The notes beneath the pieces were generated by a model. The model did no database searches. It was not told where the DNA came from and saw only the letters and a program-made list of their open reading frames with translations. The position numbers were made by a program, and so were the translations under genes. From Acidobacteriota bacterium (GTDB lineage: Bacteria; Acidobacteriota; UBA6911; RPQK01; JAJDTT01), in NCBI GenBank assembly GCA_965217775.1, contig CBDCJH010000002.1, positions 1,184,001 through 1,248,000 of the forward strand: a DNA stretch of 64,000 bases, written 5' to 3'. Each line of letters opens with the position of its first letter. Position 1 is the stretch's first letter. Positions 1 through 64,000 of this stretch are shown here, piece after piece.

Positions 1-115
1 AGACCGTTCCTGCGCCCGCCGGACAAGGCGCGATTCGGGTGCATACCGGGAGTATGTGCCCGAATCGCAACGCCGTCCGCCGGGATGCAGGGACGGTCGA
101 ATGCCGTGATGACTT

Positions 116-595
116 TTGCCACGGGCTGCTTGGCCCAAGGTCCAAGGCGTGAAGCCGGGTACCAAGACTGAGGTTCAACTGTATGAAGATAAAGCGCCCC
201 AAGGAAGGCAGAAGTTCAAAGGTCGGTTCCTATCGGCTACGGACGACTCTGTCACCCTGGAACTCACCGAGCGCATCCACACGGATATGAGAATCCGCAC
301 GTTGCAGAAATCGGATGTGCGCAAGGTGTTGACCTATCGCCCGTTCGTGAAGCGTTGGCCCGGATGGGCCGCCATTTTGGTTACCGCTGGTGCAGGTGCA
401 CTGGTTCCCATCTGGGAACAAACGCGAGGAGATAATTTTCTCGCCACCCTCATTCTGTCCATCCCAATTTCTATCCCATTCTTCATCGGATCACGGATGG
501 GAAGGATTTACGAAGTTCCACCAGAGAACAGGGACTTGCGGCAGTCGCCAGGTCCGGCCGCGATCAAGGCCGAGGAACCGAACGATTCCAAGTGA
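116..595 (+). CDS. Hypothetical membrane protein (Sm/LSm-like beta domain plus C-terminal TM hairpin); start uncertain
   Basis: KFKGRFLSATDDSVTL beta motif and two hydrophobic C-terminal segments; same architecture as the next two genes. Confidence 0.6.
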   Translation: MPRAAWPKVQGVKPGTKTEVQLYEDKAPQGRQKFKGRFLSATDDSVTLELTERIHTDMRIRTLQKSDVRKVLTYRPFVKRWPGWAAILVTAGAGALVPIWEQTRGDNFLATLILSIPISIPFFIGSRMGRIYEVPPENRDLRQSPGPAAIKAEEPNDSK

Positions 596-678
596 TTCGG
601 AACTCCAGACTCCGTGACCATTCCTGGCCTTCGTGAGCCCCTTCTCGAGTAGAAATCACATTTACTGATGCGGGCCTG

Positions 679-711
679 CTGCCCTCTGTGGAGACGGTCC
701 ACGGGGGGCAG
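679..711 (+). promoter_or_regulatory. Conserved leader hairpin, copy 1
   Basis: CTGCCCTCTGTGGA-GACGG-TCCACGGGGGGCAG, identical to 1524-1556, about 70 nt upstream of an AAGGAGGT RBS and ATG. Confidence 0.55.
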
Positions 712-783
712 GAGACCTATGGCTCGAGGGCGACCGCGAGCATCATCGACGGACGACTGAATCACTTCAAGGAGGTAGGCATC

Positions 784-1377
784 ATGGAAAGTCTCACCAG
801 CAAGAGCAGCAGATGGCTCAGAAAAGTCACGTCGGCTGGATTTGTTCCGTTGCTGCTGGCGCAAGTCTTGATCGCTCTATTTTGTGTTCCCGAGACGCTG
901 CAGTCCGGCACCGAGATTCGCCGTGAGATGACCATGGAGGAGCTTCGCGAGTTTCTGAGCGGAGAGGAACAACTCACGGTGTTGCTCTCGGAGGGGGGCG
1001 CCGTGAGGGGCAATGGAATCACAATTCTGGCCGACAGCATCCGTCTCGATCGCATTACGAGAGCCACGGATGGGAAACGGCATGCTATCGGTTCCGAAAC
1101 TTCGATCGCCATAGGGACAGTCAAAGAAATCCGTGTGGAGAAAATGCGGGGAAGCTTGCGGCATTCGGGTGCCGTCGGTCTTGGAATTCTCGGAGGCTGT
1201 TTTTCCCCGACGGCTCTCGGAGTTCGCGGCTGGTGGTTCGATTGGGAAGAGACGTGGCGGCGGCCAACGAGAACATGGATTGGCTTGGTGATTGGGACTA
1301 TGGGGGGGGCCTCTCTCGGCTACTGGTTGGGCAAACGTAAGGATCACGTGACCACGATTATCACGATCGTCGACTGA
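784..1377 (+). CDS. Exported/membrane protein with glycine-rich C-terminal TM hairpin (paralog A)
   Basis: AAGGAGGT RBS before ATG 784; signal-like N-terminus MESLTSKSSRWL; aligns with 1629-2192. Confidence 0.75.
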   Translation: MESLTSKSSRWLRKVTSAGFVPLLLAQVLIALFCVPETLQSGTEIRREMTMEELREFLSGEEQLTVLLSEGGAVRGNGITILADSIRLDRITRATDGKRHAIGSETSIAIGTVKEIRVEKMRGSLRHSGAVGLGILGGCFSPTALGVRGWWFDWEETWRRPTRTWIGLVIGTMGGASLGYWLGKRKDHVTTIITIVD

Positions 1378-1523
1378 TTGATAACGGCCACCCAAGGTCC
1401 GTTAACTGAAATTTACGGGCGTAGGTACTCTCCCCCGCCTGATTTGGAGATCCGGACACCGTGGCCGCTCACGGGCTGGTGAGCCCCTTCCAGCAAAAAA
1501 TCACATTCCCTGATGCATACCCC

Positions 1524-1556
1524 CTGCCCTCTGTGGAGACGGTCCACGGGGGGCAG
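1524..1556 (+). promoter_or_regulatory. Conserved leader hairpin, copy 2
   Basis: Identical to 679-711 and at the same distance from the start codon. Confidence 0.55.
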
Positions 1557-1628
1557 GAGTGCGACGATTCGACGGTGACCGCGAGCGTTATTAACGGGTG
1601 GCTGAGTCACTTCAAGGAGGTAGGCATC

Positions 1629-2192
1629 ATGGAAAGTCTCACCAGCAAGAGCAGCAGATGGCTGAGTAAAACCACAGTAGCGGGGATGATTCCCTTGCTA
1701 ATGGCGCAAGTTCTGATCGCTCTGGCCTGGGTTCCTCAGACCCTGGAAGCCGGTCCGGAGATTCGCCGCGAGATGACCTGGGAGCAACTTCCCGCCTTCC
1801 TCGAAAGCGAGAAGAAGGTCACCGTCGTACTAACCGAGGGGGGAGCCGTCCGGAGCGAAGGGGTTGTGGCTTTGTCTGACAGTATTCATCTCGGTCACAT
1901 CGTAATGGCCACGAACTCGAAGCGATACCCTTGGGGCTCCGAAGCCTCTATCGCCAGAGGCTCTGTCAGAGAAATCCGTTTGGAGAAAATGCGGGACAAC
2001 TTGCGTCGGATTGGAGCCGTTGGGTTCGGAGCTGCCGGGTTCTTTTTTGGTCCAGGCTTGGTTGGGGCTCGAAAATGGGGTGGTCGAGTGCTGGAGGGCT
2101 GGCTCGTTGGTTCTGTGGGGGGCGCTGGTCTCGGCTACTGGTTAGGCATGCGTAAGGATCGCGAGACCACCATCATCACGATCGTCAACTGA
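1629..2192 (+). CDS. Exported/membrane protein with glycine-rich C-terminal TM hairpin (paralog B)
   Basis: Same RBS and first 12 aa as paralog A; shared EIRREMT, EIR.EKMR and RKD..TTIITIV motifs. Confidence 0.75.
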   Translation: MESLTSKSSRWLSKTTVAGMIPLLMAQVLIALAWVPQTLEAGPEIRREMTWEQLPAFLESEKKVTVVLTEGGAVRSEGVVALSDSIHLGHIVMATNSKRYPWGSEASIARGSVREIRLEKMRDNLRRIGAVGFGAAGFFFGPGLVGARKWGGRVLEGWLVGSVGGAGLGYWLGMRKDRETTIITIVN

Positions 2193-2350
2193 TTTCCCCC
2201 CTCTCTCCAGCGGACCCATAGCACTGATGCAGGAAACGTGTTCGGCAGTTATGTCATCTGTTCAGCGGCGGTAGGATTGGACGGATGTACCGCCGGTTAT
2301 CGGATGAGTGGCAAGCCAGTTGCCGGTTCCCGCTCCCTTTCCGAACGACT

Positions 2351-2434
2351 GGTCCACGATCGGTCCAAGCGAAGCAGATACGCCATTGCCGGTTGATGCG
2401 AAGCGAATGTTGTCCCCTGCAGTCACCGGACAAT
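2351..2434 (-). pseudogene. higB: Internal fragment of a HigB/RelE (plasmid maintenance killer) toxin
   Basis: Minus strand reads LSGDCRGQHSLRINRQWRICFAWTDRGP; near-identical DNA at 4902-4966. Confidence 0.75.
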
Positions 2435-2490
2435 CAGAGGAGAAGGGAACAGTCACCTTCTCTCTTATGCCCCCTGCTCTGCTGGAGCGG

Positions 2491-2778
2491 CTATACTTCA
2501 ACGCCGAGCCGTCCGGGTCGCTCCGAGTACGACTCGCGAATAACGATGTGTACATCGCGCCCCAGAGCCGTCAGGAGGCGCAGAAGCCGTTCCATGGAGT
2601 ACTCTCGGAAGCTGCCCCGCAGCAGGCGCGACACATCGGGTTGAGACAGCCCGAGCAGCTTTGCTGCGTCGACCTGCTTGAGACGGCGCTCTCGAATGAT
2701 CTTGTCGATCTGCGTGACCAGTTCGGCCTTGAGCAGATGCGCGTCGGCAACCGGGAGTCCCAGGTCAGCGAATATGTT
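2491..2778 (-). pseudogene. XRE/HigA2-like HTH antitoxin, 5'-truncated by the TnpB element
   Basis: Minus strand reads NIFADLGLP...LKQVDAAKLLGLSQPDVSRLLRG...MERLLRLLTALGRDVHIVI...stop; no start codon, in-frame TAA inside the adjacent inverted repeat. Confidence 0.8.
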
Positions 2779-2779
2779 T

Positions 2780-4023
2780 GGGGCTTATATACCTAAGTGC
2801 CCTTGGCATACAGTTCTGGCACCACGCTTTCCCCAACGAGATACGTTCCGGTGCCCAGGGCAAGAACCCCAGCCCTGAGAATGTTCAGGGCGGCATTGTG
2901 GTCCCTGTCCATTCCAAGTCCGCAGGCCCTGCACCGGAAGGTTTCGCTCCGCCCTGGATCGTGGCGGGCGCCGCACCGGTGGCAGTCCTGCGATGTATAT
3001 GCGGGATTCACTTCTACGAACTTCCGACCGGCCCATTCTGCCTTGTACTGGAGTTGATTCCGCAGAAGCCCCCATGATTGCGTCATTATTTCTCGATTCA
3101 GCCCCTTCTTCTTCGAGCCCTTCGTTGCCATCCCTTGGATGTTCAGCTTCTCCACAGCGATCAGACCGTGCTCACGAATGATCCTGCTGGAGAGACGATG
3201 GCAGGCATTACGGTTTCGGACCGATTCCCGGTGACGGAGCCGAGATAGCTGTACGATCCGCTTCCGTCTGGTCTTGGAAATCTTCTTGCACCTGGAGACC
3301 TTTCTCTGCTGCTTTCGGATCCCCGCCCAGTCCCGTCGATTCCGTTCGATCCTCTCACCCGTGGACAGCACCGCTCGCTTGCGGACTCCCAGGTCGATCC
3401 CCACCGAAGACTCGCATTTCGGTAGCGGCGGCTTCTCCACCTCGTACGTCAGGTCCACATACACCCGGTTCGGCTTGCGGACAATCCGCAACGCTTTCAA
3501 TGGGCATCCGTCCGGCAACGGCCGGGACGGAAATATCCGGATCGTCGGGAAGCCCTTGGGCCGGATGGCGTAGCCCCGAGCGCGCTTCTTCACCAGGGTC
3601 GCTTTGGGGTCGACCACGTCGATGGTCTCCATCCTCGCAATGGGCCGGAATCGAGGATACCCCGGCTTCTCCCCCGCCTTGCAGCGACGGAAGAACGCCT
3701 TGAAGGCCCGGTCCAACCGCATCAACATCCCACGCTCCGCTTTGACCGCCACCGACCCAAGCCCCTCCGGATCGTCCTTCCTCTGGGAGGTCAACCCCTT
3801 CATCTGATCGTACAGGGTCACGCCACGTTGCTCGGATTCCCAGGCCGTTCTGCGTTCCTCCAGTGCAGCGTTGTACAGCCGATTCAGGATGGACCTCACC
3901 CGGTCCAACCGCCGGATTCCACCCTTGGACAGCTTGGCTCTGCACTGGATAGTTGCGTGGCCTTTCATGGTCGGAATTGTAACCCATCAGCCTGAATTCT
4001 CGGCACTTACGTATATAATCCCC
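2780..4023 (-). mobile_element. TnpB-only element bounded by terminal inverted repeats
   Basis: GGGGCTTATATACCTAAGTGCC (2780-2801) and GGCACTTACGTATATAATCCCC (4002-4023) are inverted repeats with 2 mismatches; no target duplication seen. Confidence 0.7.
2793..3968 (-). CDS. tnpB: RNA-guided endonuclease TnpB family protein
   Basis: LYNAALEERR helix, RuvC-I VGIDLG, RuvC-II IAVEKL, Zn finger CHRC/CRAC, RuvC-III DRDHNAA; D-E-D triad intact. Confidence 0.95.
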   Translation of the reverse strand: MKGHATIQCRAKLSKGGIRRLDRVRSILNRLYNAALEERRTAWESEQRGVTLYDQMKGLTSQRKDDPEGLGSVAVKAERGMLMRLDRAFKAFFRRCKAGEKPGYPRFRPIARMETIDVVDPKATLVKKRARGYAIRPKGFPTIRIFPSRPLPDGCPLKALRIVRKPNRVYVDLTYEVEKPPLPKCESSVGIDLGVRKRAVLSTGERIERNRRDWAGIRKQQRKVSRCKKISKTRRKRIVQLSRLRHRESVRNRNACHRLSSRIIREHGLIAVEKLNIQGMATKGSKKKGLNREIMTQSWGLLRNQLQYKAEWAGRKFVEVNPAYTSQDCHRCGARHDPGRSETFRCRACGLGMDRDHNAALNILRAGVLALGTGTYLVGESVVPELYAKGT

Positions 4024-4366
4024 AATCCATTCAACAGGTTTCGGCAGGTCCGCGACGATGTCTTATTAAGGTGGTTCCGCCATATCCACGCAACCTGATT
4101 CTTGACATGCAGGCTGCCAGTGGGGCCTGTTGCCGCTTGAGCGGAACGCGCCAAGCCCTCCCGACATCTTTTCCCACCCGCCGGCAAGTAACCGCTGAAG
4201 ACCACCGAGGGGTTGGTCCAAGCGGAGACCGGCGCTTGGACCTGAACACTTCGACGCGGCGTTCCTCATCCAGATCGAGCGACAGGCCCTGAAGGCGGAC
4301 CTCACCGGCAAGATCACTGCGTTCGTCTTCAAGGACGACAAGGAGGAACTCGACGTGACGGAGCGT

Positions 4367-4408
4367 CGGGGAGAAGGAGACACGGGGAGAAGGGGACAGG
4401 TATCTTCT
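4367..4408 (+). repeat. GGGGACAG motif with 16-nt tandem stutter
   Basis: CGGGGAGAAGGAGACA-CGGGGAGAAGGGGACA-GGTATCTTCTC; same design as the motifs at 17.6-27.4 kb. Confidence 0.5.
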
Positions 4409-4561
4409 CTCTCCACGATGACCCGAAAGCCGTGATGCCTTGCGTTCGCTGCAAATTCCCGCCCGCTAACGCCCCATTGGATTCTGACGTTGAACCGCAC
4501 TTGTTGGGCGGATGTGAAGGCTGATTGTCCCCTGCGTCGGTATTCGTTCGATGCTGGCCCT

Positions 4562-4864
4562 CTACCTGAGAACGGCGTCAAGTGGTTGAATATCCGAGAC
4601 GTCGATCGATGCGCCTGCCTGGGCAAGATCGTAGCTCATCTGCATATTCATCCAGTAATGCGGCGTTGTCTTGAAGGCTTTCGCCAGTCGGAATGCAGTA
4701 TCCGGTGTTACCGACGTCTGGCCTCTTACGATGCGTTCTATACGCGTGCGTGGCACGCCCAGTTTCTTTGCCAAGGCCCCGGCGCTCATCTCGAGCGGCT
4801 TAAGGTACAGCTCGTCCAAAACTTCACCAGGATGCATCGGCACAAGGATATCAGCCATTTCCAT
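4562..4864 (-). CDS. higA: HigA (VapI-type) antitoxin
   Basis: HPGEVL...ALAKKLGVPRTRIERIV...TPDTAFRLAKAFKTTPHYWMNMQ family signature. Confidence 0.92.
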   Translation of the reverse strand: MEMADILVPMHPGEVLDELYLKPLEMSAGALAKKLGVPRTRIERIVRGQTSVTPDTAFRLAKAFKTTPHYWMNMQMSYDLAQAGASIDVSDIQPLDAVLR

Positions 4865-4870
4865 CGGTCC

Positions 4871-4966
4871 TCAGTGGTAGTCCACAATCTCGACTTCATC
4901 CGGTCCACGATCGGTCCAAACGAAGCAGATACGCCATTGCTGGTTGATGCGAACCGAATGTTGTCC
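4871..4966 (-). pseudogene. higB: HigB toxin 3' remnant
   Basis: GQHSVRINQQWRICFVWTDRGPDEVEIVDYH-stop directly upstream of higA; REP-like hairpins stand where the 5' part should be. Confidence 0.85.
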
Positions 4967-4970
4967 GGAA

Positions 4971-5083
4971 TCGGGGGTTACAAACCCCCGCTCCCAGGAG
5001 ATGGAACTGCAGGGGCGATTTCTAATCGCCCGCTCTTCTCCGGTGAATCGTTACTCTGGAGTTCGGCGGTTGGAAACCGCCGC
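4971..5083. repeat. Cluster of three REP-like palindromes
   Basis: GGGGGTTACAAACCCCC, GGGCGATTTCTAATCGCCC and CGGCGGTTGGAAACCGCCG hairpins. Confidence 0.6.
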
Positions 5084-5087
5084 TCCG

Positions 5088-6839
5088 TCATTTCTTGTTG
5101 CGGATCGATTCCTGCATCCGCTTGCCGAAGTCTTCGCGGCCCCCGGCCGGGTTGGACTGGTGACGGGGATGCGGGGGAACTCCGGCCGCCGGCTCGTTGG
5201 AGTCGCGGCCCCAGTGATCGGATCGGTGAGTGATCACATCCAGCCAGCGGGTGTTGGCCTGGCGCCGAGCCAGGTCGCCGTCGGGGTCGGGCAGGGTGTA
5301 GGTGTAGGAATAGAGTTTGGCCCGGGTGAGATAGAGCTTGAGACAGACGCCGCCGTACTGCTCGACGCTCAGGTCGTAGGTAGACCGGCCACTCTTCCAG
5401 GTCAGCTTCTGGGCGGTTCCGTTGGACGTCAACGGAACTGAGTCGGCCCGCGTGAAGTCTTCGATCGGTTCTCCGTAGGGCGTGACCAGTTCGGCTTCGA
5501 TGGAGCCTCCCTGGGCATCGGCATTCAGGAGGATCTCATAGGCCGGACCCCACGGTTTGGTCATCACCCATCCCTCTTCCTCCCCGGCGTCCAGCGAAAT
5601 CCAGTGGTCCTCGGGCATGCGCGCCACCATCAGGACCGCCACGTTCCGGGTCCCTTGGGAGAGGTCGTAGGAGAGCCAGTCCCACCAGGTGTGGTTCAGG
5701 CGGCTGGCCGTGTAGTAGATCCAGGTCTCTCCGTCCCGCACCAGGGGGTTCTCGGCCGGATAGAGCATGCCGCCGTCCTGGGCGCCCGGCTTGCCCACCG
5801 GAACCACGGGCGAGCGGTCGTCGGGCCGGTTCCAGGTCCTCCCGTCGCGGCTGTAGGCCAGGGAGATCTCCAACTGGCCCACCTTGCCCCTGGGGTAATC
5901 GGGGGGCTTGTGGTAGGCGCCGTAGGTGGGGGCGAAGGGATGGACGTAGTAGGGGTTGATGATGCCCAGGAAGAAGTTCTCGTAGCGGAAGACCGGCATG
6001 TCGTAGATGTTGTACAGCTCCGGGGGGTCGAGGTCGTCGCCCGCGACCAGCACCCGCCCCTTGTCCTCCCAGTTCACCAGGTCGTAGCTCTCGTACTGGG
6101 AGATGTCCCGCGGGGCGTTGGGCACCCGGCGGGTCATCAGAACGTATTTGCGCCGGTCCGGATCGTAGAAGAGGGTGCAGTTGTCGTCGCTGATGCCCCT
6201 CAGGACCGGATTGACGTGACGCGGCCGTTCCCAGTGCAGTCCGTCGTGGGAGTAGGCCAGATTCAGAGCCGAGTGGTGCCGGGCCCAGAGGGACTCTTCG
6301 CCGAAGGTGTTGAAGATCATCTTGTAACGGCGGGCGGCGATGTCGCTGGGGTCCTTGATGATGGAGTAGACGAACTGGCGCTTGAAGTCGATGACCAGGT
6401 TGTGCTCGCGTGAGCCGTTCACCTCCACCAGGCCCAGTTTCGGTTTTTCCCAGTGGAGGCCGTCCCGGCTGACGGCGTAGGCTACACCCCGCGGACCGTC
6501 GCCCGTATTCCCCTTCCAGCGCATGAGCGTGTACCACATCTTGAAGATCCGCTCTTCCTGGTCGTACATCACCGAGACGTAGTTGAGCATGTCCCGGTCC
6601 GTCTCCCAGGGGGCGTCCAGGCGCAGCACCGGGTCCTGGTGCTTGACCGCCTGGTTCACCTTGCGGCGAAGGTTGTGGTGCTCCAACAGGGGTTCGTCGT
6701 CGATGAGGAGAAACTTGTAGCGGGCGAACTGCCGGTCCGGGCTCGCAGCCGTTTCAGCGGCAGTCGTGTTTCCGCAGAGGAACGCCGCCGAGACCAGAAT
6801 CGGGAGCACACCGCGACGGATTCGGAAGATTGGGAGCAT
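5088..6839 (-). CDS. Secreted five-bladed beta-propeller glycoside hydrolase-like protein
   Basis: Signal peptide; repeated S.DG..W (Asp-box-like) motifs; FKMWY and WIYY blade motifs. Confidence 0.75.
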   Translation of the reverse strand: MLPIFRIRRGVLPILVSAAFLCGNTTAAETAASPDRQFARYKFLLIDDEPLLEHHNLRRKVNQAVKHQDPVLRLDAPWETDRDMLNYVSVMYDQEERIFKMWYTLMRWKGNTGDGPRGVAYAVSRDGLHWEKPKLGLVEVNGSREHNLVIDFKRQFVYSIIKDPSDIAARRYKMIFNTFGEESLWARHHSALNLAYSHDGLHWERPRHVNPVLRGISDDNCTLFYDPDRRKYVLMTRRVPNAPRDISQYESYDLVNWEDKGRVLVAGDDLDPPELYNIYDMPVFRYENFFLGIINPYYVHPFAPTYGAYHKPPDYPRGKVGQLEISLAYSRDGRTWNRPDDRSPVVPVGKPGAQDGGMLYPAENPLVRDGETWIYYTASRLNHTWWDWLSYDLSQGTRNVAVLMVARMPEDHWISLDAGEEEGWVMTKPWGPAYEILLNADAQGGSIEAELVTPYGEPIEDFTRADSVPLTSNGTAQKLTWKSGRSTYDLSVEQYGGVCLKLYLTRAKLYSYTYTLPDPDGDLARRQANTRWLDVITHRSDHWGRDSNEPAAGVPPHPRHQSNPAGGREDFGKRMQESIRNKK

Positions 6840-6881
6840 GGAGAGGTTCTCCTTTGTTCTCTTTGGAAATGAAGATTCGAG

Positions 6882-9800
6882 TCAGAAATAGAACTTCAAG
6901 GCCAACTGGATCTGCCGGGCAGCCAGCGTCCGGGCCAGGACGCCGAAGCCGGCGGTCCCGTAGAGTAGAGTCTGCTGTCTCGCGTTGACCACGAAGTTGG
7001 GGCGGTTGGTGGCGTTGAAGGCCTCCACTCTGGCCTCCAACCGTTGAGTCTCGGCCAGACGGAAGGTCCGGCGCAGCGAGATATCCAGGTTGAAGAGGCC
7101 GGGGGCCTCGACGACGCCCCGGCCGGAGTTCCCATATTGGAACGGCTGCGGCAGAGCGAAGGCAGTCGTGTCGAACCAGCGGGCGGGAGTCCGCTCGTGG
7201 AGAGGCAGATTGGCGTCCCGGATCCGGTCCGGCCACTGGGACGCTTCCGATCCGGTGTCCAAGGGGTCGCCGGGCAGAGACACCGTGCGCCAGCCACCCT
7301 CCTGGAAATTGGAGATGGCCCGGATGGACCATCCTCCGAGCAGCCGTGAAGCCAAGCCGCTCTGCAGTAGCGGCCGGTTGGGGCCGAAGGGCAGATCGAA
7401 CCCCCCGGAGAGCATCAAGCGCACCGGAATATGGAAGTCCGCCACTCCCCGGGTTGCCTCAAGAGGCAGGTTGCGGGACCGGTAGATTCGGCGGGAGGTG
7501 TAACCCGTGGTTCCCCCTCCGGTCTGAATCAGACGGGACCAGCTCAATGAGGCCAGCAGGTAGAGGCCATCGTTGCCCGCGGCCTTTTCCACTTGAAAAT
7601 GCATGCCCTGATACCAGGAATCGGCGTTCGCAAACGGAAAATGAACCGCTTGAAGGTGAGGCCAGGGCCGCCGAAGCTGCCGGTCGCCGGTCCCCGGAGC
7701 CGCGTCGTTCCAGGAGACCGTCTCCAGAAGATCGGTCGATCGGGAACCGTGGTAGCCGGTGTCCAGCAGCCAGTGGGGGGTGAACTCGTGTTGGAGGCTG
7801 AGGCCCCAGGAATGGGTCCGGGGCAAGGGCAGGGGAGTCTGGAATCCGTAGTGGTCGGGAATGGCCGCGCCCCGACCTTCGTCAGGAAATGGGTCCACCA
7901 GGCGCAGTGAAGGGGTCTCAAGAGGGCTGTTGAATATGAGCCGCTCGGCTCCGGGGCGGGGATTGCGGCTCAAGCGGAGGACCATGTTCAGATCCGGCTC
8001 GTTGGCATGAAGACCGTATCCGGTGCGCAGGACCGTCTTTTCCGCCAGGCGGAGCGACATGCCCAGGCGCGGCAATATACCGTCCAGAGGGTTCCATCGG
8101 ATCAGGGGATAGTTGGGTTGGAAGCGGCCCGTTTCCCACGGTTTCAGGTCCAGGTCGAGCAACGTGGGGACCGTCTGCCCGGTCGCGGGATCCAGGTTCG
8201 ACATGAAGCCCCGCTTGTCCCTCCACGGCAGCCGCAGCTCATAGCGCAGGCCCAGATTCAGGGTCAACCGGGGGCCGGCCTTCCAGGTGTCCTGGAGATA
8301 GAGGTAGTAGCTGTCCTGGTGGAACCGGCCCCGGGAACCCTCGCCCCCCAGCCGGCTCTGGGACAGGTAACCGAGAAGAAAATCGGCGAAACCGTTGCCC
8401 GTATACCGGTCGAAGAAGTTGAAGCGGCTGCGACGGGACGTCACGTACAGGTTGTAGTGCCGGCGGAAGTGGATGCCGGTCTTCAGGGCGTGGTCTCCTT
8501 CCACCAGGGTCAGATCCTTCTTTCCTTGCCAGTTGCCCAGGCTGCTGGGGCCGAGAAAAGAGTAGTCGCCGATTCTGGTGTAGCCTTGGATCTGGACGAT
8601 CGGAACTCCGACCCGATCCACTTCGCTGAGGAGAAGTTCCGGAATTCCCAGATCGAGCTGCACCGCACGGGGGGACACGACGGAATCGTAGGGCCGGCGG
8701 AACCAATGGAGGCTGGCCGTGGATTGAGCCCTCGGGCTCAGGCTTCGGGTGTAGGAGAGGGACTGCCCCAACGTGGCCAGGGGATGGCGCGTGGAGAAGG
8801 CGCTGATGGGCTGGGTCGAGGTCCAGTCGGTGGAGTCCCAGACGAAGCGGCCGGCCCAACGGCTCACTTCCGATTGTCTCAGATCGATGCGGGCGATGAC
8901 CTGCGGATTGTCCAGGGGACTGTGGGAGTCGGGACTGGTGTAGTTCAGCGCTGATGGAGTGTTGGGTGCGGGCCAAAATCGGAGGAGTTTCAAGGAGACG
9001 GGATCCAGCCGCTGCGGCGGGATGCGGTTCTCGGGGAAAAAGTCGCCCGTCAGGGGGTCGCGGATGGGAGCGGCAAATTGGCCCGCCTTCTGCTCCGGAG
9101 TCGGGACCACGCCGGTGAGAGGCTTGGTCTCGCGGATCGACCGCATTTGGTAGGAGATGAAGAACCAGGCCCGGTCCCGTCCATTCAGCAGGCCGGGCAG
9201 ATAAAGGGGGCCTCCCAGGGTGGCCCCCAGTTGGTTGCGCTTGAACTCCGCCTTCCGCTGCTCGAAGAAGTTGCGCGCGTCCAGATTGTCGTTCCGGTGA
9301 AACCAGAACCAGCCGCCGTGGAATTCATTGGTGCCGCTCTTGGTGACCGCCACGATCTGACCCCCGGGGCGGATGCCGTACTCGGCGGAATAGAGGCCGG
9401 TCTTGACGTCGAATTCTCTGAGGGCGTCGGTGCTGGCGTGGAACGAGGGAGTTCCGTCCCCGTGCGTGAAGAGGGTGCCGTCGATGAAGGTCAGGTTGTC
9501 CTTGCGCCGCATGCCCAGCACCTTGACGCTGCGGCCGCGGCTCTCGTGGCTGGGGGCGGCACCCGCGGCGAGGCTGACCAATTGGCCCAGGTCCCGGGTG
9601 TTGACCGGCATGCTCTCCAGCTTTTCCTGATCGATCAATTGACCCCGGTCCTCCCGGCCGGTCCCCGCCAGCACCGTGTCGCTACGGGTCGAGTGCCGGG
9701 TTCCGGGATCTCCCGGGAACAGGTGAAAATTCTCCTCCCGGATCTGTTCCACAAGGAGAGCAATGTGGGTCCGGACCTGGGTTCCGTGACCGGGCAGCGA

Positions 9801-10097
9801 CGCCGTGATTTCGTATCGGCCCGGGGGCAGACCGCTTCTCCGGTAGTTGCCGTTGGCGTTGGTCAGCAGCGGGAAGATCTCATTGGTGTCGACCCGATGG
9901 ATCTCCACCTCGACCCCGGGCGCCGCTTCGCCGCTCTCCTTGCGGACATGGCCCACGAGGGTCCCGGCGCCGATCTGGGCCAGCGGCTCGGCGGGACTCC
10001 AGAACAGGAAGACAGCCAGGAGGACCGAGATCCGGAGATGCCGTCCTTGCCGACGGGAGAACATCTTTTTACACGGGATACGGTGTGGGGACCACAT
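6882..10097 (-). CDS. TonB-dependent receptor, Oar-like, with carboxypeptidase-regulatory N-domain
   Basis: TKSGTNEFHG, DARNFF, YLQDTWK, LNLGLRYE, EAFNATN motifs and terminal QLALKFYF. Confidence 0.92.
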   Translation of the reverse strand: MWSPHRIPCKKMFSRRQGRHLRISVLLAVFLFWSPAEPLAQIGAGTLVGHVRKESGEAAPGVEVEIHRVDTNEIFPLLTNANGNYRRSGLPPGRYEITASLPGHGTQVRTHIALLVEQIREENFHLFPGDPGTRHSTRSDTVLAGTGREDRGQLIDQEKLESMPVNTRDLGQLVSLAAGAAPSHESRGRSVKVLGMRRKDNLTFIDGTLFTHGDGTPSFHASTDALREFDVKTGLYSAEYGIRPGGQIVAVTKSGTNEFHGGWFWFHRNDNLDARNFFEQRKAEFKRNQLGATLGGPLYLPGLLNGRDRAWFFISYQMRSIRETKPLTGVVPTPEQKAGQFAAPIRDPLTGDFFPENRIPPQRLDPVSLKLLRFWPAPNTPSALNYTSPDSHSPLDNPQVIARIDLRQSEVSRWAGRFVWDSTDWTSTQPISAFSTRHPLATLGQSLSYTRSLSPRAQSTASLHWFRRPYDSVVSPRAVQLDLGIPELLLSEVDRVGVPIVQIQGYTRIGDYSFLGPSSLGNWQGKKDLTLVEGDHALKTGIHFRRHYNLYVTSRRSRFNFFDRYTGNGFADFLLGYLSQSRLGGEGSRGRFHQDSYYLYLQDTWKAGPRLTLNLGLRYELRLPWRDKRGFMSNLDPATGQTVPTLLDLDLKPWETGRFQPNYPLIRWNPLDGILPRLGMSLRLAEKTVLRTGYGLHANEPDLNMVLRLSRNPRPGAERLIFNSPLETPSLRLVDPFPDEGRGAAIPDHYGFQTPLPLPRTHSWGLSLQHEFTPHWLLDTGYHGSRSTDLLETVSWNDAAPGTGDRQLRRPWPHLQAVHFPFANADSWYQGMHFQVEKAAGNDGLYLLASLSWSRLIQTGGGTTGYTSRRIYRSRNLPLEATRGVADFHIPVRLMLSGGFDLPFGPNRPLLQSGLASRLLGGWSIRAISNFQEGGWRTVSLPGDPLDTGSEASQWPDRIRDANLPLHERTPARWFDTTAFALPQPFQYGNSGRGVVEAPGLFNLDISLRRTFRLAETQRLEARVEAFNATNRPNFVVNARQQTLLYGTAGFGVLARTLAARQIQLALKFYF

Positions 10098-10221
10098 TGG
10101 GGGAATTATCCATCGGCCGCGGCATTTGCCCGGCCCGGCGCGCCACGGGACGACAGCGCTCGAAAACCGGGGGTCAGTCTACCACGCAGGGGGTGCCGTC
10201 TCGGCTCGGAACGGTCACTGT

Positions 10222-11595
10222 TCAAACAAAAAGATGATCCAGGATGAGATCGCGGACACCCGCGGCGGGAATCTCGCCTCGGGGCACGAGACCCGGTTCC
10301 GTACTCAGGAACACGGGGCCCAGGTCGGGGTCCTCCGCCGGTCTTCCGTGGGAACCCTTGACCAGATCGGCGTCCAAGGGAACGACGTCCATGAGATATC
10401 GGAATCCCAGCACCTTCTGCATCAGGCGCAGGCCCACACGCAGGGCCGGAATCCGGATCGCCGGATCCACGAAAAGTTCGGCGGGATCGTATCCCGGCTT
10501 CCGGTGGATGTCCACGGTGCGGGCGAAATCGGGAGCCACCGAGTCGTCCAGCCAATAGTAATAGGAGAACCACTTGTCAGCCCGGCTGACGGCGACCAGA
10601 TCCCCTGAACGGGGATGATCGAGTCCCAGCTCCCGCTGATCCCGGCGGTCCAGGACCCGCTCGATGCCCGGAATCTTTTCCAACAGCGTTCGGACTTGCG
10701 ACCGGTGGGACGGGTCCCGGACATAGACGTGGGCGATCTGGTGATCCGAGACGGCGAAGGCGGGACTGGCGCCCGGGTCCAGGATCTCCAGGCCCAGCTC
10801 CGGCCGGACTCGAATCCAGCCGGCCTCCCGCAAGGCCCGGTTGATGTGGATGGCGCCGTTCACCGCGGTGATCCCATACTCGGAGAGCACGATGACCCGA
10901 GTGTCCCGTTTGCGGAAGTAGTCCAGCAATTGGCCGCATACGGTGTCGATCTCCCGGATGTCCCGCCCGATTTCAGGATGTCCGGGACCCAGCCGTTGCA
11001 GGTTGTAGTCCAAGTGCGGCAGGTAGATGAGGGTCAGGGTCGGCCGGTGCCAATCCCAGATGCGCCGCCCCGCCCGGGCGATCCATTGGCTGGAGGCGAT
11101 GCCGGCGCGGGGACCCCAGAAGTCGAAGAAGGGAAAGGGTCCGATATCCAGCTCCAGGCGCTCGGCCAGGCCGGCGGGGTGGGAGTAGATGGCCGGGATT
11201 TTCCGGCCGTCGGCCGGATACATGGGACGCGGCGTCACGCTCAGGTCGGCGCTGCTGTACATGTTGTGCCACCAGAAGAGCTTGGCGCAGGTGACCCGGG
11301 GGTCGCGCCGGCGGGCGGTTTCCCAGACGTTCTCTCCCGAGACCAGGTGGTTGGACTGCCGCCAGAACCAGATCTGGGCCAGATCGCGAAAGTACCAGCC
11401 GTTTCCCACGACGCCGTGGCCGGAGGGGGGCAGTCCGGTCAGGAAGGTGCTCTGGACGGTGGAGGTGACGGCCGGAGTCACCGTGCGCAGGGGCCGGACT
11501 GCCCCGCTGTCCGCCAGGGCGTTCAAGTTTGGGGTGTCGGGACCCAGGAGGGCAGGGGTGAGACCGACGACGTTGATGACCGCGGTGTGGTGCAC
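10222..11595 (-). CDS. eboF: Alkaline phosphatase superfamily nucleotide pyrophosphatase (EboF-like)
   Basis: PAVTSTVQSTFLTG, YLPHLDY, DIHRKPGYDP, LVKGSHG; adjacent to eboA/eboB. Confidence 0.85.
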   Translation of the reverse strand: MHHTAVINVVGLTPALLGPDTPNLNALADSGAVRPLRTVTPAVTSTVQSTFLTGLPPSGHGVVGNGWYFRDLAQIWFWRQSNHLVSGENVWETARRRDPRVTCAKLFWWHNMYSSADLSVTPRPMYPADGRKIPAIYSHPAGLAERLELDIGPFPFFDFWGPRAGIASSQWIARAGRRIWDWHRPTLTLIYLPHLDYNLQRLGPGHPEIGRDIREIDTVCGQLLDYFRKRDTRVIVLSEYGITAVNGAIHINRALREAGWIRVRPELGLEILDPGASPAFAVSDHQIAHVYVRDPSHRSQVRTLLEKIPGIERVLDRRDQRELGLDHPRSGDLVAVSRADKWFSYYYWLDDSVAPDFARTVDIHRKPGYDPAELFVDPAIRIPALRVGLRLMQKVLGFRYLMDVVPLDADLVKGSHGRPAEDPDLGPVFLSTEPGLVPRGEIPAAGVRDLILDHLFV

Positions 11596-11601
11596 GGGGA
11601 G

Positions 11602-12489
11602 CTAGGATTCGACGACCGGGTTCTGGCCGCCGCGCAGGACGGTGCTTCCTCCGTAGAACTCGGTCTGGTCGATGCTGGGGCGCGCGTCGATGCCGGCCAG
11701 GTCGAGACGCTGACTCTGGGAGAAGAAGTGGGCGGGGTTGTCCCAGACGATGGTGCGGATGGTCTGGAGTGTGATCCCGCTCTCCAGCATCAGGTCGGTG
11801 GTCTTGGGGACCTTCAGGGGATCGCTGATGCCCCAGTCCGCGGCGCTGTTGATGAGGATCCGCTCGCTTCCGTATTCCTTCACCAGCTTCACCATCCGGA
11901 CCTCGTCCATTTTGGTGTGGGGGTAGATGGTGTGGCCGGCCCAGCATCCGGTGTCCAGGACCAGGGGAAGGGTCTCCTCCGTGTTGTGATCGATGAGAGC
12001 CCTTTCCTCCGGGAAGCCGACGCTGCGGATCAGATCCAACGAGCGGATGGTGCCCCGCTTCTTGTCCCGGTGAGGCGTATGCACCAGCACGGGCAGGTCC
12101 ATCTCCATGGCCAGTTCCAGTTGGCGGGCGAAAATGCGCTCTTCCGCGTCCGTCTGATCGTCGTAGCCGATCTCTCCCACTGCGACGACGCCGTCCTTCT
12201 GCAGGTAGCGGGGAAGCAGCGAGATCACTTCCTCAGCCAGCTTGGGGTTGTTGGCCTCCTTGGGGTTCAGGCCGATGGTGCAGAAATGGCGGATGCCGAA
12301 TTGGGAGGCCCGGAAACGCTCCCAGCCCAGCAGGCTGTTGAAGTAGTCGATGAACGATCCGACGTTGGTCCGGGGCTGCCCCAGCCAGAAGGAGGGCTCG
12401 ACGATGACCAGGATCCCGTTTTGGGCCATTGACGCGTAATCGTCGGTGGTCCGGGAGGTCATGTGAATGTGAGGATCGAAGATCTTCAT
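11602..12489 (-). CDS. eboB: TatD-family hydrolase (EboB)
   Basis: DPHIHMTSRTTDDY, GEIGYD, HTPHRDK, NSAADWG. Confidence 0.88.
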   Translation of the reverse strand: MKIFDPHIHMTSRTTDDYASMAQNGILVIVEPSFWLGQPRTNVGSFIDYFNSLLGWERFRASQFGIRHFCTIGLNPKEANNPKLAEEVISLLPRYLQKDGVVAVGEIGYDDQTDAEERIFARQLELAMEMDLPVLVHTPHRDKKRGTIRSLDLIRSVGFPEERALIDHNTEETLPLVLDTGCWAGHTIYPHTKMDEVRMVKLVKEYGSERILINSAADWGISDPLKVPKTTDLMLESGITLQTIRTIVWDNPAHFFSQSQRLDLAGIDARPSIDQTEFYGGSTVLRGGQNPVVES

Positions 12490-12498
12490 AGTTGAAAT

Positions 12499-13374
12499 TT
12501 ATTGGACCATCTTGGCCAACGAGGCGTCAATAGCGGCCAGGATGCGGTCCTCGGTTTCGATGTCCCGGCGCCGTTCCAGCTCCAGGCGGCTTCGTTCGTC
12601 GCGGACGTAACCCAGGGACCGGGCCGCCCAGTAGCGGTGACGGGAATTGCCCTGCTGTAGATAGGGATAGATGCGCCCCATTCGCTCGCGACTGATTCGG
12701 GGCGCCACCACCCACCAGATGTCGGGCGGCACGTCCCGTCCGGCGGCCTCCCGTTCGCTGGCGTAATCGTCGGCCATCCGGGAGAGTTCCGGATTGAAGC
12801 GGGACTCCAGTCCCAGGATGCGCTCAATTCGTATTCCATTGAACAGGCTCTTGAGCACCATCTGGTTGAAGTTCAGTTCCGGGAAGTGGGCCGCCGGGTA
12901 GGGGTTCTCGCAGGCGATGGCTTCCAGCAGAGGAACGATATTGGTCCGGCAGGCGTCGATGGCCGCGTCCAGAAAACGTCCGCGGCCGGGGAGTAGATTC
13001 AATCCCCGGAGCCAACTCTGCTGCTCCCGGCTGTCGCCTTGCCGATAGCACTCCAGAACTGCCTCGGAATATTCGTCGGTAGGTAGATGAGCGACCTTCA
13101 GCAGCAGGATGACACGGCCCAGTTCGTCCAGGCCCCAGTGATCGACGGGAAGGTCCGGGCGCAGGGAATTCCAGCGGCGGGTCTCACGCGGGTCCAGGGC
13201 CAGGGCCTTCTTTCCCAACCAAAAGGAGGCTCCCGCGTAGTTGCCCAACAGCCGGTTCAAATCGACGGGTTCTTCAGTGCTCCGGCACGCCGTCTCGAAC
13301 CAGCTCCGGCCGCGGCTGGAGGCGCGGGCCCTGAGAATCTCAGTCAGAAAATCGATCATGGCCTGTGGGTCCAA
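12499..13374 (-). CDS. eboA: EboA domain protein
   Basis: DACRTN...AIACENPYPA.HF...FNQMVLK.LF...ER.AAGR.VP.D signature. Confidence 0.85.
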   Translation of the reverse strand: MDPQAMIDFLTEILRARASSRGRSWFETACRSTEEPVDLNRLLGNYAGASFWLGKKALALDPRETRRWNSLRPDLPVDHWGLDELGRVILLLKVAHLPTDEYSEAVLECYRQGDSREQQSWLRGLNLLPGRGRFLDAAIDACRTNIVPLLEAIACENPYPAAHFPELNFNQMVLKSLFNGIRIERILGLESRFNPELSRMADDYASEREAAGRDVPPDIWWVVAPRISRERMGRIYPYLQQGNSRHRYWAARSLGYVRDERSRLELERRRDIETEDRILAAIDASLAKMVQ

Positions 13375-13614
13375 GAAACTTCCCGGCCAGCGCGCGCCCA
13401 GTGTAATCTTGCGAGAAAAGGGGTATCTGGAAGCGGCGGCACTTCAGTCACCGATTCCGTGCCGATATTGAAGAGGGGGACAAGCATGTCCCCCCTCCCA
13501 GGGTGCCCCCAGGTTTTCTCAGAAGGAATTGTAGTATTTGGCTCAGAAATCGGAAATATCCGGCGCCACCGGTCATTTGCTACTCGCTGAGGTCAGGCTG
13601 TTCCACGTATCCCA

Positions 13615-13756
13615 ACCCGGCATAGCCGGAACCAAAAATACTTCACCGCAGCGGCGCCTTACCAGGCGCCGACCCTTCGTCTGGCTCCGCTTTGGACCGA
13701 AGAGGGCGCCCACAAGGGGCACCCCTACCGAATATTCTTGGTCAAGTTGCACAAGA
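13615..13756. repeat. About 150-bp intergenic repeat containing a GTAG-type REP, copy 1
   Basis: Inverted similar copy at 44457-44607; core GGGCGCCCACAAGGGGCACCCCTAC at 13704-13728. Confidence 0.75.
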
Positions 13757-13766
13757 CGGACCTGAA

Positions 13767-13946
13767 TCAGGTAAAGAGCTTGGCGGCGATAGCGAGGGTG
13801 ATGGTGATGTTGATACCTAACATGACCTCCAGCCGCAGGAGCCGACGGTCCGGAGAGGCGACTTCCTGAGCGGCGGCTTTGGCCTTGGCTTCGCTGGCCC
13901 CGGCTTCGATCAAGGCATCGTAGGTGTCGGACAGCATGAGTGCCAT
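13767..13946 (-). CDS. 59-aa small membrane-anchored protein (DUF1640/CCDC90-like), absent from the ORF track
   Basis: AGGAAGGAG RBS; MALMLSDTYDALIEAGASEAKAKAAAQEVASPDRRLLRLEVMLGINITITLAIAAKLFT. Confidence 0.75.
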   Translation of the reverse strand: MALMLSDTYDALIEAGASEAKAKAAAQEVASPDRRLLRLEVMLGINITITLAIAAKLFT

Positions 13947-14145
13947 CAGCTTTTCTCCTTCCTGCAGGTAGCTGCCATGTCCAACAACGTAATGATACCA
14001 AACCAGTCTGCAAGTAGCCGATCACGGGGTTCCTGGCTCCGTTTCTCCGTTAGCTTCAACAGTGGTGAAGATCTCCCCACGGGTCCGGTGGATGACCATT
14101 TTTTTGTAGCGCCAAGAATACGGCGACGAACCACGGTCCCATTTC

Positions 14146-16029
14146 TTGCCATGTGTTTACCGCCTGTTGCATCATGCTCAGACTGTGCTGGCGCGTCGAG
14201 GCTTCCTCAGGCTCGGGTTTTTGCTGGTGGGACTTCTCCTGCTTCTCTCCGCTGAGGGGCGGAGTGAGGAGTTCCGGCGCCTCGACCAGGAGCAGATTCC
14301 CCCCGAATTTGCCACGCTGGAAGAGTGGATGGCGAGGGCGCACGAACTCCGGACCCGGATCATGGTCAGTGCGGGTCTGGAACCGCTGCCCGCCAGGATG
14401 CCTTTGGATCCAAGGCTTTCCGCGCCTGTGACGCGGGACGGCTATACGGTCCAGAACGTCAGCCTGGAAACGCTCCCCGGGTTCTACCTGACCGGGAACC
14501 TCTACCGTCCCCTGGGAATCGATCCCCCCTATCCGGCCGTTCTCTGTCCTCATGGCCATTGGAAGAACGGACGGCTCGAGAACGGCGAGCGGTCCTCGGT
14601 CCCCGGCCGCTCAATCAATCTGGCCCGGCGCGGCGCCGTGGTGTTCACCTACTCCATGATCGGTTACGAGGAGAACAAGGACCTCATCCCCCATCGGTTC
14701 GACGAGCCCCGCTACCAGCTCTGGGGTTTCGGTCCGCTGGGCCTTCAGCTCTGGAACAGCCTCCGGGCCTTGGACTTTCTCATCTCCAGGACCGACGTGG
14801 ACCCCGGCCGGATCGGAATGACCGGAGCCTCGGGCGGCGGCACCCAGACTTTCCTGCTGATGGCGGTGGATCCCAGAATCGCGGTGGCGGCGCCGGTGAA
14901 CATGATCTCGGCCCACTACCAGGGGGGATGCATCTGCGAGAACGCTCCCCTCTTGCGCCTGGATTCCATCAATACGGAGATCGGGGCCATGATGGCGCCC
15001 CGGCCGTTGATGCTGGTCTCCACCAGCGGCGATTGGACCTCCAAGACTCCGGACGTGGAGTTTCCGGCCATCCGCTCCGTCTACCGCCTCTTCGGCGCGG
15101 AGGAACGGGTCGCCAATGCCCATTTCGACTACCCGCACAACTACAACCGGGACAGCCGGGAGGCGGTCTATGGATGGTTCGGGAAATGGCTGTGGGGTCA
15201 GGAACGGCCAGATGAAGAGCCGTTCCAGGTGGAGCCGACGGATGCACTGAAAGCCGTCCTTCCGGCGCCGCCGCTGCCTTTGGAAGAGCTCTTCTCCAAC
15301 TTCGCCGCCCGGGCCCGGGGACAGATCGAGATTCATAAACCGCGAGACTGGGAAGGAATCTTTCGCTACCGGGAGGTCTTTGGCCCCGTCTTGCGGCATT
15401 CCCTTGCGGTGCCTCCGTCACCAGGCTCCGTCGAGATGGAGATGCTGCTGCCCGATCCCCATCACCGCGCCGGCCAGTCCGTGCTCGTGGTGCATCCGCG
15501 AGAGCAAGAGGAACGGGCCCGGGCATTGGCGCGCCGATACCGGGATGAGGGACGCTTGGCGTTCCGGATCAGCCCCTATCCCCAGGTCGAGTCGCTGACT
15601 CCTCCCGAAGACGTCAATCACTGGACGACCTACAACCCGACTCCGGCGTCGCGGCGGATTGACCAGGTCCGGCGGGCCTGCCGCGAGATCCTGGACCGGG
15701 GAGACGTGACCGGACTGGACTTGGTGGGGCTGGGAGAGGCGGGGGCGTGGGCCCTGCTCGGCGCCGTCACGGGTCCCTCTGTCGGGAGCGTCACGGTCGA
15801 ATTGAAAGAGTTTTCGGTCGACACGGATCAGGCCTTTCTGGAACGCCTCAACGTGCCCCTGCTGCGGCGGGCTGGAGACCTGAGGACGGCGGCAGTTCTA
15901 TTGGCCCCCGGGCAACTGACGCTCCACGAGCTCGACGAGGGCCCACTGAAGCTCTGGTTCCAGGAGGTCTACGGGGTGGCCGGCGCGGCCGGCATGCTCG
16001 AGTTCCGGAGCGCACCCATCGGCGAGTAG
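14146..16029 (+). CDS. Secreted alpha/beta hydrolase (acetyl xylan esterase-like); start uncertain
   Basis: LCPHGHW, GASGGG nucleophile elbow, QGGCICEN, HNYN. Confidence 0.85.
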   Translation: MPCVYRLLHHAQTVLARRGFLRLGFLLVGLLLLLSAEGRSEEFRRLDQEQIPPEFATLEEWMARAHELRTRIMVSAGLEPLPARMPLDPRLSAPVTRDGYTVQNVSLETLPGFYLTGNLYRPLGIDPPYPAVLCPHGHWKNGRLENGERSSVPGRSINLARRGAVVFTYSMIGYEENKDLIPHRFDEPRYQLWGFGPLGLQLWNSLRALDFLISRTDVDPGRIGMTGASGGGTQTFLLMAVDPRIAVAAPVNMISAHYQGGCICENAPLLRLDSINTEIGAMMAPRPLMLVSTSGDWTSKTPDVEFPAIRSVYRLFGAEERVANAHFDYPHNYNRDSREAVYGWFGKWLWGQERPDEEPFQVEPTDALKAVLPAPPLPLEELFSNFAARARGQIEIHKPRDWEGIFRYREVFGPVLRHSLAVPPSPGSVEMEMLLPDPHHRAGQSVLVVHPREQEERARALARRYRDEGRLAFRISPYPQVESLTPPEDVNHWTTYNPTPASRRIDQVRRACREILDRGDVTGLDLVGLGEAGAWALLGAVTGPSVGSVTVELKEFSVDTDQAFLERLNVPLLRRAGDLRTAAVLLAPGQLTLHELDEGPLKLWFQEVYGVAGAAGMLEFRSAPIGE

Positions 16030-16085
16030 CGGGTCGGGACCCGATTTTTTCCTGATTCGGCGGTTGAAGAAAATCAAGGAGAGCC

Positions 16086-17435
16086 ATGACCGACCCATCT
16101 CATGCGGAACAGACGCAAACAGCGCCCCGGGGATTCCGGCCCGTCCTGCGAAAGCTGGGTCCCGGGCTCATCATCTCCGGGTCCATCGTGGGTTCGGGAG
16201 AGCTCATCGCCACCACCACCCTCGGCGCCGAGGTCGGCTTCGTCGCCCTCTGGCTCATCATCCTGAGCTGCGGCATCAAGGTCGTGGTCCAGGAGGAGCT
16301 GGGACGGTACGTGGTGTCCTCCGGAGAGACCGCCCTGCAGGGGCTGAACCGGGTCCCGGGACCCCGGTGGCGGGTATCGTGGGTGGTCTGGTGCTGGTGG
16401 ATCATGACCCTGGGAGTCGTCGTCCAGGGGGGCGGCATCGTCGGGGGGGTCGGTCAGGTCTTCCACCTCTTTCTGCCTCAGATCAGCGGGACCGCATGGG
16501 CCATGGTCGCCGCGGTCACGGTGATGGCGCTTCTGTTCCGGGGGCACTACGGCAGGGTGGAGAAGATCTGTGTGGGGATGGTGGTCAGCTTCACCTTCGT
16601 GACCATCGCCTGCGCCGTCCTGCTGGGGTGGACCCCTTTCTCCCCCACTGCTGAAGATTTCCTCTCCGGCCTGCGGTTTGGCCTTCCCGAGGGAGGGATC
16701 GCCGTTGCTTTCGCCGCCTTCGGAATCACCGGAGTGGGGGCGACGGAGTTGATCATGTATCCCTACTGGTGCCTGGAGAAAGGCTACTCGCGCTTCGTGG
16801 GCCCCCGGGAAGAGGGCGCCGCTTGGGAAGGACGGGCGCGAGGCTGGATACGGGTCATGCAGGCGGATGTGCTCATGGCCATGGTGGTCTACACAACGGC
16901 TACGGTGGCCTTCTACATTCTGGGTGCGGCGGTCCTTCACGGGATGGGGACGGTCCCGGCCGGCTACGGAATGGTCTCCACCCTGTCGAACATGTACACC
17001 TCCACCCTGGGACAGGGGGCCTTCTACCTCTTTCTGGTGGGGGCCTTCTTCGTGCTCTACTCGACTCTCTTCGCCGGCGTCGCCAGCAGTTCCCGGGTCA
17101 TCACGGACTTCCTGCATTTGGTGGGAGTGGTCCGGATCGAGGGCGAGAGCCAGCTCCTGTTCTGGAGGCGGGTGGTGATCGTGGTGGTCCCGACGCTCTA
17201 CGTCGTACTCTACGCATGGGTGGCGCAGCCGGTCTTCATGGTCATCATCGGCGGGATCTTCCAGGCGTGCATGCTCCCCGTCATCAGTTTCTCGGCCATC
17301 TACCTCCGCTATCGCCACACCGACCGGGCGATCCGGCCGAATCTCGCGGTCGACGTGCTGCTCTGGGCCTGCTCCACCGTCATGCTCCTCTTTGCCGTCT
17401 ACTACGTGGCCAAGAGGCTCGGGTTCGGCGCCTGA
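16086..17435 (+). CDS. Nramp-family (divalent metal/APC) transporter
   Basis: LGPGLIISGSIVGSGELI, FGITGVGATEL..YPYW; about 11 TM segments. Confidence 0.88.
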   Translation: MTDPSHAEQTQTAPRGFRPVLRKLGPGLIISGSIVGSGELIATTTLGAEVGFVALWLIILSCGIKVVVQEELGRYVVSSGETALQGLNRVPGPRWRVSWVVWCWWIMTLGVVVQGGGIVGGVGQVFHLFLPQISGTAWAMVAAVTVMALLFRGHYGRVEKICVGMVVSFTFVTIACAVLLGWTPFSPTAEDFLSGLRFGLPEGGIAVAFAAFGITGVGATELIMYPYWCLEKGYSRFVGPREEGAAWEGRARGWIRVMQADVLMAMVVYTTATVAFYILGAAVLHGMGTVPAGYGMVSTLSNMYTSTLGQGAFYLFLVGAFFVLYSTLFAGVASSSRVITDFLHLVGVVRIEGESQLLFWRRVVIVVVPTLYVVLYAWVAQPVFMVIIGGIFQACMLPVISFSAIYLRYRHTDRAIRPNLAVDVLLWACSTVMLLFAVYYVAKRLGFGA

Positions 17436-17457
17436 CGGTCCGTCACATGGGTTGTCC

Positions 17458-17612
17458 CTACGGCACCGGTTTCCTGAAGATGACGATGTGCTGGTGGGGC
17501 AGGAGGTCCAGCGTCTCGACCCTGACCAGGGGATGCGCTGAGATCTGGCGCCAGACCTGATCCTGGTTCATCTTGTGCAGCCGGACGATGGGAACCGCCG
17601 GATCTTCCGCCC
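17458..17612 (-). pseudogene. Displaced 3' end of SAM methyltransferase (variant A, ...IFRKPVP)
   Basis: Homologous to the C-terminus of 27509-28231; cut next to the GGGGACAG motif at 17624. Confidence 0.85.
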
Positions 17613-17928
17613 TGCGGGAAAAAGGGGACAGTCTATTTTTCCGATTCCCGGAACGGGAACGGGTCCAACACATTGAGCTAGCCGCGAAGCGAATCTAGGG
17701 CATTCCCGAGTTCCGTTTCTACGCGATTGCGGATGGGATCAAGCAGCTCTTGCATGGCCGAGCCGCCGGGATTGGACCGCGTCGTCGCGATCCTCGTTCA
17801 AACCTGCTTCCCCTGTTCTCCTGAACCGTCAGAAAAATGAGAAAAGTCCAGAGTCTATTGGGTGGTTCCCGTGATTTGGGTCGTTCGGTGCCGCAGGGGC
17901 AGAATCGACGGTCGGCGATCAGGCGAGT

Positions 17929-18864
17929 CTACGTGACGAAGGCGTGCGAGCGCTGCTCCCGCAAGGAAAACAGCAATCCGCCCATTTGGGGGATGGGGTG
18001 TCGGCGACGACGGTATCGACCTTGCCGCCGATATGTTTCCAGTAGCTGCGCCACCTTCTCTGCCGGCCCGACGGCCAATCCATCCGTCAGAAATCGAAAA
18101 CGCCGGCGAAAAGCTCCGGCACGGGTGAATCCACGTCGCTGGTCCTGATGGAGGATCCACCGGGGGATCGCGGCCTGGTTGTCCCGGGTGGGGACGGCTC
18201 CTCGATAGTGCAAGCGAGCCCGGTAACTGCTGTACACGTCCGTTCCGGGATCCGAGGGGAATAGTTCCTCCAGTGGAATCAGATCTTGATCCTCGCCGGT
18301 GAGCCTCCAGCGGGCCGAACCCCACTTCCACTGCTCGGGTCGTTTGACCAGTCCGGCTCGGATGGCATTGAGTTCCACGTAGAGGATGGCGTCCTGGACG
18401 GCTTCGCTTCCCAAGAGTTCCGGGTTCTTGAAACGATCACTCCAAAAATGGCCTCGCCGTGCAAACTTCAGGTTGAACTACCGAGCATATAGCCCGTTCA
18501 AGTTCTGCATCAGTTTCGACACGTCAAATAGACGCTGGTTGAAAGCCTCCCATTGGGCGGCGGTCCAACCGGCGGTCTTCTCCTCTGCCTGTCGTCCATA
18601 AAGTTTGTCGGCGCTCTCCATCAACTCCTCGCGGGACAAGGGCCGAGGTTTCTCAAAATGGACGATAAAGTGGAAATGATTGCCCATGATCTGGAAAGCG
18701 GCCAAACGACACCGGTAGGCATTGACGTAGAACAACATCATGTCCAGGAATTTGTGCCGGGCTTGGCGGTCTTCAAAGGGGAACCAATCGGGCCGGCCGG
18801 CGACTCGATTGGTGAGGTAATAGAAGGCGGCTTCTGTGCTTTTGTGTCGTGCGGTTCGGGCCAT
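17929..18864 (-). pseudogene. HUH/Y1 (RAYT-like) transposase copy 1, inactivated by an in-frame amber codon
   Basis: 936 nt, colinear with copies 2 and 3; TAG at 18478-18480 where the paralogs have TGG (YAR-W). Confidence 0.9.
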
Positions 18865-18981
18865 GGCCACGGTCCTCAGTGAATCGAATCGGACTCGGTC
18901 TCGGAGGGGAGTCGGTGCGTACCCCTGATGACAACAACGATTCAAAACTGAGAAAGGCGAAAAACGAACGTCCCAAAAAAC

Positions 18982-19038
18982 AGACTGTCCCCTTCCCGCA
19001 CGCACGTCCCCTTCTCACGCACGTCCCCTTCTCGCACG
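18982..19038 (-). repeat. End motif of RAYT copy 1 with tandem GAAGGGGACGTGCG units
   Basis: Minus strand: GAAGGGGAC-GTGCGTGA-GAAGGGGAC-GTGCGTGCGG-GAAGGGGAC-AGTCT. Confidence 0.8.
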
Positions 19039-19119
19039 AAGGAGGGCACCCATGACGGTCCGTGACAAGAGTCGCCGCGGATTTGGACGAGCGTTGGTTC
19101 GCGGCCGACGGCAAGGGAT

Positions 19120-19143
19120 GGCGACCACAAGGGTCGCCCCTGC
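19120..19143. repeat. GTAG-type REP palindrome
   Basis: GGCGACCACAAGGGTCGCCCCTGC; related copy at 27475-27498. Confidence 0.65.
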
Positions 19144-19152
19144 GGGGGTTGT

Positions 19153-19423
19153 CTACCCGGTCGGCTTCTGGAAGATGACGATGTGCTGCCGGGGCAGGAG
19201 GTCGAGCGTCTCCACCCAGACCAGCGGATGCGCTGAGATCTCGCGCCGGACCTGGTCCAGGCTCATCTTGTGGAGCCGGAGGATGGGAACCGTCGGGTCC
19301 TCGGCCCGGTACTCCACCAGGACCAGGCGCCCACCCGGCTTCAGCGCCCGGTGAATTCCCCGGATCATCTCCCAGGGATGAGAGAGTTCGTGGTAGACAT
19401 CCACCAGGAGGGCGAGGTCCACG
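19153..19423 (-). pseudogene. Displaced 3' end of SAM methyltransferase (variant B, ...IFQKPTG)
   Basis: Slightly diverged copy of 27509-27779; ends exactly at the CG that begins the junction motif. Confidence 0.88.
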
Positions 19424-19469
19424 AAAAAAAGGGACCAAAAAAAGGGACAGTCTATTTTTCTCGTTCTTC
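19422..19469 (+). repeat. Approximately 48-bp left-end direct repeat (also 22428-22477, 23620-23667, 25938-25985)
   Basis: CGAAAAAAAGGGAC-C(G/A)AAAAAAAGGGAC-AGTCTATTTTTC(T/A)CGTT(T)CTTC seen four times. Confidence 0.9.
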
Positions 19470-19752
19470 CCATGGCCGGGTCCAGAACCTTAAGATTCAG
19501 CACCGCCTCGGCCGGGTCCAACTTGAGCAGTTCAGCTTTCCGTTGTTGCTGGGGCCGTCTATCGTCGCTGAGTCGCTCGGCTTTGTCCTCGAACGCCTTG
19601 AGACGCTCTTCAGCCAGCGGTTTCAGGGTCTGCTCAACGATCAGATCCACCAGCTCCTGGGGCGTGAAAAAGCTGCCGCAGTCCTTGCGGGCATAGGGAT
19701 TGGGACGAATGGAGATCTTGCCGTCACCTTTACGGATCGGTTCCTGCTCTAG

Positions 19753-21823
19753 CCCGAGTTTACCGTATTGGAGATCAGGATAAAGATAAGTTGTTTTTTT
19801 GCAAAGAGATAGGGCAGGTGTCCCGTATGACCTACGGAGCCGAACCAAGGGGTCGGATGGCGTGTTTTTCGAGTCCCAGGACTTCGTACATCGTGCGCTG
19901 TTCGTCCGTCATCTGCGAGAGCGTCGTCCGGAGTTCGGGCTCGCCGCCCTCCTCCCGCGCTGGATACAGCACGTCGACCTCGCGGATCCCGCTGAGCGCG
20001 TCCAGCAGCGCGGGGATCGAATCCTGCACGCCGTGGCGGCTCAGTTCCCGCTGCAGCAGGCCGCACAGCATCAGCGCCAGCACGCAGCAGAACACATGCA
20101 CCGCGATCTTCTGGTCCGTCCAGTGGTATTGTGGCCGAATGGCGATGCAGTTGCTGTCCTTGAGCTGCCGGAAGGCGCTCTCGACATGATGTTGCGCGCG
20201 GTAGCCGCGCACCAGCTCGGCATCGCTCCAGCCCGCCTGGTCGGTGAACAGCAGGGTCTTGCCCAGTAACCTGCGCTGAAGCTGCTCCCAGGCGCGCCGC
20301 TGGAAGCGATAATTCACCTTCGGCAAGCCGTCCACCTCACGCACCTGAACGGCGAACAGGTCCCGCATGTGCCGGGCCCGCAGCCAGCCGTCGACCTTCT
20401 TGCGCGTGCCGGCCAGGCTCGGCTTGCGTCCCCCCCGGATCTTGCCCTCGCGCCAGCGCCACAACTGCCACTGCAGGGCGCGCAGGTGCTGGCGCCGCTT
20501 AGCGATCTCGCGCAGCAGCGTCCGACATTGGGCGTCGAACAGCGCTTGGTTCCAAGTCACCAGCACCGTGCGCTGGACGCCGAACACTTTGGACTCGGTG
20601 CGGTAGGAGCGCACGCCGGCCAGCCCGTCGGCCTCCAGCGAGCGCATCTGGTCCGCAGGCACGGCCAGCAGGTGCGGATGCTGGGTGGGGACCAGCGAGC
20701 CGATGAAGTGGAACGGGCTGCGCTCGACCCAGTCCAAGTTCGGGCGCGAGTTGTTGCCCTTGTCGAAGACCAGGGTGACCGTCTCGGTCCCGGCGGCGAT
20801 CTCCCGGTAGCGCCGGGCCAAGTCGGCGGCGAGGCTTTGGAACGTTGGCGCGTCGGGGCGGTTGCCGGGATAGGTGCGATGCAGCAGGGGCAGGCGGAAG
20901 TCGGCCGTGACCAGCAGGGCCACGCCGATGATGCGCAACGACCTGCGGCCCTCCTTGCTGTGACCGCGCTGAGCCAGTTGGGAGCGCTGGTTGAAGGAAT
21001 TGATGTAGGTAAAGAAGTTAGTGGCGTCAAACAGCACTTGGCCCAGGTCGAGGCGGAACTCGCGGGTCATGGCGGCAACGATGTCGCGTTCAATGGCGGG
21101 GAGGGCGGGGACGGGGACGCGGTGCATATGGTCCCAGAAGCGCTGGCTGGTGAGCTGGTTGGAGCGCAGGGGGAGCAGGCGGCGCAGGGCGGTGGAGTTG
21201 AACCAACGGGCGAGGCTGGCCTTGGAGCCGGGGGCGAGGCAGCGGTTGAGGACGGCGGCGAGCAAGTAGGTGCCGACGGAGGGACCGGAGCCGCGCTTGG
21301 GGAGATGGCGGTCGATGTGCTCGACCAACTGCAAGCGGCGGGCGAGGGTAAGCAGGGCGGCCGAGGCCCCGAATTCGCGCACGACCGCCTGGAGCGGCTG
21401 GGCGGGGGCGGGGGCGGCGCGGAGCTTCTCGATGATCTTGTCGGCGCGACCGAGATAGGTCTGGGAGACGATCTTGGGTTTGCCGTCGACGCGCTTGCAG
21501 ACGCGAGCGTAGTAGTAGGGGCGGCCCCGGATGATCTTCTTGACGAGGCTGGCCATATATTTAGGTCATACAATAGCGTATGGATCCGACCGGTGTCAAG
21601 CGATATATCCGTAAAAACTTCATTGATATATGGAATAAGAGTTCTGGAGAAGACCTGACAAATCCCACCATATGTTAGGTCATACAAAAATCAATGGGAC
21701 GAGAGCAAGGGCCTCGGCCGGGCTGGGTGATAAACCCTTCCTTATCAATAACTTGAATCTGAATCGTCGGTCTGCCCACGCGCTAGGGCAATGCTATGCT
21801 GGTGCGAACACGGTAAAGTCGAG
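19753..21823 (-). mobile_element. IS1634-family insertion sequence
   Basis: Inverted ends CCCGAGTTTACCG / CTCGACTTTACCG; CTAG duplicated at 19749-19752 and 21824-21827; internal TAGGTCATAC motifs at 19825 (inverted), 21562 and 21676. Confidence 0.88.
19832..21556 (-). CDS. IS1634-family DDE transposase
   Basis: LFDATNF, RGHSKE, VFDKGNNS, VESAFRQLK...IRPQYHWTDQKI..HVF. Confidence 0.92.
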   Translation of the reverse strand: MASLVKKIIRGRPYYYARVCKRVDGKPKIVSQTYLGRADKIIEKLRAAPAPAQPLQAVVREFGASAALLTLARRLQLVEHIDRHLPKRGSGPSVGTYLLAAVLNRCLAPGSKASLARWFNSTALRRLLPLRSNQLTSQRFWDHMHRVPVPALPAIERDIVAAMTREFRLDLGQVLFDATNFFTYINSFNQRSQLAQRGHSKEGRRSLRIIGVALLVTADFRLPLLHRTYPGNRPDAPTFQSLAADLARRYREIAAGTETVTLVFDKGNNSRPNLDWVERSPFHFIGSLVPTQHPHLLAVPADQMRSLEADGLAGVRSYRTESKVFGVQRTVLVTWNQALFDAQCRTLLREIAKRRQHLRALQWQLWRWREGKIRGGRKPSLAGTRKKVDGWLRARHMRDLFAVQVREVDGLPKVNYRFQRRAWEQLQRRLLGKTLLFTDQAGWSDAELVRGYRAQHHVESAFRQLKDSNCIAIRPQYHWTDQKIAVHVFCCVLALMLCGLLQRELSRHGVQDSIPALLDALSGIREVDVLYPAREEGGEPELRTTLSQMTDEQRTMYEVLGLEKHAIRPLGSAP

Positions 21824-22544
21824 CTAGGAGCCTCTCGTAAATCGATCCGAGTTGTTGCACCGACATGTCGCGGAAGTTGACGAAGTGCCTTCGCCCCTCC
21901 CTTCCCTGGGCATGGCTGAGGGCATGGATGATGGGAGCGATGGTAGCGTCGGGGAGGCGAGCCTGTTCCAGCAGCGGCGAGGCACCAGCCGCAAATAGCC
22001 CCCCGTTGTAGGGGGGCAGTCCAAGGGACGGATCGCCCTGGTCGATGATTCTAAAGAGATTGACCAAGCGGTCGTAGTAGGTGGTGACGACGGTCGAAAA
22101 GACGTCCAGGGACCCCATCCTGCGAGCGATGTCGTCCCGGACATGCTTGCGCAATCCGTAGTCATCGTAACGCTCGTCGTTGACCGGTAACAGATTCCGG
22201 TCCTCAGCATAGAGGACAAAGAGCAACCGATAGAGGAAGATCAAGGCTGCGTGGCGAACCTGGGGCAGGTCCTTGCCCGTGGCATTGGCCATCGCCTCCA
22301 CGAGGTGGGGAAAGGCGCTCTCGAAGACGACCCCAGACAGATCTTGGGCAACCTGCTCCTCATAGCGTTTCCCCTCCACCAAGGCGTGTTCCAGGAACGT
22401 GCCGGTTGCACCTTCCCGGAGGGTGAACGAAAAAAAGGGACCGAAAAAAAGGGACAGTCTATTTTTCTCGTTTCTTCGTGAACATCACGAAGCCAGGCGG
22501 CGAATCTGACATCACTGCAAAAAAAGCGGGTACCATTACGGACT

Positions 22545-23567
22545 GTGGCGGACACGTTACGGTTCGGTCCAGACACCATGAATGCACCGTGGGGGCTGGA
22601 CTCCAGGCTGAAGCTTGTTGTGTTGGCATGCGACTTTTTCAAGGCCGAAAAAATCGCAGCACACCATGCGGCCATTGGTAAGGAACTGCCGAAGCAGGGA
22701 AGTCCGACACCGCTTGCCGTAGCCGACTTTCTCCATTACCTGCAAGTCAAGAAGGCGTTCCCAAAGGCGCCGAATCCCTTGCATGTAGCGCTAATCCTGG
22801 AGCGGATGGTCTCCGCGGGAGTTCTCGTCCACGCGGGGAGCGGCACGGCATTCGCGGGACTCCAGAACCACTACATCTACTTCCTGACAGCGCACGAAGC
22901 ACGACGGGGTCTGTTCCGATTGGTGCCCGTGCTTGGCCCAGAGTACCTCTATAGACTATGTGAGCCAAGCTTGGTCCATATCACGGGAACCAGAGCGGGC
23001 GCTGTGGTCGCCGGAACCGGCCTCGTCGTCGACACGCGCCACGTCCTTACCTGTCGCCATGTCGTATCCGACATGACGGTGGATCCGCGGCAGACGTTTC
23101 AGGGGAGGGAATACGTGGTCGACCCCGGCTCGATCCACCGACACGCCGAGGTTGACGTGGCGGTCGTCCGCGTGTGGGGGGCGCCGTTGTCTCCGCTGAA
23201 CGGAGCCCTCATGCAAGCTCCCATTGTAGCAAAGACCGTTTATACGCTTGGCTACCCGAAGCTTCCCGGCCTCCGAGATGCGTCCGTGACGATGCAGCCG
23301 GGAGCAGTGACGAACGAATCGGTCACTTCATTGGCGGGGGAGACGCTGTTCCTCTACTCGGCTATTTCCAGACCAGGGAACAGCGGCGGACCAGTCGTGT
23401 CCGAGGACGGCTACGTGGTGGGCCTCTCTATCGTGGATGCCACTGGCCAGTACCGGACCAACGAGGCATTCTCACCGCACTATGCAGGCATCCCCGCGCA
23501 GGTCGTCGTCCAGGCGGTGAAGGATCTCGGTTTGGGCATCGAATTGCCGTTCGAGCCCTACGAGTGA
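22545..23567 (+). CDS. Trypsin-like (S1) serine protease with uncharacterised N-terminal domain; start may be ATG 22578
   Basis: Catalytic triad LTCRH, VDVAVV, GNSGGP; no signal peptide. Confidence 0.88.
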   Translation: MADTLRFGPDTMNAPWGLDSRLKLVVLACDFFKAEKIAAHHAAIGKELPKQGSPTPLAVADFLHYLQVKKAFPKAPNPLHVALILERMVSAGVLVHAGSGTAFAGLQNHYIYFLTAHEARRGLFRLVPVLGPEYLYRLCEPSLVHITGTRAGAVVAGTGLVVDTRHVLTCRHVVSDMTVDPRQTFQGREYVVDPGSIHRHAEVDVAVVRVWGAPLSPLNGALMQAPIVAKTVYTLGYPKLPGLRDASVTMQPGAVTNESVTSLAGETLFLYSAISRPGNSGGPVVSEDGYVVGLSIVDATGQYRTNEAFSPHYAGIPAQVVVQAVKDLGLGIELPFEPYE

Positions 23568-23824
23568 CGCACTCAGCAGGTCTCCTGGCTCAGCGTAGGC
23601 CCCTCCGCTTCGATGTTAGCGAAAAAGGGACCGAAAAAAAGGGACAGTCTATTTTTCACGTTTCTTCAGTTTCATTCAGAGACGGGAAGTGTGCTGGTTT
23701 TCGTGAGGTTCCTTCGCCTTTCCTGGTTCTGAGTCGTTGTTGTCATCAGAGGCAGACGTGAGAGGTGAGAGGTGCGAACCCGAACCGACTCCCTCGCGAG
23801 TCCGATTCACCGAGGACCGTGCCC

Positions 23825-24760
23825 ATGCCCCGAACCGCGCGACACAAGAGCAAGGAAGCCGCCTTCTATCACCTCACCAATCGAGTCACCGGCTGGACCG
23901 ATTGGTTCCCATTCGAAGACCGGCGAGCCCGTCGCAAACTCCTGGACATGATGTTGTTCTACGTCAGTGTCTACCGGTGTCGTTTGGCCGCGTTTCAGAT
24001 CATGGGCAATCACTTCCACTTCGTCGTCCATTTTGAGAAGCCTCGCTCCTTGTCCCGCAAGGAGTTGATGGAGAGCGCCGACAAGCTTTATGGGCGAAAG
24101 GCAGAGAAGAAAACCGCCGATTGGACCGTCGCCCAATGGAAGGCTTTCAACCAGCGTCTCTTTGACGTGTCGAAACTGATGGCGAATGTGGATGGGATCT
24201 ATGCCCGGTGGTACAACCGCCAGTTTCGACGGCGAGGGCATTTTTGGAGTGAACGTTTCAAGAACCCGGAACTATTGGGAACCGAAGCGGTCCAAGACGC
24301 CATTTTTTACGTGGAACTCAACGCCGTCCGGGCCGGACTGGTCAAGCGGCCCGAGCAGTGGAAGTGGGGCTCAGCCCGCTGGAGACTGTTCGGCAAAGAT
24401 CAAGACCTGATTCCACTGGAGGAACTGTTTCCCTCGGATCCCGGAACGGACCTGTACAGCAGTTACCGGGCTCGTTTGTATTATCGGGGGGCCGTCCCGA
24501 CCCGACCCAACCAGGCTGCGATCCCCCAGTGGATCCTCCATCAGGAGCAGCGACGTGGATTTACCCGTGCCGGAGCCTTTCGCCGGCGTTTGCGGTTTCT
24601 GACGGACGGGTTGGCCGTCGGTCCGGCCGAGAAGGTGGCGCAATTGCTGGAGACGTATCGGCAACAAGGTCGATATCGGCGTCGCCGACACCCCATTCCC
24701 CAACTGGGCGGAGTGATGTTTTCCCTGCGGGAGCAACGCTCGCACGCCTTCCTATCGTAG
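23825..24760 (+). CDS. HUH/Y1 (RAYT-like) tyrosine transposase copy 2
   Basis: YHLTNR, MGNHFH (HUH), GHFWSERFK, YVELNAVRAGLV..PEQWKWGS. Confidence 0.92.
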   Translation: MPRTARHKSKEAAFYHLTNRVTGWTDWFPFEDRRARRKLLDMMLFYVSVYRCRLAAFQIMGNHFHFVVHFEKPRSLSRKELMESADKLYGRKAEKKTADWTVAQWKAFNQRLFDVSKLMANVDGIYARWYNRQFRRRGHFWSERFKNPELLGTEAVQDAIFYVELNAVRAGLVKRPEQWKWGSARWRLFGKDQDLIPLEELFPSDPGTDLYSSYRARLYYRGAVPTRPNQAAIPQWILHQEQRRGFTRAGAFRRRLRFLTDGLAVGPAEKVAQLLETYRQQGRYRRRRHPIPQLGGVMFSLREQRSHAFLS

Positions 24761-24989
24761 ACTCGCCTGATCTCCGTTTGTCGATTCTGCCACCGCGGCA
24801 CCGACTGACCGAGATCACGGGAAACGCCCAATAGACTGAATTGTCCTGTTGAATGCGTGGAAAGTCCTTCGGACTTCCATCCATTTGCCAGAGGTTCACC
24901 GTTCTGCTTCCTGCTTCCGGGTGGGATTCTCAAGACTCGCGACACGCAACACAGAGCCGGAAAAAGGGGACAGTCTATTTTCTTTTCCC

Positions 24990-25455
24990 CACCGCAACGG
25001 GGTTTTCTCCTCAACGGCGATCCGGCGGGCCGGACGCTGTTTACCTATCGATCTGCCGACTTGGTTCGCTGGAGCCAGGCGCCGGCGTTGTCCTTCGCCC
25101 GCTACGGCTATCGATCGGCTCCCGTGAGCCGGGTGGAGGAGGCCCATACCTCCAATGGGAACTGGGACCGCGGCAATGTCCTCGTTTCCACCTACCTCCA
25201 GTGGCACGGAGGTCCCGACTTGAAATCCACCACCATGGACGTCGGGCTTCTGGTCAGCAACGACGGCCTCCATTTTCGAGAGCCTGTCCCCGATTTTTCC
25301 TGGATCCCCCGGGGCGCTCCAGGGACCTGGGAAGGGGGAGGCACCTGGGGCGTATCGTTCCTCAACGTGGACAACGAGACGCGCATCTACTATGGCGGCA
25401 CCAACAGCCTGGCGGCACTCGCGACCGGGGGCGTCGGGTTGGCGACGATCAAACG
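24990..25455 (+). pseudogene. Internal fragment of a beta-propeller hydrolase-like gene
   Basis: RSADLVRW, VSNDGLHF, TRIYYGG, GVGLAT; lacks native start and stop; bracketed by junction motifs. Confidence 0.7.
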
Positions 25456-25552
25456 CGGTTGGAAGGTGGCGTACGGTTGGAAGGTGGCGTAGGAAGGTGG
25501 CGTAGGAAGGTGGCGTAGGAAGGTGGCGTATTCAAGACTGTCCCTTTCTGTT
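25456..25552 (+). repeat. Tandem GGAAGGTGGCGTA x5 abutting an inverted GGGACAGTCT
   Basis: Direct reading; second copy with 3 units at 27352-27417. Confidence 0.9.
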
Positions 25553-25560
25553 CTCGGAGG

Positions 25561-25937
25561 CCCGTCATCAGTTTCTCGGCCATCTACCTCCGCTACCGCC
25601 ACACCGACCGGGCGATCCGGCCGAGTCTAGCGGTCGACGTGCTGCTCTGGGCCTGCTCCACCGTCATGCTCCTCTTTGCCGTCTACTACGTGGCCAAGAG
25701 GCTCGGGTTCGGCGCCTGACGGCCCGTCACATGGGTTGTCCCTACGGCACCGGTTTCCTGAAGATGACGATGTGCTGGTGGGGCAGGAGGTCCAGCGTCT
25801 CGACCCTGACCAGGGGATGCGCTGAGATCTGGCGCCAGACCTGATCCTGGTTCATCTTGTGCAGCCGGACGATGGGAACCGCCGGATCTTCCGCCCGGTA
25901 CTCCACCAGGACCAGCCGCCCGCCCGGTTTCAGGGCG
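25561..25937. pseudogene. Duplicated Nramp 3' end (+, to 25719) and methyltransferase variant A 3' end (-, 25742-25937)
   Basis: 25561-25896 matches 17277-17612 at a constant offset of 8284 with a few substitutions. Confidence 0.9.
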
Positions 25938-26150
25938 CAAAAAAAGGGACCAAAAAAAGGGACAGTCTATTTTTCTCGTTTCTTCAGTTTCATTCAGCGT
26001 TTCTTCAGTTTCATTCAGAGACGGGAAGTGTGCTGGTTTTCGTGAGGTTCTTTCGCCTTTCCTGGTTCTGAGTCGTTGTTGTCATCAGAGGTGAGAGGTG
26101 CGAACCCGAACCGACTCCCTCGCGAGTCCGATTCACCGAGGACCGTGCCC

Positions 26151-27086
26151 ATGCCCCGAACCGCGCGACACAAGAGCAAGGAAGCCGCCTTCTATCACCT
26201 CACCAATCGTGTCACCGGCTGGACCGATTGGTTCCCCTTCGAAGACCCGCGAGCCCGTCGCAAACTCCTGAACCTGATGTTGTTCTACGTTAGTGTCTAC
26301 CGGTGTCGTCTGGCCGCATTTCAGATCATGGGCAATCATTTCCACCTCGTCGTCCATTTTGAGAAGCCTCGCTGCTTGTGCCGCAAGGAGTTGGAGGAGA
26401 GCGCCCGCAAGCTTTATGGGCGAAAAACCGATGTGGAAACCGGCGGTTGGACCGACGACCAGTGGGAGGCTTTCAACCAGCGTCTGTTTGACGTGTCGAA
26501 ACTGATGGCGAATGTGGATGGGATCTATGCCCGGTGGTACAACCGCCAGTTTCGACGGCGAGGGCATTTTTGGAGTGAACGTTTCAAGAACCCGGAACTA
26601 TTGGGAACCGAAGCGGTCCAAGACGCCATTCTTTACGTGGAACTCAACGCCGTCCGGGCCGGACTGGTCAAGCGGCCCGAGCAGTGGAAGTGGGGCTCAG
26701 CCCGCTGGAGACTGTTCGGCAAAGATCAAGACCTGATTCCACTGGAGGAACTGTTTCCCTCGGATCCCGGAACGGACCTGTACAGCAGTTACCGGGCTCG
26801 TTTGTATTATCGGGGGGCCGTCCCGACCCGGCCCAACCAGGCTGCGATCCCCCGGTGGATCCTCCATCAGGAGCAGCGACGTGGATTTACCCGTGCCGGA
26901 GCCTTTCGCCGGCGTTTGCGGTTTCTGACGGACGGGTTGGCCGTCGGGCCGGCAGAGAAGGTGGCGCAATTGCTGGAGACGTATCGGCAACAAGGTCGAT
27001 ATCGGCGTCGCCGACACCCCATTCCCCAACTGGGCGGAGTGATGTTTTCCCTGCGGGAGCAACGCTCGCACGCCTTCCTATCGTAG
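26151..27086 (+). CDS. HUH/Y1 (RAYT-like) tyrosine transposase copy 3
   Basis: Near-identical to copy 2, including about 200 bp of both flanks. Confidence 0.92.
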   Translation: MPRTARHKSKEAAFYHLTNRVTGWTDWFPFEDPRARRKLLNLMLFYVSVYRCRLAAFQIMGNHFHLVVHFEKPRCLCRKELEESARKLYGRKTDVETGGWTDDQWEAFNQRLFDVSKLMANVDGIYARWYNRQFRRRGHFWSERFKNPELLGTEAVQDAILYVELNAVRAGLVKRPEQWKWGSARWRLFGKDQDLIPLEELFPSDPGTDLYSSYRARLYYRGAVPTRPNQAAIPRWILHQEQRRGFTRAGAFRRRLRFLTDGLAVGPAEKVAQLLETYRQQGRYRRRRHPIPQLGGVMFSLREQRSHAFLS

Positions 27087-27351
27087 ACTCGCCTGATCTC
27101 CGTCCGTCGATTCTGCCACCGCGGCACCGACTGACCGAGATCACGGGAAACGCCCAATAGACTGCATTGTCCTGTTGAATGTGTGGAAAGTCCTTCGGAC
27201 TTCCATCCATTTGCCAGAGGTTCACCGTTCTGCTTCCTGCTTCCGGGTGGGATTCTCAAGACTCGCGACACGCAACACAGAGCCGGAAAAAGGGGACAGT
27301 CTATTTTCCCCGCTCATTCATATCTGAAGGCATCTCAGGATTGAGCGCGGA

Positions 27352-27417
27352 CGGTTGGAAGGTGGCGTTGGAAGGTGGCGTTGGAAGGTGGCGTTTTCAA
27401 GACTGTCCCTTTCTGTT
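27352..27417 (+). repeat. Tandem TTGGAAGGTGGCG x3 abutting an inverted GGGACAGTCT
   Basis: Same element as 25456-25552 with a different unit length and number. Confidence 0.88.
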
Positions 27418-27508
27418 TGCGTGTTTGCGTGACTGAATTGGACGGGCGTTGGATCGCAGCCGACGGTAAGGGACGGCGACCACAAGGGCCGCCCGTACGG
27501 GAGGTGTC

Positions 27509-28231
27509 CTACCCGGTCGGCTTCTGGAAGATGACGATGTGCTGGCGGGGCAGGAGGTCGAGCGTCTCCACCCAGACCAGCGGATGCGCCGAGATCTCGC
27601 GCCGGACCTGGTCCTGGCTCATCTTGTGGAGCCGAAGGATGGGAACCGCCGGGTCCTCGGCCCGGTACTCTACCAGGACCAGGCGCCCACCCGGCTTCAG
27701 CGACCGGTGAATTCCCCGGATCATCTCCCAGGGATGAGAGAACTCGTGGTAGACGTCCACCAGGAGGGCGAGGTCCACGCTCTCGGGAGAGAGACCAGGG
27801 TCCTGGATGGTCCCTCGGATGGGTTTCACATTGCCGATTTTTCTCTGGGCGGAGCGGCGGCGGATGATCTGGAGCATCTCGTCCTGAATGTCTACCGCCA
27901 GCACCCGCCCCCCGGATCCCACCCGCTTGGCCAAACGAAAAGAAAAGTAGCCGGATCCGGCCCCGATGTCGGCGATGGTCATTCCCGTCAAGGTTCCCAG
28001 AGCGTCCAACAGCGCCTCAGGGTCCTCTTCAACCTCCCGTTCGGGGCGTTCCAGCCAGGAGGCGCCCTGGTGTCCCATGACGCGGGAGATCTCACGGCCC
28101 AGGTAGAACTTGCCGGTTCCGTGGGGATCCGTGCTGGTCCGGTGCTCGTAGCGAGGCGGTTCCGCACCGGAAATGCCCTGAAGCAGCAACGGAAGGATGC
28201 AGGCAAGGAGCGGAAATGGAGTCGATCTCAT
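27509..28231 (-). CDS. Class I SAM-dependent methyltransferase with signal peptide
   Basis: IADIGAGSGYF, AVDIQ, VDVYHEF, LKPGGRLVLVEY; N-terminus MRSTPFPLLACILPLLL. Confidence 0.9.
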   Translation of the reverse strand: MRSTPFPLLACILPLLLQGISGAEPPRYEHRTSTDPHGTGKFYLGREISRVMGHQGASWLERPEREVEEDPEALLDALGTLTGMTIADIGAGSGYFSFRLAKRVGSGGRVLAVDIQDEMLQIIRRRSAQRKIGNVKPIRGTIQDPGLSPESVDLALLVDVYHEFSHPWEMIRGIHRSLKPGGRLVLVEYRAEDPAVPILRLHKMSQDQVRREISAHPLVWVETLDLLPRQHIVIFQKPTG

Positions 28232-28426
28232 GGCAAGCCATTTTATCAGCAGACGGGATGCCAGGAGGTTGAACAGAGTTGGGAATTGGCCGTAGAGGGG
28301 CTGTTCGATAGTCCGGCGTCCGGTTGATTTGGCCAGGCCCCTGCGGTATAAAATTCCCAATACGGCCGGTAAAAGGCAGGCTCGGAACGGGAGCCGCGAG
28401 CGGTTTTTCGAATCGGGAGGAATTCC

Positions 28427-29803
28427 ATGCTGAGACTCGACGCCGACAAGCCCGTATCCTTCTGCGACGGTTTCAACCGGCGCGACTTCTTCCACGTCGG
28501 GGCGCTGTCCGGTTTGGGACTCAGTCTGGTCGATGTCTTCGGCCTGAAGGCCCTGGGGTCCGTCGATGCCGAGAAGGACCCCATGAACTGCATCTTCCTC
28601 TTCCTGGTCGGCGGTCCCAGCCAGTTGGACACCTGGGACATGAAGCCGGATGCGCCCGCCGAGATCCGGGGTCCGTTCAAACCCATTCCCACCAACGTGG
28701 ACGGGATCCGGATCAGCGAGATCTTCCCGCGGATGGCGGGGCACGCCGACAAGTTTTCACTGGTTCGGAGCCTCTACCACGATGCGGCTGCGGTGCATGA
28801 CACGGGACATCAGATGATGCAGACCGGCCGCCTTTTCCAGGCCGGCGTGGAGCACCCGCACGCCGGCTGCGTCATCAACAAGCTCCGGGGCCCGCGTGGG
28901 GCCCTGCCGGCCCACGTCCTGATCCCCCGTCCCATCGGCAAGACCGGTGGCAACATGCCCCACGGCCAGGACGCCGGGTACCTGGGCCGGGGGCTCGACC
29001 CCTTTGTCCTCAACAGCGACCCGTCGCTGCCCGATTTCAAGGTGCGGGACCTCCTGCCTCCCGACTACATCTCCGCAAGTCGTCTGAACCGGCGCCGTAA
29101 CCTGAGAGAGATCGTGGACGGGGTGGTGGGCAATTTCGAGAACAGTGACGACGCCCGGCTGCTGGATTCCAGTTTCCATCAGGCCTATACCCTGATTTCC
29201 TCGTCAAGCGCCCGGGAGGCGTTCGACATCAACCTGGAAGACAATGCGGTCCGAGACCGTTACGGCCGCAACAAGTTCGGACAAAGCTGCCTGCTGGCCC
29301 GGCGGCTGGTGGAGCGGGGCGTTCGGTTCGTGACGGTCAACATGTTCGAGACCGTCTTCAACGAGATCACGTGGGATATCCACGGATCGGCCCCCTTCAG
29401 CCCCATCAGTTGCTACTCGGATCTGGTCGGTCCCATGTTCGACAATGGTTTCTCGTCCCTGGTGGAGGACCTGCAGGACCGCGGGATGTTGGAGAACACG
29501 CTGATCGTGGCCATGGGCGAGTTCGGCCGCACTCCCAAGATCAATCCGGCCGGCGGCCGCGATCACTGGCCCGGTTGCTGGTCCACGGTTTTCGCCGGCG
29601 GAGGCATCCAGGGCGGACGGGTCGTGGGCGAGTCGGATGAGATCGGAGCCCTGCCCAAGGATCGTCCGGTGACCCCGTCAGAGGTCGTGGCCACCGTCTA
29701 TCACCTGCTCGGCGTGGACCTGGAGACGGAGCTGGACGGGCCCGGCGGACGGCCCGTGCCCATCGTCGATTACAACGTCGAGCCCATCTACGAGTTGATC
29801 TGA
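28427..29803 (+). CDS. DUF1501 domain protein
   Basis: RRDF, GGPSQLDTWDMKP, LLARRLVERGV, WDIH, GEFGRTP, GRDHW. Confidence 0.92.
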   Translation: MLRLDADKPVSFCDGFNRRDFFHVGALSGLGLSLVDVFGLKALGSVDAEKDPMNCIFLFLVGGPSQLDTWDMKPDAPAEIRGPFKPIPTNVDGIRISEIFPRMAGHADKFSLVRSLYHDAAAVHDTGHQMMQTGRLFQAGVEHPHAGCVINKLRGPRGALPAHVLIPRPIGKTGGNMPHGQDAGYLGRGLDPFVLNSDPSLPDFKVRDLLPPDYISASRLNRRRNLREIVDGVVGNFENSDDARLLDSSFHQAYTLISSSSAREAFDINLEDNAVRDRYGRNKFGQSCLLARRLVERGVRFVTVNMFETVFNEITWDIHGSAPFSPISCYSDLVGPMFDNGFSSLVEDLQDRGMLENTLIVAMGEFGRTPKINPAGGRDHWPGCWSTVFAGGGIQGGRVVGESDEIGALPKDRPVTPSEVVATVYHLLGVDLETELDGPGGRPVPIVDYNVEPIYELI

Positions 29804-29807
29804 GGTC

Positions 29808-31964
29808 GTGACCAAGCGGTCGCCATTCCTCCCGCTGTTTCTCCTGTCCTTTGCCGTCTTGCAGGCGGCTCCGGATTCCCCCAGCTTCCGGAACGACGTC
29901 CTGCCGATCCTGAGCAAGGCGGGCTGCAATTCGGGACCCTGTCACGGCGCCCTGGCGGGGAAGAACGGGTTCCGGCTCTCGCTTCGCGGATACGATCCGG
30001 TCACCGATTACTTTTCCCTCACCCGGGAGGCGCTCGGCCGCAGATTGGTCAAGATGGCGCCCGCCCGGAGCCTGATCCTCTTGAAGCCGACCCTGACCCT
30101 TCCCCACGGAGGAGGAAAACGCTTCGAGGTCGATTCTCCCGAATACCGGGTGATCGCGGACTGGATCGCGGCGGGCGCGCCGGCTCCGAATCCCGAAGAT
30201 CCGGTGATCGAGACCATTGAGGTGAATCCCGACAAGATTCTGCTGCAGAAACCCGGGGACACGGTTCAGATCTCGGTGCAGGCCCGATTCTCGGACGGGA
30301 CTTCCCGGGAGGTGACGCGCCAGACCAAGTTCAGTTCCACCAATGAGGGCGTCGTGGCCGTGGGCGATCGGGGTCTGGCCACCGCCAAGGGCCACGGAGA
30401 GGGCGCGGTCTCCGTCTGGTACTCCAGCAAGGTGGCCTTCTCCCGCGTGACGGTGCCTCATGAACGCCAACTGGGCCCGGAAGTCTTCGGGCAGGCTCCC
30501 CGCAACAACAGGGTGGACGACCTGGTTCTGGCCAAACTCCGCGAGCTGCGGATTCCTCCCTCCCCGCCGTGCGACGACAACACCTTCATCCGAAGGGTCT
30601 ATCTGGACACGATCGGGGTGTTGCCGAGCCGGCAGGATCTGAGCCGGTTTCTTGCGGATACGAGCAGTGACCGGCGGGCGCGGCTGATCGATGTGGTCCT
30701 GGAGCGGCCCGAGTACGTGGATTACTGGACCTACAAGTGGTCCGACCTGCTCCTGGTCTCCAGCCGCAAGCTGGAACCGGCCGCCATGTGGTCCTACTAC
30801 GACTGGATCCGGAACGGGGTAGCCGAGAACCGTCCTTGGGACCGGTTCATCGAAGATCTGGTCACCGCCACCGGAAGCAATCTGGAGAACGGGGCCGTCA
30901 ACTACTGGCTGATCCACCAGCAACCCCAGGAGATCACGGAGAACCTGAGCCAGGCGTTTCTGGGGATCTCCCTGACCTGTGCCCGCTGTCACAATCACCC
31001 CTTGGAGAAGTGGACCCAGGATCAGTACTACGGGATGGCCAACCTGGTCTCCCGCGTTCGTCTCAAGAACGGTCAGGCCGCAGGCGAATTCACGCTGGTC
31101 CCGCGGCCGGTGGGAGAGGTCAACCATCCCCGCCTGGGACGGCCCATGCCGCCGCAGCCTCTGGACGGCGAGTCCCTGGGGCTGGACGATCCGGCCGATC
31201 GGCGGCGCCACCTGGCGCGCTGGTTGGTGGGCAGCGAACACTTCGCCCGAAGCTTGGTCAATCGGGTCTGGGCCCATTTCTTCGGGCGGGGCATCGTGGA
31301 CCCGGAGGACGATCTCAGGGCCACCAACCCGGCGTCCAACGAGGCTCTCCTGTCGGCTCTGACCCGGGATTTCATGGACAACGGCCACGACGTCAAGCGT
31401 CTGATCCGAACCATTCTGAACTCGGCCACCTATCAACTCTCCTCCCAGGCCAATCCGGCCAATGGAAACGACGAAGAGTACTTCTCCCACCATCGGAGCC
31501 GGCGGTTGCCGGCCGAGGTGGTGCTCGACGCCATCTCCCAGGTCACGGAAATCCCCGAGGAGTTCAAGGGCTATCCCCTCGGGACCCGGGCACTCCAGTT
31601 GCCCGAAACCCAGGTCGAGTCCTACTTCCTCGACTCCTTCGGGCGTCCGCCGCGGCTGTCCTCCGGAGCCGATGAACGCAAGGGCGATGCCAACGTGGCT
31701 CAGGTCCTCCACCTGATCAACGGAGGGACGCTGAACCGGAAGCTGAGGGCGGAAGCAGGCGCCGTCGATCGGTTTCTGGATCTGGAGCTTCCGGCTCCGG
31801 AACTGGTGGAGCAGGTCTATGAGACGGCCCTGTCGCGGCGGCCGAGCCGGCCTGAAGTCGCCCGGCTGGTCGCGGCCCTGGATCTGGAGCAGGCCAGCCG
31901 TGAGGGCATCGAGGACCTGTTCTGGGCCGTCCTGACCAGCAAGGAATTTCTGTTCACTCACTGA
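29808..31964 (+). CDS. DUF1549/DUF1553 (PSCyt2/PSD1) protein with Ig-like domain
   Basis: GCNSGPCHG, CARCHNHP, VNRVWAHFFGRGIV, RRLPAEV, SKEFLFTH. Confidence 0.9.
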   Translation: MTKRSPFLPLFLLSFAVLQAAPDSPSFRNDVLPILSKAGCNSGPCHGALAGKNGFRLSLRGYDPVTDYFSLTREALGRRLVKMAPARSLILLKPTLTLPHGGGKRFEVDSPEYRVIADWIAAGAPAPNPEDPVIETIEVNPDKILLQKPGDTVQISVQARFSDGTSREVTRQTKFSSTNEGVVAVGDRGLATAKGHGEGAVSVWYSSKVAFSRVTVPHERQLGPEVFGQAPRNNRVDDLVLAKLRELRIPPSPPCDDNTFIRRVYLDTIGVLPSRQDLSRFLADTSSDRRARLIDVVLERPEYVDYWTYKWSDLLLVSSRKLEPAAMWSYYDWIRNGVAENRPWDRFIEDLVTATGSNLENGAVNYWLIHQQPQEITENLSQAFLGISLTCARCHNHPLEKWTQDQYYGMANLVSRVRLKNGQAAGEFTLVPRPVGEVNHPRLGRPMPPQPLDGESLGLDDPADRRRHLARWLVGSEHFARSLVNRVWAHFFGRGIVDPEDDLRATNPASNEALLSALTRDFMDNGHDVKRLIRTILNSATYQLSSQANPANGNDEEYFSHHRSRRLPAEVVLDAISQVTEIPEEFKGYPLGTRALQLPETQVESYFLDSFGRPPRLSSGADERKGDANVAQVLHLINGGTLNRKLRAEAGAVDRFLDLELPAPELVEQVYETALSRRPSRPEVARLVAALDLEQASREGIEDLFWAVLTSKEFLFTH

Positions 31965-31982
31965 TCCACCGCGGGGCGGAAT

Positions 31983-33287
31983 TTGTACATGGGCGTCCTT
32001 TCTTCCGGTCCGGCCTCTCTGGCTGGGTTTCTACTCTTGGCCGCGACGGCCTCGGGGAGCGCCGGCGGCCGGAGCGAACCGGCGCCGGCCGCCGCCGCCA
32101 GCAAAATCCTGGCCCGCGAGTGTTACTCCTGCCACAACCAGGTGAAGCGGTCGGGCTCCTTGAGCCTCCACACCTACCGGACCCTCATGAAGGGGGGCAA
32201 CAACGGTCCCGCGCTGGTCCCGGGTCGGAGCGATGAGAGTCGGATGATCCAGATGGTAGAGGGCCTGCTGGAGCCCATCATGCCCGAGGACGGGTTCCTT
32301 GCCGACCAGGACATCGAAGTCCTTCGGGCCTGGGTCGACGCCGGCGCTCCGCCCTGGGACGGCGATCTGGGACGAATGCGCCTGGAACGGCTTCCCGACA
32401 TCCGTCCCGCCGAAACGGTCCGGCCGGAAGTAGCGAGTCTGGCTTTTCATCCCGGCGGAACCATGGTTGCCGCGGGCAGCTACCGGGAGATCCGGCTGCT
32501 CCGGCCCGGGGGAGAAGTCCAGGCCCGGCTGACCGGATTGGCCGAGACGGTGCGGTCGGTCGCCTTCAGCCCGGATGGGTCGCGGCTGGCCTCGGGGGCC
32601 GGAATGCCGTCCCGCTTCGGAGAGGTCAAGATCTGGGACCCGGCCGCCCGGGAGCTGGTCCGAGGCTGGGAAGGCCACACCGACTGCATCTACTCGGTGG
32701 CCTTCAGTCCCGACGGGTCGGTGCTGGCCACGGCCAGCTACGATCGCCTCATCAAATTGTGGGAGGTGAAGACGGGCCGGGAGATCCGAACCATCTCCGG
32801 ACACGTGGATGCGGTCTATTCGTTGGCCTTCAATTCCGCGGGCGACCGCTTGGCCTCGGCTTCGGCCGACCGCACGGTCAAAGTCTGGGACGTCGCCAGC
32901 GGACGGCAGTTGGGGACGCCACTCTCGGGATCGACGGCCGAACTTTTCACCATGGCGTTCTACCCGGGCGGACGCCGGATCGCCGCCGCCGGCATGGACA
33001 AGATGATTCGGATCTGGGATCTGGGCGCGGACGGAGGCACCCTGGCCGGTTCCGTCTTCTCCCATGACGGTCCGGTCATCGACCTCTCTCTGACGCCGGA
33101 TGGGAACACCCTGATTTCGGCCGGCGCCGACGGACGAGTCAAATTCTGGGACGCCCTTTCCTTGGAGGAAAGGAAGGCGCTGGAGGCTCAGCCGGACACG
33201 GTCCTGGCCTTGGCCGTCAGTCCCTCCGGCGAGACTTTGGCCGTGGGCCGCTATGATGGGATCGTCGTCTTCGAGCCGATACCATAG
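31983..33287 (+). CDS. Planctomycete-type cytochrome c domain plus WD40 repeats
   Basis: CYSCH heme motif; repeated VAFSPDG, GH and WD units. Confidence 0.9.
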   Translation: MYMGVLSSGPASLAGFLLLAATASGSAGGRSEPAPAAAASKILARECYSCHNQVKRSGSLSLHTYRTLMKGGNNGPALVPGRSDESRMIQMVEGLLEPIMPEDGFLADQDIEVLRAWVDAGAPPWDGDLGRMRLERLPDIRPAETVRPEVASLAFHPGGTMVAAGSYREIRLLRPGGEVQARLTGLAETVRSVAFSPDGSRLASGAGMPSRFGEVKIWDPAARELVRGWEGHTDCIYSVAFSPDGSVLATASYDRLIKLWEVKTGREIRTISGHVDAVYSLAFNSAGDRLASASADRTVKVWDVASGRQLGTPLSGSTAELFTMAFYPGGRRIAAAGMDKMIRIWDLGADGGTLAGSVFSHDGPVIDLSLTPDGNTLISAGADGRVKFWDALSLEERKALEAQPDTVLALAVSPSGETLAVGRYDGIVVFEPIP

Positions 33288-33299
33288 CCGAGCAAGCCA

Positions 33300-35696
33300 A
33301 TGATGAAAAAAATGTCGATATTTCGGGGATTTCTCATCGTGTCGCTGGTGGCGCCGCTGTTCGGGCAACACGCGCCTCCGACCCTGACCTCAACGGTTCC
33401 TCTGGGTGGACAGCGGGGAACCAGCGTCACGCTCCTGCTGGATGGGTCCAACCTGGGAGAGGTCCGGCGGGTCCTCTTCGATCACGAGGGTCTGGACGCC
33501 GTCATCGAAAGGCAACGGGAACTGCCCAACCCGCGAAAGATGGCCGAGGGGCAGACCCGGGCCCTGATCCTGGACGGCGCCACCCGGAACCGTCTCTGGG
33601 TGCGGGTCGACGTCGACGGTTCCGTTCCTCCCGATCTCTACCACTTCAGGGTGTGGACGCCGCTGGGTCTGAGCAATCCGCTTCCGTTCGCGGTGGGAGA
33701 CTTCCCCGAGGTGGAGGAGACCCAGTTCAACGACACTCCACGGCAGGCGCAGCCCGTTACGCTGCCGGTGACCGTCCGGGGCGATATTTCCAGCACCGGA
33801 GACGTGGATCATTTTCGGTTTCGAGCTCGGCAAGGGCAGCATCTGGCCTTTCGCGTCATCTCCTCGCCGTTGGGATCGATTCTGAATGCCCAGATGCAGC
33901 TTTTGGATGGATCGGGGAAAAGGATCGAAGGATGTGTTTCGCGGTCGGGGAAATCGGCCTTTCTCAGCTGCCGGATCCCGGACCGGGGGATCCATGTCAT
34001 TCGGGTCGCCGACAAGAACCGCGTCGGCGCCATGAGCGGGTACGAATACCGGCTCGAAGCGGGTGAGTTCCCACTGTTGGAAAGCGTGTTCCCGCTGGGA
34101 GTCCAAGCGGGCAAGGAGACCCGTCTCAAGGTCTGGGGCGCCAATCTGGGGGACATCGATACGATTCCCTTTACGGCTCTCGAAGAGCAGGTGGGAAAGA
34201 TTATCCCGCTGACCGTTCCGCAGGCCTCCAACCGGCTCCGGTTGGCCGTCGGGGCCCATCCTGAAACACTGGAAACAGAGCCTAACAATACCCGGGAGAC
34301 GGCCCAGCCGGTGAGCTGGCCCGTCACCCTGAACGGACACGTCCACTCCTCGGCCGACAGCTCCCATCCGGAAGGTCCGGACCAGGATCTGTTTCGATTC
34401 GAGGCTCGAAAGGGACAGGTCCTGATCCTGGAGGTGGAAGCCTCCAGGCTGGGCTCCTCCCTGGACTCCCTGGTGGAGATCTGGGACGCCCAGGGCCGGC
34501 CGGTCCGCCGGGCGGAAGTACGTTGCCTTGCACAGACCGAGGTCGTTCTCAGCAATCGCGACTCGATCCAAGGGTCGATGCGTCTGGAGTCGACCGAGGA
34601 TCTGGCGCTGGACGATTATCTGATGGTCGGCTCGGAGATCGTGCAGATCAAGGCGATGCCGAGAGGTCCTGACGACGATGCCCGGTTCAAGTCGTTCCGG
34701 GGTGTGCGGCAGGCCCTGTTCGGGACCACGGCCGAGGGTCACGCCGTGGGAGACCCGGTCTACAAGGTTCGCTTGTTTCCCGCAGGCACCCGCTTCAGCG
34801 CCAACGGGATGCCCGTATTCCATCTCAACTACCGCAACGACGACGGAGGACCCGCATACGGCCGTGACTCCAATCTGGAATTTACGGTGCGCACCGACGG
34901 AACCTACCTGGTGGCCCTTCGGGATTCTCGGGGCCAGGAAGGTGCGGATCACCCCTACCGGCTGACGATCCGGGAGCCGAGTCCCGATTTTCGGATGGAG
35001 ATGCCCTCGCGCCGCTCGGGCCGCATTTTGAGCGACGCCGGAGATTCGACCCACTTCAACCTTCCGGCCGGGGGACGTCTCACCGTCGATGTCGCGGTGT
35101 ATCGGCTGGACGGATTCAACGGAGAAGTGCGGGTGCAAATGGAGGATCTTCCCGCGGGCGTCAGCTCTGGGACCGCAGTGGTTCCGGCAGGCGCCGACTC
35201 CACCGTGATCCTCCTCGAGGCGACGCCCGAGGCCTCGTTTGCTCCGGCTCGGGTGAGGATCGTGGGCCGGGCCGAGGTGAACGGCCGTCAGTTGGTCCGA
35301 ACCTTGGGGAACGATCCGGGTATCCTACTCGCTCTCAACACGGTGTCCGATCTCACCGTAGCCGTCGATCGCCGGGAGGTTCGTCTGGAGCCTGGGAAGG
35401 AGGCGCGCATCCGCGTCGACATCGACCGCCTCGGAGAGTTTCAAGGCCGGGTCCCGGTCAACGTTCGCAACCTTCCTTACGGGGTCCGGGTGATGAACGT
35501 GGGGCTCAACGGCATCCTGGTGACGGAAGAGGAGAGCAGCCGTGTATTCACCCTCTATGCCGAACCCTGGGTGAAACCCCTCGTCCAGCCCATCTATGTC
35601 GTCGCTCGAGTCGAGACGAACTCACCGAATACGCTGGAGCACGCGGCGGCAGCGGTCCAACTCCAAGTCGCCGGTGACCCGGCGCCGGGCCGGTAA
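33300..35696 (+). CDS. PPC (pre-peptidase C-terminal) domain protein
   Basis: PLGGQRGT, E.EPNN, GDVDHFRF.A..GQ repeats; signal peptide. Confidence 0.82.
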   Translation: MMKKMSIFRGFLIVSLVAPLFGQHAPPTLTSTVPLGGQRGTSVTLLLDGSNLGEVRRVLFDHEGLDAVIERQRELPNPRKMAEGQTRALILDGATRNRLWVRVDVDGSVPPDLYHFRVWTPLGLSNPLPFAVGDFPEVEETQFNDTPRQAQPVTLPVTVRGDISSTGDVDHFRFRARQGQHLAFRVISSPLGSILNAQMQLLDGSGKRIEGCVSRSGKSAFLSCRIPDRGIHVIRVADKNRVGAMSGYEYRLEAGEFPLLESVFPLGVQAGKETRLKVWGANLGDIDTIPFTALEEQVGKIIPLTVPQASNRLRLAVGAHPETLETEPNNTRETAQPVSWPVTLNGHVHSSADSSHPEGPDQDLFRFEARKGQVLILEVEASRLGSSLDSLVEIWDAQGRPVRRAEVRCLAQTEVVLSNRDSIQGSMRLESTEDLALDDYLMVGSEIVQIKAMPRGPDDDARFKSFRGVRQALFGTTAEGHAVGDPVYKVRLFPAGTRFSANGMPVFHLNYRNDDGGPAYGRDSNLEFTVRTDGTYLVALRDSRGQEGADHPYRLTIREPSPDFRMEMPSRRSGRILSDAGDSTHFNLPAGGRLTVDVAVYRLDGFNGEVRVQMEDLPAGVSSGTAVVPAGADSTVILLEATPEASFAPARVRIVGRAEVNGRQLVRTLGNDPGILLALNTVSDLTVAVDRREVRLEPGKEARIRVDIDRLGEFQGRVPVNVRNLPYGVRVMNVGLNGILVTEEESSRVFTLYAEPWVKPLVQPIYVVARVETNSPNTLEHAAAAVQLQVAGDPAPGR

Positions 35697-35716
35697 CCGG
35701 CAAGCGGAGGAGAGCG

Positions 35717-37021
35717 TTGAAGCCTTATCGATTCCAAAGATCGCAGGAACTGTACGCGGAGGCTTGCAAGGTTCTGGCCGGCGGCGTCAGCAGCCACTTT
35801 CGGACCCTGGGGCGGCCCCACCCCATGTTCTTCGCCGAAGGGCGGGGCGTCCGGGTCCGGGACGTGGACGGCAACGAGTATCTGGACTTCACCCTGAGCC
35901 AGGGTCCCATGTTGTTGGGACATTCCCACCCGGAGGTGTTGGAGCGGGTCCGGCTGGAGCAGTCCAAGGGACAGCTCTACGCGGCCCAGAGCGAGCTGGA
36001 GATCGAGCTGGCCCGGCTCTTGACGCAGATACTGCCCAGCGCCGACCTGGTCCGGTTCTCCAACAGCGGGTCCGACGCGGCCCACGCGGTCTTTCGCATG
36101 GCACGAGCCCTGACCGGAAGGCGAAAGATCCTCAAGTTCGAGGGCCACTACCACGGCTGGTTCGATGACATCTTCCTGGACGTCAAGCCGGAAGCGGACG
36201 GATCCGGATACCGGACCTCGCTCCTCACCGGCGGACAACCGGCCTCGGTTCTGGATCAGGTCGTGGTCCTCCCCTGGAACGATCTGGAGGTGGTCCGGGA
36301 GACCTTGGAGCGGGACCCGGAAATCGCCGCCGTGGTGACCGAGCCCATCATGTGCAACAACAGTTGCATCCTTCCCGAGCCCGGATATCTGGAGGGCCTG
36401 CGGGAACTCTGCACCCGGCATGGCGTGGTGCTCATCTTCGACGAGGTCATCACCGGCTTCCGGGTGGCGCTGGGTGGGGCGCAGGAACTGTTGGGGGTGG
36501 AGTCGGACCTGTCGATTTACGGGAAGGCCATGGCCAGCGGCTTTCCCCTCAGCCTGATCGCCGGAAAACGGCAATTCATGGAGTGCCTGGCGGATGGCCG
36601 GGTGGTGCACGCGGGGACCATGAACGCGAATATTCCCGCTCTGGCGGCTTCGCTGGCCTCGGTGGAGATCCTGAATCGGGAGAGGAACGAGTTGTACCGG
36701 CGAATCACTCGGCTCGGCCGGCGGCTCATGGAGGGCCTGGGGAAGAGGGCGCGGGCCCGGGGACTCCCCCTGCTGGTCCAGGGGTTGGGCCCCATGTTTC
36801 ACACCGGGTTTACATCATTGGAATCGGTCCGGAATCTGCGCCAGTGCGCCAACTACGACATGGGCCGAATGGATGAGTTGGCCTTCGGACTCCTCAGAAG
36901 AGGGGTTCGGATCATCGGAAGAGGGCTCTGGTTCGTCTCCGCTGCGCTCACCGAGGACAACGTGGATACGGTGCTGGAGACGGCGGATCAGGTGTTCGAA
37001 GGGATGGACGGGGATTCCTGA
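35717..37021 (+). CDS. Class III PLP aminotransferase (glutamate-1-semialdehyde aminomutase-like)
   Basis: DVDGNEYLD, FEGHYHG, LIFDEVITGFR, YGKAMASG, HAGT. Confidence 0.9.
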   Translation: MKPYRFQRSQELYAEACKVLAGGVSSHFRTLGRPHPMFFAEGRGVRVRDVDGNEYLDFTLSQGPMLLGHSHPEVLERVRLEQSKGQLYAAQSELEIELARLLTQILPSADLVRFSNSGSDAAHAVFRMARALTGRRKILKFEGHYHGWFDDIFLDVKPEADGSGYRTSLLTGGQPASVLDQVVVLPWNDLEVVRETLERDPEIAAVVTEPIMCNNSCILPEPGYLEGLRELCTRHGVVLIFDEVITGFRVALGGAQELLGVESDLSIYGKAMASGFPLSLIAGKRQFMECLADGRVVHAGTMNANIPALAASLASVEILNRERNELYRRITRLGRRLMEGLGKRARARGLPLLVQGLGPMFHTGFTSLESVRNLRQCANYDMGRMDELAFGLLRRGVRIIGRGLWFVSAALTEDNVDTVLETADQVFEGMDGDS

Positions 37022-37133
37022 GGGGCTGGAAGCCCCTTGCAGGTCCGGGTCCTTCACCGAATTCGGGCCGCATCTGGCCTTTCCGGAACGACTGTGATAA
37101 AAGTGGGCGAAATTTCCCACCAGGAGGGATGCG

Positions 37134-37799
37134 ATGCGTGGTTTTAGATTCATCTTTCTGTCTTTGGTCATCCTCTCGGTATCGGCTTGTTCCGGGCCGT
37201 CAGGAGGAGATGTCGCCAAGGCTCCGGAAGAGAAGCCCGAGCCGCCGCCACCATCGGGAGACCCGGTCGTCACCATTCAGACCATCAAGGGAGACATCGT
37301 CGTGCGGCTGCGACCCGATCTGGCGCCCAACAGCGCTGAACGTTTCAAGATCATGGCGATGGCAGGATTCTACAACCGCTCCACCTTCCACTACGTGAGC
37401 AAGGGTTTCATCCAGGGAGGCGATCCTTTCTCCAAGGACAACGATCCCTACAACGACGGCAAAGGCAACGCCGCCGAGTGGATCAACGCCGAGTTCCAGG
37501 AGGACTACAAGGTGGAACGGGGGTCTGTGGGCATGATGCGCAAGGACACTCAGCCCGACTCGTCGAGCTGCCAGTTCTTCATCTCCCTGCGCCGCAAAAA
37601 GGAGTGGGACGGCAAGTACAACATCTTCGGGGAGGTCATCGAAGGGATCGAGGTCGCTGAGGCCATTGGCGCATCTCCCATCGTCAAGAGTGATCGCAAG
37701 CTGGACAATCATCCGACGGGCAAGATGACCATCAAGAGAATGAAAGTGGAGTACCGGGAGTTCCCGGAAGAGGCGGCCGCGGAAGCCACTGAGGGATAA
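37134..37799 (+). CDS. Cyclophilin-type peptidyl-prolyl isomerase, lipoprotein
   Basis: Lipobox VSAC; FIQGGDP, QFFI, YNIFGEVIEG. Confidence 0.9.
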   Translation: MRGFRFIFLSLVILSVSACSGPSGGDVAKAPEEKPEPPPPSGDPVVTIQTIKGDIVVRLRPDLAPNSAERFKIMAMAGFYNRSTFHYVSKGFIQGGDPFSKDNDPYNDGKGNAAEWINAEFQEDYKVERGSVGMMRKDTQPDSSSCQFFISLRRKKEWDGKYNIFGEVIEGIEVAEAIGASPIVKSDRKLDNHPTGKMTIKRMKVEYREFPEEAAAEATEG

Positions 37800-38179
37800 T
37801 CGGGTTGCCCGTGCTCGTTGCCACGGGTTGAGTGGCCCCACCCAAACTGCAAACGGCCGGAATAAAATCGGGCCAGTCGGAAGTTGTTACCGGGCAAAGT
37901 GCGGTTGGCATCTGGCTGACGCTCGCACCCATCTAACAGTGGCGGCTGGTTCGAAGACTTCTTCCGCCATCCTTTCCCCTCGTATGTTTGTCGCAGTCGG
38001 CGTTCCTGCAGTCTGATGCTGGCGCCGTCGACCCCGACGCTCCTGAGGGAGCAATTTCCCATCGGTTTCGATTTGACATTCTTTCGGGGGGTTTCGTAAC
38101 TTGACACGCTGTTGAAAGGCTCCCGGTCCGTGGAGATTCCGAAAACGGGGATCGTGGCGGGGCGGGGAATCAGGGGGGA

Positions 38180-38944
38180 GTGAGGATGAGCTTGTCAGGC
38201 AAAGTCGCCCTGGTTACGGGTGCCAATCGAGGGATCGGACGGGGTTGCGCTCTGGAGATGGCCCGGCGGGGTGCGGACATTGCCGTCAACTACCGGAGCC
38301 ACGCCGACGAGGCGGAAGAGGTCGCGCGCGAGGTGCGATCCCTGGGCCGACGTGCCATCGTCCTGCAGGCCGACGTGTCGGATCGGAACCAGGATCGAGA
38401 GTTGGTCTCCGCCACTGTGGAGCAGTTGGGACGGCTCGACATTCTGGTGGCCAACGCCGCGGTCAGCAGGCGCAAACCGTTCGTGGAGCTGAGCGTCGAG
38501 GACATCCGGTTGACCCTGGGTGTCTGTCTCTGGGGCGTGATCCATTGCTGTCAGTTGGCCGCCCGCCAGATGCTGGCGCAGGGCCAGGGTGGGAACATCG
38601 TCATCATCAGCTCGGTCCACGCCTACCTCCCCATCGTGAATTCCATTCCCTACAACATCGCCAAGGCGGGTATCAATCACATGGGACGGACCCTTGCCAT
38701 GGAGCTGGTGAGCGACGGGATCCGGGTCAACGTGGTTGAGCCCGGCTGGATCGACACGCCTGGAGAGCGCAAGTACGCCACCGAGGAGGAGATTCGGGAA
38801 GCGGGGAAGAAACTTCCCATGGGCCGTCTCGGGACCATCGAGGAAATCGGCAAGGGGGTCGCCTACCTGGTCAGCGACGACGCCAGTTACGTGACCGGGT
38901 CGATCCTCCGGATCGATGGAGGATTCGTGCTGCCTCGCCCCTGA
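38180..38944 (+). CDS. Short-chain dehydrogenase/reductase
   Basis: TGANRGIG, YNIAK, PGWIDT. Confidence 0.92.
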   Translation: MRMSLSGKVALVTGANRGIGRGCALEMARRGADIAVNYRSHADEAEEVAREVRSLGRRAIVLQADVSDRNQDRELVSATVEQLGRLDILVANAAVSRRKPFVELSVEDIRLTLGVCLWGVIHCCQLAARQMLAQGQGGNIVIISSVHAYLPIVNSIPYNIAKAGINHMGRTLAMELVSDGIRVNVVEPGWIDTPGERKYATEEEIREAGKKLPMGRLGTIEEIGKGVAYLVSDDASYVTGSILRIDGGFVLPRP

Positions 38945-38996
38945 CCGGCACCCACCCTCGCCACGACGCCGGCAGCGGTCCCACGCCGTCATCGCG

Positions 38997-39881
38997 TCAG
39001 ACCTGGACGACCGGATTCTCCAGGACTCCGATTCTTTCGATCTCGATTCTGACCAAGTCTCCAGCCTGCAGGGAGAATTCCTGGTGCGGGACGATTCCGG
39101 TCCCGGTGAGGACCACCGTCCCGTCGGGCACCGGGTTATGCCGTGTGAGGAAACCGGCCAGCTCCTGGCAGGTTCTGACCATCCGGGAGGTGGAGGTCTC
39201 CCCTGTGAAGACTCGATCCCCGTCACGGAAAATTTTGCAGGTGACGGCCAAGTTGTGGGGATCGGGAACGGACTCGGCGCTCACGATGCAGGGGCCGATG
39301 GAGCAGCACCGGCGGTAAATCTTGGCCTGGGGGAGATAGAGTGGGTTGGCGCCCTCGATGGCACGGCTGCTCACGTCATTGCCTGCGGTATAACCGGTGA
39401 TCCGTCCGTCGTGGAGGATGAACGCCAGCTCCGCTTCCGGCACATCCCAGCCGGAATCTCCCCGGACGCCGACGGCCTCTCCGGGACCCACGCAACGGGC
39501 CGGGGTCGCCTTGAGAAAGATCTCGGGACGTTCGGCCCGGTAGACCCTGGCGTAAGGATCGGGGGTTTCGCTTTCCCGCTCCCGCTCATCCCGGCTCTTG
39601 CGATAAGTGACGCCGGCCGCCCAGACTTCGGGTGGAACCAGTGGCCGGCCCAGGCGCAGACTCTGCCTGCTCAGCGACTCGGAGGTGACTTGGCGGTCAC
39701 CCTTCTGAAGCAGATTCTCCACGAGTTCGTCCAAGCTTCGGCCCATCAGACGGGACCAGCGGACCAGATCGGTGAAGTCTCGGATGGGTGAATCATGAGT
39801 CAGATCGAACAGCTTGCCCGGCTCCGCTTCCGCGATGAGGCGGGCATCACGATTGGCATTCAGATAGCGGAAGAATTTCAT
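38997..39881 (-). CDS. Fumarylacetoacetate hydrolase family protein (2-keto-3-deoxy-pentonate dehydratase-like)
   Basis: EVWAAGVTY, RPEIFLK, GNDVSSR.IEG.NPLYLPQAK. Confidence 0.88.
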   Translation of the reverse strand: MKFFRYLNANRDARLIAEAEPGKLFDLTHDSPIRDFTDLVRWSRLMGRSLDELVENLLQKGDRQVTSESLSRQSLRLGRPLVPPEVWAAGVTYRKSRDERERESETPDPYARVYRAERPEIFLKATPARCVGPGEAVGVRGDSGWDVPEAELAFILHDGRITGYTAGNDVSSRAIEGANPLYLPQAKIYRRCCSIGPCIVSAESVPDPHNLAVTCKIFRDGDRVFTGETSTSRMVRTCQELAGFLTRHNPVPDGTVVLTGTGIVPHQEFSLQAGDLVRIEIERIGVLENPVVQV

Positions 39882-40064
39882 GGACGACTCCTTTTCAAGC
39901 CCGGGCGGCCGTTTCCCGGCAGAGGCTGATAATCTCACACGTTGGCGGGCCGGCTGCAACTGGACTTTACACGGGTTCTTGTTGGACCATGTCGGCGGCG
40001 CCGGGATTTGGCGTTCGGGCCGGGTGGCCGTTCATGAGGCGGGTCCGGCCCGGAGGGTATCGAG

Positions 40065-41564
40065 ATGAGCGTATCCCAGGAATGGTTTGACAAGCAGAGC
40101 CGGGAACTGGTCCATCTGGAGAGCATTCTGGAGATGCTCGGCTGGGACCAGAGTACCACCATGCCTTCGAGTGGAGCCGGTCCCCGGGCCCAACAGAGTG
40201 CCTCCCTGGCGGCCCTGTATCATCAGAGGCTCACTCGGCCCCGTTGGTCCGAGGTTTTGGACGAGCTCGAGTCCAGGGAGCAGGACGAGTGGACGGAGGC
40301 GGCTGTCCGGGAGATGAGGCGAAAATACGACCGGGCGACCCGCATCCCCGAGGCTCTGGTCCGGGAATTGGCGGAAACGATTTCTCTGGGATACGAAGCC
40401 TGGGTCGCGGCCCGGAAGGAGTCCGATTTCGAGGCTTTCCGACCCTGGCTGGAGCGCATCCTGCGCCTGAAACGGCAGGAAGCCGCCTGTCTGGCGACCG
40501 GTGACTGTCTCTATGACGCGCTGCTGGACGACTACGAGCCCGGGATGACCACCCGGCAACTGGACCCGGTTTTCTCCCGGCTTCGGCCGCAGTTGACACG
40601 GTTGCTGGGCAGAATCCAGGAGGCCTCCCATCAGCCTCCGGCCGAGCTGCTGACGGGACGTTATCCCAGAACCGCTCAGGAGGCGTTCGGGCGAAGTGTC
40701 CTGTCCGCCATTGGGTTCGATTGGAAGGCGGGCCGTCTGGATGTATCTCCGCATCCCTTCTGCTGCGGCTTTTCTCCTCAAGACGTACGCATCACGACCC
40801 GATACGGGGAAGACTCCTTTGTCTCGTCCTTCTTCGGCATCGTTCATGAGGGCGGCCACGCCCTCTACGAACAGGGACTGGGCGGAGAGCGGTATGGTTC
40901 CCCCGCCTGCCAATCCATCTCTCTGGGCATACACGAGTCCCAGTCCCGACTCTGGGAAAACCAAGTGGCTCGAAGCCGGCCCTTCTGGGAATACTGGTAC
41001 CCGAAACTTCGAGAGACCTTTCCCGGCCAGTTGGACACGGTGCCGCTGGCGTCTTTCCTGAGGGGAGTGAATCGAGTCGAGGCCAGCTTGATCCGCGTCG
41101 AAGCCGACGAGGTCACCTACGGTCTGCACATCATTTTGCGTTACGAGTTGGAAAAGGCCCTTCTCGACCAGGATCTTCCGGTTTCGGACCTGGAAGGGAT
41201 CTGGGTCGAACGCATGCGGGAGTACCTGGGAGTGGTGCCCGGCAACGCCGCCGACGGAGTGCTCCAAGACACTCACTGGTCCTGCGGGCTCGTCGGCTAT
41301 TTCCCCACTTACCTGCTGGGGAACCTGTATGCGGCCCAGATCTACGCCCTGGCGCGTCAGATTCTCCCCGACCTGGACACTCAGTTCTCCACGGGCCGGT
41401 TTCTTCCCTTGAGGGAATGGCTGCGGGAGCAGATCCATTGCAAGGGGAGAACCCGTACGGCCGGAGAGTTGATTTTGGAGATCAGCGGAGAGCCTTTGGA
41501 TTCTCGATACCTGCTGAATTACCTGGAGGAGAAGTTCTCTCGGCTGTACCAACTGAACGGGTGA
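40065..41564 (+). CDS. Carboxypeptidase M32
   Basis: HPF, HEGGH, HESQ, IRVEAD, GYFPTY. Confidence 0.93.
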   Translation: MSVSQEWFDKQSRELVHLESILEMLGWDQSTTMPSSGAGPRAQQSASLAALYHQRLTRPRWSEVLDELESREQDEWTEAAVREMRRKYDRATRIPEALVRELAETISLGYEAWVAARKESDFEAFRPWLERILRLKRQEAACLATGDCLYDALLDDYEPGMTTRQLDPVFSRLRPQLTRLLGRIQEASHQPPAELLTGRYPRTAQEAFGRSVLSAIGFDWKAGRLDVSPHPFCCGFSPQDVRITTRYGEDSFVSSFFGIVHEGGHALYEQGLGGERYGSPACQSISLGIHESQSRLWENQVARSRPFWEYWYPKLRETFPGQLDTVPLASFLRGVNRVEASLIRVEADEVTYGLHIILRYELEKALLDQDLPVSDLEGIWVERMREYLGVVPGNAADGVLQDTHWSCGLVGYFPTYLLGNLYAAQIYALARQILPDLDTQFSTGRFLPLREWLREQIHCKGRTRTAGELILEISGEPLDSRYLLNYLEEKFSRLYQLNG

Positions 41565-41593
41565 GGGAACCCGTTCCGCGAGGAAGGAATCCC

Positions 41594-43021
41594 ATGCACA
41601 AGGAGGAGCTCAGACGACGCTTGGCGGCCATCGTGGGTGAGGACAAGGTCCAGTTCCACCCCTCCGAACTGGTGGTCTACGAGTGTGACGCCCTGATCTT
41701 TCACCGGCGGCCACCCGATTTCGTGGTCTATCCGTCTTCAGCCCGACAGATCCAGGAGATCGTTCGGCTCGCCTACGCCAACGACGTTCCCTACCTTCCG
41801 CGAGGCGCCGGAACCAGTCTCAGCGGCGGCGCCATTCCCATCACCGGCGGAATTCTGATCCAACTCTCCCATCTGAACCGTATCCTCGAGGTCAATGCCC
41901 AGGGGCGTTACGCCGTGGTGGAACCCGGCGTCATCAATCTGGAGCTTTCGGAACGGGTCAAGCCGCTGGGTCTCTACTTCGCACCCGACCCTTCCAGCCA
42001 GAGCACCTGCACCGTCGGCGGAAACATCGGCGCCAACGCCGGAGGTCCGCACTGCCTCAAATACGGCACCACGGTCCTCCATGTCCTGGCGGCGGAGGTG
42101 GTGACCCCCGAAGGAGACCTGGTCCAGTTGGGGAGTCCTCAGGGCGAGAGCGCCGGGTTCGACTTGACGGGACTCTTCACCGGGAGCGAAGGGACGTTGG
42201 GAATTCTGACCAAGGCCTGGGTCCGGCTGCTTCCACTCCCGGAGGAGGTCAAGACGTTCCTGGCCGACTTCACCAGCATGGCGGACGCCACCCGCGCGGT
42301 GAGCGACATCATCGCCCGGGGCATCATCCCGGCCGCCATGGAGATCATCGATCAATTGACGATCCAGGCGGTGGAAGACTCCCACTATGCGGCCGGTTAT
42401 CCCACCGACGCAGCGGCCGTGCTGTTGGTGGAGCTGGACGGCTTGGCATGCGAGATCGAAGACACCGAAGGTCTCATCGACCGGATGCTCAGGAACAACG
42501 GAGCCCGCGAGGTTCTGGTGGCTCGAGATGAAGTGCAGCGGGCCAAGCTCTGGGCCGGTCGGAAGAAAGCCTACGGCGCCTTCGGGCGGCTGGCCAAGAA
42601 CTTCTACCTGCAGGACACGGTGGTTCCCCGGACCCGCCTGACCGAAGTGCTGGAGAAGATTTATGCCATCGCGGACAAGTACGACTTTTCGGTGGTCAAC
42701 GTCTTCCATGCGGGTGACGGAAATCTCCATCCCATGCTTCCCTACGACGCCGGTGATCCCGAGGACGTGGTGCGGGTTCTGAAGGCCGCCGAGGAGATGG
42801 TCCGGGCTTCCATCGAAGCCGGAGGATCGCTCAGCGGGGAACACGGTGTGGGCCTGGAGAAGAGAGACCTCATGCCCTATCTGTTCTCGGATGACGACCT
42901 GAACGTGATGCGCGACATCCGGCATCTCTTCGATCCCAAGCAGCTCTGCAACCCGGAAAAGATCCTGCCTACGACCAAAGTCTGCATGGAGTTCCGGGAA
43001 AAGGGCGCCTTCATGCTCTAG
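41594..43021 (+). CDS. FAD-linked oxidase, glycolate oxidase GlcD-like
   Basis: RGAGTSLSGG, PDPSS, GSEGTLG, HAGDGNLHP, GEHGVG. Confidence 0.9.
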   Translation: MHKEELRRRLAAIVGEDKVQFHPSELVVYECDALIFHRRPPDFVVYPSSARQIQEIVRLAYANDVPYLPRGAGTSLSGGAIPITGGILIQLSHLNRILEVNAQGRYAVVEPGVINLELSERVKPLGLYFAPDPSSQSTCTVGGNIGANAGGPHCLKYGTTVLHVLAAEVVTPEGDLVQLGSPQGESAGFDLTGLFTGSEGTLGILTKAWVRLLPLPEEVKTFLADFTSMADATRAVSDIIARGIIPAAMEIIDQLTIQAVEDSHYAAGYPTDAAAVLLVELDGLACEIEDTEGLIDRMLRNNGAREVLVARDEVQRAKLWAGRKKAYGAFGRLAKNFYLQDTVVPRTRLTEVLEKIYAIADKYDFSVVNVFHAGDGNLHPMLPYDAGDPEDVVRVLKAAEEMVRASIEAGGSLSGEHGVGLEKRDLMPYLFSDDDLNVMRDIRHLFDPKQLCNPEKILPTTKVCMEFREKGAFML

Positions 43022-43038
43022 CAATCTAGGCCTTTCTA

Positions 43039-44364
43039 TTGAAGATCCCCAGTATCACCGTTCGGTTGTCGCGGCGTTTCTTGCCAAGATTCCGCGAGAC
43101 TCACGGGATTCGCTTCGCCGTCCAACTGCTTCCGGTCCTGCTGGGATTCTGGTTTCTGTGCGCCTGCGGCGAATCGGCGCCGGCTCCGTCCGCACCCTCC
43201 TGCCCGACGCTGCGTCTCGGCAGCGACCGGCTCTTGGAACAACCCTATCTGGGTTGGGTCGCAGGGAAATCGGTGGGACTCGTCGCCAACCACACGGCGG
43301 TGAACGCCAAGCTGGAAGGGGTCGCCGGCATGCTCTCCAACCACCCCGGGATTCAGGTGAAGGCCATCTTCTCTCCCGAGCATGGCTTTTCGGGTGACGT
43401 TCAGGCCGGCGTGCTCGTTCCCCATAAGTCCCGAATCTACAGTCTTTATGGGGCGCACCGTGCGCCGACACCGGAAATGCTCCGCGGCGTGGATCTACTC
43501 GTCTACGACATCCAGGACGTGGGAGTGCGTTTCTATACCTATATCTCCACTCTGTACGAATGCATGAAGGCGGCTGCGCGCGAAGGGATCCCCCTGATCG
43601 TCCTGGATCGGCCCAATCCCATCGGCGGCGACCGGATCGAAGGACCGCTTTTGGATGAGAGTCTCGTCTCCTTCGTGGGTGCTCATCCCCTCCCCATTCG
43701 CTACGGGATGACGGCGGGAGAACTGGCGCGCCTCTTCAACCAGGAAGGGAATCTGAGGTGCGAACTGAGGGTCGTTCCCATGGCGGGCTGGAGCCGTTCC
43801 CACTGGTACGATGAAACCGGTCTGGTCTGGATCCCTCCGTCTCCCAACATGCCCACCCTGACCACGGCCACGCTCTACGCCGGAATGTGCCTGCTGGAGG
43901 GCACGAATCTTTCCGAGGGAAGAGGGACCACCCGTCCCTTCGAACTGGTGGGCGCTCCCTGGCTCGACGCCACGCGTCTGGCGGCAGCACTCAACGCCCT
44001 CGAGTTGGACGGGGTCCATTTCCGGGTCCAGTCCTTCACTCCGACCTTCTCCAAATTCAAGGGCCAGGTCTGCCAGGGCGTCCAGATCCATATCGTGGAC
44101 CGGGACCGGTTCAATCCCATCGCCTGTGCCCTGCACCTTCTCCGTCAGACGCTCGATCTGCACCCGGAAGAGTTTAAGTTCCACGATCAGATGTTCGATC
44201 TACTGGCGGGTCAGTCCGGACTCAGGTCCGATCTGCTTCAAGGGGTCGAGGTGGAGCAGACGGTGGCCTCTTGGCAGCCGGGCCTGGAGGCCTTCCGGGA
44301 GCGGAGATCCAGGCACCTCCTCTATCCGGAAGAAGAGGAAGGAGGAGTGAGGAGTGAGAAATGA
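43039..44364 (+). CDS. DUF1343/NamZ exo-beta-N-acetylmuramidase family; start uncertain
   Basis: FSPEHG, DIQDVGVRFYTY, LDRPNP, SEGRGTTRPFE. Confidence 0.9.
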   Translation: MKIPSITVRLSRRFLPRFRETHGIRFAVQLLPVLLGFWFLCACGESAPAPSAPSCPTLRLGSDRLLEQPYLGWVAGKSVGLVANHTAVNAKLEGVAGMLSNHPGIQVKAIFSPEHGFSGDVQAGVLVPHKSRIYSLYGAHRAPTPEMLRGVDLLVYDIQDVGVRFYTYISTLYECMKAAAREGIPLIVLDRPNPIGGDRIEGPLLDESLVSFVGAHPLPIRYGMTAGELARLFNQEGNLRCELRVVPMAGWSRSHWYDETGLVWIPPSPNMPTLTTATLYAGMCLLEGTNLSEGRGTTRPFELVGAPWLDATRLAAALNALELDGVHFRVQSFTPTFSKFKGQVCQGVQIHIVDRDRFNPIACALHLLRQTLDLHPEEFKFHDQMFDLLAGQSGLRSDLLQGVEVEQTVASWQPGLEAFRERRSRHLLYPEEEEGGVRSEK

Positions 44365-44456
44365 GAGAGGAAGGCACGCGCCACCAGCAGGGTCGAGGAT
44401 AAGGTCCTGCTGGTTCATAGAGTTGCCGTCAATATTTTAGTTCCTTAGTCTCAAAA

Positions 44457-44607
44457 TCCTGTGCAAATGGACGAAAAATTATCGGTAGGGGCGCCCCTTG
44501 TGGGTGCCCTCTTCGGTCCAAACCGGAGCAAGACGCGGCCAATTGAAGGTCCGGGAGCTGGAACGCCGCCGCTCAGGCGAAGAAATTTTGGTTCCGGCTA
44601 CGCCGGC
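44457..44607. repeat. About 150-bp intergenic repeat containing a GTAG-type REP, copy 2
   Basis: GTAGGGGCGCCCCTTGTGGGTGCCC at 44485-44509; inverted relative to 13615-13756. Confidence 0.75.
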
Positions 44608-46041
44608 TTAGGGGACTGTAGGCGATTGCGAAGGTGGTGAGGTCTTGGGATCCGGAACCGACTCGTACTCCTTGAGCAGCTCGTTGAAATCCTTCCGGTA
44701 CCGGATCACGTCCAGGTCCGAGATCACCTGCTTCAGAATCCGGCGCACCAAGGGGACGAAAGTCTGCGGTTCCATGCGGATGGCTGCCGTCAGATGAACC
44801 ATGGCCTCATCCGGCTGCGATTGCACGGCGAAGAATTGGGCCAGCCGGAAACGCCCCTGCGGCCTGTCCGCGCCGTTCCGAATCGCCTCCAGAAAATGGC
44901 GTTGAGCCCCATCCTCTTCCTTGCGCTGATCCAGGAGCACGGCCAGACTGTAATGAGCCCGCCCTTCCTTGGGACTCACTTCAATTGCCCGTTTGAGAAA
45001 TCCCTCGGCCTTGTCCTTCATGCCCAGATGCACATGCATGGCGGCCGTGTTGTAGAGCGTGCTGAAGGTCTCTGCGCCCAAGTCCAAGGCTCTGCTGTAG
45101 GCCTCAACGGCCTCCCGATGCTTTCGCTGGAAGCTTAGGACGTCACCCAGGTTGGCCCACAACTGGTCGTTGTTCGGGGCCTGGTCCAAAGCCGCACGAA
45201 GGTATCGCTCCGCGTCGGCGTATCGCTTTTCCCTTCTTGCGATCAGCCCCAGGTTGGCCAGATTCCACGCGTCATTCTCGTCGGACCGGGAAAGTCGCCG
45301 TTTCGCCTCGTCGGGATTGCCCAGCTCCAGATAGAGGCCGCCCAGTTCCCGCAGAACCCCTGGATCGTCGGGTTTCAGCCGTTCCGCCTTCAACAATTCA
45401 TGCAGTGCCTCTTTTTTCCGCCCTGCCTCCAGGTGGAGCAATCCCAAGCGAAACCGAGCCTGGAAATCCTCCGGGTGGGTTCGGAGAAAGGACTGGTAGT
45501 GGCTTTGAGCCTTCTGATCTTGACCCAGCCGCTGATAAGCCTGCGCCAGGTTGATGTGGGTCTGGGCCGTGGAAGGATTCAACTTCAGGACCTGGTCGAA
45601 AGCGTCGACGGCGTCCTGATCCCGGCCCTGCCGGAAATGGATCACGCCCAGGAGATGCCAGGAAATGGGATCCTGAGGATCGATTTTCAGCGCCCGGCCC
45701 AAGTCCTCGCGGGAAGCCTGTATCTGTCCTTGTCCGAACCGGATCTGGGCCCGCATTTGGAGCCCCCGGGCGTTCTCGGCCTCCAGCTCGATCAGGGCGT
45801 CGAGATGACCGACCGCCTGATCCAATTTCTTCTGTTGGAGATAGATTACGGCCAGGTTGTAACGGGCGGAGGCGAAAGCGGGAGAGATCTGGACCGCTTT
45901 CTCGAAGAACTCCGCGTGGCGGCTGGAGTACTGATCGGGGGTCCCGATCAGTTCCTCTCCTTTCCGGAACCATTCCACGGCGCGCTGGTCGATCTGGGCG
46001 CCGGCTTGAAACAACAGCCAGAGGGCAAGAAAGAGGCTCAT
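44608..46041 (-). CDS. Secreted tetratricopeptide-repeat protein
   Basis: Signal peptide and many 34-aa A..NLG...A...P repeats. Confidence 0.9.
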   Translation of the reverse strand: MSLFLALWLLFQAGAQIDQRAVEWFRKGEELIGTPDQYSSRHAEFFEKAVQISPAFASARYNLAVIYLQQKKLDQAVGHLDALIELEAENARGLQMRAQIRFGQGQIQASREDLGRALKIDPQDPISWHLLGVIHFRQGRDQDAVDAFDQVLKLNPSTAQTHINLAQAYQRLGQDQKAQSHYQSFLRTHPEDFQARFRLGLLHLEAGRKKEALHELLKAERLKPDDPGVLRELGGLYLELGNPDEAKRRLSRSDENDAWNLANLGLIARREKRYADAERYLRAALDQAPNNDQLWANLGDVLSFQRKHREAVEAYSRALDLGAETFSTLYNTAAMHVHLGMKDKAEGFLKRAIEVSPKEGRAHYSLAVLLDQRKEEDGAQRHFLEAIRNGADRPQGRFRLAQFFAVQSQPDEAMVHLTAAIRMEPQTFVPLVRRILKQVISDLDVIRYRKDFNELLKEYESVPDPKTSPPSQSPTVP

Positions 46042-46057
46042 GATGGGTTCGTCCGAA

Positions 46058-47011
46058 TCAGGAGAGAGTTTTCTCTCGGGGTTGGGCGAAGTCCTCGAAA
46101 CGAGTCATTCGCTGAAGTTCCCGGTAACGCATCTCGATCTCGGTAAGGGTCACCTCCTTGAGGCGGTCCAGCGAGAAGCCTTCGACGGTGAAGCTGGCCA
46201 TGACGGAGCCGAAGATGACGGCTTGCCGGAGGGCGCGGCGGTCCGACCGGCCGGTCCCGGCCAGGTAGCCCATGAAGCCGCCGGCGAAAGTGTCGCCGGC
46301 GCCGGTCGGATCCAGCACGTCGGCCAGCGGGTAGGCGGGAGCACCGAAGACATCCAGGCCGCCTCCCGCCTCCCGCCGGAACATGAGTGCGCCGTATTCC
46401 CCTCGCTTGACCACCAGGATGCGGGGGCCCCAGCCCAGGATCTTCTCGGCCGCCCGGACCAGGTTCGGTTCCCGGGAGAGCTGCCGCGCCTCGGCGTCGT
46501 TGATGAGGAGGATCCCCACCCCCTTGAGAGTCTCGAGCAGGGAGGGGAAATGTTCCTGGATCCAATAGTTCATGGTGTCGCAGGCCACCAGTTTGGGCTG
46601 CCTGACCTGCAACAGCACCTGCCGTTGGAGTACGGGGTCGAAATTGCCCAGGAAGAGATACTCGCTGGTCCGATAATGTTCGGGGAGGTTGGGCCGAAAG
46701 TCGGCCAGGACGTTCAGTTGGGTGTCGAGGGTCTGGCAGTCGTTGAGATCATATCCGTACTTGCCGGCCCAGCGGAAGGTCCTGCCCGGCAGGACCTCCA
46801 GTCCCGCCAAGTCGATGTTTCTGGACTCCAGCAAGGAGACGTCCTGCTGTCGGAAGTCGTTCCCGACGGCCGCCACCATCCGGACATCGGTGAAATAGCC
46901 GGCCGCAATGCTGAAATAGGTCGCCGCCCCGCCCAGAACCTCCGTTACCTTGCCGAAGGGGGTCTCCACGGAATCGTAGGCGACCGAACCCACTACCGCA
47001 ATGGAACCCAT
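46058..47011 (-). CDS. PfkB-family sugar/nucleoside kinase
   Basis: GGAATY, DPTGAGDTFAGG; follows mtnP. Confidence 0.9.
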   Translation of the reverse strand: MGSIAVVGSVAYDSVETPFGKVTEVLGGAATYFSIAAGYFTDVRMVAAVGNDFRQQDVSLLESRNIDLAGLEVLPGRTFRWAGKYGYDLNDCQTLDTQLNVLADFRPNLPEHYRTSEYLFLGNFDPVLQRQVLLQVRQPKLVACDTMNYWIQEHFPSLLETLKGVGILLINDAEARQLSREPNLVRAAEKILGWGPRILVVKRGEYGALMFRREAGGGLDVFGAPAYPLADVLDPTGAGDTFAGGFMGYLAGTGRSDRRALRQAVIFGSVMASFTVEGFSLDRLKEVTLTEIEMRYRELQRMTRFEDFAQPREKTLS

Positions 47012-47024
47012 GCCGTGTTCTCCA

Positions 47025-47885
<861 letters not shown>

Positions 47886-48000
47886 ATCAAGTTCTCAATA
47901 TTATCTTTTTTTGAGAAATGCTGTCGGTGGTGACCCTGGGGATTCCGGGAACGGCGTCAACTGCCGTCAACCTGGCCTGAATGCTCACGTCTCGCCGAAC

Positions 48001-48843
48001 TCAGTCCTCCCACGGAACCGGTTCGACCACATACCTGCCCTCTCGGCGGCTCATGACGCCGGCCACCACATCAGGGTCGTGGTCGAAGAGCAGGAGCCAC
48101 TTCTCCGCCACCGCGCGGGAATAGATGCGCTTTCTCGTTTCCAGAGTGGTCAAAGGGAAGAGATCGTAACCCATGATCCAAGGGAGTGGAACATGGGCCG
48201 TGGTCGCGCAGAGGTCCCCCAGGAAGAAGGCGGTCTCCCCGCCGGACTGGACCTTGACCGAGTGATGTCCGGGAGTGTGTCCGGGAGTGTGGACCAGCGA
48301 AACGCCCGGGACGATCTCCTGCTCTCCATCGACGAGCTTGAGTTGGTGCGCCTCTTGTAGCGGCACCCAGTTCTCGGTCCGGTAGGAATCGGCCGTCCTC
48401 TCGTTCCTGCCGGTCGCCGTCAAGTAGTCTTCACGCGCGACGATGTAGGTGGCGTTGGGGAAGTTGGACACCACCTGCCGACCCTCCCAGCGAGTGTTGC
48501 CGCCACAGTGATCGAAGTGAAGATGGGTGTTGATCACCAGGTCGACGTCCCCCGGTTCCATGCCCAGGTTCGCCAGACGGGCAACGACGTCCGGCTCCTT
48601 GCCGACACCGTAGATGTCCTGCTCTTTGGGGGAGTACTTTCGTCCGGCTCCGGTGTCCACTAGGATGGCTTCGTGGGGCGTGCGGATGAGGAGGCAGTTG
48701 AGGCCGAGCCGCACCCGGTTGCGGTCGTCGGGACGCATCTTCCGCTCCCAGAGGACCCTGGGCACGATTCCGAATACCGCGCCGCCGTCCAAGCGGATGG
48801 AGCCGTCGGAGATGTGGTTGAGTTGGAACCTACCCAGCCTCAT
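48001..48843 (-). CDS. Metallo-beta-lactamase-fold hydrolase (YtnP-like)
   Basis: LDGGAVFG, THLHFDHCGG, GHTPGH. Confidence 0.9.
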   Translation of the reverse strand: MRLGRFQLNHISDGSIRLDGGAVFGIVPRVLWERKMRPDDRNRVRLGLNCLLIRTPHEAILVDTGAGRKYSPKEQDIYGVGKEPDVVARLANLGMEPGDVDLVINTHLHFDHCGGNTRWEGRQVVSNFPNATYIVAREDYLTATGRNERTADSYRTENWVPLQEAHQLKLVDGEQEIVPGVSLVHTPGHTPGHHSVKVQSGGETAFFLGDLCATTAHVPLPWIMGYDLFPLTTLETRKRIYSRAVAEKWLLLFDHDPDVVAGVMSRREGRYVVEPVPWED

Positions 48844-49253
48844 TCCTTCGATTGGACGGGCGCCTGGGTCAGTTCCACCAGGACTCCCCCGGTGCTGCGG
48901 GGATGGATGAAGGCGATGAGGTGGCCGCCGGCTCCGATGCGCGGAACCTCGTCGATCAGGTCCACGTTCCGTTCTCTCAACCGTCTCAGATCCGCTCGGA
49001 GATCGTCGACCTCGAAGGCGAGGTGATGAATGCCTTCCCCTCTTTTTTCCACGAAGCGGGAAATGACCGAGTCGGGTTCGGTCCCCTCGAGCAATTCGAC
49101 GGCTGTATCTCCGACCGGCAGGATCGCCGCACGAACCTTCTGATCCGGGACGGTTTCGGTCGTATCCACCTCGAGTCCCAGATCTTGGTACAGGCGGGAA
49201 AGAGACTCCAGAGAGCGGGTGGCGATCCCCACGTGGGCCAATCGTCGGATCAC
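48840..49253 (-). CDS. mce: Methylmalonyl-CoA epimerase
   Basis: HVGIA, GEGIHHLAF, FIHPRSTGGVLVEL. Confidence 0.92.
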   Translation of the reverse strand: MIRRLAHVGIATRSLESLSRLYQDLGLEVDTTETVPDQKVRAAILPVGDTAVELLEGTEPDSVISRFVEKRGEGIHHLAFEVDDLRADLRRLRERNVDLIDEVPRIGAGGHLIAFIHPRSTGGVLVELTQAPVQSKE

Positions 49254-50275
49254 TTTTTAAGTCCTGATCGCTCGAAGATGCGATCCACCAGAGTATAGGG
49301 GTCCACCTCCCGGTTGGCCATTCGCCGCGCCCATCGATCCAGTTCTCTCGAACCCATATCGTACGCGACCTGCTGAGCCATCCGGTCGCGAATCATCTCC
49401 AGGACTTTCTGCCGGCAGAGGAAGACTCTCCTCCGGGAAGCCGCCCCCTTTTGGTCCGTGAACCTGCGGTACGCTTCCACGGCCTCGGCCACCTCGTCGA
49501 TTCCCTGGCCCCGAGTGGCTACCGTCTGAACGATGGGAGGGTCCCAGCCGTCGTCCCGCGCTGCCAGGGAGAGGACGGCTCGGATTTCCCGCTCCGTCTT
49601 CATGGCGTCGGGGCGATCCGCCTTGTTGATGACGAAGATGTCCCCGATCTCCATGATTCCGGCCTTGATGCTCTGGATGTCGTCTCCCATGCCCGGGACC
49701 AGCAGGACCAGGACCACCTCCGCGGTCCGCACCACGTCGACCTCATCCTGACCGACCCCCACCGTCTCCACCATCAGGCGCTCGAAGCCGCCGGCGGCCA
49801 GCACCAGGAGGGCGTCGTCCACCGCGCTTGAGAGTCCTCCCAGACGGCCCCGCGTGGCCATGCTGCGGATGAAGACTCCCGGGTCGGTGAACAGATTCTG
49901 CATCCGCACGCGATCGCCCAGCAGGGCTCCCCCCGAAAAGGGCGAAGTCGGATCCACGGCCACGATCCCCACCTTCTCGCCGGCCTTGCGATAGTGACGA
50001 GCCAGCGCCTCCACCAAGGTGCTCTTCCCGGAACCGGGACTGCCGGTGATCCCCATCACCCACGAGCCGCCGGTCTTTCGAAAGAGAGCCTTGAGCAGAT
50101 TTCGGGTCGATTCCGTCGGGGAATTCTCGACTTCGGTCAGGGTACGGGCCAACTGGCGCACGTCACCGCGGCAGATGTTCCGAACTTCGTCCCGTCTTTC
50201 CAGATCGGTCACTTTCTCGATCCGCGCCGGTGGTATCAGGCGTATTTCTCGCGCAGAATCCGAGCCCCGCCGCAC
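49250..50275 (-). CDS. meaB: Methylmalonyl-CoA mutase-associated GTPase MeaB; start approximate
   Basis: GSPGSGKST, AVDPTSPFSGGALLGDRVRM, ETVGVGQ, NKAD. Confidence 0.92.
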   Translation of the reverse strand: MRRGSDSAREIRLIPPARIEKVTDLERRDEVRNICRGDVRQLARTLTEVENSPTESTRNLLKALFRKTGGSWVMGITGSPGSGKSTLVEALARHYRKAGEKVGIVAVDPTSPFSGGALLGDRVRMQNLFTDPGVFIRSMATRGRLGGLSSAVDDALLVLAAGGFERLMVETVGVGQDEVDVVRTAEVVLVLLVPGMGDDIQSIKAGIMEIGDIFVINKADRPDAMKTEREIRAVLSLAARDDGWDPPIVQTVATRGQGIDEVAEAVEAYRRFTDQKGAASRRRVFLCRQKVLEMIRDRMAQQVAYDMGSRELDRWARRMANREVDPYTLVDRIFERSGLKK

Positions 50276-51324
50276 ATGGCCTTGAGCTTCAGGTAGGCCT
50301 CGTCCAGGTCCATGGGATTGAGACTGGACGGGGCGAATCCACAGTCGGGGTTCAGGGTGATCCGTTCCGGCGGGACGAACTCCAGGGCCCGCTCGACACG
50401 GCCGACCACTTCCTCAGGAGTCTCCACATGCCGGTCGGTGTGGTCGATCACTCCCAGCCCGAGAAGCTTGTCCGGGGGAAATCGCCGGAGGCTCTCGACG
50501 CCGCCGGCATCCGGTGTGGCGAACTCCATGGCGATGCGATCCACGTTCATCTCTCCCAAGGCGTCCATGATGAGATGGTACGGACCGCGTGTGGAGTGGG
50601 CCCGGTTGAAGTGGGCGTGGCAGAGGTGGACGCTGATGAAGGCCCCCTCGAATCCTCGGACCGTCGCATTGAAACAGTCGACGCACAGAGAGATCTCCTG
50701 CTCGATGTCGACAATGCCCTCACGTTCCCGGTAGTCGGCATCCACCAGCAGCGCCAACCAGGGATCGTCCAACTGGATGGCATCGACGCCACAGGCGATG
50801 AGCTCCCGGATTTCCCGGCGCAGGAAGGGAATGCAGGCGTGCATGAAGGCCTCCCGGGTGGGGTAGGCCCCGGTCGAATACCGGGGGTCCCACATCCGCC
50901 GGCCCAAAGTGTAGGCGGAGGGGACGGCGGCCAGAATCCGCCGGTCCGTATGCTCGCGGACGAAACGGACTTCGCCCACGGCCATGAAACGGTGGGCCTT
51001 CATCTCGGACACGACGGAAGGGTATCTGAGCTGGGGGAAATTGGAGGCTCCGGCCGAGACCGTATCGTTCTCGAAGCCGGAGACCGCCTCGGAGAAGACC
51101 TTCATGTAGCTCTCGCGGCGCCATTCCCCATCGGAGACGTAGTCGAGGCCGGTCCGTTCCTGCATCTTCAGGTTCGACGGAATCGCTTCGTTCAGAAGTC
51201 GGTCCGCTTCGGTGGCATCGATATGTCCCGCCTTCCGGTCTTCGATCAGTTCGCGTATCCACTCCGGCCGGGGGAGGCTTCCGACCACCAGGGTAGGGAA
51301 GGGGTGAGGGATCGTTTCCTTCAT
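50236..51324 (-). CDS. Cobalamin-independent methionine synthase II family protein
   Basis: VVGSLPRP, SDGEWRR, HLCH Zn site, NPDCGF. Confidence 0.88.
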   Translation of the reverse strand: MKETIPHPFPTLVVGSLPRPEWIRELIEDRKAGHIDATEADRLLNEAIPSNLKMQERTGLDYVSDGEWRRESYMKVFSEAVSGFENDTVSAGASNFPQLRYPSVVSEMKAHRFMAVGEVRFVREHTDRRILAAVPSAYTLGRRMWDPRYSTGAYPTREAFMHACIPFLRREIRELIACGVDAIQLDDPWLALLVDADYREREGIVDIEQEISLCVDCFNATVRGFEGAFISVHLCHAHFNRAHSTRGPYHLIMDALGEMNVDRIAMEFATPDAGGVESLRRFPPDKLLGLGVIDHTDRHVETPEEVVGRVERALEFVPPERITLNPDCGFAPSSLNPMDLDEAYLKLKAMCGGARILREKYA

Positions 51325-51687
51325 GCTGCATTCGCTCCTGGAGCCTCTCGCCATTGGGTTTCCTTGGATCGGCCTCGCATTCTTCCCCGGGCCGCGGCAA
51401 ATGCTGCCGGCGCCCAGTCTACTATGAGCCGGCTCCGGGAGTCCGGGGTGAGGGTCACAAGAGACGGATTCGGGGGTGTTGCCGGGGACTGAAAAGGCTC
51501 GAGGAAGGGTCTATCCACCGGCATTGGACCAACCTCGCCAGACTCCGGAGTGAGATCCGGTTCCCCGCCCCCCGGCGTCGTTTCGACGGAGGATCCGGGT
51601 GCGCTACGCTCAGTCGCTGCCGGCGAGGGCGGTCCGGGTGGAATATTTCACTAAATTATCACTATATCAACCAAAATATCACTCGGA

Positions 51688-54600
51688 TTGCACTCTGGTG
51701 CTCCAAAATCGTCCGGGTTGCTCCTTACAATTGACACATTGTCTATTGCACAGAACTCATCTGCTATAGAATTGAAGGACACTGTCGCCTTTTCCGAGCT
51801 TCTCCACTACAGGGCCGAATGGTCAAGTGAGTGTAAGGAGCCATGTGAGCGTCACGTGGCGTTTCCCGGTCGTTGTCCCACTGAGAGGAACGCATGGGGT
51901 GAGAGACCGGAAGACCTAACCAGGCATCTCAGCACATTTTGCGGTGCCTGGCCATTGCTCCTCCTGCTGCTGGCCGGCGCGCCCACCATCCTGCACGCAC
52001 AATCCTCGCCCTCGATATCGGTCGAGCTGTCGCCGGGTCACCATGTGCCGCCGAAGACGGCGATCACCGCCACGATTACGTTGAGCAATCTGGACATCGA
52101 CAGCTACTCCTCCGTCATCTTCCGCGCTGATCTGACCGTGTACGGCAAGGGGGAAACGAGGTGCAACGGGGACGACACCGGTAAGGACATCGAGATAACG
52201 GTGGAGGACAGCCAGGAAGTTTTCACAGCGAAAGTTTACAACGCCTGTTCCTACGATACCTATGGGAACTACACGCTCAATGCCAGGATATTCCAGGTGG
52301 ATACGTCGGCGCCCAGCGACAAGGTTGAACTCGCGGCGGCGAGCACGCGGTTCTTGATGTCCAGATTTCTTATGCCCGGAGAGGTGCCGGCGCCTCCCCC
52401 CGCTCTCGGGGTAAAGGCATGGTTGGACCCGGACCCCACAAGTTTTGTCATGTACGTCGGAGAGTGGCATGAATTTCGCGTTCGTAGTGACATTCTGCTC
52501 TACCTCAGCGACCATCTCGGCGTGGAAATGGGGGGTAGCGAACCTGAATTCTTCGTCGCCCCCGGGGAAGTTACTCCATCAAAATCCGTTGAGGAAGCCT
52601 GTCAAGGTCCCTATTTCCTTGACCCGAATTGGCGCCGCGCCATCCATCAGGCGCTCTGGATAGGTGCCTGTAAGGCCGGCGACGGAGTCATTCAGGTTCG
52701 GCATGAAACCGACGCAGTTGAGCCGCTGTACAGGTATGAGATTCGGACAGTGGCGAGGGGGGAGGACAATACGCCGGTGGTGGACGCGGTGGCCATCACC
52801 TCGAACTCGGGGGCGGACGCGACCTACGCCGCGGGTGAGACGATCCAGGTGACGGTGACGTTCAGCAAAACGGTGGCTGTGACAGGAAGTCCACGCTTGA
52901 CGCTGAATGTGGGCGGCCGCAATCGAACGGCGACCTACCGGAGTGTCACGGGGGCGGCAGTCGTGTTTGCCTACACGGTGGCCATTGGCGACAACGACAC
53001 GGACGGGGTGAGCATCGGGGCAGACAGTCTGGCGCTGAATGGAGGGTCGATCAGGGATGGCTCAGGCGACGCTGACCTGGATCATCCAGCTTTGGAGGAC
53101 GATACGCAGCACAAGGTGGACGGTATCAAACCCGTACTGGCGAGCACCGACGGGGCGGTCGCCAACGGAACGATGCTGACGCTGGCCTACAATGAGCCTC
53201 TGGATACGTCTTCGGCGCCGGAGAACGACGCCTTCACCGTGACGGGAGGGAGTGAATCGCGGACGGTCATCGGTGTCCGGCTGCGCGGGAGTTCGGTAGA
53301 GCTGACCCTGATTCCGGCGGTGGAGCACGGGGAGACGGGCCTGCGGGTGAGCTACACGGTGCCGACCGGGGCGGGAGCGACTCCGATCCAGGACTCGGCG
53401 GGCAACGACGCGGACCGGGTGAGCAACCGGTCGGTCACCAACGTCACGGGAGACACGACGGGGCCGACGGTCGAGACGGTGAGAATCACCTCGAGTGCGG
53501 GATCGGATCGGATCTACGGAGTGGAAGATCCCATCGAGGTGACTGTAACGTTCAACGAGACGGTGGTGGTGACGGGAACCCCACGGCTGATGCTGAACGT
53601 GGGCGGCCGGAGTCGAACGGCCGACTACCTGAGTGTCACGGGGGCGGCCGTGAAGTTCGAGTACAGGGTCGCCCGGGGCGACAGCGACCGGGACGGGGTG
53701 AGCATCGAGGCGGACAGCCTGTCGGGCGGTGGAGGCACGATCCGCGACGGTGCCGGGAATGACGCGCAGCTCGACCAGGCGGCGGTGGCGTCCGACTCCC
53801 GGCACAAGGTGGACGGGATTCCGCCGGCGCTGGCCACGACCGACGGGGCCGTGGTGAACGGAACGAGGCTGACGCTGGCCTACAGCGAGCCGCTGAACTC
53901 GTCCTCAAGGCCGGCGGCGAGCGCCTTCACCGTGACCGGGGGGAGTGAGGCCCGAATGGTTACTCGGGTCCAGGTGAGCGGAAACGCGGTCTTGCTGACG
54001 TTGAACCCGGCCGTAACGGACGGGGAGAGCGGCCTCCGGTTGAGTTACCAGCCGGGCGGGAACCCCATCGAGGACGTCGTGGGCAACGCCGCGGACGAGC
54101 TGAACAACCGACGGGTCACGAACCGGACGGGGGACACGACGGGACCGACGGTCGAGACGGTGAGGATCACCTCCAATGCGGGGTCGGACCGGACCTACGC
54201 GGCCGGCGAGACCATCGAAGTGACGGTGACGTTCAGCGAAACGGTGGTGGTGACGGGGACGCCGCGGTTGACGTTGAACCTGGGCGGCCGCAGCCGGACG
54301 GCCAACTACCAGGACGTCACGGGGGCCGCCGTGAGGTTCGAATACAAAGTGGTCTCCGGGGACAGCGCCGCCTACGGGGTGAGTATTGAAGCGAATCGAC
54401 TGTCCAGCGGTACGATCCGGGACGGCGCCCGGAACAACGCCGTGCGGAACCACGCGCCGGTAGCGGCCGATTCTCAACACAAGGTGGATGGGGTCAAGCC
54501 CACACTGGCGAGCAGCGACGGCGCGGTCGTGAACGGGACGACACTGACTCTGGCCTACGGCGAGCCGCTGGATTCCTCTTCGGTGCCGGCGACGGACGAC

Positions 54601-57600
54601 TTCACCGTGACGGGAGGGAGTGAGACGCGCACGGTCACCGGCGTCAGGGTGAGCGGAAGCGCGGTGTTCCTGACGCTGAGTTCGGCCGTCGCGGATGGAG
54701 AGAGCCGCCTCCGTTTGAACTATGAGCCCGGGTCGGATCCGATTCAGGACACCGCAGGCAACGACGCGGACCGGCGGAGCAACAAGAGCGTCACGAACCG
54801 GACGGGAGACACGACGGGACCGGCCGTGTCGACGGTTCGGATCATCTCGAGTGCAGGGTCGGATCGGACCTACGGCGTGGACGAAACCATCGAGGTGACG
54901 GTGACGTTCGACGAGACGCTGGTGATCACCGGAACGCCCGAACTGACGTTGAACTTGGGCGACCGGAACCGGACGGCAGAGTACCGGAGCGTCTCGAGCC
55001 GAGCGGTGAAGTTCGCCTACCGGGTGGTCACTGGGGACAACGATGAGGACGGGGTGAGCATCGGGGCGAACCGGCTGTCGCGAAGCGGCGGGACGATCCG
55101 CGACGGGGCGGGCAATGATGCCACCTTGGACCATGATGCGGTGGCGGACAGTTCGAGCCACAAGGTGGATGCGGTCACCCCGTTGTTGGCCGATACGGAT
55201 CCGGCGGTGGTCAACGGGACGACGCTGACGTTGACGTATAACGAACCCCTGAATACGTCCTCACGACCAGCGACGAGCGACTTCACTGTAGCCGGGGGGA
55301 ACGAGACCCGCACCGTGAACCGGGTTCGGGTGAGCGGGAGCACGGTGCGGCTCACGGTGAATCCAGCGGCGGAGCACGGAGAGACGGGCATCCGGGTGAG
55401 CTACGAGTCGCGATCGAATCCGATCCAGGACCGGGTGGGCAACGATGCCGAGGCCTTCAGAGACGAGTTCGTGGACAACCAGACGCCGGACACGACGGCC
55501 CCGTCGATCGTAGGGATCGAGATCAGCTCGAACCCGGGGCCGGACGAGACCTACGCGGTCGACGACATGATCTCGGTGACGGTGAGGTATAGCGAGACGG
55601 TGACGGTGGACACCATTCGCGGAACGCCGACGTTGGATCTTCTGGTGGGGACCCGGCGGAAGCGGGCCAGCGCCAGTGTCGGGTCGGACCAGCCGGCCGT
55701 GGTGTTCGTCTACACGGTGGAGAAGGGAGACGAGGACGAGGACGGATTGAGCGTCCCGCGCGGGAGCATCGCGCTCAACGGGGGGAAGATCCTGGATCTG
55801 GCGGGCAACCCGGCGGCGCGGAGCTACGAGGCGGTGGAGGCGCAGTCGGACCACAAGGTGGATGCGAGCGTGCCGGAACTGGCGGGCGTGACGGTGCATG
55901 GCTCATGGGTGGCGCTGACCTACGACGAGGCGCTGGATGAGGGCTCGACACCATCGCGGTTCGATTTCGCGGTGACGGTGGCCGGGGATGATCGAACGGT
56001 GGACCAGGTCCGGGTAAGGGGAAACAGCGTCACCTTGATGCTGGCCCCGACGGTGACGGCCGGCGAGACCGTATTGGTGAGCTATACGCCGGGGTTCAAC
56101 CCGATCCAGGACGAGGTGGGCAACGCCGTGGAGGGGTTGACCGATCGACGGGCGGACCCGCCCCTGGTGACCATCCAGGCCAAGGAGGGATCCGAGACGT
56201 TGACGGAAGGCGACACCGTGGAGTTCACCCTGACGCGGGGACCCCCGACGGAGGCCGCGCTGACGGTGAATCTGGAGGTCACGGAGACGAGATCGATGAT
56301 CGAGACCTCGGGCGGGTACGAACCGCCGGAGGAGGTGGAGTTCCGGACCGGACAGGAGACGGCGACGCTGCAGGTTTTGACCGACGATGACGACGTCGCC
56401 GAATCCACCAGCCGGGTCACCGCCCGGCTGCTGCCGGGAGACGAGTACCGGCTGGGACCCACTTCGACCCAGAGCGCCCGGGTGACGGTCCAGGACAACG
56501 AAGTCTCGGCCCCGCCGCCACCACCTCCTCCACCGCCACCGCCGCCGCCGCCACCACCACCTCCTCCTCCGCCGCCACCACCCGTGCCGGCTCCAACAGC
56601 GCCTACAGCGCCCTTGAACCTCCAGGCAGAGGCCGGGGACGGTGAAGTGACGCTCTCCTGGCAGGCCCCCGAGAGCGACGGCCGCTCTGCACTCACCGGC
56701 TACGAGGTCCGGATCGACCGGATCGGGGAGTGGACCCCCATCGGTTCCACGGACCTGAGCTATTCCGTCAGCGGACTGACCAATGGCCGGACCTACGTCT
56801 TCGAGGTCCGGGCCGTGAACGAGGTCGGCCAGAGTCCTCCCTCCAGCCCGGTCGAGGCCACGCCCATGGCCGAGGAGGTGATCTTGGAGTTCGCCCATTT
56901 CGGCAACGGGTATTCGGGCAATGACGTGCTCATCACCTCCGACCTGGTGCTGGTGAACGTGGCCGAGTCGGAGATCCGTCCCGTCGTCTATTTCTTCGAC
57001 GGGGACGGAGAACTGTTTGAGGCCGAGTCCGTGGTGGATGTCGGAGACGATCTGGAGATCCGGGAGGACGGAGGGCTGTCGCCCCGGACAGAGATCGCGT
57101 CGCTGGGCGAGCTGACGATCTCGACCCACGGCCGGGGCGAATTGGTGACGGGGTCGGTGCGGGTGGTTTCGGACGGTCCCATCGGGGGCGTGGTGCGCTT
57201 CGACATCCCCGGGATCGGGGTCGCCGGCGTCGGAGCCAGCGAACCCACCAGGGACGCCCTGTTCCCGGCCCGGCGGCAGGCGGGCGGGATCCGCACCGCG
57301 GCAGCGATCCACAACCTGGGTCCGGAAGCGGTGAACGTGCAGTGCCGGTTGCTGAAGGACGGAAGCGTGCTGGAAGAGGGGGAGATCGAACTCAGCGCCA
57401 ACGGGCAGGACGCCCAGTTCATCGAGGAGCTGTTCACCGCGACCGACACCACGGACTTCGTGGGGTCGGTGCGCTGTACGGTCCCGGCCGGTGAGTCGTT
57501 CACGGGAGTGGCGGTGGAGCTGGATGCGGGCAACCGGATCTTCACCACGCTGCCGGTGGTGCCGATCGGCCCGGAGGCTACCGAAGACCAGGGAACGACG

Positions 57601-58293
57601 CTCAACTTCGCGCACTTCGCCAACGGAACTTCCGGCGACGGGACCTTGATCACGTCGGACCTGGTGCTGGTGAACGTGGCGGCGTCAACGGTCCGTCCCG
57701 CCATCTACTTTTACGATCAGCGTGGGCAACTGTTGGAGCCGGAATCGATGGTGGACGTCGGAGACGACCTTCTGGTCCGAGAGGACGGCGGTCTGACGGT
57801 TCGAACGGCCATGGCCCGACTGGGCGAGCTGGCGATCTCGACGCATGGGAGGGAAGAGGTGGTGGCGGGATCGGTGCGAGTGGTCGCGAATGGACCCGTC
57901 GGCGGCGTCCTGCGCTTTGACATCCCGGGCGTGGGCGTGGCCGGAGTGGGAGCGAGTCAACCCACGTCGGACGCGCTGTTTCCGGCTCGCAGGCAAGAGA
58001 GAGAGGTCCGCACGGCAGCGGCGATCCGGAACCTGGAAGCAGTACGGGCGACGGTTCGCTGCCGGTTGATGAGTGGGGGCGAGGAACTGGAGGAGGTGGA
58101 CATCCCACTCAACGGCCATGGACAGTACGCCCGCTTCATCGACGAAGTGTTCACGAGGACGGATACGGCGGACTTCGCAGGGTCGGTCAGGTGCACGGCG
58201 CTCGGGAAAGGAATGTTCACCGGAGTCGCGGTGGAGCTGGACACGGGTAACCGGATCTTTACGACCTTGCCGGTGGTTCCGGTTCCAAGATGA
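51688..58293 (+). CDS. Large surface protein/adhesin: five Ig-like+SwmB modules, Calx-beta-like domain, poly-Pro linker, FN3, duplicated C-terminal domain; start uncertain
   Basis: Signal-like LLLLLLAGAPTILHA; about 226-aa tandem modules; FN3 VTLSW...YVFEVRAVN; two FAHF.NG...TTLPVVP repeats. Confidence 0.88.
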   Translation: MHSGAPKSSGLLLTIDTLSIAQNSSAIELKDTVAFSELLHYRAEWSSECKEPCERHVAFPGRCPTERNAWGERPEDLTRHLSTFCGAWPLLLLLLAGAPTILHAQSSPSISVELSPGHHVPPKTAITATITLSNLDIDSYSSVIFRADLTVYGKGETRCNGDDTGKDIEITVEDSQEVFTAKVYNACSYDTYGNYTLNARIFQVDTSAPSDKVELAAASTRFLMSRFLMPGEVPAPPPALGVKAWLDPDPTSFVMYVGEWHEFRVRSDILLYLSDHLGVEMGGSEPEFFVAPGEVTPSKSVEEACQGPYFLDPNWRRAIHQALWIGACKAGDGVIQVRHETDAVEPLYRYEIRTVARGEDNTPVVDAVAITSNSGADATYAAGETIQVTVTFSKTVAVTGSPRLTLNVGGRNRTATYRSVTGAAVVFAYTVAIGDNDTDGVSIGADSLALNGGSIRDGSGDADLDHPALEDDTQHKVDGIKPVLASTDGAVANGTMLTLAYNEPLDTSSAPENDAFTVTGGSESRTVIGVRLRGSSVELTLIPAVEHGETGLRVSYTVPTGAGATPIQDSAGNDADRVSNRSVTNVTGDTTGPTVETVRITSSAGSDRIYGVEDPIEVTVTFNETVVVTGTPRLMLNVGGRSRTADYLSVTGAAVKFEYRVARGDSDRDGVSIEADSLSGGGGTIRDGAGNDAQLDQAAVASDSRHKVDGIPPALATTDGAVVNGTRLTLAYSEPLNSSSRPAASAFTVTGGSEARMVTRVQVSGNAVLLTLNPAVTDGESGLRLSYQPGGNPIEDVVGNAADELNNRRVTNRTGDTTGPTVETVRITSNAGSDRTYAAGETIEVTVTFSETVVVTGTPRLTLNLGGRSRTANYQDVTGAAVRFEYKVVSGDSAAYGVSIEANRLSSGTIRDGARNNAVRNHAPVAADSQHKVDGVKPTLASSDGAVVNGTTLTLAYGEPLDSSSVPATDDFTVTGGSETRTVTGVRVSGSAVFLTLSSAVADGESRLRLNYEPGSDPIQDTAGNDADRRSNKSVTNRTGDTTGPAVSTVRIISSAGSDRTYGVDETIEVTVTFDETLVITGTPELTLNLGDRNRTAEYRSVSSRAVKFAYRVVTGDNDEDGVSIGANRLSRSGGTIRDGAGNDATLDHDAVADSSSHKVDAVTPLLADTDPAVVNGTTLTLTYNEPLNTSSRPATSDFTVAGGNETRTVNRVRVSGSTVRLTVNPAAEHGETGIRVSYESRSNPIQDRVGNDAEAFRDEFVDNQTPDTTAPSIVGIEISSNPGPDETYAVDDMISVTVRYSETVTVDTIRGTPTLDLLVGTRRKRASASVGSDQPAVVFVYTVEKGDEDEDGLSVPRGSIALNGGKILDLAGNPAARSYEAVEAQSDHKVDASVPELAGVTVHGSWVALTYDEALDEGSTPSRFDFAVTVAGDDRTVDQVRVRGNSVTLMLAPTVTAGETVLVSYTPGFNPIQDEVGNAVEGLTDRRADPPLVTIQAKEGSETLTEGDTVEFTLTRGPPTEAALTVNLEVTETRSMIETSGGYEPPEEVEFRTGQETATLQVLTDDDDVAESTSRVTARLLPGDEYRLGPTSTQSARVTVQDNEVSAPPPPPPPPPPPPPPPPPPPPPPPPVPAPTAPTAPLNLQAEAGDGEVTLSWQAPESDGRSALTGYEVRIDRIGEWTPIGSTDLSYSVSGLTNGRTYVFEVRAVNEVGQSPPSSPVEATPMAEEVILEFAHFGNGYSGNDVLITSDLVLVNVAESEIRPVVYFFDGDGELFEAESVVDVGDDLEIREDGGLSPRTEIASLGELTISTHGRGELVTGSVRVVSDGPIGGVVRFDIPGIGVAGVGASEPTRDALFPARRQAGGIRTAAAIHNLGPEAVNVQCRLLKDGSVLEEGEIELSANGQDAQFIEELFTATDTTDFVGSVRCTVPAGESFTGVAVELDAGNRIFTTLPVVPIGPEATEDQGTTLNFAHFANGTSGDGTLITSDLVLVNVAASTVRPAIYFYDQRGQLLEPESMVDVGDDLLVREDGGLTVRTAMARLGELAISTHGREEVVAGSVRVVANGPVGGVLRFDIPGVGVAGVGASQPTSDALFPARRQEREVRTAAAIRNLEAVRATVRCRLMSGGEELEEVDIPLNGHGQYARFIDEVFTRTDTADFAGSVRCTALGKGMFTGVAVELDTGNRIFTTLPVVPVPR
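56512..56583 (+). repeat. 24-codon polyproline tract
   Basis: CCN x24 with mixed third positions. Confidence 0.95.
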
Positions 58294-58514
58294 GTTCTCG
58301 ACGACAGGCAGGTTGGATCGGCATCCGTGGCCGGTCCCGGTGACGGCCCCGTCGTCGTCTTTTAGTGGCGACGCAGATGATTGCGCTCGCCGCGTCGAAA
58401 ACAGTTCTCGTCCCGAACGACCGGGTGGCCGACCATACTGCCACGTCGCAAAAAAGGACATTCTGACGGCATCCGGCTTGAGACCCTTGGCGACATCTGT
58501 TAAGACCGGGACTC

Positions 58515-59180
58515 ATGGGCACTATCCGGAATTTGGTCTTGGGTTCTTGGCCGGCAATCTTCTTCTTGTACCCGCCTGCTCTGGCAGGGGCTGTCGAAAC
58601 TATTGGGGTCGAGGTCGGTTCCGATCGACTGGAGGTTGAGGTTCCCGAGTGTCTCGAGCTCCTCTTCAACCGGATGACTCCGGTGCCGGTCCGGGTGAGC
58701 AATCGGACCGAGGAAGATATCGAGCTTTCCGTAACCACCCGTTCCGATGTCATGGGCTTGGTCCCCTTTCGGGAACGGACACCTGCGGGCAGTAGCGCGG
58801 AAGCGGGACAACTGATCCTGATCCCACTCATGGCCGGAGAGTGGGATGCGGAACTGATTCTGACCGCCGGGGACCGCTCACGGACCTGGAACCAGCGCTT
58901 CTGCGTCCTGCCGCCGGCCCGTCTGCACGCCCGGGTCCGTGATGCGGCGAATCGAGTGGTGCCCGCCCGGGTCCGGGTGACCGGCGCGGATGGACGTCAT
59001 TACGCTCCGGACGGATACGGCGCAGGCGAGTTCAGGACGGAAGGACTGTTCGAGTTGCTGGTTCCGGCAGGCGAGGCCACGGTTTCCGTCCGTCCCGCGG
59101 ACCGGGACGGACCGGCGCGCGAGACCCGAGTCGATCTTCCCGTCAACCGCACGGTATTCGTCGAGCTGCCGCTCCCATGA
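58515..59180 (+). CDS. Secreted hypothetical protein coupled to the downstream metallohydrolase
   Basis: Signal-like N-terminus; PARVRVTGADG domain; ATGA overlap with the next gene. Confidence 0.7.
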   Translation: MGTIRNLVLGSWPAIFFLYPPALAGAVETIGVEVGSDRLEVEVPECLELLFNRMTPVPVRVSNRTEEDIELSVTTRSDVMGLVPFRERTPAGSSAEAGQLILIPLMAGEWDAELILTAGDRSRTWNQRFCVLPPARLHARVRDAANRVVPARVRVTGADGRHYAPDGYGAGEFRTEGLFELLVPAGEATVSVRPADRDGPARETRVDLPVNRTVFVELPLP

Positions 59181-61318
59181 GATCCGGCATAGTTTGGATC
59201 CTGCTGATCCTGACCCCGGTTTCGCTCGGGGCGAGTGGCCGCGCGTGGAATCCCTACGGGCTGAGCGAGGACGAGGTGGATGCCTTGCGGGTCCGGCATC
59301 CGGCCCTGCGGGAATTCTCCGAGTTCTTTACGGCGCTTCTTCGCCACCAGGATGCGCCGCGGGACGAGAACTTCGCCGTCTATCGCCCCATCCGGCGTCT
59401 GGCCATGAGGAGACGCGCGGTTCGGGGAGCTTGGTCTCCCGATTCGCAGGACGGGATCCAAGGTCAGGTCAGCCAGGCGCTCTGGAACTTGGCTTCACCG
59501 GAATTGGCCAGAATCGATCTGAACCCGGACGTCCAACTGACGCCTCCGGCCCAGGTATCCGTCTTCACCGAAGGCTTGGAGAACCGGGTCCTGCTCCTGC
59601 TTCGCAACAACCGACGGAAACCGGTAGCTTTGAGGCTGACTCCCGCCGGCGGATCGCTTCATTTTCCTCCTCGTGAGGTGTCACTGGCTCCGGGACAGGT
59701 GACGGGATTGCAGCTTCGGGTCTGGGGAGAGGGCGCCGATTCGCTGGGCTTGCGGCTGACCGTCGAGAAGAAGCCGATGGTCCTTGCGTTGCCGGTTCGG
59801 TGGCGCAAGGCAGCCCGGTTGGAGTTGACGGTCAAGACGCAGGATCGTGAATCATTCCGGCCCGCCCGGGTCTATGTGGTGGGGTCGGATCGGCTGGCAC
59901 GGGGGCCTGCCGGGACCTTTCTGCGGAGCACGTGGACGGAAGGGCACCACTATTTCCATACCCGGGGAGCCAGCTCTCTGGTTCTGCCCTCGGGACCGGC
60001 TCGCATACTGGTGGTGCATGGGTTCGAGCACGCTCCCGTGACCCTGAACCTGAATTTGGAACCGGGAGGCAATGAGGTGGAGGTCATCCCTCGACCGGGG
60101 TTCGATTGCGCCTCTCGAGGATGGTATTCGGGAGACATCCATATTCACCTGAACCTGGTCCACAAGACCCTGGATCAACTGGTTTTGACTCAAGACGCAC
60201 TCCTCCAGGCCGAGGCCGAGGACCTGGACGTCTCCAATCTGCTGGTGTGCAACTCGCTGGGCTCCATCACCTTCGATCGCAACCGCTTCACCGGATCGCT
60301 CCATCCTCTATCGACGGTGGAGCGGGTTCTGTATTGGAACGAGGAGGTCCGGGCCTCCCTCTACGGTCATCTGGCCGCGCTCAACCTCAAGGAGTTCCTG
60401 GAGCCCAACTTCACCGGGTTCCGCAACACCGACCACGCGTTCGACTACCCTTCCAACACCATTCAGGCCCGGAAGGGGAGGGAACAGGGGGCCGGGATCT
60501 TCTACGTCCACCCGGTCCACAATCCGGACGCCAACGAACTGGCCGGGTCCAGCGCCAAGGCGGTTCCCGTGGACGCGGCTCTGGGCCTCGTCGACGGACT
60601 GGAAATCCTGGGTTACGGACACCCTGCCGCCTCCTTGCGCCTCTATTACCGGCTGTTGAACTGTGGTTTCCGGTTGGCCGCCGCGGCGGGCACCGACGCC
60701 TTCAACAACATCCGGCGCCACAAGGTCATCGGCGGCGACCGCGTCTACGTGTACACCGGAGAGGCCTTCAACTACGACTCCTGGGTCCAGGGGCTCAAAG
60801 CGGGTCGGAGCTTCGTCACCAACGGGCCTCTCCTGTTCTTCGAAGTGGACGGCCGGTTGCCGGGATCGGAACTGGACCTGGAAGAACCGGGCCGGGTTCG
60901 GGTTCGGGTGGAGGCCTATTCCCATGCTCCCATGGATCGACTCGACCTGGTCTTCAACGGGAAGCCGCTACACACGGTGAAGGCTTCGGGAAACGGAACC
61001 CATCTGCTCTATCGGGGCTCGCTTCCCATCACCGAAAGCGGATGGCTGGCCGCGCGGATCCAGGGCGGTCCTCACCGTCTGGTCGTCAACAACACGGACC
61101 TTTTCGCACATACGACGCCCGTGTACCTGACTGTGGGCGGTAAGCCGTATGCGGATCCGGATTCCGTTACCCACTTTCTGCGCTGGATCGGGGATCTGCG
61201 GCAACGGCTGCTGACCGAGGGCCTGTTCCAGGAACCGATTCAGAAGCGGCAGGTGCTGGAGCAATTCCGGATGGCTGAAGCCGTCTACCGGCAGAAGCTG
61301 GATTCCGTCGAGAAATAG
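59177..61318 (+). CDS. CehA/McbA-family PHP-like metallohydrolase
   Basis: GWYSGDIHIH, YGH, YVHP, LLNCGFR..AAGTD, GRSFVTNGP. Confidence 0.85.
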   Translation: MRSGIVWILLILTPVSLGASGRAWNPYGLSEDEVDALRVRHPALREFSEFFTALLRHQDAPRDENFAVYRPIRRLAMRRRAVRGAWSPDSQDGIQGQVSQALWNLASPELARIDLNPDVQLTPPAQVSVFTEGLENRVLLLLRNNRRKPVALRLTPAGGSLHFPPREVSLAPGQVTGLQLRVWGEGADSLGLRLTVEKKPMVLALPVRWRKAARLELTVKTQDRESFRPARVYVVGSDRLARGPAGTFLRSTWTEGHHYFHTRGASSLVLPSGPARILVVHGFEHAPVTLNLNLEPGGNEVEVIPRPGFDCASRGWYSGDIHIHLNLVHKTLDQLVLTQDALLQAEAEDLDVSNLLVCNSLGSITFDRNRFTGSLHPLSTVERVLYWNEEVRASLYGHLAALNLKEFLEPNFTGFRNTDHAFDYPSNTIQARKGREQGAGIFYVHPVHNPDANELAGSSAKAVPVDAALGLVDGLEILGYGHPAASLRLYYRLLNCGFRLAAAAGTDAFNNIRRHKVIGGDRVYVYTGEAFNYDSWVQGLKAGRSFVTNGPLLFFEVDGRLPGSELDLEEPGRVRVRVEAYSHAPMDRLDLVFNGKPLHTVKASGNGTHLLYRGSLPITESGWLAARIQGGPHRLVVNNTDLFAHTTPVYLTVGGKPYADPDSVTHFLRWIGDLRQRLLTEGLFQEPIQKRQVLEQFRMAEAVYRQKLDSVEK

Positions 61319-61322
61319 GGGA

Positions 61323-62186
61323 CTATTCGGGAGGCGGCTCCGGGTCCGGCTTGGAGTCGGCGGGTGCCTCAGGCACGGATTCCGCCTCCGACTCTGGCGC
61401 TGGCTCCGGTTGCGGTTCCGGCTCGCCGAGGACCTCCCCGAATTCGATCGAGGTCCCCACTTCGAACTTCTTGAAATTGGAATAGGTGATCAGTTCCCGG
61501 ATGTGTACGCGGCGGCTTCGTCTGAAGCCTCCGCCGAACACCAGGATGTCGTCCGCCTCGCTCCAGGTGGGGAACCAGTATTCGCCATCGACCTGTTGCC
61601 GGAGAGTCTCGAAAGCCGGGAACTTGTTGTTGCCCAGGTCCGGCACGGCTTTGCCCTTGGTCATCACGATCTGCAGGTCCAGGTCGTCCACCCAGATCCG
61701 TCCCCGGAAGTAACGCCTGCCGCGGCGGATCCGCTTCGGCTTCACGTCGAACACGTAGCAATTGAGTTCGTCCACCTGCTCCTCTCCCCGGTACTTGATC
61801 TCGTATTGGGGAAGATCCTCCGTGGTCAGTGCGAAGGGTTGCAGGTTGAGGGCGTCGTCGAGATCTTCGCGCGTCAGTATCAACGATTCGAGTCTCCCCC
61901 GGTCGTCCACGATGCGATGTTGGCGTTCTCCATCACTGGTGAAGAAGATCTCGATGGTCATCTCCCGCTCTTCACGCACGCGGCCGGTGCGGGTCAGGAC
62001 CTGAAAGCGAATATGTTGAGTGTAGGTGTACTGTTGCCAGACTTGGCGAAATTCCGATTCTTTCTGGGCGAAACGTTTGATGATCTCCTGGGGATCGACC
62101 TTCGCTCCGGCCCCGGATCCCGTGGCGAGGAAGAAAAGGAACGGCAATATGGGGGAATTTCTCTTCATGACACCTATTGGATGCAT
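61323..62186 (-). CDS. Exported hypothetical protein (lipoprotein-sorting/MucB-like fold)
   Basis: Signal peptide; CYVFDVKPK, FRGRIWVD, YWFPT; Pro/Glu-rich tail. Confidence 0.75.
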   Translation of the reverse strand: MHPIGVMKRNSPILPFLFFLATGSGAGAKVDPQEIIKRFAQKESEFRQVWQQYTYTQHIRFQVLTRTGRVREEREMTIEIFFTSDGERQHRIVDDRGRLESLILTREDLDDALNLQPFALTTEDLPQYEIKYRGEEQVDELNCYVFDVKPKRIRRGRRYFRGRIWVDDLDLQIVMTKGKAVPDLGNNKFPAFETLRQQVDGEYWFPTWSEADDILVFGGGFRRSRRVHIRELITYSNFKKFEVGTSIEFGEVLGEPEPQPEPAPESEAESVPEAPADSKPDPEPPPE

Positions 62187-62219
62187 CGTCCCCCGAAAAG
62201 GGTCTCGATCACTTCCACT

Positions 62220-63206
62220 CTAACTCTCCCGGGGATGGGCCTTCAACAGGGAAAGCACCTCGTCCAGGGGAGGGATGCCGGCCCTGGCGCCGACTCGGGT
62301 GCAGGACAGGCTGGCGGCGGCGCCGGCAAAGAGGAGGCAACGCTCCACGCTCCAGTCCTGGAAGAGACTGTAGATGAACGCGCCGTGAAAGACGTCTCCG
62401 GCCCCGTTGGTATCGATGGGACGGACGGGGAAAGCCGGGAGCTGGATAATCCGGCCGTTCCAGATTGCGGCGGTCCCCTTCCGGCCCCGGGTCACGGCGA
62501 CGAATCCTCGGGTCCGCCGGGCCAGTTCCCTCAATCCCGACCTCCAGTCCTCATGCCCGGTGAAATTCCTGACGAATGCCTCACTCGGGATGAGAAAGTC
62601 GGTCAGTTCGACGACCTCCCGGATACCCGGCTGGACGTCGTCCACGTCCAGGGACACCTTCATTCCGGCCTCCCGGGCCCAGCGGGCAGCCTGGAGATTG
62701 GCATTCGGGTCGCAGCCGTCCAGATGCAGGAGCCGGCCGGATACGATCCACTCCCGTTTCAACTCTCCCTCGGCGTAGCGCAGTCTGCGGTCTCTGTGCC
62801 ATAAGACGGTCCTCTCACCGGTGAGGCGATCGACCAGGATGATGCCCAATTGGGTGGTTGCGTCGGGAACGATCCGGACGCAGGAGAGGTCCATGGGCTC
62901 CCGTCTGAGGTCCTGCAGCGAAAAACGGCCGAGATCGTCTCCGCCTACACTTCCGATGAACCTGGCCTTGAGGCCGTATCGTCCGCAGAGTGCCGTGGCA
63001 GTGGCCACTGGTCCGCCGCCCATCTGCACGACGTCGTCACACTCGATTCGGCTGCTATGGGCCGGGTATCGGGGGAGGAGGCAGACCCAGTCCACCGCAT
63101 CCATCCCCTGACCGATCACGTGGAAGGACCTGTCGCGGGGCCAATTAATGTCGAACGAGACGCTGTCGAGAGGACTGAGGGAGGGGTTCGGAGTTGCGCC
63201 GGTCAT
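62220..63206 (-). CDS. PfkB-family carbohydrate kinase
   Basis: GGGPVATA, DTNGAGDVFHGAF. Confidence 0.88.
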   Translation of the reverse strand: MTGATPNPSLSPLDSVSFDINWPRDRSFHVIGQGMDAVDWVCLLPRYPAHSSRIECDDVVQMGGGPVATATALCGRYGLKARFIGSVGGDDLGRFSLQDLRREPMDLSCVRIVPDATTQLGIILVDRLTGERTVLWHRDRRLRYAEGELKREWIVSGRLLHLDGCDPNANLQAARWAREAGMKVSLDVDDVQPGIREVVELTDFLIPSEAFVRNFTGHEDWRSGLRELARRTRGFVAVTRGRKGTAAIWNGRIIQLPAFPVRPIDTNGAGDVFHGAFIYSLFQDWSVERCLLFAGAAASLSCTRVGARAGIPPLDEVLSLLKAHPRES

Positions 63207-63261
63207 CCGGGCGCCTTCCCGGTTTCGGTGGGCGGCAGGAGATTCACGACGGAATTTCCGA

Positions 63262-63924
63262 TCAGAGCAGGCCTTCGTCGGCGAAACTGAAGTACCGGTG
63301 GGGACCGATGATAACATGGTCCAGAACCCGGATCCCCACCACCTCGCCGGTAGCCACGAGGCGGCGCGTGATCTCACGGTCCTCCCGGCTGGGCGTCGGA
63401 TCCCCGCTCGGATGGTTGTGAGCCAGGATGACGCCGGCCGCCGCTTCCTCGATGGCCGGCCGGAAGACTTCGCGGGGGTGGACCAGCGACGAAGTCAGTG
63501 TTCCCTCGGAGACAGTCACCAGTTTCAGGGTGCGGTTCTTTCCATCCAGGAGCAGAGTCCAGAAACATTCCTTGAGAAGTCCCGGGACCAAACCCCGAAA
63601 ATGCCGGTAGACCTGGGCGCTGTTGTGCAGCGAATCGCCGGCCGCAAGAGGGACACTCCCCAACCGCTGGAAGAGGTGGGCTGCGGCCAGGAGTGCCTGG
63701 GTCTGTCTCCGGGTCATACCGGTCTGCCGGAGCAGGGAATAGCTTGCGCGTCGCAGGCGGCGGGTCGAACCCAGCAACTCCAGGATCCTCCGGGCCCGCG
63801 CCAGGGCCTGTTGATCCGAGTCCGTCGGAGCGAGCACCAACGCCAGCAGTTCCACATCCGAAAGTGAATTCCAGTCGGACTCGAAGAGTCGCTGCGCAGG
63901 CAGGGGCTCGGTGCTTCCACTCAT
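63262..63924 (-). CDS. radC: RadC (JAB/MPN domain) protein
   Basis: LSDVELLAL, VHPREVF, HNHPSGDPTPSRED, LDHVIIG. Confidence 0.93.
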   Translation of the reverse strand: MSGSTEPLPAQRLFESDWNSLSDVELLALVLAPTDSDQQALARARRILELLGSTRRLRRASYSLLRQTGMTRRQTQALLAAAHLFQRLGSVPLAAGDSLHNSAQVYRHFRGLVPGLLKECFWTLLLDGKNRTLKLVTVSEGTLTSSLVHPREVFRPAIEEAAAGVILAHNHPSGDPTPSREDREITRRLVATGEVVGIRVLDHVIIGPHRYFSFADEGLL

Positions 63925-64000
63925 ATTCAATAACAACGATTCCGTCTGGCGATCGATGGAAAAAGATTTCGTGTGGAGACGCGTTTCGCTTTCTATGTCT

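What the first reader, a model, noticed from the sequence alone, without database searches (positions are those of the whole stretch)
17458..27508. Candidate HUH/Y1 (RAYT)-driven DNA-capture locus: cargo stitched together at GGGACAGTCT motifs
Seen: within 10 kb there are ten GGGACAGTCT motifs, and nearly every switch between unrelated DNA segments falls at one. The order is MTase 3' end, RAYT1, MTase 3' end, type IIG R-M fragment, protease gene, RAYT2, propeller fragment, Nramp/MTase ends, RAYT3. Several cargo pieces are cut mid-gene, and no integrase or serine recombinase is present. Known: RAYT/TnpA-REP HUH enzymes nick ssDNA at or near REPs and are usually single-copy and domesticated; from memory, GGGG[AT]CAG-like motifs flank some Y1 subclasses. 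Inference: these Y1 enzymes mobilise themselves and join foreign DNA at the motif, building an integron-like or Helitron/IS91-like capture array.
Basis: partly seen in the sequence, partly recalled or inferred. Interest (0 to 1): 0.88.

Follow-up and report, generated by a model that had tools for sequence, protein, structure and literature searches.

The report
Y1 transposon hotspot with motif-bounded cargo
Three copies of a little-studied tyrosine (HUH) transposon have piled into one spot between two genes, each duplicating a few hundred bases of the target, and foreign gene pieces are joined in exactly at the transposon's short end motif.

Summary
There are ten GGGACAGTCT motifs (0.16 expected), three Y1/HUH genes, and unrelated segments that switch at motifs. 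One error: 2.1 kb of the "R-M fragment" is an IS1634-family DDE insertion sequence.

The element is a known, barely studied class: TIRYT/"TIRtron", a RAYT-like Y1 gene between inward-facing GGGGWSAS repeats.

The Nramp and MTase "ends" are not cargo. They are four copies of the target (J1-E1-J2-E2-J3-E3-J4). The site is empty in four congeners. At two other loci, empty sites in relatives show that this element duplicates about 90-245 bp of target on insertion (146-345 bp between the window's J copies). That is unlike IS200/IS605, and I found no report of it.

True cargo sits in E2: a type IIG fragment, an orphan protease and a 0.5-kb fragment, each joined within about 25 nt of a same-strand motif. 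In G007 the same two sites hold 7.4 kb of defence-like genes instead of Y1. In 4 of 4 Y1-less motif clusters examined, synteny breaks between congeners fall at motifs.

So "DNA is joined at the motif" is supported. That Y1 catalyses it, and the integron/IS91 analogy, remain inference. Recombination between the repeats by the host is the main rival.

The parts
16086..17435 (+). Nramp-family transporter gene, the left border of the hotspot. Its last 159 nt are part of target copy J1.
   Evidence: Pfam Nramp 53 bits; syntenic in 7 congener loci
17277..17620 (.). J1: target copy 1 (Nramp 3' end, short intergenic, MTase 3' fragment 17458-17620 on the minus strand, about aa 352-410).
   Evidence: 336 nt at 98.8% to J3; alignment to empty sites
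17625..18991 (-). E1: TIRtron copy 1, gene on the minus strand. End motif(+) at 17625-17634, Y1 pseudogene at 17935-18864 (1 in-frame TAG), end motif(-) at 18982-18991. It belongs to a different Y1 lineage (86-87% nt identity to copies 2 and 3).
18987..19038 (.). 17-nt tandem array (2.8 copies) abutting the E1 end motif.
   Evidence: TRF
19046..19423 (.). J2: target copy 2 (Nramp stop codon, intergenic with GGCGACC..GGTCGCC hairpin, MTase 3' fragment aa 323-411). G006-like allele.
   Evidence: 345 nt at 93.6% to J4; alignment
19420..25544 (+). E2: composite TIR-bounded unit, running from the LE unit to the RE motif(-) at 25535-25544, with cargo inside.
19420..19470 (+). LE unit a (about 50 nt; motif at 19444-19453; 13-nt AAAAAAAGGGACC duplication).
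19471..19748 (-). Type IIG R-M gene fragment, distal part (..GSFFTPQELVDLIV..), cut at LE unit a.
   Evidence: open frame
19749..21827 (-). IS1634-family insertion sequence (DDE transposase ORF 19832-21556) splitting the R-M fragment. No motif at its ends.
   Evidence: NF033559 285 bits; 99% copies in G000, G006 and G007; termini
21828..22426 (-). Type IIG R-M gene fragment, proximal part (MmeI helicase-spacer; ..LGSIYERL), cut at LE unit b.
   Evidence: Pfam MmeI_hel; PADLOC DrmMI / REase_MTase_IIG, about aa 274-440 of about 1350
22427..22477 (+). LE unit b (motif at 22451-22460).
22478..23616 (+). Protease segment: apparently complete trypsin-like serine protease gene at 22545-23567. Orphan accessory DNA.
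   Evidence: Trypsin_2 74 bits; no DNA match in 8 congeners; 1 weak hit among the 300 other phylum genomes searched; exact Logan contig 22448-23651
23617..23668 (+). LE unit c (motif at 23641-23650).
23825..24760 (+). Y1/HUH TIRYT gene copy 2 (311 aa, intact).
24967..24976 (+). m(+): same-strand motif 210 nt downstream of Y1. With the RE(-) it forms an inverted dimer.
24977..25475 (+). 0.5-kb unassigned gene fragment (open frame of 168 aa) between m(+) and RE.
25479..25544 (-). 13-nt tandem array (4 copies) plus RE motif(-) at 25535-25544.
25561..25930 (.). J3: target copy 3 (Nramp last 156 nt, intergenic, MTase 3' fragment about aa 348-410). Its junction with LE is shared with G002 and G007.
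25935..27409 (+). E3: TIRtron copy 3, the ancestral insertion of the clade. LE unit d (motif 25959), 21-nt tandem duplication 25977-26018, Y1 gene 26151-27086 (intact), m(+) 27293, 13-nt array 27354-27395, RE motif(-) 27400-27409.
27435..28744 (-). J4: target copy 4, continuous with the intact SAM-dependent methyltransferase gene (27509-28744), the right border of the hotspot.

Best explanation
The interval is an insertion hotspot between convergent Nramp and methyltransferase genes. It is occupied by three TIRtron-type transposons, each a 311-aa Y1/HUH 'TIRYT' gene bracketed by inward-facing GGGGACAG terminal repeats. They alternate with four copies of the target: J1-E1-J2-E2-J3-E3-J4. In this genus, insertion of this element leaves a long direct duplication of target DNA (about 90-245 bp at the loci checked against empty sites; 146-345 bp between the window's J copies), so the truncated MTase and Nramp ends are target copies, not cargo. 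E3 is the old insertion shared with G002, G003 and G007. E1 is a second lineage and now a pseudogene. E2 is a paralogue of E3 that also carries accessory DNA: an internal piece of a type IIG R-M gene (later split by an unrelated IS1634-family IS), an orphan protease gene and a 0.5-kb fragment. Each piece is joined next to a same-strand copy of the element's roughly 50-nt end unit. The motif unit acts as a recombination joint. Most likely the Y1 enzymes bind it and nick and rejoin single-stranded DNA a few to a few tens of bases away with relaxed cleavage specificity, as shown in vitro for the relative TnpA-REP. That would give (i) transposition of the whole TIR-bounded unit, (ii) tandem micro-duplications beside the motif, and (iii) exchange or insertion of whatever lies between two same-strand sites. 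Shown here: anatomy, family membership, empty and occupied states, target duplications, breakpoint positions, micro-duplications. Inferred: that Y1 catalyses the joints, that ssDNA is the substrate, and how the long duplication arises (two strand-specific end joinings about 200 nt apart, followed by fill-in).
For: Motif enrichment: 10 against 0.16 expected in the window, 105 against about 15 in the genome. In 11 of 11 G000 copies, motif(+) lies on the low-coordinate side and motif(-) on the high-coordinate side whatever the gene strand. The G023 copy pair (1378 nt, 99.7%) starts and ends exactly at inverted GGGGACAG. Protein: HUH and YVELN invariant; best fold match TnpA-REP 4er8, E 2.3e-5, then IS200, IS608 and ISDra2; 10 of 11 copies intact, median dN/dS 0.34. 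Literature: TIRYT TIR consensus GGGGWSAS / GGGG[AT][CG]A[CG]. Hotspot states: empty in G001, G004, G005 and G006; one Y1 in G002 and G003; other cargo in G007. Target duplications checked against empty sites: 196 bp (L040, G000), 202 bp (same locus in G006, independent site), 88-209 bp (L039). Five of 11 G000 copies have flank repeats of 88-196 nt. Every convergent motif pair with flank repeats encloses a Y1 gene. Cargo joints: four LE units in direct order. G007 homology breaks 9-10 nt after the LE motif and about 13 nt before m(+), swapping Y1 for 7.4 kb of PDC-S26, PDC-S11, rve and PDC-M30A/B genes. Y1-less clusters L053-L056: in 4 of 4, segments between or beside same-strand motifs are absent, relocated or reordered in congeners, and motifs also sit at the joints in G002, G003 and G006. 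Micro-duplications: 21 of 48 Y1-proximal motifs against 50 of 3000 random windows; they differ between orthologous copies. TnpA-REP precedent for low-specificity cleavage and tandem products.
Against: No experiment or read evidence links Y1 to any joint. No long flank duplication was found around copies in four genomes of other genera (G023, G011, G017, G028), including the two near-identical pairs, so the duplication may be lineage-specific or not intrinsic to transposition. Six of the 11 G000 copies show no flank repeat of 88 nt or more. The J1~J3 (98.8%) and J2~J4 (93.6%) similarities are interleaved, which simple successive insertions do not explain; unequal crossing-over, gene conversion or movement of a composite unit must be invoked. 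The G007 PD-(D/E)XK cargo gene has no motifs around it in G004 or G005. The copies in G000 are 84-95% identical, so nothing has moved very recently here. The four Y1-less clusters were chosen for having several motifs, and I measured no matched control for how often intergenic sites are synteny breaks. The repeated 30-50-nt units could themselves be substrates for host recombination. No target consensus was found.
Confidence: 0.6

Rival explanations
1. Passive repeats plus host recombination. The Y1 enzyme moves only its own element. The dispersed 30-50-nt end units and the 150-350-nt J copies are simply substrates for RecA-dependent unequal crossing-over, gene conversion and deletion. The cargo arrived by unrelated horizontal transfer into an already repeat-rich, tolerant intergenic site.
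For: The ABAB similarity of the J copies (J1~J3 98.8%, J2~J4 93.6%) looks like unequal exchange or conversion. G000's MTase allele is G006-like, showing allelic replacement at this locus. The four LE units are one local sequence type. The traced cargo gene is not motif-flanked elsewhere. Module reordering between repeats is what ectopic homologous recombination produces. IS elements (IS1634, rve) also sit in these islands.
Against: Homologous recombination cannot create a first joint between a motif unit and unique foreign DNA, yet such joints lie 9-25 nt from motifs at both ends of several unrelated segments. Micro-duplications end at GGGAC and begin at GTCT, and are 25-fold enriched at Y1-proximal motifs. 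Target duplications at new sites need an insertion mechanism.
Confidence: 0.22
2. One reading: a dedicated capture array, integron-like or IS91/ISCR/Helitron-like, in which the RAYTs stitch successive foreign pieces, including the MTase and Nramp ends, at the motif.
For: There are four same-strand end units with different DNA between them. The content between the same two sites is alternative in G007. Cargo is partly defence-related. Same-strand motif arrays with variable modules exist elsewhere.
Against: The MTase and Nramp pieces are target duplications present at every occupied state of the locus. Two junctions are an IS1634 insertion. There is no integrase, attI or attC, and no Y2 Rep or helicase; the protein is a Y1 of the TnpA-REP fold. 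Several 'cassettes' are non-functional internal gene fragments. Only this one of the 11 Y1 loci in G000 carries extra cargo.
Confidence: 0.13
3. Assembly artefact: repeats were mis-joined, so the array does not exist as drawn.
For: The region is rich in 50-nt to 1.3-kb repeats. The public data I could lay are short contigs that break at the LE units and cannot bridge them. The genome has 7.5% estimated contamination.
Against: Single-contig genomes of G002, G003 and G006 show the same architecture (target fragment - LE - Y1 - RE - target) at this and other loci. Contigs identical to the assembly cover R-M fragment/LE, LE/protease/LE and the 0.5-kb fragment at single-copy depth. The copies differ enough (86-95%) to be assembled apart.
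Confidence: 0.03

Closest known systems
TIRYT / TIRtron (Di Nocera et al. 2013, PMC3733652; = subclass 2.1 of Quentin et al. 2018, PMC6006769)
   Same: A RAYT-like Y1/HUH protein longer than classical RAYTs, with a C-terminal extension. The gene is flanked by inverted repeats carrying GGGGWSAS (here GGGGACAG). The ends have no hairpins. Moderately abundant solo, dimeric and clustered TIR copies are present. The phyla match (Planctomycetes and Acidobacteria are named in these papers; the nearest named homologues here are Acidobacteriota MAG proteins).
   Different: In the passages I read, mobility was not shown, and the words 'target site', 'duplication' and 'direct repeats' do not occur. New here are the 11 copies per genome, the empty/occupied comparisons, the long target duplications, the motif-adjacent cargo joints and the micro-duplications. 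The HTH-like nature of the C-terminus could not be confirmed.
RAYT / TnpA-REP and REPtrons/REPINs (Nunvar 2010; Ton-Hoang 2012, PMC3333891; Bertels 2017, PMC5581495)
   Same: Same fold (4er8 is the best structural match). The gene sits between inverted copies of a dispersed repeat. TnpA-REP cleaves ssDNA near its binding site with low specificity and makes tandem products in vitro, which fits the micro-duplications here.
   Different: RAYTs are typically single-copy and vertically inherited (abstract and passages), with GTAG-tagged hairpin REPs. Here the gene is multicopy, shows presence/absence polymorphism, and has ends without hairpins. NCBIfam REP_Tyr_transpos scores 47-48 bits against a cutoff of 80.
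IS200/IS605 (IS608, ISDra2)
   Same: Y1 HUH catalytic core (Pfam Y1_Tnp above cutoff; fold matches). The proposed exchange of a segment lying between two same-strand cleavage sites is the IS608 'peel and paste' logic.
   Different: IS200/IS605 elements have no terminal inverted repeats, make no target duplication and use subterminal hairpins on one strand. Here the ends are inverted, there are no hairpins, and the target duplications are long.
IS1634 / IS1549 (IS4-related DDE elements)
   Same: The bacterial elements I could find reported to create long, variable-length direct repeats on insertion (titles only, seen in the reference list of PMC2266710).
   Different: A DDE transposase with unrelated chemistry. 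An IS1634-family copy happens to sit inside E2, but it shows no long duplication there and does not lie between the long repeats that flank the Y1 elements.
Integron cassette arrays; IS91/ISCR and Helitron capture
   Same: Functional resemblance only: same-orientation short sites separating unrelated, variably present gene modules.
   Different: No IntI tyrosine recombinase, attI, attC or Pc promoter. No Y2 Rep or helicase, and no ori/ter ends. Many segments are gene fragments rather than promoterless complete genes.

Membership tests
TIRYT / TIRtron | Y1 transposase with HUH motif and catalytic Tyr, RAYT-like | tested here: met
   H63/H65 and Y162-x-E-L-N invariant in 26 sequences; Pfam Y1_Tnp 28-30 bits against cutoff 23; fold match to 4er8, E 2.3e-5
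TIRYT / TIRtron | Gene flanked by terminal inverted repeats carrying GGGGWSAS | tested here: met
   11 of 11 copies have motif(+) ... motif(-). GGGGACAG fits GGGG[AT][CG]A[CG]. G023 unit boundaries fall at the inverted motifs.
TIRYT / TIRtron | Ends are not typical REP/IS200 hairpins | tested here: met
   ssDNA folds of 7 ends: z-scores -0.97 to +2.1
TIRYT / TIRtron (subclass 2.1) | C-terminal extension resembling an HTH (Bac_DnaA_C / HTH_23 / HTH_28) | tested here: inconclusive
   An extension of about 110-130 aa exists and is conserved. It has no Pfam hit at E up to 10, Atlas scores below 0.9 and model pLDDT below 60 after residue 228.
RAYT (REP-associated tyrosine transposase) sensu stricto | Passes the NCBIfam REP_Tyr_transpos equivalog cutoff | tested here: not met
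   47.4 and 48.1 bits against cutoff 80
RAYT sensu stricto | Flanked by GTAG-tagged palindromic REPs; single copy per genome | tested here: not met
   No hairpins; 11 copies in G000 and 3-11 matches in congeners
IS200/IS605 | No inverted repeats, no target duplication, subterminal hairpins on the top strand only | tested here: not met
   Inverted ends; 88-209 bp duplications verified against empty sites; no hairpins
Integron | IntI tyrosine recombinase with attI and attC-bounded cassettes | tested here: not met
   The Pfam and NCBIfam scans of the main ORFs in 16-29 kb (10 and 6 ORFs, not every ORF) found only Y1_Tnp and an IS1634 DDE transposase. The sites have no attC-like structure.
IS91 / ISCR / Helitron | Two-tyrosine (Y2) HUH Rep, with a helicase in Helitrons, and rolling-circle ori/ter ends | tested here: not met
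   The alignment shows the single conserved catalytic Tyr motif (YVELN) of Y1 enzymes, 311 aa, no helicase domain
IS1634 family (for the 19749-21827 insert only) | IS1634-type DDE transposase between short inverted ends; multicopy | tested here: met
   NF033559 285 bits against cutoff 100; CTAGCCCGAG.../...CTCGAGCTAG-type ends; 99% copies

The most novel reading that the evidence does not exclude
TIRYT enzymes run a genome-wide, HUH-driven cassette system. The GGGGACAG unit is a strand-specific recombination site at which any DNA lying between two same-strand sites (defence genes, toxin-antitoxin modules, metabolic genes, or the Y1 gene itself) can be excised, exchanged and re-inserted. The autonomous TIR-bounded element transposes by joining its two 5' ends to target strands about 200 nt apart, leaving target duplications of hundreds of base pairs. 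That would be a single-strand, tyrosine-HUH analogue of the integron and a new transposition geometry for Y1 enzymes.
Probability: 0.3. Interest if true: 0.85.

Novelty: new variant of a known kind. Interest (0 to 1): 0.68.

Why it matters
In the library I could search, TIRYTs and TIRtrons are named in only three records, which are two works, and their mobility has never been demonstrated. This genus offers natural before-and-after comparisons: empty sites, independent insertions a few hundred bases apart, and alternative contents between the same two sites. Three results would matter. First, a Y1/HUH element that leaves long target duplications (about 90-245 bp against empty sites) does not fit the peel-and-paste mechanism of IS200/IS605 and calls for a different strand-joining geometry. 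Second, a short motif that marks synteny breakpoints and boundaries of accessory modules, including defence genes and PIN toxins, would make these repeats organisers of the flexible genome rather than passive REP-like clutter. Third, the system is directly testable with oligonucleotides, a tyrosine mutant and a marked mini-element. If host recombination explains the joints instead, the finding reduces to a well-documented transposon hotspot with an unusual target duplication, which is still new for this family.

Tried and rejected
Hairpin ends: folding 7 end regions as ssDNA gave nothing better than shuffles, so I dropped a REP/IS200-type hairpin model.

Target consensus: the host bases at 6 base-resolved junctions plus the window junctions show no shared sequence. 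An apparent preference for C rests on ambiguous boundaries, and I do not claim it.

Long duplications outside the genus: none around 7 copies in G023, G011, G017 and G028. This counts against generality.

Further flank repeats in congener loci are not all independent. L002 and L003 are orthologues of the L039 locus, L005 is the same place as L044, and L017 and L018 are the window locus.

Y1-less TIR frames with flank repeats in G000: none; all 38 pair/repeat rows listed enclose a Y1 gene.

G002's 7.5-kb insert at the L039 locus is not TIR-framed. G005's 12-kb block there is flanked by repeats of 338, 202 and 116 nt, but it has a truncated Y1 and only one clear end motif. Both are suggestive only.

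Source of cargo: the protease has no DNA match in 8 congeners and 1 weak protein hit among the 300 other phylum genomes. The R-M fragment matches only G008, at 75%. G007's PD-(D/E)XK gene occurs in G004, G005 and G008, and in G004 and G005 (the two contexts read) it has no motifs around it.

Internal cassette boundaries in G007's cargo: motif-like sites are at chance level (8 against 8.6).

The PDB search by sequence was not significant (4er8, E 0.38); only the fold search was. The C-terminal domain has no Pfam hit and Atlas scores below 0.9.

Public reads: only Logan contigs could be laid. They break at the repeats, so neither the long-range order nor circular junctions could be tested. Joints such as 25711->27518 and 17432->19053 come from contigs 5-10% diverged from the window, which are empty-site forms of co-occurring relatives rather than excision products. 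The best holders may be the window's own source, so they are not independent support.

A scan of metagenome contigs for the exact LE unit returned 0 matches.

No matched control was run for how often ordinary intergenic sites are synteny breakpoints, and the four Y1-less clusters were picked for having two or more motifs.

Supplementary files of Di Nocera 2013 (its TIRYT list and alignment) and Quentin 2018 (Table S1) were closed and may hold relevant details. I saw papers only as search listings, abstracts and 'find' passages, plus section 20 of PMC6006769. The IS1634 and IS1549 papers I saw as titles in a reference list only.

G016 is an unpublished genome.

Full report
OBSERVATION. GGGACAGTCT occurs ten times in the 64-kb window, all between 17625 and 27409, against 0.16 expected; 0 of 100 shuffles reached ten. 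Three ORFs of about 311 aa match Pfam Y1_Tnp (28-30 bits, cutoff 23) and, below its cutoff, NCBIfam REP_Tyr_transpos (47-48 bits against 80). Window 19749-21827 is an IS1634-family insertion sequence whose 574-aa DDE transposase scores 285 bits on NF033559. It has 99%-identical copies elsewhere in this genome and in G006 and G007. Its two junctions are the only segment switches without a motif. Copy 1 of the Y1 gene carries an in-frame TAG. The motif is genome-wide: 105 copies against about 15 expected, in clusters.

WHAT THE ELEMENT IS. BLAST and alignment of the 11 near-full copies in the genome (84-95% nt identity) give a canonical unit. It consists of a motif unit, about 200 nt of conserved leader, the Y1 gene (true start MPRTARHKS), a 3' region in two variants, and a motif unit on the other strand. 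In 11 of 11 copies the motif reads inward from both sides, whichever strand the gene is on. These are therefore terminal inverted repeats.

In a genome of another family (G023), two copies share 1378 nt at 99.7%, and the shared block starts at AAGGGGACAG and ends at the inverted CTGTCCCC. In G011 two copies share 1259 nt at 100%. This is evidence for recent mobility or transfer.

The protein keeps the HUH histidines and the YVELN tyrosine in all 26 aligned homologues. Its model (pLDDT 72) matches TnpA-REP bound to a REP hairpin best (4er8, E 2.3e-5, TM 0.65 on the target), then IS200, IS608 and ISDra2 transposases. Ten of 11 copies are intact, with median dN/dS 0.34 over 55 pairs. The ends do not fold into hairpins (z-scores -0.97 to +2.1).

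The literature has a name for exactly this. TIRYTs are tyrosine transposases flanked by terminal inverted repeats with the consensus GGGGWSAS, in 'TIRtrons' (Di Nocera 2013). They are equated with subclass 2.1 of the Y1 superfamily, which has a C-terminal extension (Quentin 2018) (passages and one section read). GGGGACAG fits that consensus. Only three records, which are two works, in the searched library use these terms. In the 2013 paper the words 'target site', 'duplication' and 'direct repeats' do not occur.

THE LOCUS. The orthologous Nramp-MTase interval in seven congeners gives the history.

- G001, G004, G005 and G006 have the two genes directly convergent, with no motif. These are empty sites.
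- G002 and G003 have an MTase 3' fragment, the LE unit, one Y1 gene, m(+), RE(-), then the full MTase.
- G007 has the same ends but 7.4 kb of other genes in between.

The junction of the MTase fragment with the LE unit is the same in G000 (J3/E3), G002 and G007, so that insertion is ancestral to the clade. The right-hand junctions differ in each genome.

In G000 the interval reads J1-E1-J2-E2-J3-E3-J4. Each E is bounded by motif(+) ... motif(-), and each J is a copy of the target (Nramp 3' end, intergenic, MTase 3' end). The truncated MTase and Nramp 'ends' are therefore target duplications and not captured cargo. Pairwise similarities are:

- J1~J3: 336 nt, 98.8%
- J2~J4: 345 nt, 93.6%
- J3~J4: 183 nt, 87%
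- J1~J2: 146 nt, 86%

The interleaved J1/J3 and J2/J4 similarities are not explained by simple successive insertions. Either a composite unit (E1-J2-E2, bounded by inward-facing motifs) moved with a 336-bp duplication, or unequal exchange or conversion between J copies occurred. I cannot tell which.

LONG TARGET DUPLICATIONS ARE A PROPERTY OF THE ELEMENT IN THIS GENUS. Five of the 11 G000 copies have direct flank repeats of 88-196 nt just outside the motif clusters. I checked two further loci against empty sites in relatives.

- At L040, 196 nt that are single-copy in G007 and G005 flank the element in G000. G006 carries an independent insertion about 250 nt away with its own 202-nt duplication.
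- At L039, the overlap is 88 nt (G006, G001 and G000's own contig C1) to 209 nt (G004).

Junctions were read to the base, and no target consensus emerged. Every convergent motif pair in G000 that has flank repeats encloses a Y1 gene.

There is evidence against generality. No such repeats surround copies in G023, G011, G017 or G028, and six G000 copies lack them. IS200/IS605 elements make no target duplication. The bacterial precedents I could find for long variable duplications are the DDE elements IS1634 and IS1549 (titles only).

CARGO AND SAME-STRAND SITES. E2 contains four same-strand copies of one local end-unit type of about 50 nt (19420, 22427, 23617, and 25935 of E3). Between them lie:

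- an internal piece of a type IIG R-M gene, cut at both ends and later split by the IS (..LGSIYERL | IS | ..GSFFTPQELV..);
- an apparently complete trypsin-like protease gene with no DNA match in 8 congeners and 1 weak hit among the 300 other phylum genomes;
- the Y1 gene.

A 0.5-kb unassigned fragment sits between m(+) and RE.

The G007 comparison is the sharpest evidence. Homology with G002, G003 and G000-E3 runs through the LE motif plus 9-10 nt. It then stops and resumes about 13 nt before m(+). In between, G007 has PDC-S26 (PD-(D/E)XK), PDC-S11, an rve transposase and a PDC-M30A/B pair instead of Y1, with no internal motif units beyond chance. Two contents therefore alternate between the same pair of same-strand sites.

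I then examined four motif clusters with no Y1 gene nearby.

- L054: a 1.7-kb segment with an M19 dipeptidase gene and two same-strand motifs is absent from G001 and G006. It begins 12 nt from a motif, and the empty sites have no motif.
- L055: modules that include a DUF4143 gene and a PIN gene occur in different orders and copy numbers in G000, G001, G002, G003 and G006. Same-strand motif units sit at the joints in the four of these genomes whose sequence I read: G000, G002, G003 and G006.
- L053: the segments between three same-strand motifs are individually present or absent in congeners.
- L056: a 328-nt segment ending at a motif lies 4.6 kb away from its position in four relatives, and the DNA just beyond the motif is a multi-copy module.

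That makes 4 of 4. However, I chose these clusters for having several motifs and ran no control for ordinary intergenic sites. The one cargo gene traceable elsewhere (G007's PD-(D/E)XK gene, in G004 and G005) is not motif-flanked there.

MICRO-DUPLICATIONS. Exact tandem duplications (period 7-30) lie within 70 nt of 21 of 48 Y1-proximal motifs and 7 of 45 other motifs. They occur at 0 of 12 members of an unrelated hairpin family and in 50 of 3000 random windows. Upstream units end in GGGAC and downstream units begin with GTCT. Orthologous copies differ in these arrays, and TRF lists them in the window. This looks like repeated cutting and rejoining or template slippage at the motif. TnpA-REP in vitro cleaves ssDNA near its bound REP, needing little more than a CT dinucleotide, and its strand transfer builds tandem units.

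MECHANISM. Shown: a TIR-bounded Y1 element, long target duplications, site re-use, motif-adjacent breakpoints and micro-duplications. Inferred: the Y1 enzymes (ten intact genes acting in cis and in trans) bind GGGGACAG and nick and rejoin ssDNA nearby. Because the motif is on opposite strands at the two ends, each strand would be cut at its own 5' element boundary. Joining those two 5' ends to target 3'-OH groups about 100-350 nt apart, followed by fill-in, would give the long duplication. Two cuts at same-strand sites would excise or exchange the DNA between them, as IS608 does between its ends.

The main rival is that the repeats are passive and host homologous recombination does the shuffling. 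That rival explains reordering and the J-copy pattern. It does not explain first joints to unique DNA, or the half-site-anchored micro-duplications.

ASSEMBLY. Only short Logan contigs could be laid. Contigs identical to the window cover 21798-22461, 22448-23651 and 24953-25508 at single-copy depth, but they stop at the repeats. The same architecture in single-contig relatives argues against an artefact.

VERDICT. The family is known (TIRYT/TIRtron). The reading of the MTase and Nramp pieces as cargo is wrong, and the reading of the motif as a DNA-joining site is supported comparatively but not mechanistically.

Noticed in passing
window 19749-21827: Complete IS1634-family insertion sequence (574-aa DDE transposase) with 99%-identical copies at G000 C2:64027-66105 and in G006 and G007. 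This suggests it was recently active and shared between species. No long target duplication was seen at this copy, although the family is known for them.
   Followed up: partly
genome-wide, e.g. G000 C2:179036, 825764, 1445674 (none in the window): Twelve copies of a perfect hairpin, GGGGGACA-GTCT-TGTCCCCC, contain the 10-nt motif but form a separate family. They have no tandem micro-duplications (0 of 12). This may be a head-to-head fusion of two end cores, or an unrelated REP-like element.
   Followed up: partly
window 19080-19153 and 27435-27508; also the G006 empty site: An intergenic insert of about 75 nt with the hairpin GGCGACC-ACAAG-GGTCGCC is present in some alleles of the Nramp-MTase spacer and absent in others. 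There are 18 such hairpins genome-wide, several of them next to motif clusters.
   Followed up: partly
L054 1902-2070 and 5352-5501; L055 231-396 (G000 C2, about 3.328 Mb and 2.850 Mb): A repeat of about 150-170 nt is present in dozens of copies at 85-99% identity in all five congeners searched. It looks like a MITE and often sits beside the motif-bounded modules.
   Followed up: no
G000 contig C1:43244-47498: The 144-kb second contig carries a 93-94% identical copy of the chromosomal L039 locus in the empty state. Either a plasmid holds a diverged duplicate of chromosomal genes, or the contig comes from a second strain (estimated contamination is 7.5%).
   Followed up: no
window 27435-28744 compared with G006, G002, G003 and G007: G000's intact MTase and its spacer are of the G006 type, although G000's Nramp gene groups with G002, G003 and G007. 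This indicates allelic replacement by recombination at the hotspot border.
   Followed up: no
L019 6946-13604 (G007, orthologous hotspot): The cargo is defence-flavoured: PDC-S26 (PD-(D/E)XK nuclease), PDC-S11 (DUF4268), and a PDC-M30A/M30B pair (DUF5131, 339 bits), plus an IS3-type rve transposase. The last roughly 180 nt before m(+) is another multi-copy repeat.
   Followed up: partly
G000 C2:5635604-5635789 and C2:4665981-4666208: Two further, shorter Y1_Tnp ORFs (240 and 225 aa open frames; 39 and 31 bits) are unrelated to the 311-aa family. They may be classical IS200- or RAYT-type genes. Their flanks were not examined.
   Followed up: no
L052 (G005 C1:3145500-3161500): At the L039 hotspot, G005 has a block of about 12 kb with a truncated Y1 gene, an IS1634-type ORF and other ORFs. 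It is flanked by direct repeats of local DNA of 338, 202 and 116 nt (90-93% identity).
   Followed up: partly

Follow-up and report, generated by a model that had tools for sequence, protein, structure and literature searches.

The window analysed here, a stretch of 64,000 nucleotides from an Acidobacteriota genome, contains a 10-kb patchwork of transposable elements, short direct repeats and unrelated DNA between an Nramp-family transporter gene and an intact class I SAM methyltransferase gene (Table 1). In the assembly, the locus is represented by two alleles arranged in tandem (17277-19421 and 25561-27779). Two direct duplications are present, one of 336 bp at 99% identity (17277-17612 and 25561-25896) and one of 343 bp at 93.6% identity (the region 19053..19421 against 27435-27777). 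Apart from one converted patch, the forward elements E1 and E2 share about 99% identity; E2 carries a 21-bp tandem duplication (25977-26018) and an internal forward unit (27283-27311). The inverted third element contains a forward-core repeat at 17625 and, on the minus strand, its own left repeat at 18977-18991. For the IS1634-family element, a 99.0% identical copy near C2:64-66 kb also defines its ends.

Table 1. Features of the locus between the transporter and the methyltransferase gene, with positions in the window.
Feature	Position	Strand	Remarks
Nramp-family transporter gene	16086..17435	+	conserved left flank; Pfam PF01566, 53 bits; syntenic in congener G003
3' fragment of methyltransferase allele c', 164 bp	17449..17612	-	stops at an element end
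Inverted third element copy, broken	17613..19045	-	tnpA 17932-18864 has one stop
Empty-site type sequence (intergenic and hairpin repeat) with methyltransferase 3' 278 bp	19053..19421	-	cut off by copy 1
Repeat copy 1	19422-19469	+	left terminal-repeat unit, solo, 48 nt; one T fewer in CGTT(T)CTTC
DISARM DrmMI / type IIG methylase fragment, distal	19470..19748	-	ends in methyltransferase motif I (..LDPAMG)
IS1634-family insertion sequence	19749..21827	-	transposase 19832-21556; NCBIfam NF033559, 285 bits
DISARM DrmMI / type IIG methylase fragment, proximal	21828..22427	-	MmeI_hel, Pfam PF20465
Repeat copy 2	22428-22477	+	solo unit, 50 nt
Single-gene module	22478..23619	+	complete trypsin-like serine protease ORF 22545-23567; Pfam Trypsin_2, 74 bits
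Repeat copy 3	23620-23667	+	left end of E1, 48 nt; A5 for A7, TCACG for TCTCG
Element E1, interior	23668..24985	+	tnpA 23825-24760; internal forward repeat unit 24957-24985
Third foreign insert	24986..25470	+	internal gene fragment directly 3' of forward core
GGAAGGTGGCGT tandem repeats and E1 inverted right terminal repeat	25471..25552	-	core 25536-25544
Nramp 3' end duplicate and 205 bp of methyltransferase fragment c'	25561..25937	+	99% identical to 17277-17576; same arrangement in G003
Repeat copy 4	25937/8-25985	+	left end of E2; start GC/CA, not CG
Element E2	25938..27417	+	copy 4, tnpA 26151-27086, right inverted repeat with its core at 27401-27409
Intact class I SAM methyltransferase	27509..28232	-	conserved right flank; Pfam Methyltransf_31 and others; syntenic in G003

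The tnpA product of 311 aa matches the Pfam family Y1_Tnp (PF01797; scores of 30.2 and 28.0 bits, where the cut-off is 23), and HFH as well as a YVELNA motif can be seen in its translation. About 130 aa lie beyond the Y1 core, a region in which no Pfam domain was named. The profile NF047646 (REP_Tyr_transpos) scores 47.6 bits, under its cut-off of 80, and a PDB sequence search gave a single borderline match, TnpA(REP) 4ER8 (E = 0.38). The genome carries 11 full-length copies of the transposase (one with a stop) and one fragment, with 85-100% amino-acid identity among them. All 11 copies have forward cores of the repeat ahead of the start codon, at a distance of 127-273 bp by probe position, and inverted cores downstream, roughly 0.15-0.4 kb past the stop; E1 is exceptional, its inverted repeat lying about 0.8 kb past the stop and beyond the third insert. 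At congener loci an upstream core is found in 40/43 cases, a downstream core likewise in 40/43 and both in 38/43. The element ends are inverted copies of one unit. Deletion derivatives, in which units adjoin tnpA fragments or sequence from beyond the stop codon, occur elsewhere in the genome (C2:2873385, 2085258, 4257542). The listed joints 22467>23694, 17643>23692 and 17641>24788 stem from further copies of the element, or from its deletion derivatives, at other places in these genomes, and the same holds for 24885>25532 and joints of the 27237>23393 type.

A repeat of 48-50 bp occurs at the locus in four copies and is absent from the rest of the 6.4-Mb genome, where whole-genome blastn with the 48-mer returned, besides the four full copies, one 37-nt partial match at 89%. 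An earlier, sequence-only reading had described these four copies as direct copies of one transposon end, the first two ending at CTTC and the last two continuing into the transposase, with three of the four 5' junctions at CG. All of this is borne out: the similarity of copies 1 and 2 to the transposase-linked copies breaks off directly 3' of CTTC, copies 3 and 4 run on into tnpA, and three of four copies start with CG. CG was considered as a target site as well, a role that is inseparable from its being the initial dinucleotide of the amplified unit; at copy 1, the CG start is also native methyltransferase sequence (cf. 27776-27779). The cluster proved wider than described before, comprising seven forward and three reverse cores from 17625 to 27409. 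With up to two mismatches allowed, the 15-nt core is found eight times in the window against 0.06 expected, a number that none of 100 shuffles reached.

Within each unit, the core GGGACAGTC is preceded by a purine-rich leader and followed by a pyrimidine-rich trailer, leader and trailer being complementary in composition. The repeat is a terminal-repeat unit in its full length, from the left end of a multicopy element that encodes a RAYT-like Y1 transposase and is probably a TIRYT/TIRtron. The CTTC edge common to copies 1 and 2 is the 3' edge of that complete unit, not a truncation point. Solo units of this family number more than 100, and in other subfamilies solo units stop at a fixed point too, 15-18 nt past the core. 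Y1 enzymes usually need a hairpin. Such a structure was not found here, since the folds of seven units are no more stable than those of shuffles (z from +0.22 to -1.64) and 114 units show no leader-trailer covariation beyond column frequencies; a hairpin in the unit is therefore unsupported. No GTAG foot is present in the units. Likewise, no copy contains a sigma-70-like site that could serve as a promoter for downstream cargo; one such site was found in 7 kb, inside the insertion sequence.

Across the genome, GGGACAGTC occurs 255 times, compared to 26 occurrences of a reversed control. Clusters with at least three cores and no transposase are wholly co-oriented in 10 of 16 cases, one of them with 9/9 cores in the same direction. 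A replication-strand bias is expected for single-strand transposons, and 145/243 cores are found in leading-strand orientation, a weak bias based on counts that are not independent because the cores are clustered. Units also mark breakpoints between congeners. All four isolated units tested (chosen from 18) have 0.9-6.8 kb of extra DNA between the same flanks in at least one congener, and at one of the four both sides differ between congeners. In an 18-kb array, the block borders coincide with units and the order of the blocks varies among congeners. A kilobase-spaced array of the full left end is found at none of the 49 other transposase loci, which instead show multiplied, short-spaced ends. 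The sequence-only reading had pointed to homologous loci as a check and had named single ends only as an outcome that would speak against it; what is seen lies part of the way towards that outcome.

The sizes given earlier for the DNA between the repeats are correct, with 279 + 600 bp of restriction-modification fragment in spacer 1, around the insertion sequence, and 1142 bp of protease module in spacer 2. Spacer 1 comes from the interior of a DISARM/type IIG methylase gene, and the IS1634-family element entered it later. The fragment spans positions 223-435 (proximal part) and 551-609 (distal part) of the 1347 positions of the PADLOC DrmMI profile, lies antisense and is truncated at both ends. 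Both spacers are single in the genome according to whole-genome blastn. The third insert has no Pfam or NCBIfam match; read by eye it looks glycoside-hydrolase-like, without a family match, and compared to E2 and G003 it stands in place of about 45 bp 3' of the internal repeat unit. Donor loci were sought in the same genome, where the spacers have no second copy and the third insert is matched by weak paralogues only, and in relatives. Among the latter, the protease DNA is present in 0/20, and the methylase fragment is matched in 1/20, at 75% identity and at a contig end; in this relative (G008) the native methylase gene runs past the breakpoint. Homologues of the protease (84% and 65%) come from two metagenome contigs, on which their neighbours differ and the repeat core is missing. 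The view of the intervening DNA as cargo is upheld insofar as it is foreign to the 20 relatives apart from the one 75% match and has sharp edges. Two of the three inserts are not functional cassettes, because they are pieces from the interior of genes and one lies antisense.

As for the joints, a contig of run X6 continues the native methylase gene into position 19466 (translated by hand), so that CTTC at 19466-19469 is both native donor sequence and unit trailer. In the 84% protease homologue, the corresponding position reads CTTCGT. CTTC is common to trailer and donor at two joints, one of which is only suggestive: one fits only with a 1-nt loss, and the other leans on the 84% homologue. The third insert adjoins TTTC, and units of another subfamily end in GACG. 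Of the donor-breakpoint consensus anticipated from the sequence, a short shared motif is retained, at n = 2.

The source genome was assembled from a metagenome, and its contamination is estimated at 7.5%. Short-read contigs from two runs reproduce the joints of methylase fragment and repeat, of repeat, protease and repeat, and of repeat and third insert with zero mismatches, and a contig of run X6 spans 24953-25508 without a mismatch; these contigs cannot phase which left flank belongs with which right flank. Because each joint is reproduced, solo units beside foreign DNA exist in some strain, whatever their order. A joint linking two repeat units with loss of the spacer was not recognised among the joints listed from four runs, a comparison based on contigs, which drop rare forms and are uninformative in stretches without cover.

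Congener G003 has one element at this locus, with a single leader. Contigs of related strains (runs X1 and X10) show no element, and the Nramp gene is joined straight to the methyltransferase region through the empty-site joints 17443>27435 and 17432>19053, the latter made by an X10 contig. The array is therefore strain-specific. All four repeat copies contain a doubled A7GGGAC leader which is missing from the orthologous element of the congener. Since this leader is locus-specific, the four copies do not derive from the other nine element copies, and their origin by local amplification is supported by the sequences. Several histories would account for the full order of events, namely tandem duplication, in-situ inversion and the Campbell-type integration of a circle that carried an allele.

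In our best explanation, to which we assign an even chance of being correct, the locus reflects repeat-anchored cutting and rejoining, probably by the transposase, and not an ordered acquisition array of the CRISPR or integron kind. Hereby, an ancestral single element between the Nramp and the methyltransferase genes would have been the seed of the patchwork. The unit was amplified locally to four direct copies, of which two are now solo and lie exactly at the joints of unrelated DNA. One such joint connects the methyltransferase 3' end, a unit and the internal DISARM/type IIG methylase fragment, another this fragment, a unit, the single protease gene and a unit continuing into tnpA, and a third foreign fragment lies directly behind another forward unit. 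We infer that strand cleavage and rejoining were anchored at the unit edges. The anatomy, the local origin of the copies, the foreign and fragmentary nature of the inserts, their sharp edges and the position of units at indel and reordering breakpoints of congeners are observed, whereas the enzyme, the position of cleavage and whether a given event inserted or deleted DNA belong to the inferred part. The agent would most likely be the unit-bound Y1 transposase, joining to relaxed-specificity sites in other DNA which here may have CTTC in common with the unit trailer. The outcome would be one-ended aberrant events (adjacent deletions, insertions and duplications) in an apparently eroding defence island. 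In vitro, TnpA(REP) of E. coli cuts to both sides of the REP and transfers strands (PMC3333891), and its cleavage needs only a C and a T on the two sides of the cut and spans more than 400 nt around a BIME. Against this explanation speak the missing hairpin, a CTTC motif seen at two joints with TTTC or GACG at others, the lack of a like architecture at the 49 other transposase loci, the contamination estimate of the assembly, and a history of several steps without a derivable order. The acquisition-array interpretation as a whole is retained in part: local direct end copies and foreign spacers remain, the truncation reading, the cassettes and the generality do not, and of polarised cargo addition there is no sign.

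Host recombination on its own appears an unlikely account, in which the 30-50-bp units serve as short homologies in RecA-dependent recombination or microhomology-mediated end joining and the transposase merely spread them. It has the advantage that rearrangement at dispersed repeats needs no dedicated enzyme; moreover, the joints contain 4-nt microhomology, and the long direct duplications noted above (336 bp at 99%, 343 bp at 93.6%) look like recombination between alleles of different strains. However, homologous exchange inside a repeat cannot put non-element DNA at the very edge of a unit, unit edges on both sides are breakpoints, and the same trailer position recurs in two independent joints. 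Slightly less likely again in our view is a dedicated HUH cassette system, the sequence-only idea in a general form, which would excise a repeat unit with adjoining DNA as single-strand circles and re-insert them at other units. In such a system, the DNA adjoining a unit would be cut at a short word (here CTTC) and pasted behind another GGGACAGTC unit, building and reshuffling co-oriented gene-sized arrays, defence genes included, throughout these Acidobacteriota genomes, as a functional analogue of integrons with a different enzyme class. Two of the three inserts, being internal gene fragments and one of them antisense, do not agree with this, nor does the lack of such an array at the 49 other transposase loci or of a circle or excision joint among the joints listed from four runs, of which the contigs drop rare forms. 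What such a system would explain are the co-oriented direct units, the sharp edges, the foreign inserts of single-gene size, and CTTC shared by donor sites and trailer, as well as a derived G common to copies 2 and 3, which flank the protease module, as expected if one insertion duplicated the unit. The 10/16 co-oriented clusters without transposase and the variable order of inter-unit blocks among congeners would also fit, although co-orientation may mirror gene direction, the end states do not separate deletion from insertion, and the other arrays belong to a different unit subfamily (GTCAC trailer).

If four or five ordinary full-length insertions had occurred nearby and random deletions had then left two left ends, these deletions would not be expected to share the trailer endpoint in both solo copies or to spare the whole unit. 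Furthermore, the locus-specific doubled leader in all four copies excludes the other nine copies as their source, so that this course of events is very unlikely in spite of the element deletion derivatives found elsewhere in the genome. Finally, several strains' haplotypes could have been stitched together at repeats during metagenome assembly. The same runs contain several strains that differ in structure at the locus, depth is 13-18 in the unique inserts compared to about 60 in the flanks, and the contamination estimate and the two tandem locus alleles point in the same direction; yet short-read contigs from two runs match each single joint perfectly, and we regard an assembly artefact as barely probable.

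Together with the empty and single-element states in relatives, the locus provides a concrete, testable picture of a cognate repeat unit, the edges of which are sites where kilobase-sized DNA is gained, lost or reordered and where, at two joints, a short word is shared with the donor. If the enzyme makes these joints, little-studied elements would drive genome mosaicism and defence-island turnover across the genus; if it does not, the repeat remains a precise marker of recombination hot spots.

Compared to known systems, the likeness to CRISPR and integron arrays that had been drawn from the repeat-spacer order does not hold, as defining features of both are missing. CRISPR spacers are short and regular, between many identical repeats, whereas the spacers here measure 1.1-3.0 kb and are unequal, and none of the 12 ORFs scanned in the 16-30 kb region belongs to a cas family. 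Integron recombination works on folded single strands. Integron arrays (attC/attI/IntI, including sedentary chromosomal ones) resemble the locus in their co-oriented short repeats between gene-sized, strain-variable inserts, but an attC-type imperfect palindrome and a common cassette orientation are lacking here, only one of three inserts holds a whole ORF, and no Phage_integrase match that would indicate an IntI tyrosine recombinase was obtained among the same 12 ORFs. Helitrons, IS91 and ISCR use Y2 or Rep-helicase proteins and ori/ter ends. They share with the present element an HUH enzyme, one fixed and one ill-defined end, and the pile-up of gene fragments or whole genes beside an end, and differ in that a Y1 transposase with inverted repeats is found here. 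Elements of the IS200/IS605 family insert 3' of a short target word that doubles as the left cleavage site. Like IS608 and ISDra2, the present element is a multicopy Y1 element, and CTTC at both repeat and donor would fit this target logic, although CTTC is seen at two joints and TTTC or GACG at others; unlike them, it has inverted-repeat ends instead of distinct subterminal hairpins and encodes a 311-aa protein with a long C-terminal extension.

Classical RAYTs are present as one gene copy per genome, as opposed to 11 full-length copies and one fragment here, and their repeats are palindromic hairpins with a 5' GTAG, neither of which is seen; the NF047646 cut-off is not reached. With REPtrons (RAYT / TnpA(REP), REP-BIME) the element has in common a Y1 enzyme with cognate short repeats near the gene and genome-wide, and the published model (PMC3333891) covers tandem amplification and variable linkers, matching the multiplied ends and variable tandem repeats observed here; it departs from them in the missing GTAG foot, the unsupported hairpin, the multicopy gene and the kilobase spacers. 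TIRtrons or TIRYTs are equated in the literature with Bertels' RAYT group 1 and with TnpA(Y1) subclass 2.1 (PMC3733652, PMC6006769), a subclass described with a long C-terminal extension containing an HTH / DnaA_C-like domain (PMC6006769). Their repeat motif is GGGGWSAS, and a group from Acidobacteria has been described (Di Nocera et al. 2013, PMC3733652); here, most copies contain GGGGACAG, matching this motif, and the four 48-mers contain AGGGACAG, one base off. Differences to the TIRtrons are the 11 gene copies per genome, the multiplied ends and the direct left-unit copies 1.1-3 kb apart with foreign DNA between them, an arrangement that goes unmentioned in the passages of PMC3733652 consulted. 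What the present element shares with the TIRtrons, as portrayed in these sources, is a RAYT-like Y1 HUH gene between inverted repeats other than GTAG hairpins and a moderately abundant repeat family that occurs as singles, dimers and clusters.

Four direct copies of a 48-50-bp repeat are present in the window, and comparison within the window together with blastn against the whole 6.43-Mb genome confirms the sequence-only reading as to their positions and as to the first two copies stopping at CTTC, directly after which similarity to the other copies ends. Copies 3 and 4 each lead into a copy of a 311-aa gene, tnpA of the elements E1 and E2, respectively. Elsewhere in the genome, the 48-mer yields one 37-nt partial match. 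The 15-nt core of the repeat occurs 8 times in the window at up to 2 mismatches, compared to 0.06 expected; chance does not account for the four-copy pattern, which is real. In other subfamilies, solo units likewise stop at a fixed point, 15-18 nt past the core, e.g. after CCGGGACG or GTGTGTTTC. Given these fixed ends, CTTC marks where a complete unit (leader, core and trailer) ends on its 3' side, and is not a truncation point that the copies share inside a longer end. The doubled leader, in which A7GGGAC(C) occurs twice, is peculiar to this locus; in the congener G003, a single leader is present in the orthologous element. All four copies are therefore products of local amplification. A derived G is common to copies 2 and 3.

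The 311-aa gene encodes a Y1 HUH transposase, which scores 30.2 bits against PF01797 (cut-off 23) and 47.6 bits, under the cut-off of 80, against NF047646 ('REP-associated tyrosine transposase'). The genome contains one fragment and 11 full-length copies of the gene (85-100% amino-acid identity), one of the latter with a stop codon. In every full-length copy, forward core(s) GGGACAGTC are located 127-273 bp upstream of the start (probe positions), and an inverted core follows ~0.15-0.4 kb past the stop in every copy, that of E1 lying at ~0.8 kb, beyond the third insert. Congener loci with full flanks carry the upstream core in 40/43 and the downstream core in 40/43 cases, and both in 38/43. 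Element ends are frequently multiplied two- to fourfold, spaced 26-110 bp apart, and short tandem repeats that vary between copies lie alongside. Apart from these elements, the genome has two smaller Y1 genes. Palindromic repeats of the GGGGGACA..TGTCCCCC kind flank the larger one, which thus represents a second, more classical RAYT/REP pair.

Features of the locus and of related sites (window positions unless prefixed by C1 or C2, contigs of the source genome, or by L, extracted loci)
Feature	Position	Remarks
Repeat copy 1	19422-19469	
Repeat copy 2	22428-22477	
Repeat copy 3	23620-23667	
Repeat copy 4	25937/8-25985	
tnpA of E1	23825-24760	
tnpA of E2	26151-27086	
tnpA with stop codon	17932-18864	inverted
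G003-type module, inverted broken element	17277-19421	
G003-type module, element E2	25561-27779	
Inverted unit, core	25536-25544	
First spacer		DISARM DrmMI / type IIG methylase gene, internal piece; minus strand; profile positions 223-435 and 551-609 of 1347
IS1634-family element	19749-21827	splits methylase fragment, later event; 99% identical copy elsewhere in genome
Second spacer		complete trypsin-like protease gene; ORF preceded by ~65 bp and followed by ~50 bp
Third insert	24986-25470	internal gene fragment
E1 patch at ~89%	23884-24160	versus 26210-26486 in E2
GGAAGGTGGCGT(A/T), 3-5 tandem copies	25471-25535; 27354-27395	directly before inverted right repeat; other element copies have different short tandem repeats instead
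21-bp tandem duplication (CGTTTCTTCAGTTTCATTCAG twice)	25977-26018	begins within copy 4 trailer
~75-bp insert with hairpin GGCGACC-ACAAG-GGTCGCC	19080-19153; 27435-27508	downstream of methyltransferase
In-phase open frame	19153-19908	minus strand
Alternative right-end region, dispersed 60-150-bp repeat	17700-17852	also at the right end of five further copies of the element; ~30 times in genome, contig C1 included
Units joined directly to internal tnpA points or post-stop region	C2:2873031-2874926 (C2:2873385); C2:2085258; C2:4257542; L036	nested/deleted element copies
Smaller Y1 genes	C2:5635604-5635789; C2:4665981-4666208	open frames 240 and 225 aa
Second-subfamily arrays	C2:2110357-2122570 (L085 3357-15570); C2:1523860-1527333; C2:1818623-1822792; C1:122736-128590	5-9 co-oriented units, 0.4-3 kb gaps, no transposase nearby
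Unit	C2:3349791	

In G003 the order is Nramp, a 3' fragment of a methyltransferase allele (c'), a single element, methyltransferase and a DUF1501 gene. Contigs of runs X1 and X10 join the Nramp end without intervening DNA to the region before the methyltransferase (17443 to 27435 and 17432 to 19053); related strains with an empty site therefore exist. The G003-type module is present twice in the window, and the two modules have a 336-bp stretch (99% identity) and a 343-bp stretch (93.6%) in common. The 6.1-kb block separating them has a forward unit (19422) at one border and an inverted unit at the other, with the order unit, methylase fragment with IS, unit, protease gene, unit plus tnpA (E1), an internal unit in forward orientation, the third foreign fragment, tandem repeats and inverted unit. 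E1 and E2 are ~99% identical except for one patch, which we read as gene conversion by a further copy of the element. Neither the c' allele nor G003 has the hairpin-containing insert, whose 30-35-nt core also occurs at several other sites in the genome. The in-phase open frame connects, in this order and probably by coincidence, the methylase fragment with motif I at its end, repeat copy 1 (16 codons) and the final 92 codons of the class I methyltransferase.

None of the three inserts has a second copy in the source genome. The protease DNA was found in 0/20 relatives and the methylase fragment, whose end is methyltransferase motif I, in 1/20, at 75%. Homologues of the protease at 84% and 65% are located on two short metagenome contigs with different neighbours, and neither contig carries a repeat core. 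A search for a family match of the third insert gave none; compared with E2 and G003, this insert takes the place of ~45 bp directly past the internal forward unit. The GC contents (58-60% for the first two inserts, 64.5% for the third, 62.5% for the window) are not telling. Contig depth is 13-18 at the inserts versus ~60 for the flanks, hence the insert-bearing strain is a minority.

The joints of methylase fragment to unit, of units to either side of the protease gene and of unit to third insert are free of mismatches in short-read contigs of runs X6 and X9, which cannot phase the flanks across the repeat. One loose-end X6 contig aligns from 19466 rightwards, and the letters ahead of 19466 differ from the window; read by hand on the minus strand, they extend ..LDPAMG with SGHFL.., the expected rest of methyltransferase motif I. 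Thus, another strain has the native methylase gene, and the CTTC of 19466-19469 belongs both to the donor sequence and to the unit trailer. The copy 1 joint has one T fewer than the full trailer would give. At the protease joint, the window reads ..TTCTTC/GT and the 84% homologue has CTTCGT at the matching place. Of the short consensus at donor breakpoints raised by the sequence-only reading, CTTC is found at the methylase joint, and at the protease joint the homologue is only suggestive of a CTTC common to unit and donor. On the 5' side of copy 2, a 75% homologue in the relative G008 runs on as native gene past 22427-22431. At copy 1, CG is also native methyltransferase sequence and may therefore belong to the target or to the unit.

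Gene-sized spacers between end repeats had been read as a CRISPR- or integron-like array in which each acquisition duplicates the end repeat. Using a 60-nt probe from each locus's own left end (51/54 loci evaluable), left-end copies of at least 40 nt at more than 300 bp distance were detected at the two window loci only, and a kilobase-spaced array of the full left end at 0/49 other transposase loci. At one locus, a 39-nt copy lies at a distance of 562 bp, within a tandem duplication, and three loci have ~30-nt copies (unit alone) more than 1 kb away. Such an array is thus not a general feature of the transposase loci collected, and the acquisition-array reading is not established. Unlike that of the full left end, a spaced arrangement of the unit as such is general. 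Exact GGGACAGTC occurs 255 times in the genome versus 26 for the reversed control, counts at odds with a motif confined to one island, and a 20-nt core version is found in 7 of the 21 genomes screened, nearly all of them congeneric. The cores are clustered (18/244 leader-plus-core hits are isolated), and 10/16 transposase-less clusters with at least three cores are wholly co-oriented with kilobase gaps. One such cluster, with 9/9 cores in the same direction over 12 kb, consists of a second subfamily, GAGAAG-GGGACAGTC-ACCTCCTCTC, with ACCTCCTCTC as trailer.

Between the units of the second-subfamily array L085 lie oxidoreductase genes, an integrase fragment, DUF2806, a DUF1156 piece and a Thoeris ThsB-like gene (TIR protein). 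Matching blocks in eight congeners start or stop within ~15 nt of the units at L085 positions 3369, 4721-4754, 7876, 8809, 9586-9615, 10964-10992 and 15578; the borders at 2374-2538 and 6233 are away from units. Block order varies among congeners (L090-L095, from G001-G004, G006 and G007) with a unit at most borders, and block 8809-9608 is found ahead of the oxidoreductase gene in four genomes and behind it in G004. A 445-bp segment starting at a unit leader (L085 15578-16022) is found many times in congeners, with ~20 G006 copies among the matches listed, and several times in the source genome; it could be a small mobile element that has the unit as its end. Four of the 18 isolated units were tested, and for all four at least one congener has 0.9-6.8 kb extra between the same flanks. 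At C2:2766150-2766800 (L100), a lone unit separates two flanks between which G003 and G002 have 6.3-6.8 kb (L125, L126); there the unit lies mid-way in the extra DNA, with ~3 kb on each side, and both unit edges are therefore breakpoints. Taken together, the congener indels and the block reordering at units make the unit edges hot spots of both processes in the genus.

The reading we favour, at about even odds, is that the Y1 transposase catalyses recombination anchored at the unit edges. E. coli TnpA(REP), when bound to REP, is described to cleave single-stranded DNA on either side of REP and to transfer strands, requiring only CT, cut between the two letters, with cuts spanning >400 nt around the BIME; its authors propose that excision, integration and rolling-circle amplification yield tandem BIMEs with variable linkers (PMC3333891). 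A TnpA(REP)-like activity at the window element would account for its multiplied ends, for the variable tandem repeats beside the units, for deletion derivatives that fuse a unit to parts of tnpA (C2:2873385, C2:2085258, C2:4257542; L036), and for solo units that meet foreign DNA at a short common word. A hairpin was looked for in the unit and not found.

TIRtrons, as described by Di Nocera et al., comprise a RAYT-like gene (TIRYT) between inverted repeats carrying GGGGWSAS; they include an Acidobacteria group, and their repeat families occur as singles, dimers and clusters (PMC3733652). TIRYTs are equated by Quentin et al. with their subclass 2.1 and with RAYT group 1 of Bertels (PMC6006769; PMC5581495). 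Matched by the described layout and the repeat motif, the element is a TIRtron as judged from its sequence, and the window structure belongs to a described yet barely studied element class. At this locus, a link of TIRYT repeats to modular reshuffling of accessory DNA becomes testable. Like the TIRtrons described, the window element combines a Y1 RAYT-like gene, inverted repeats of the GGGGWSAS type and a clustered repeat family.
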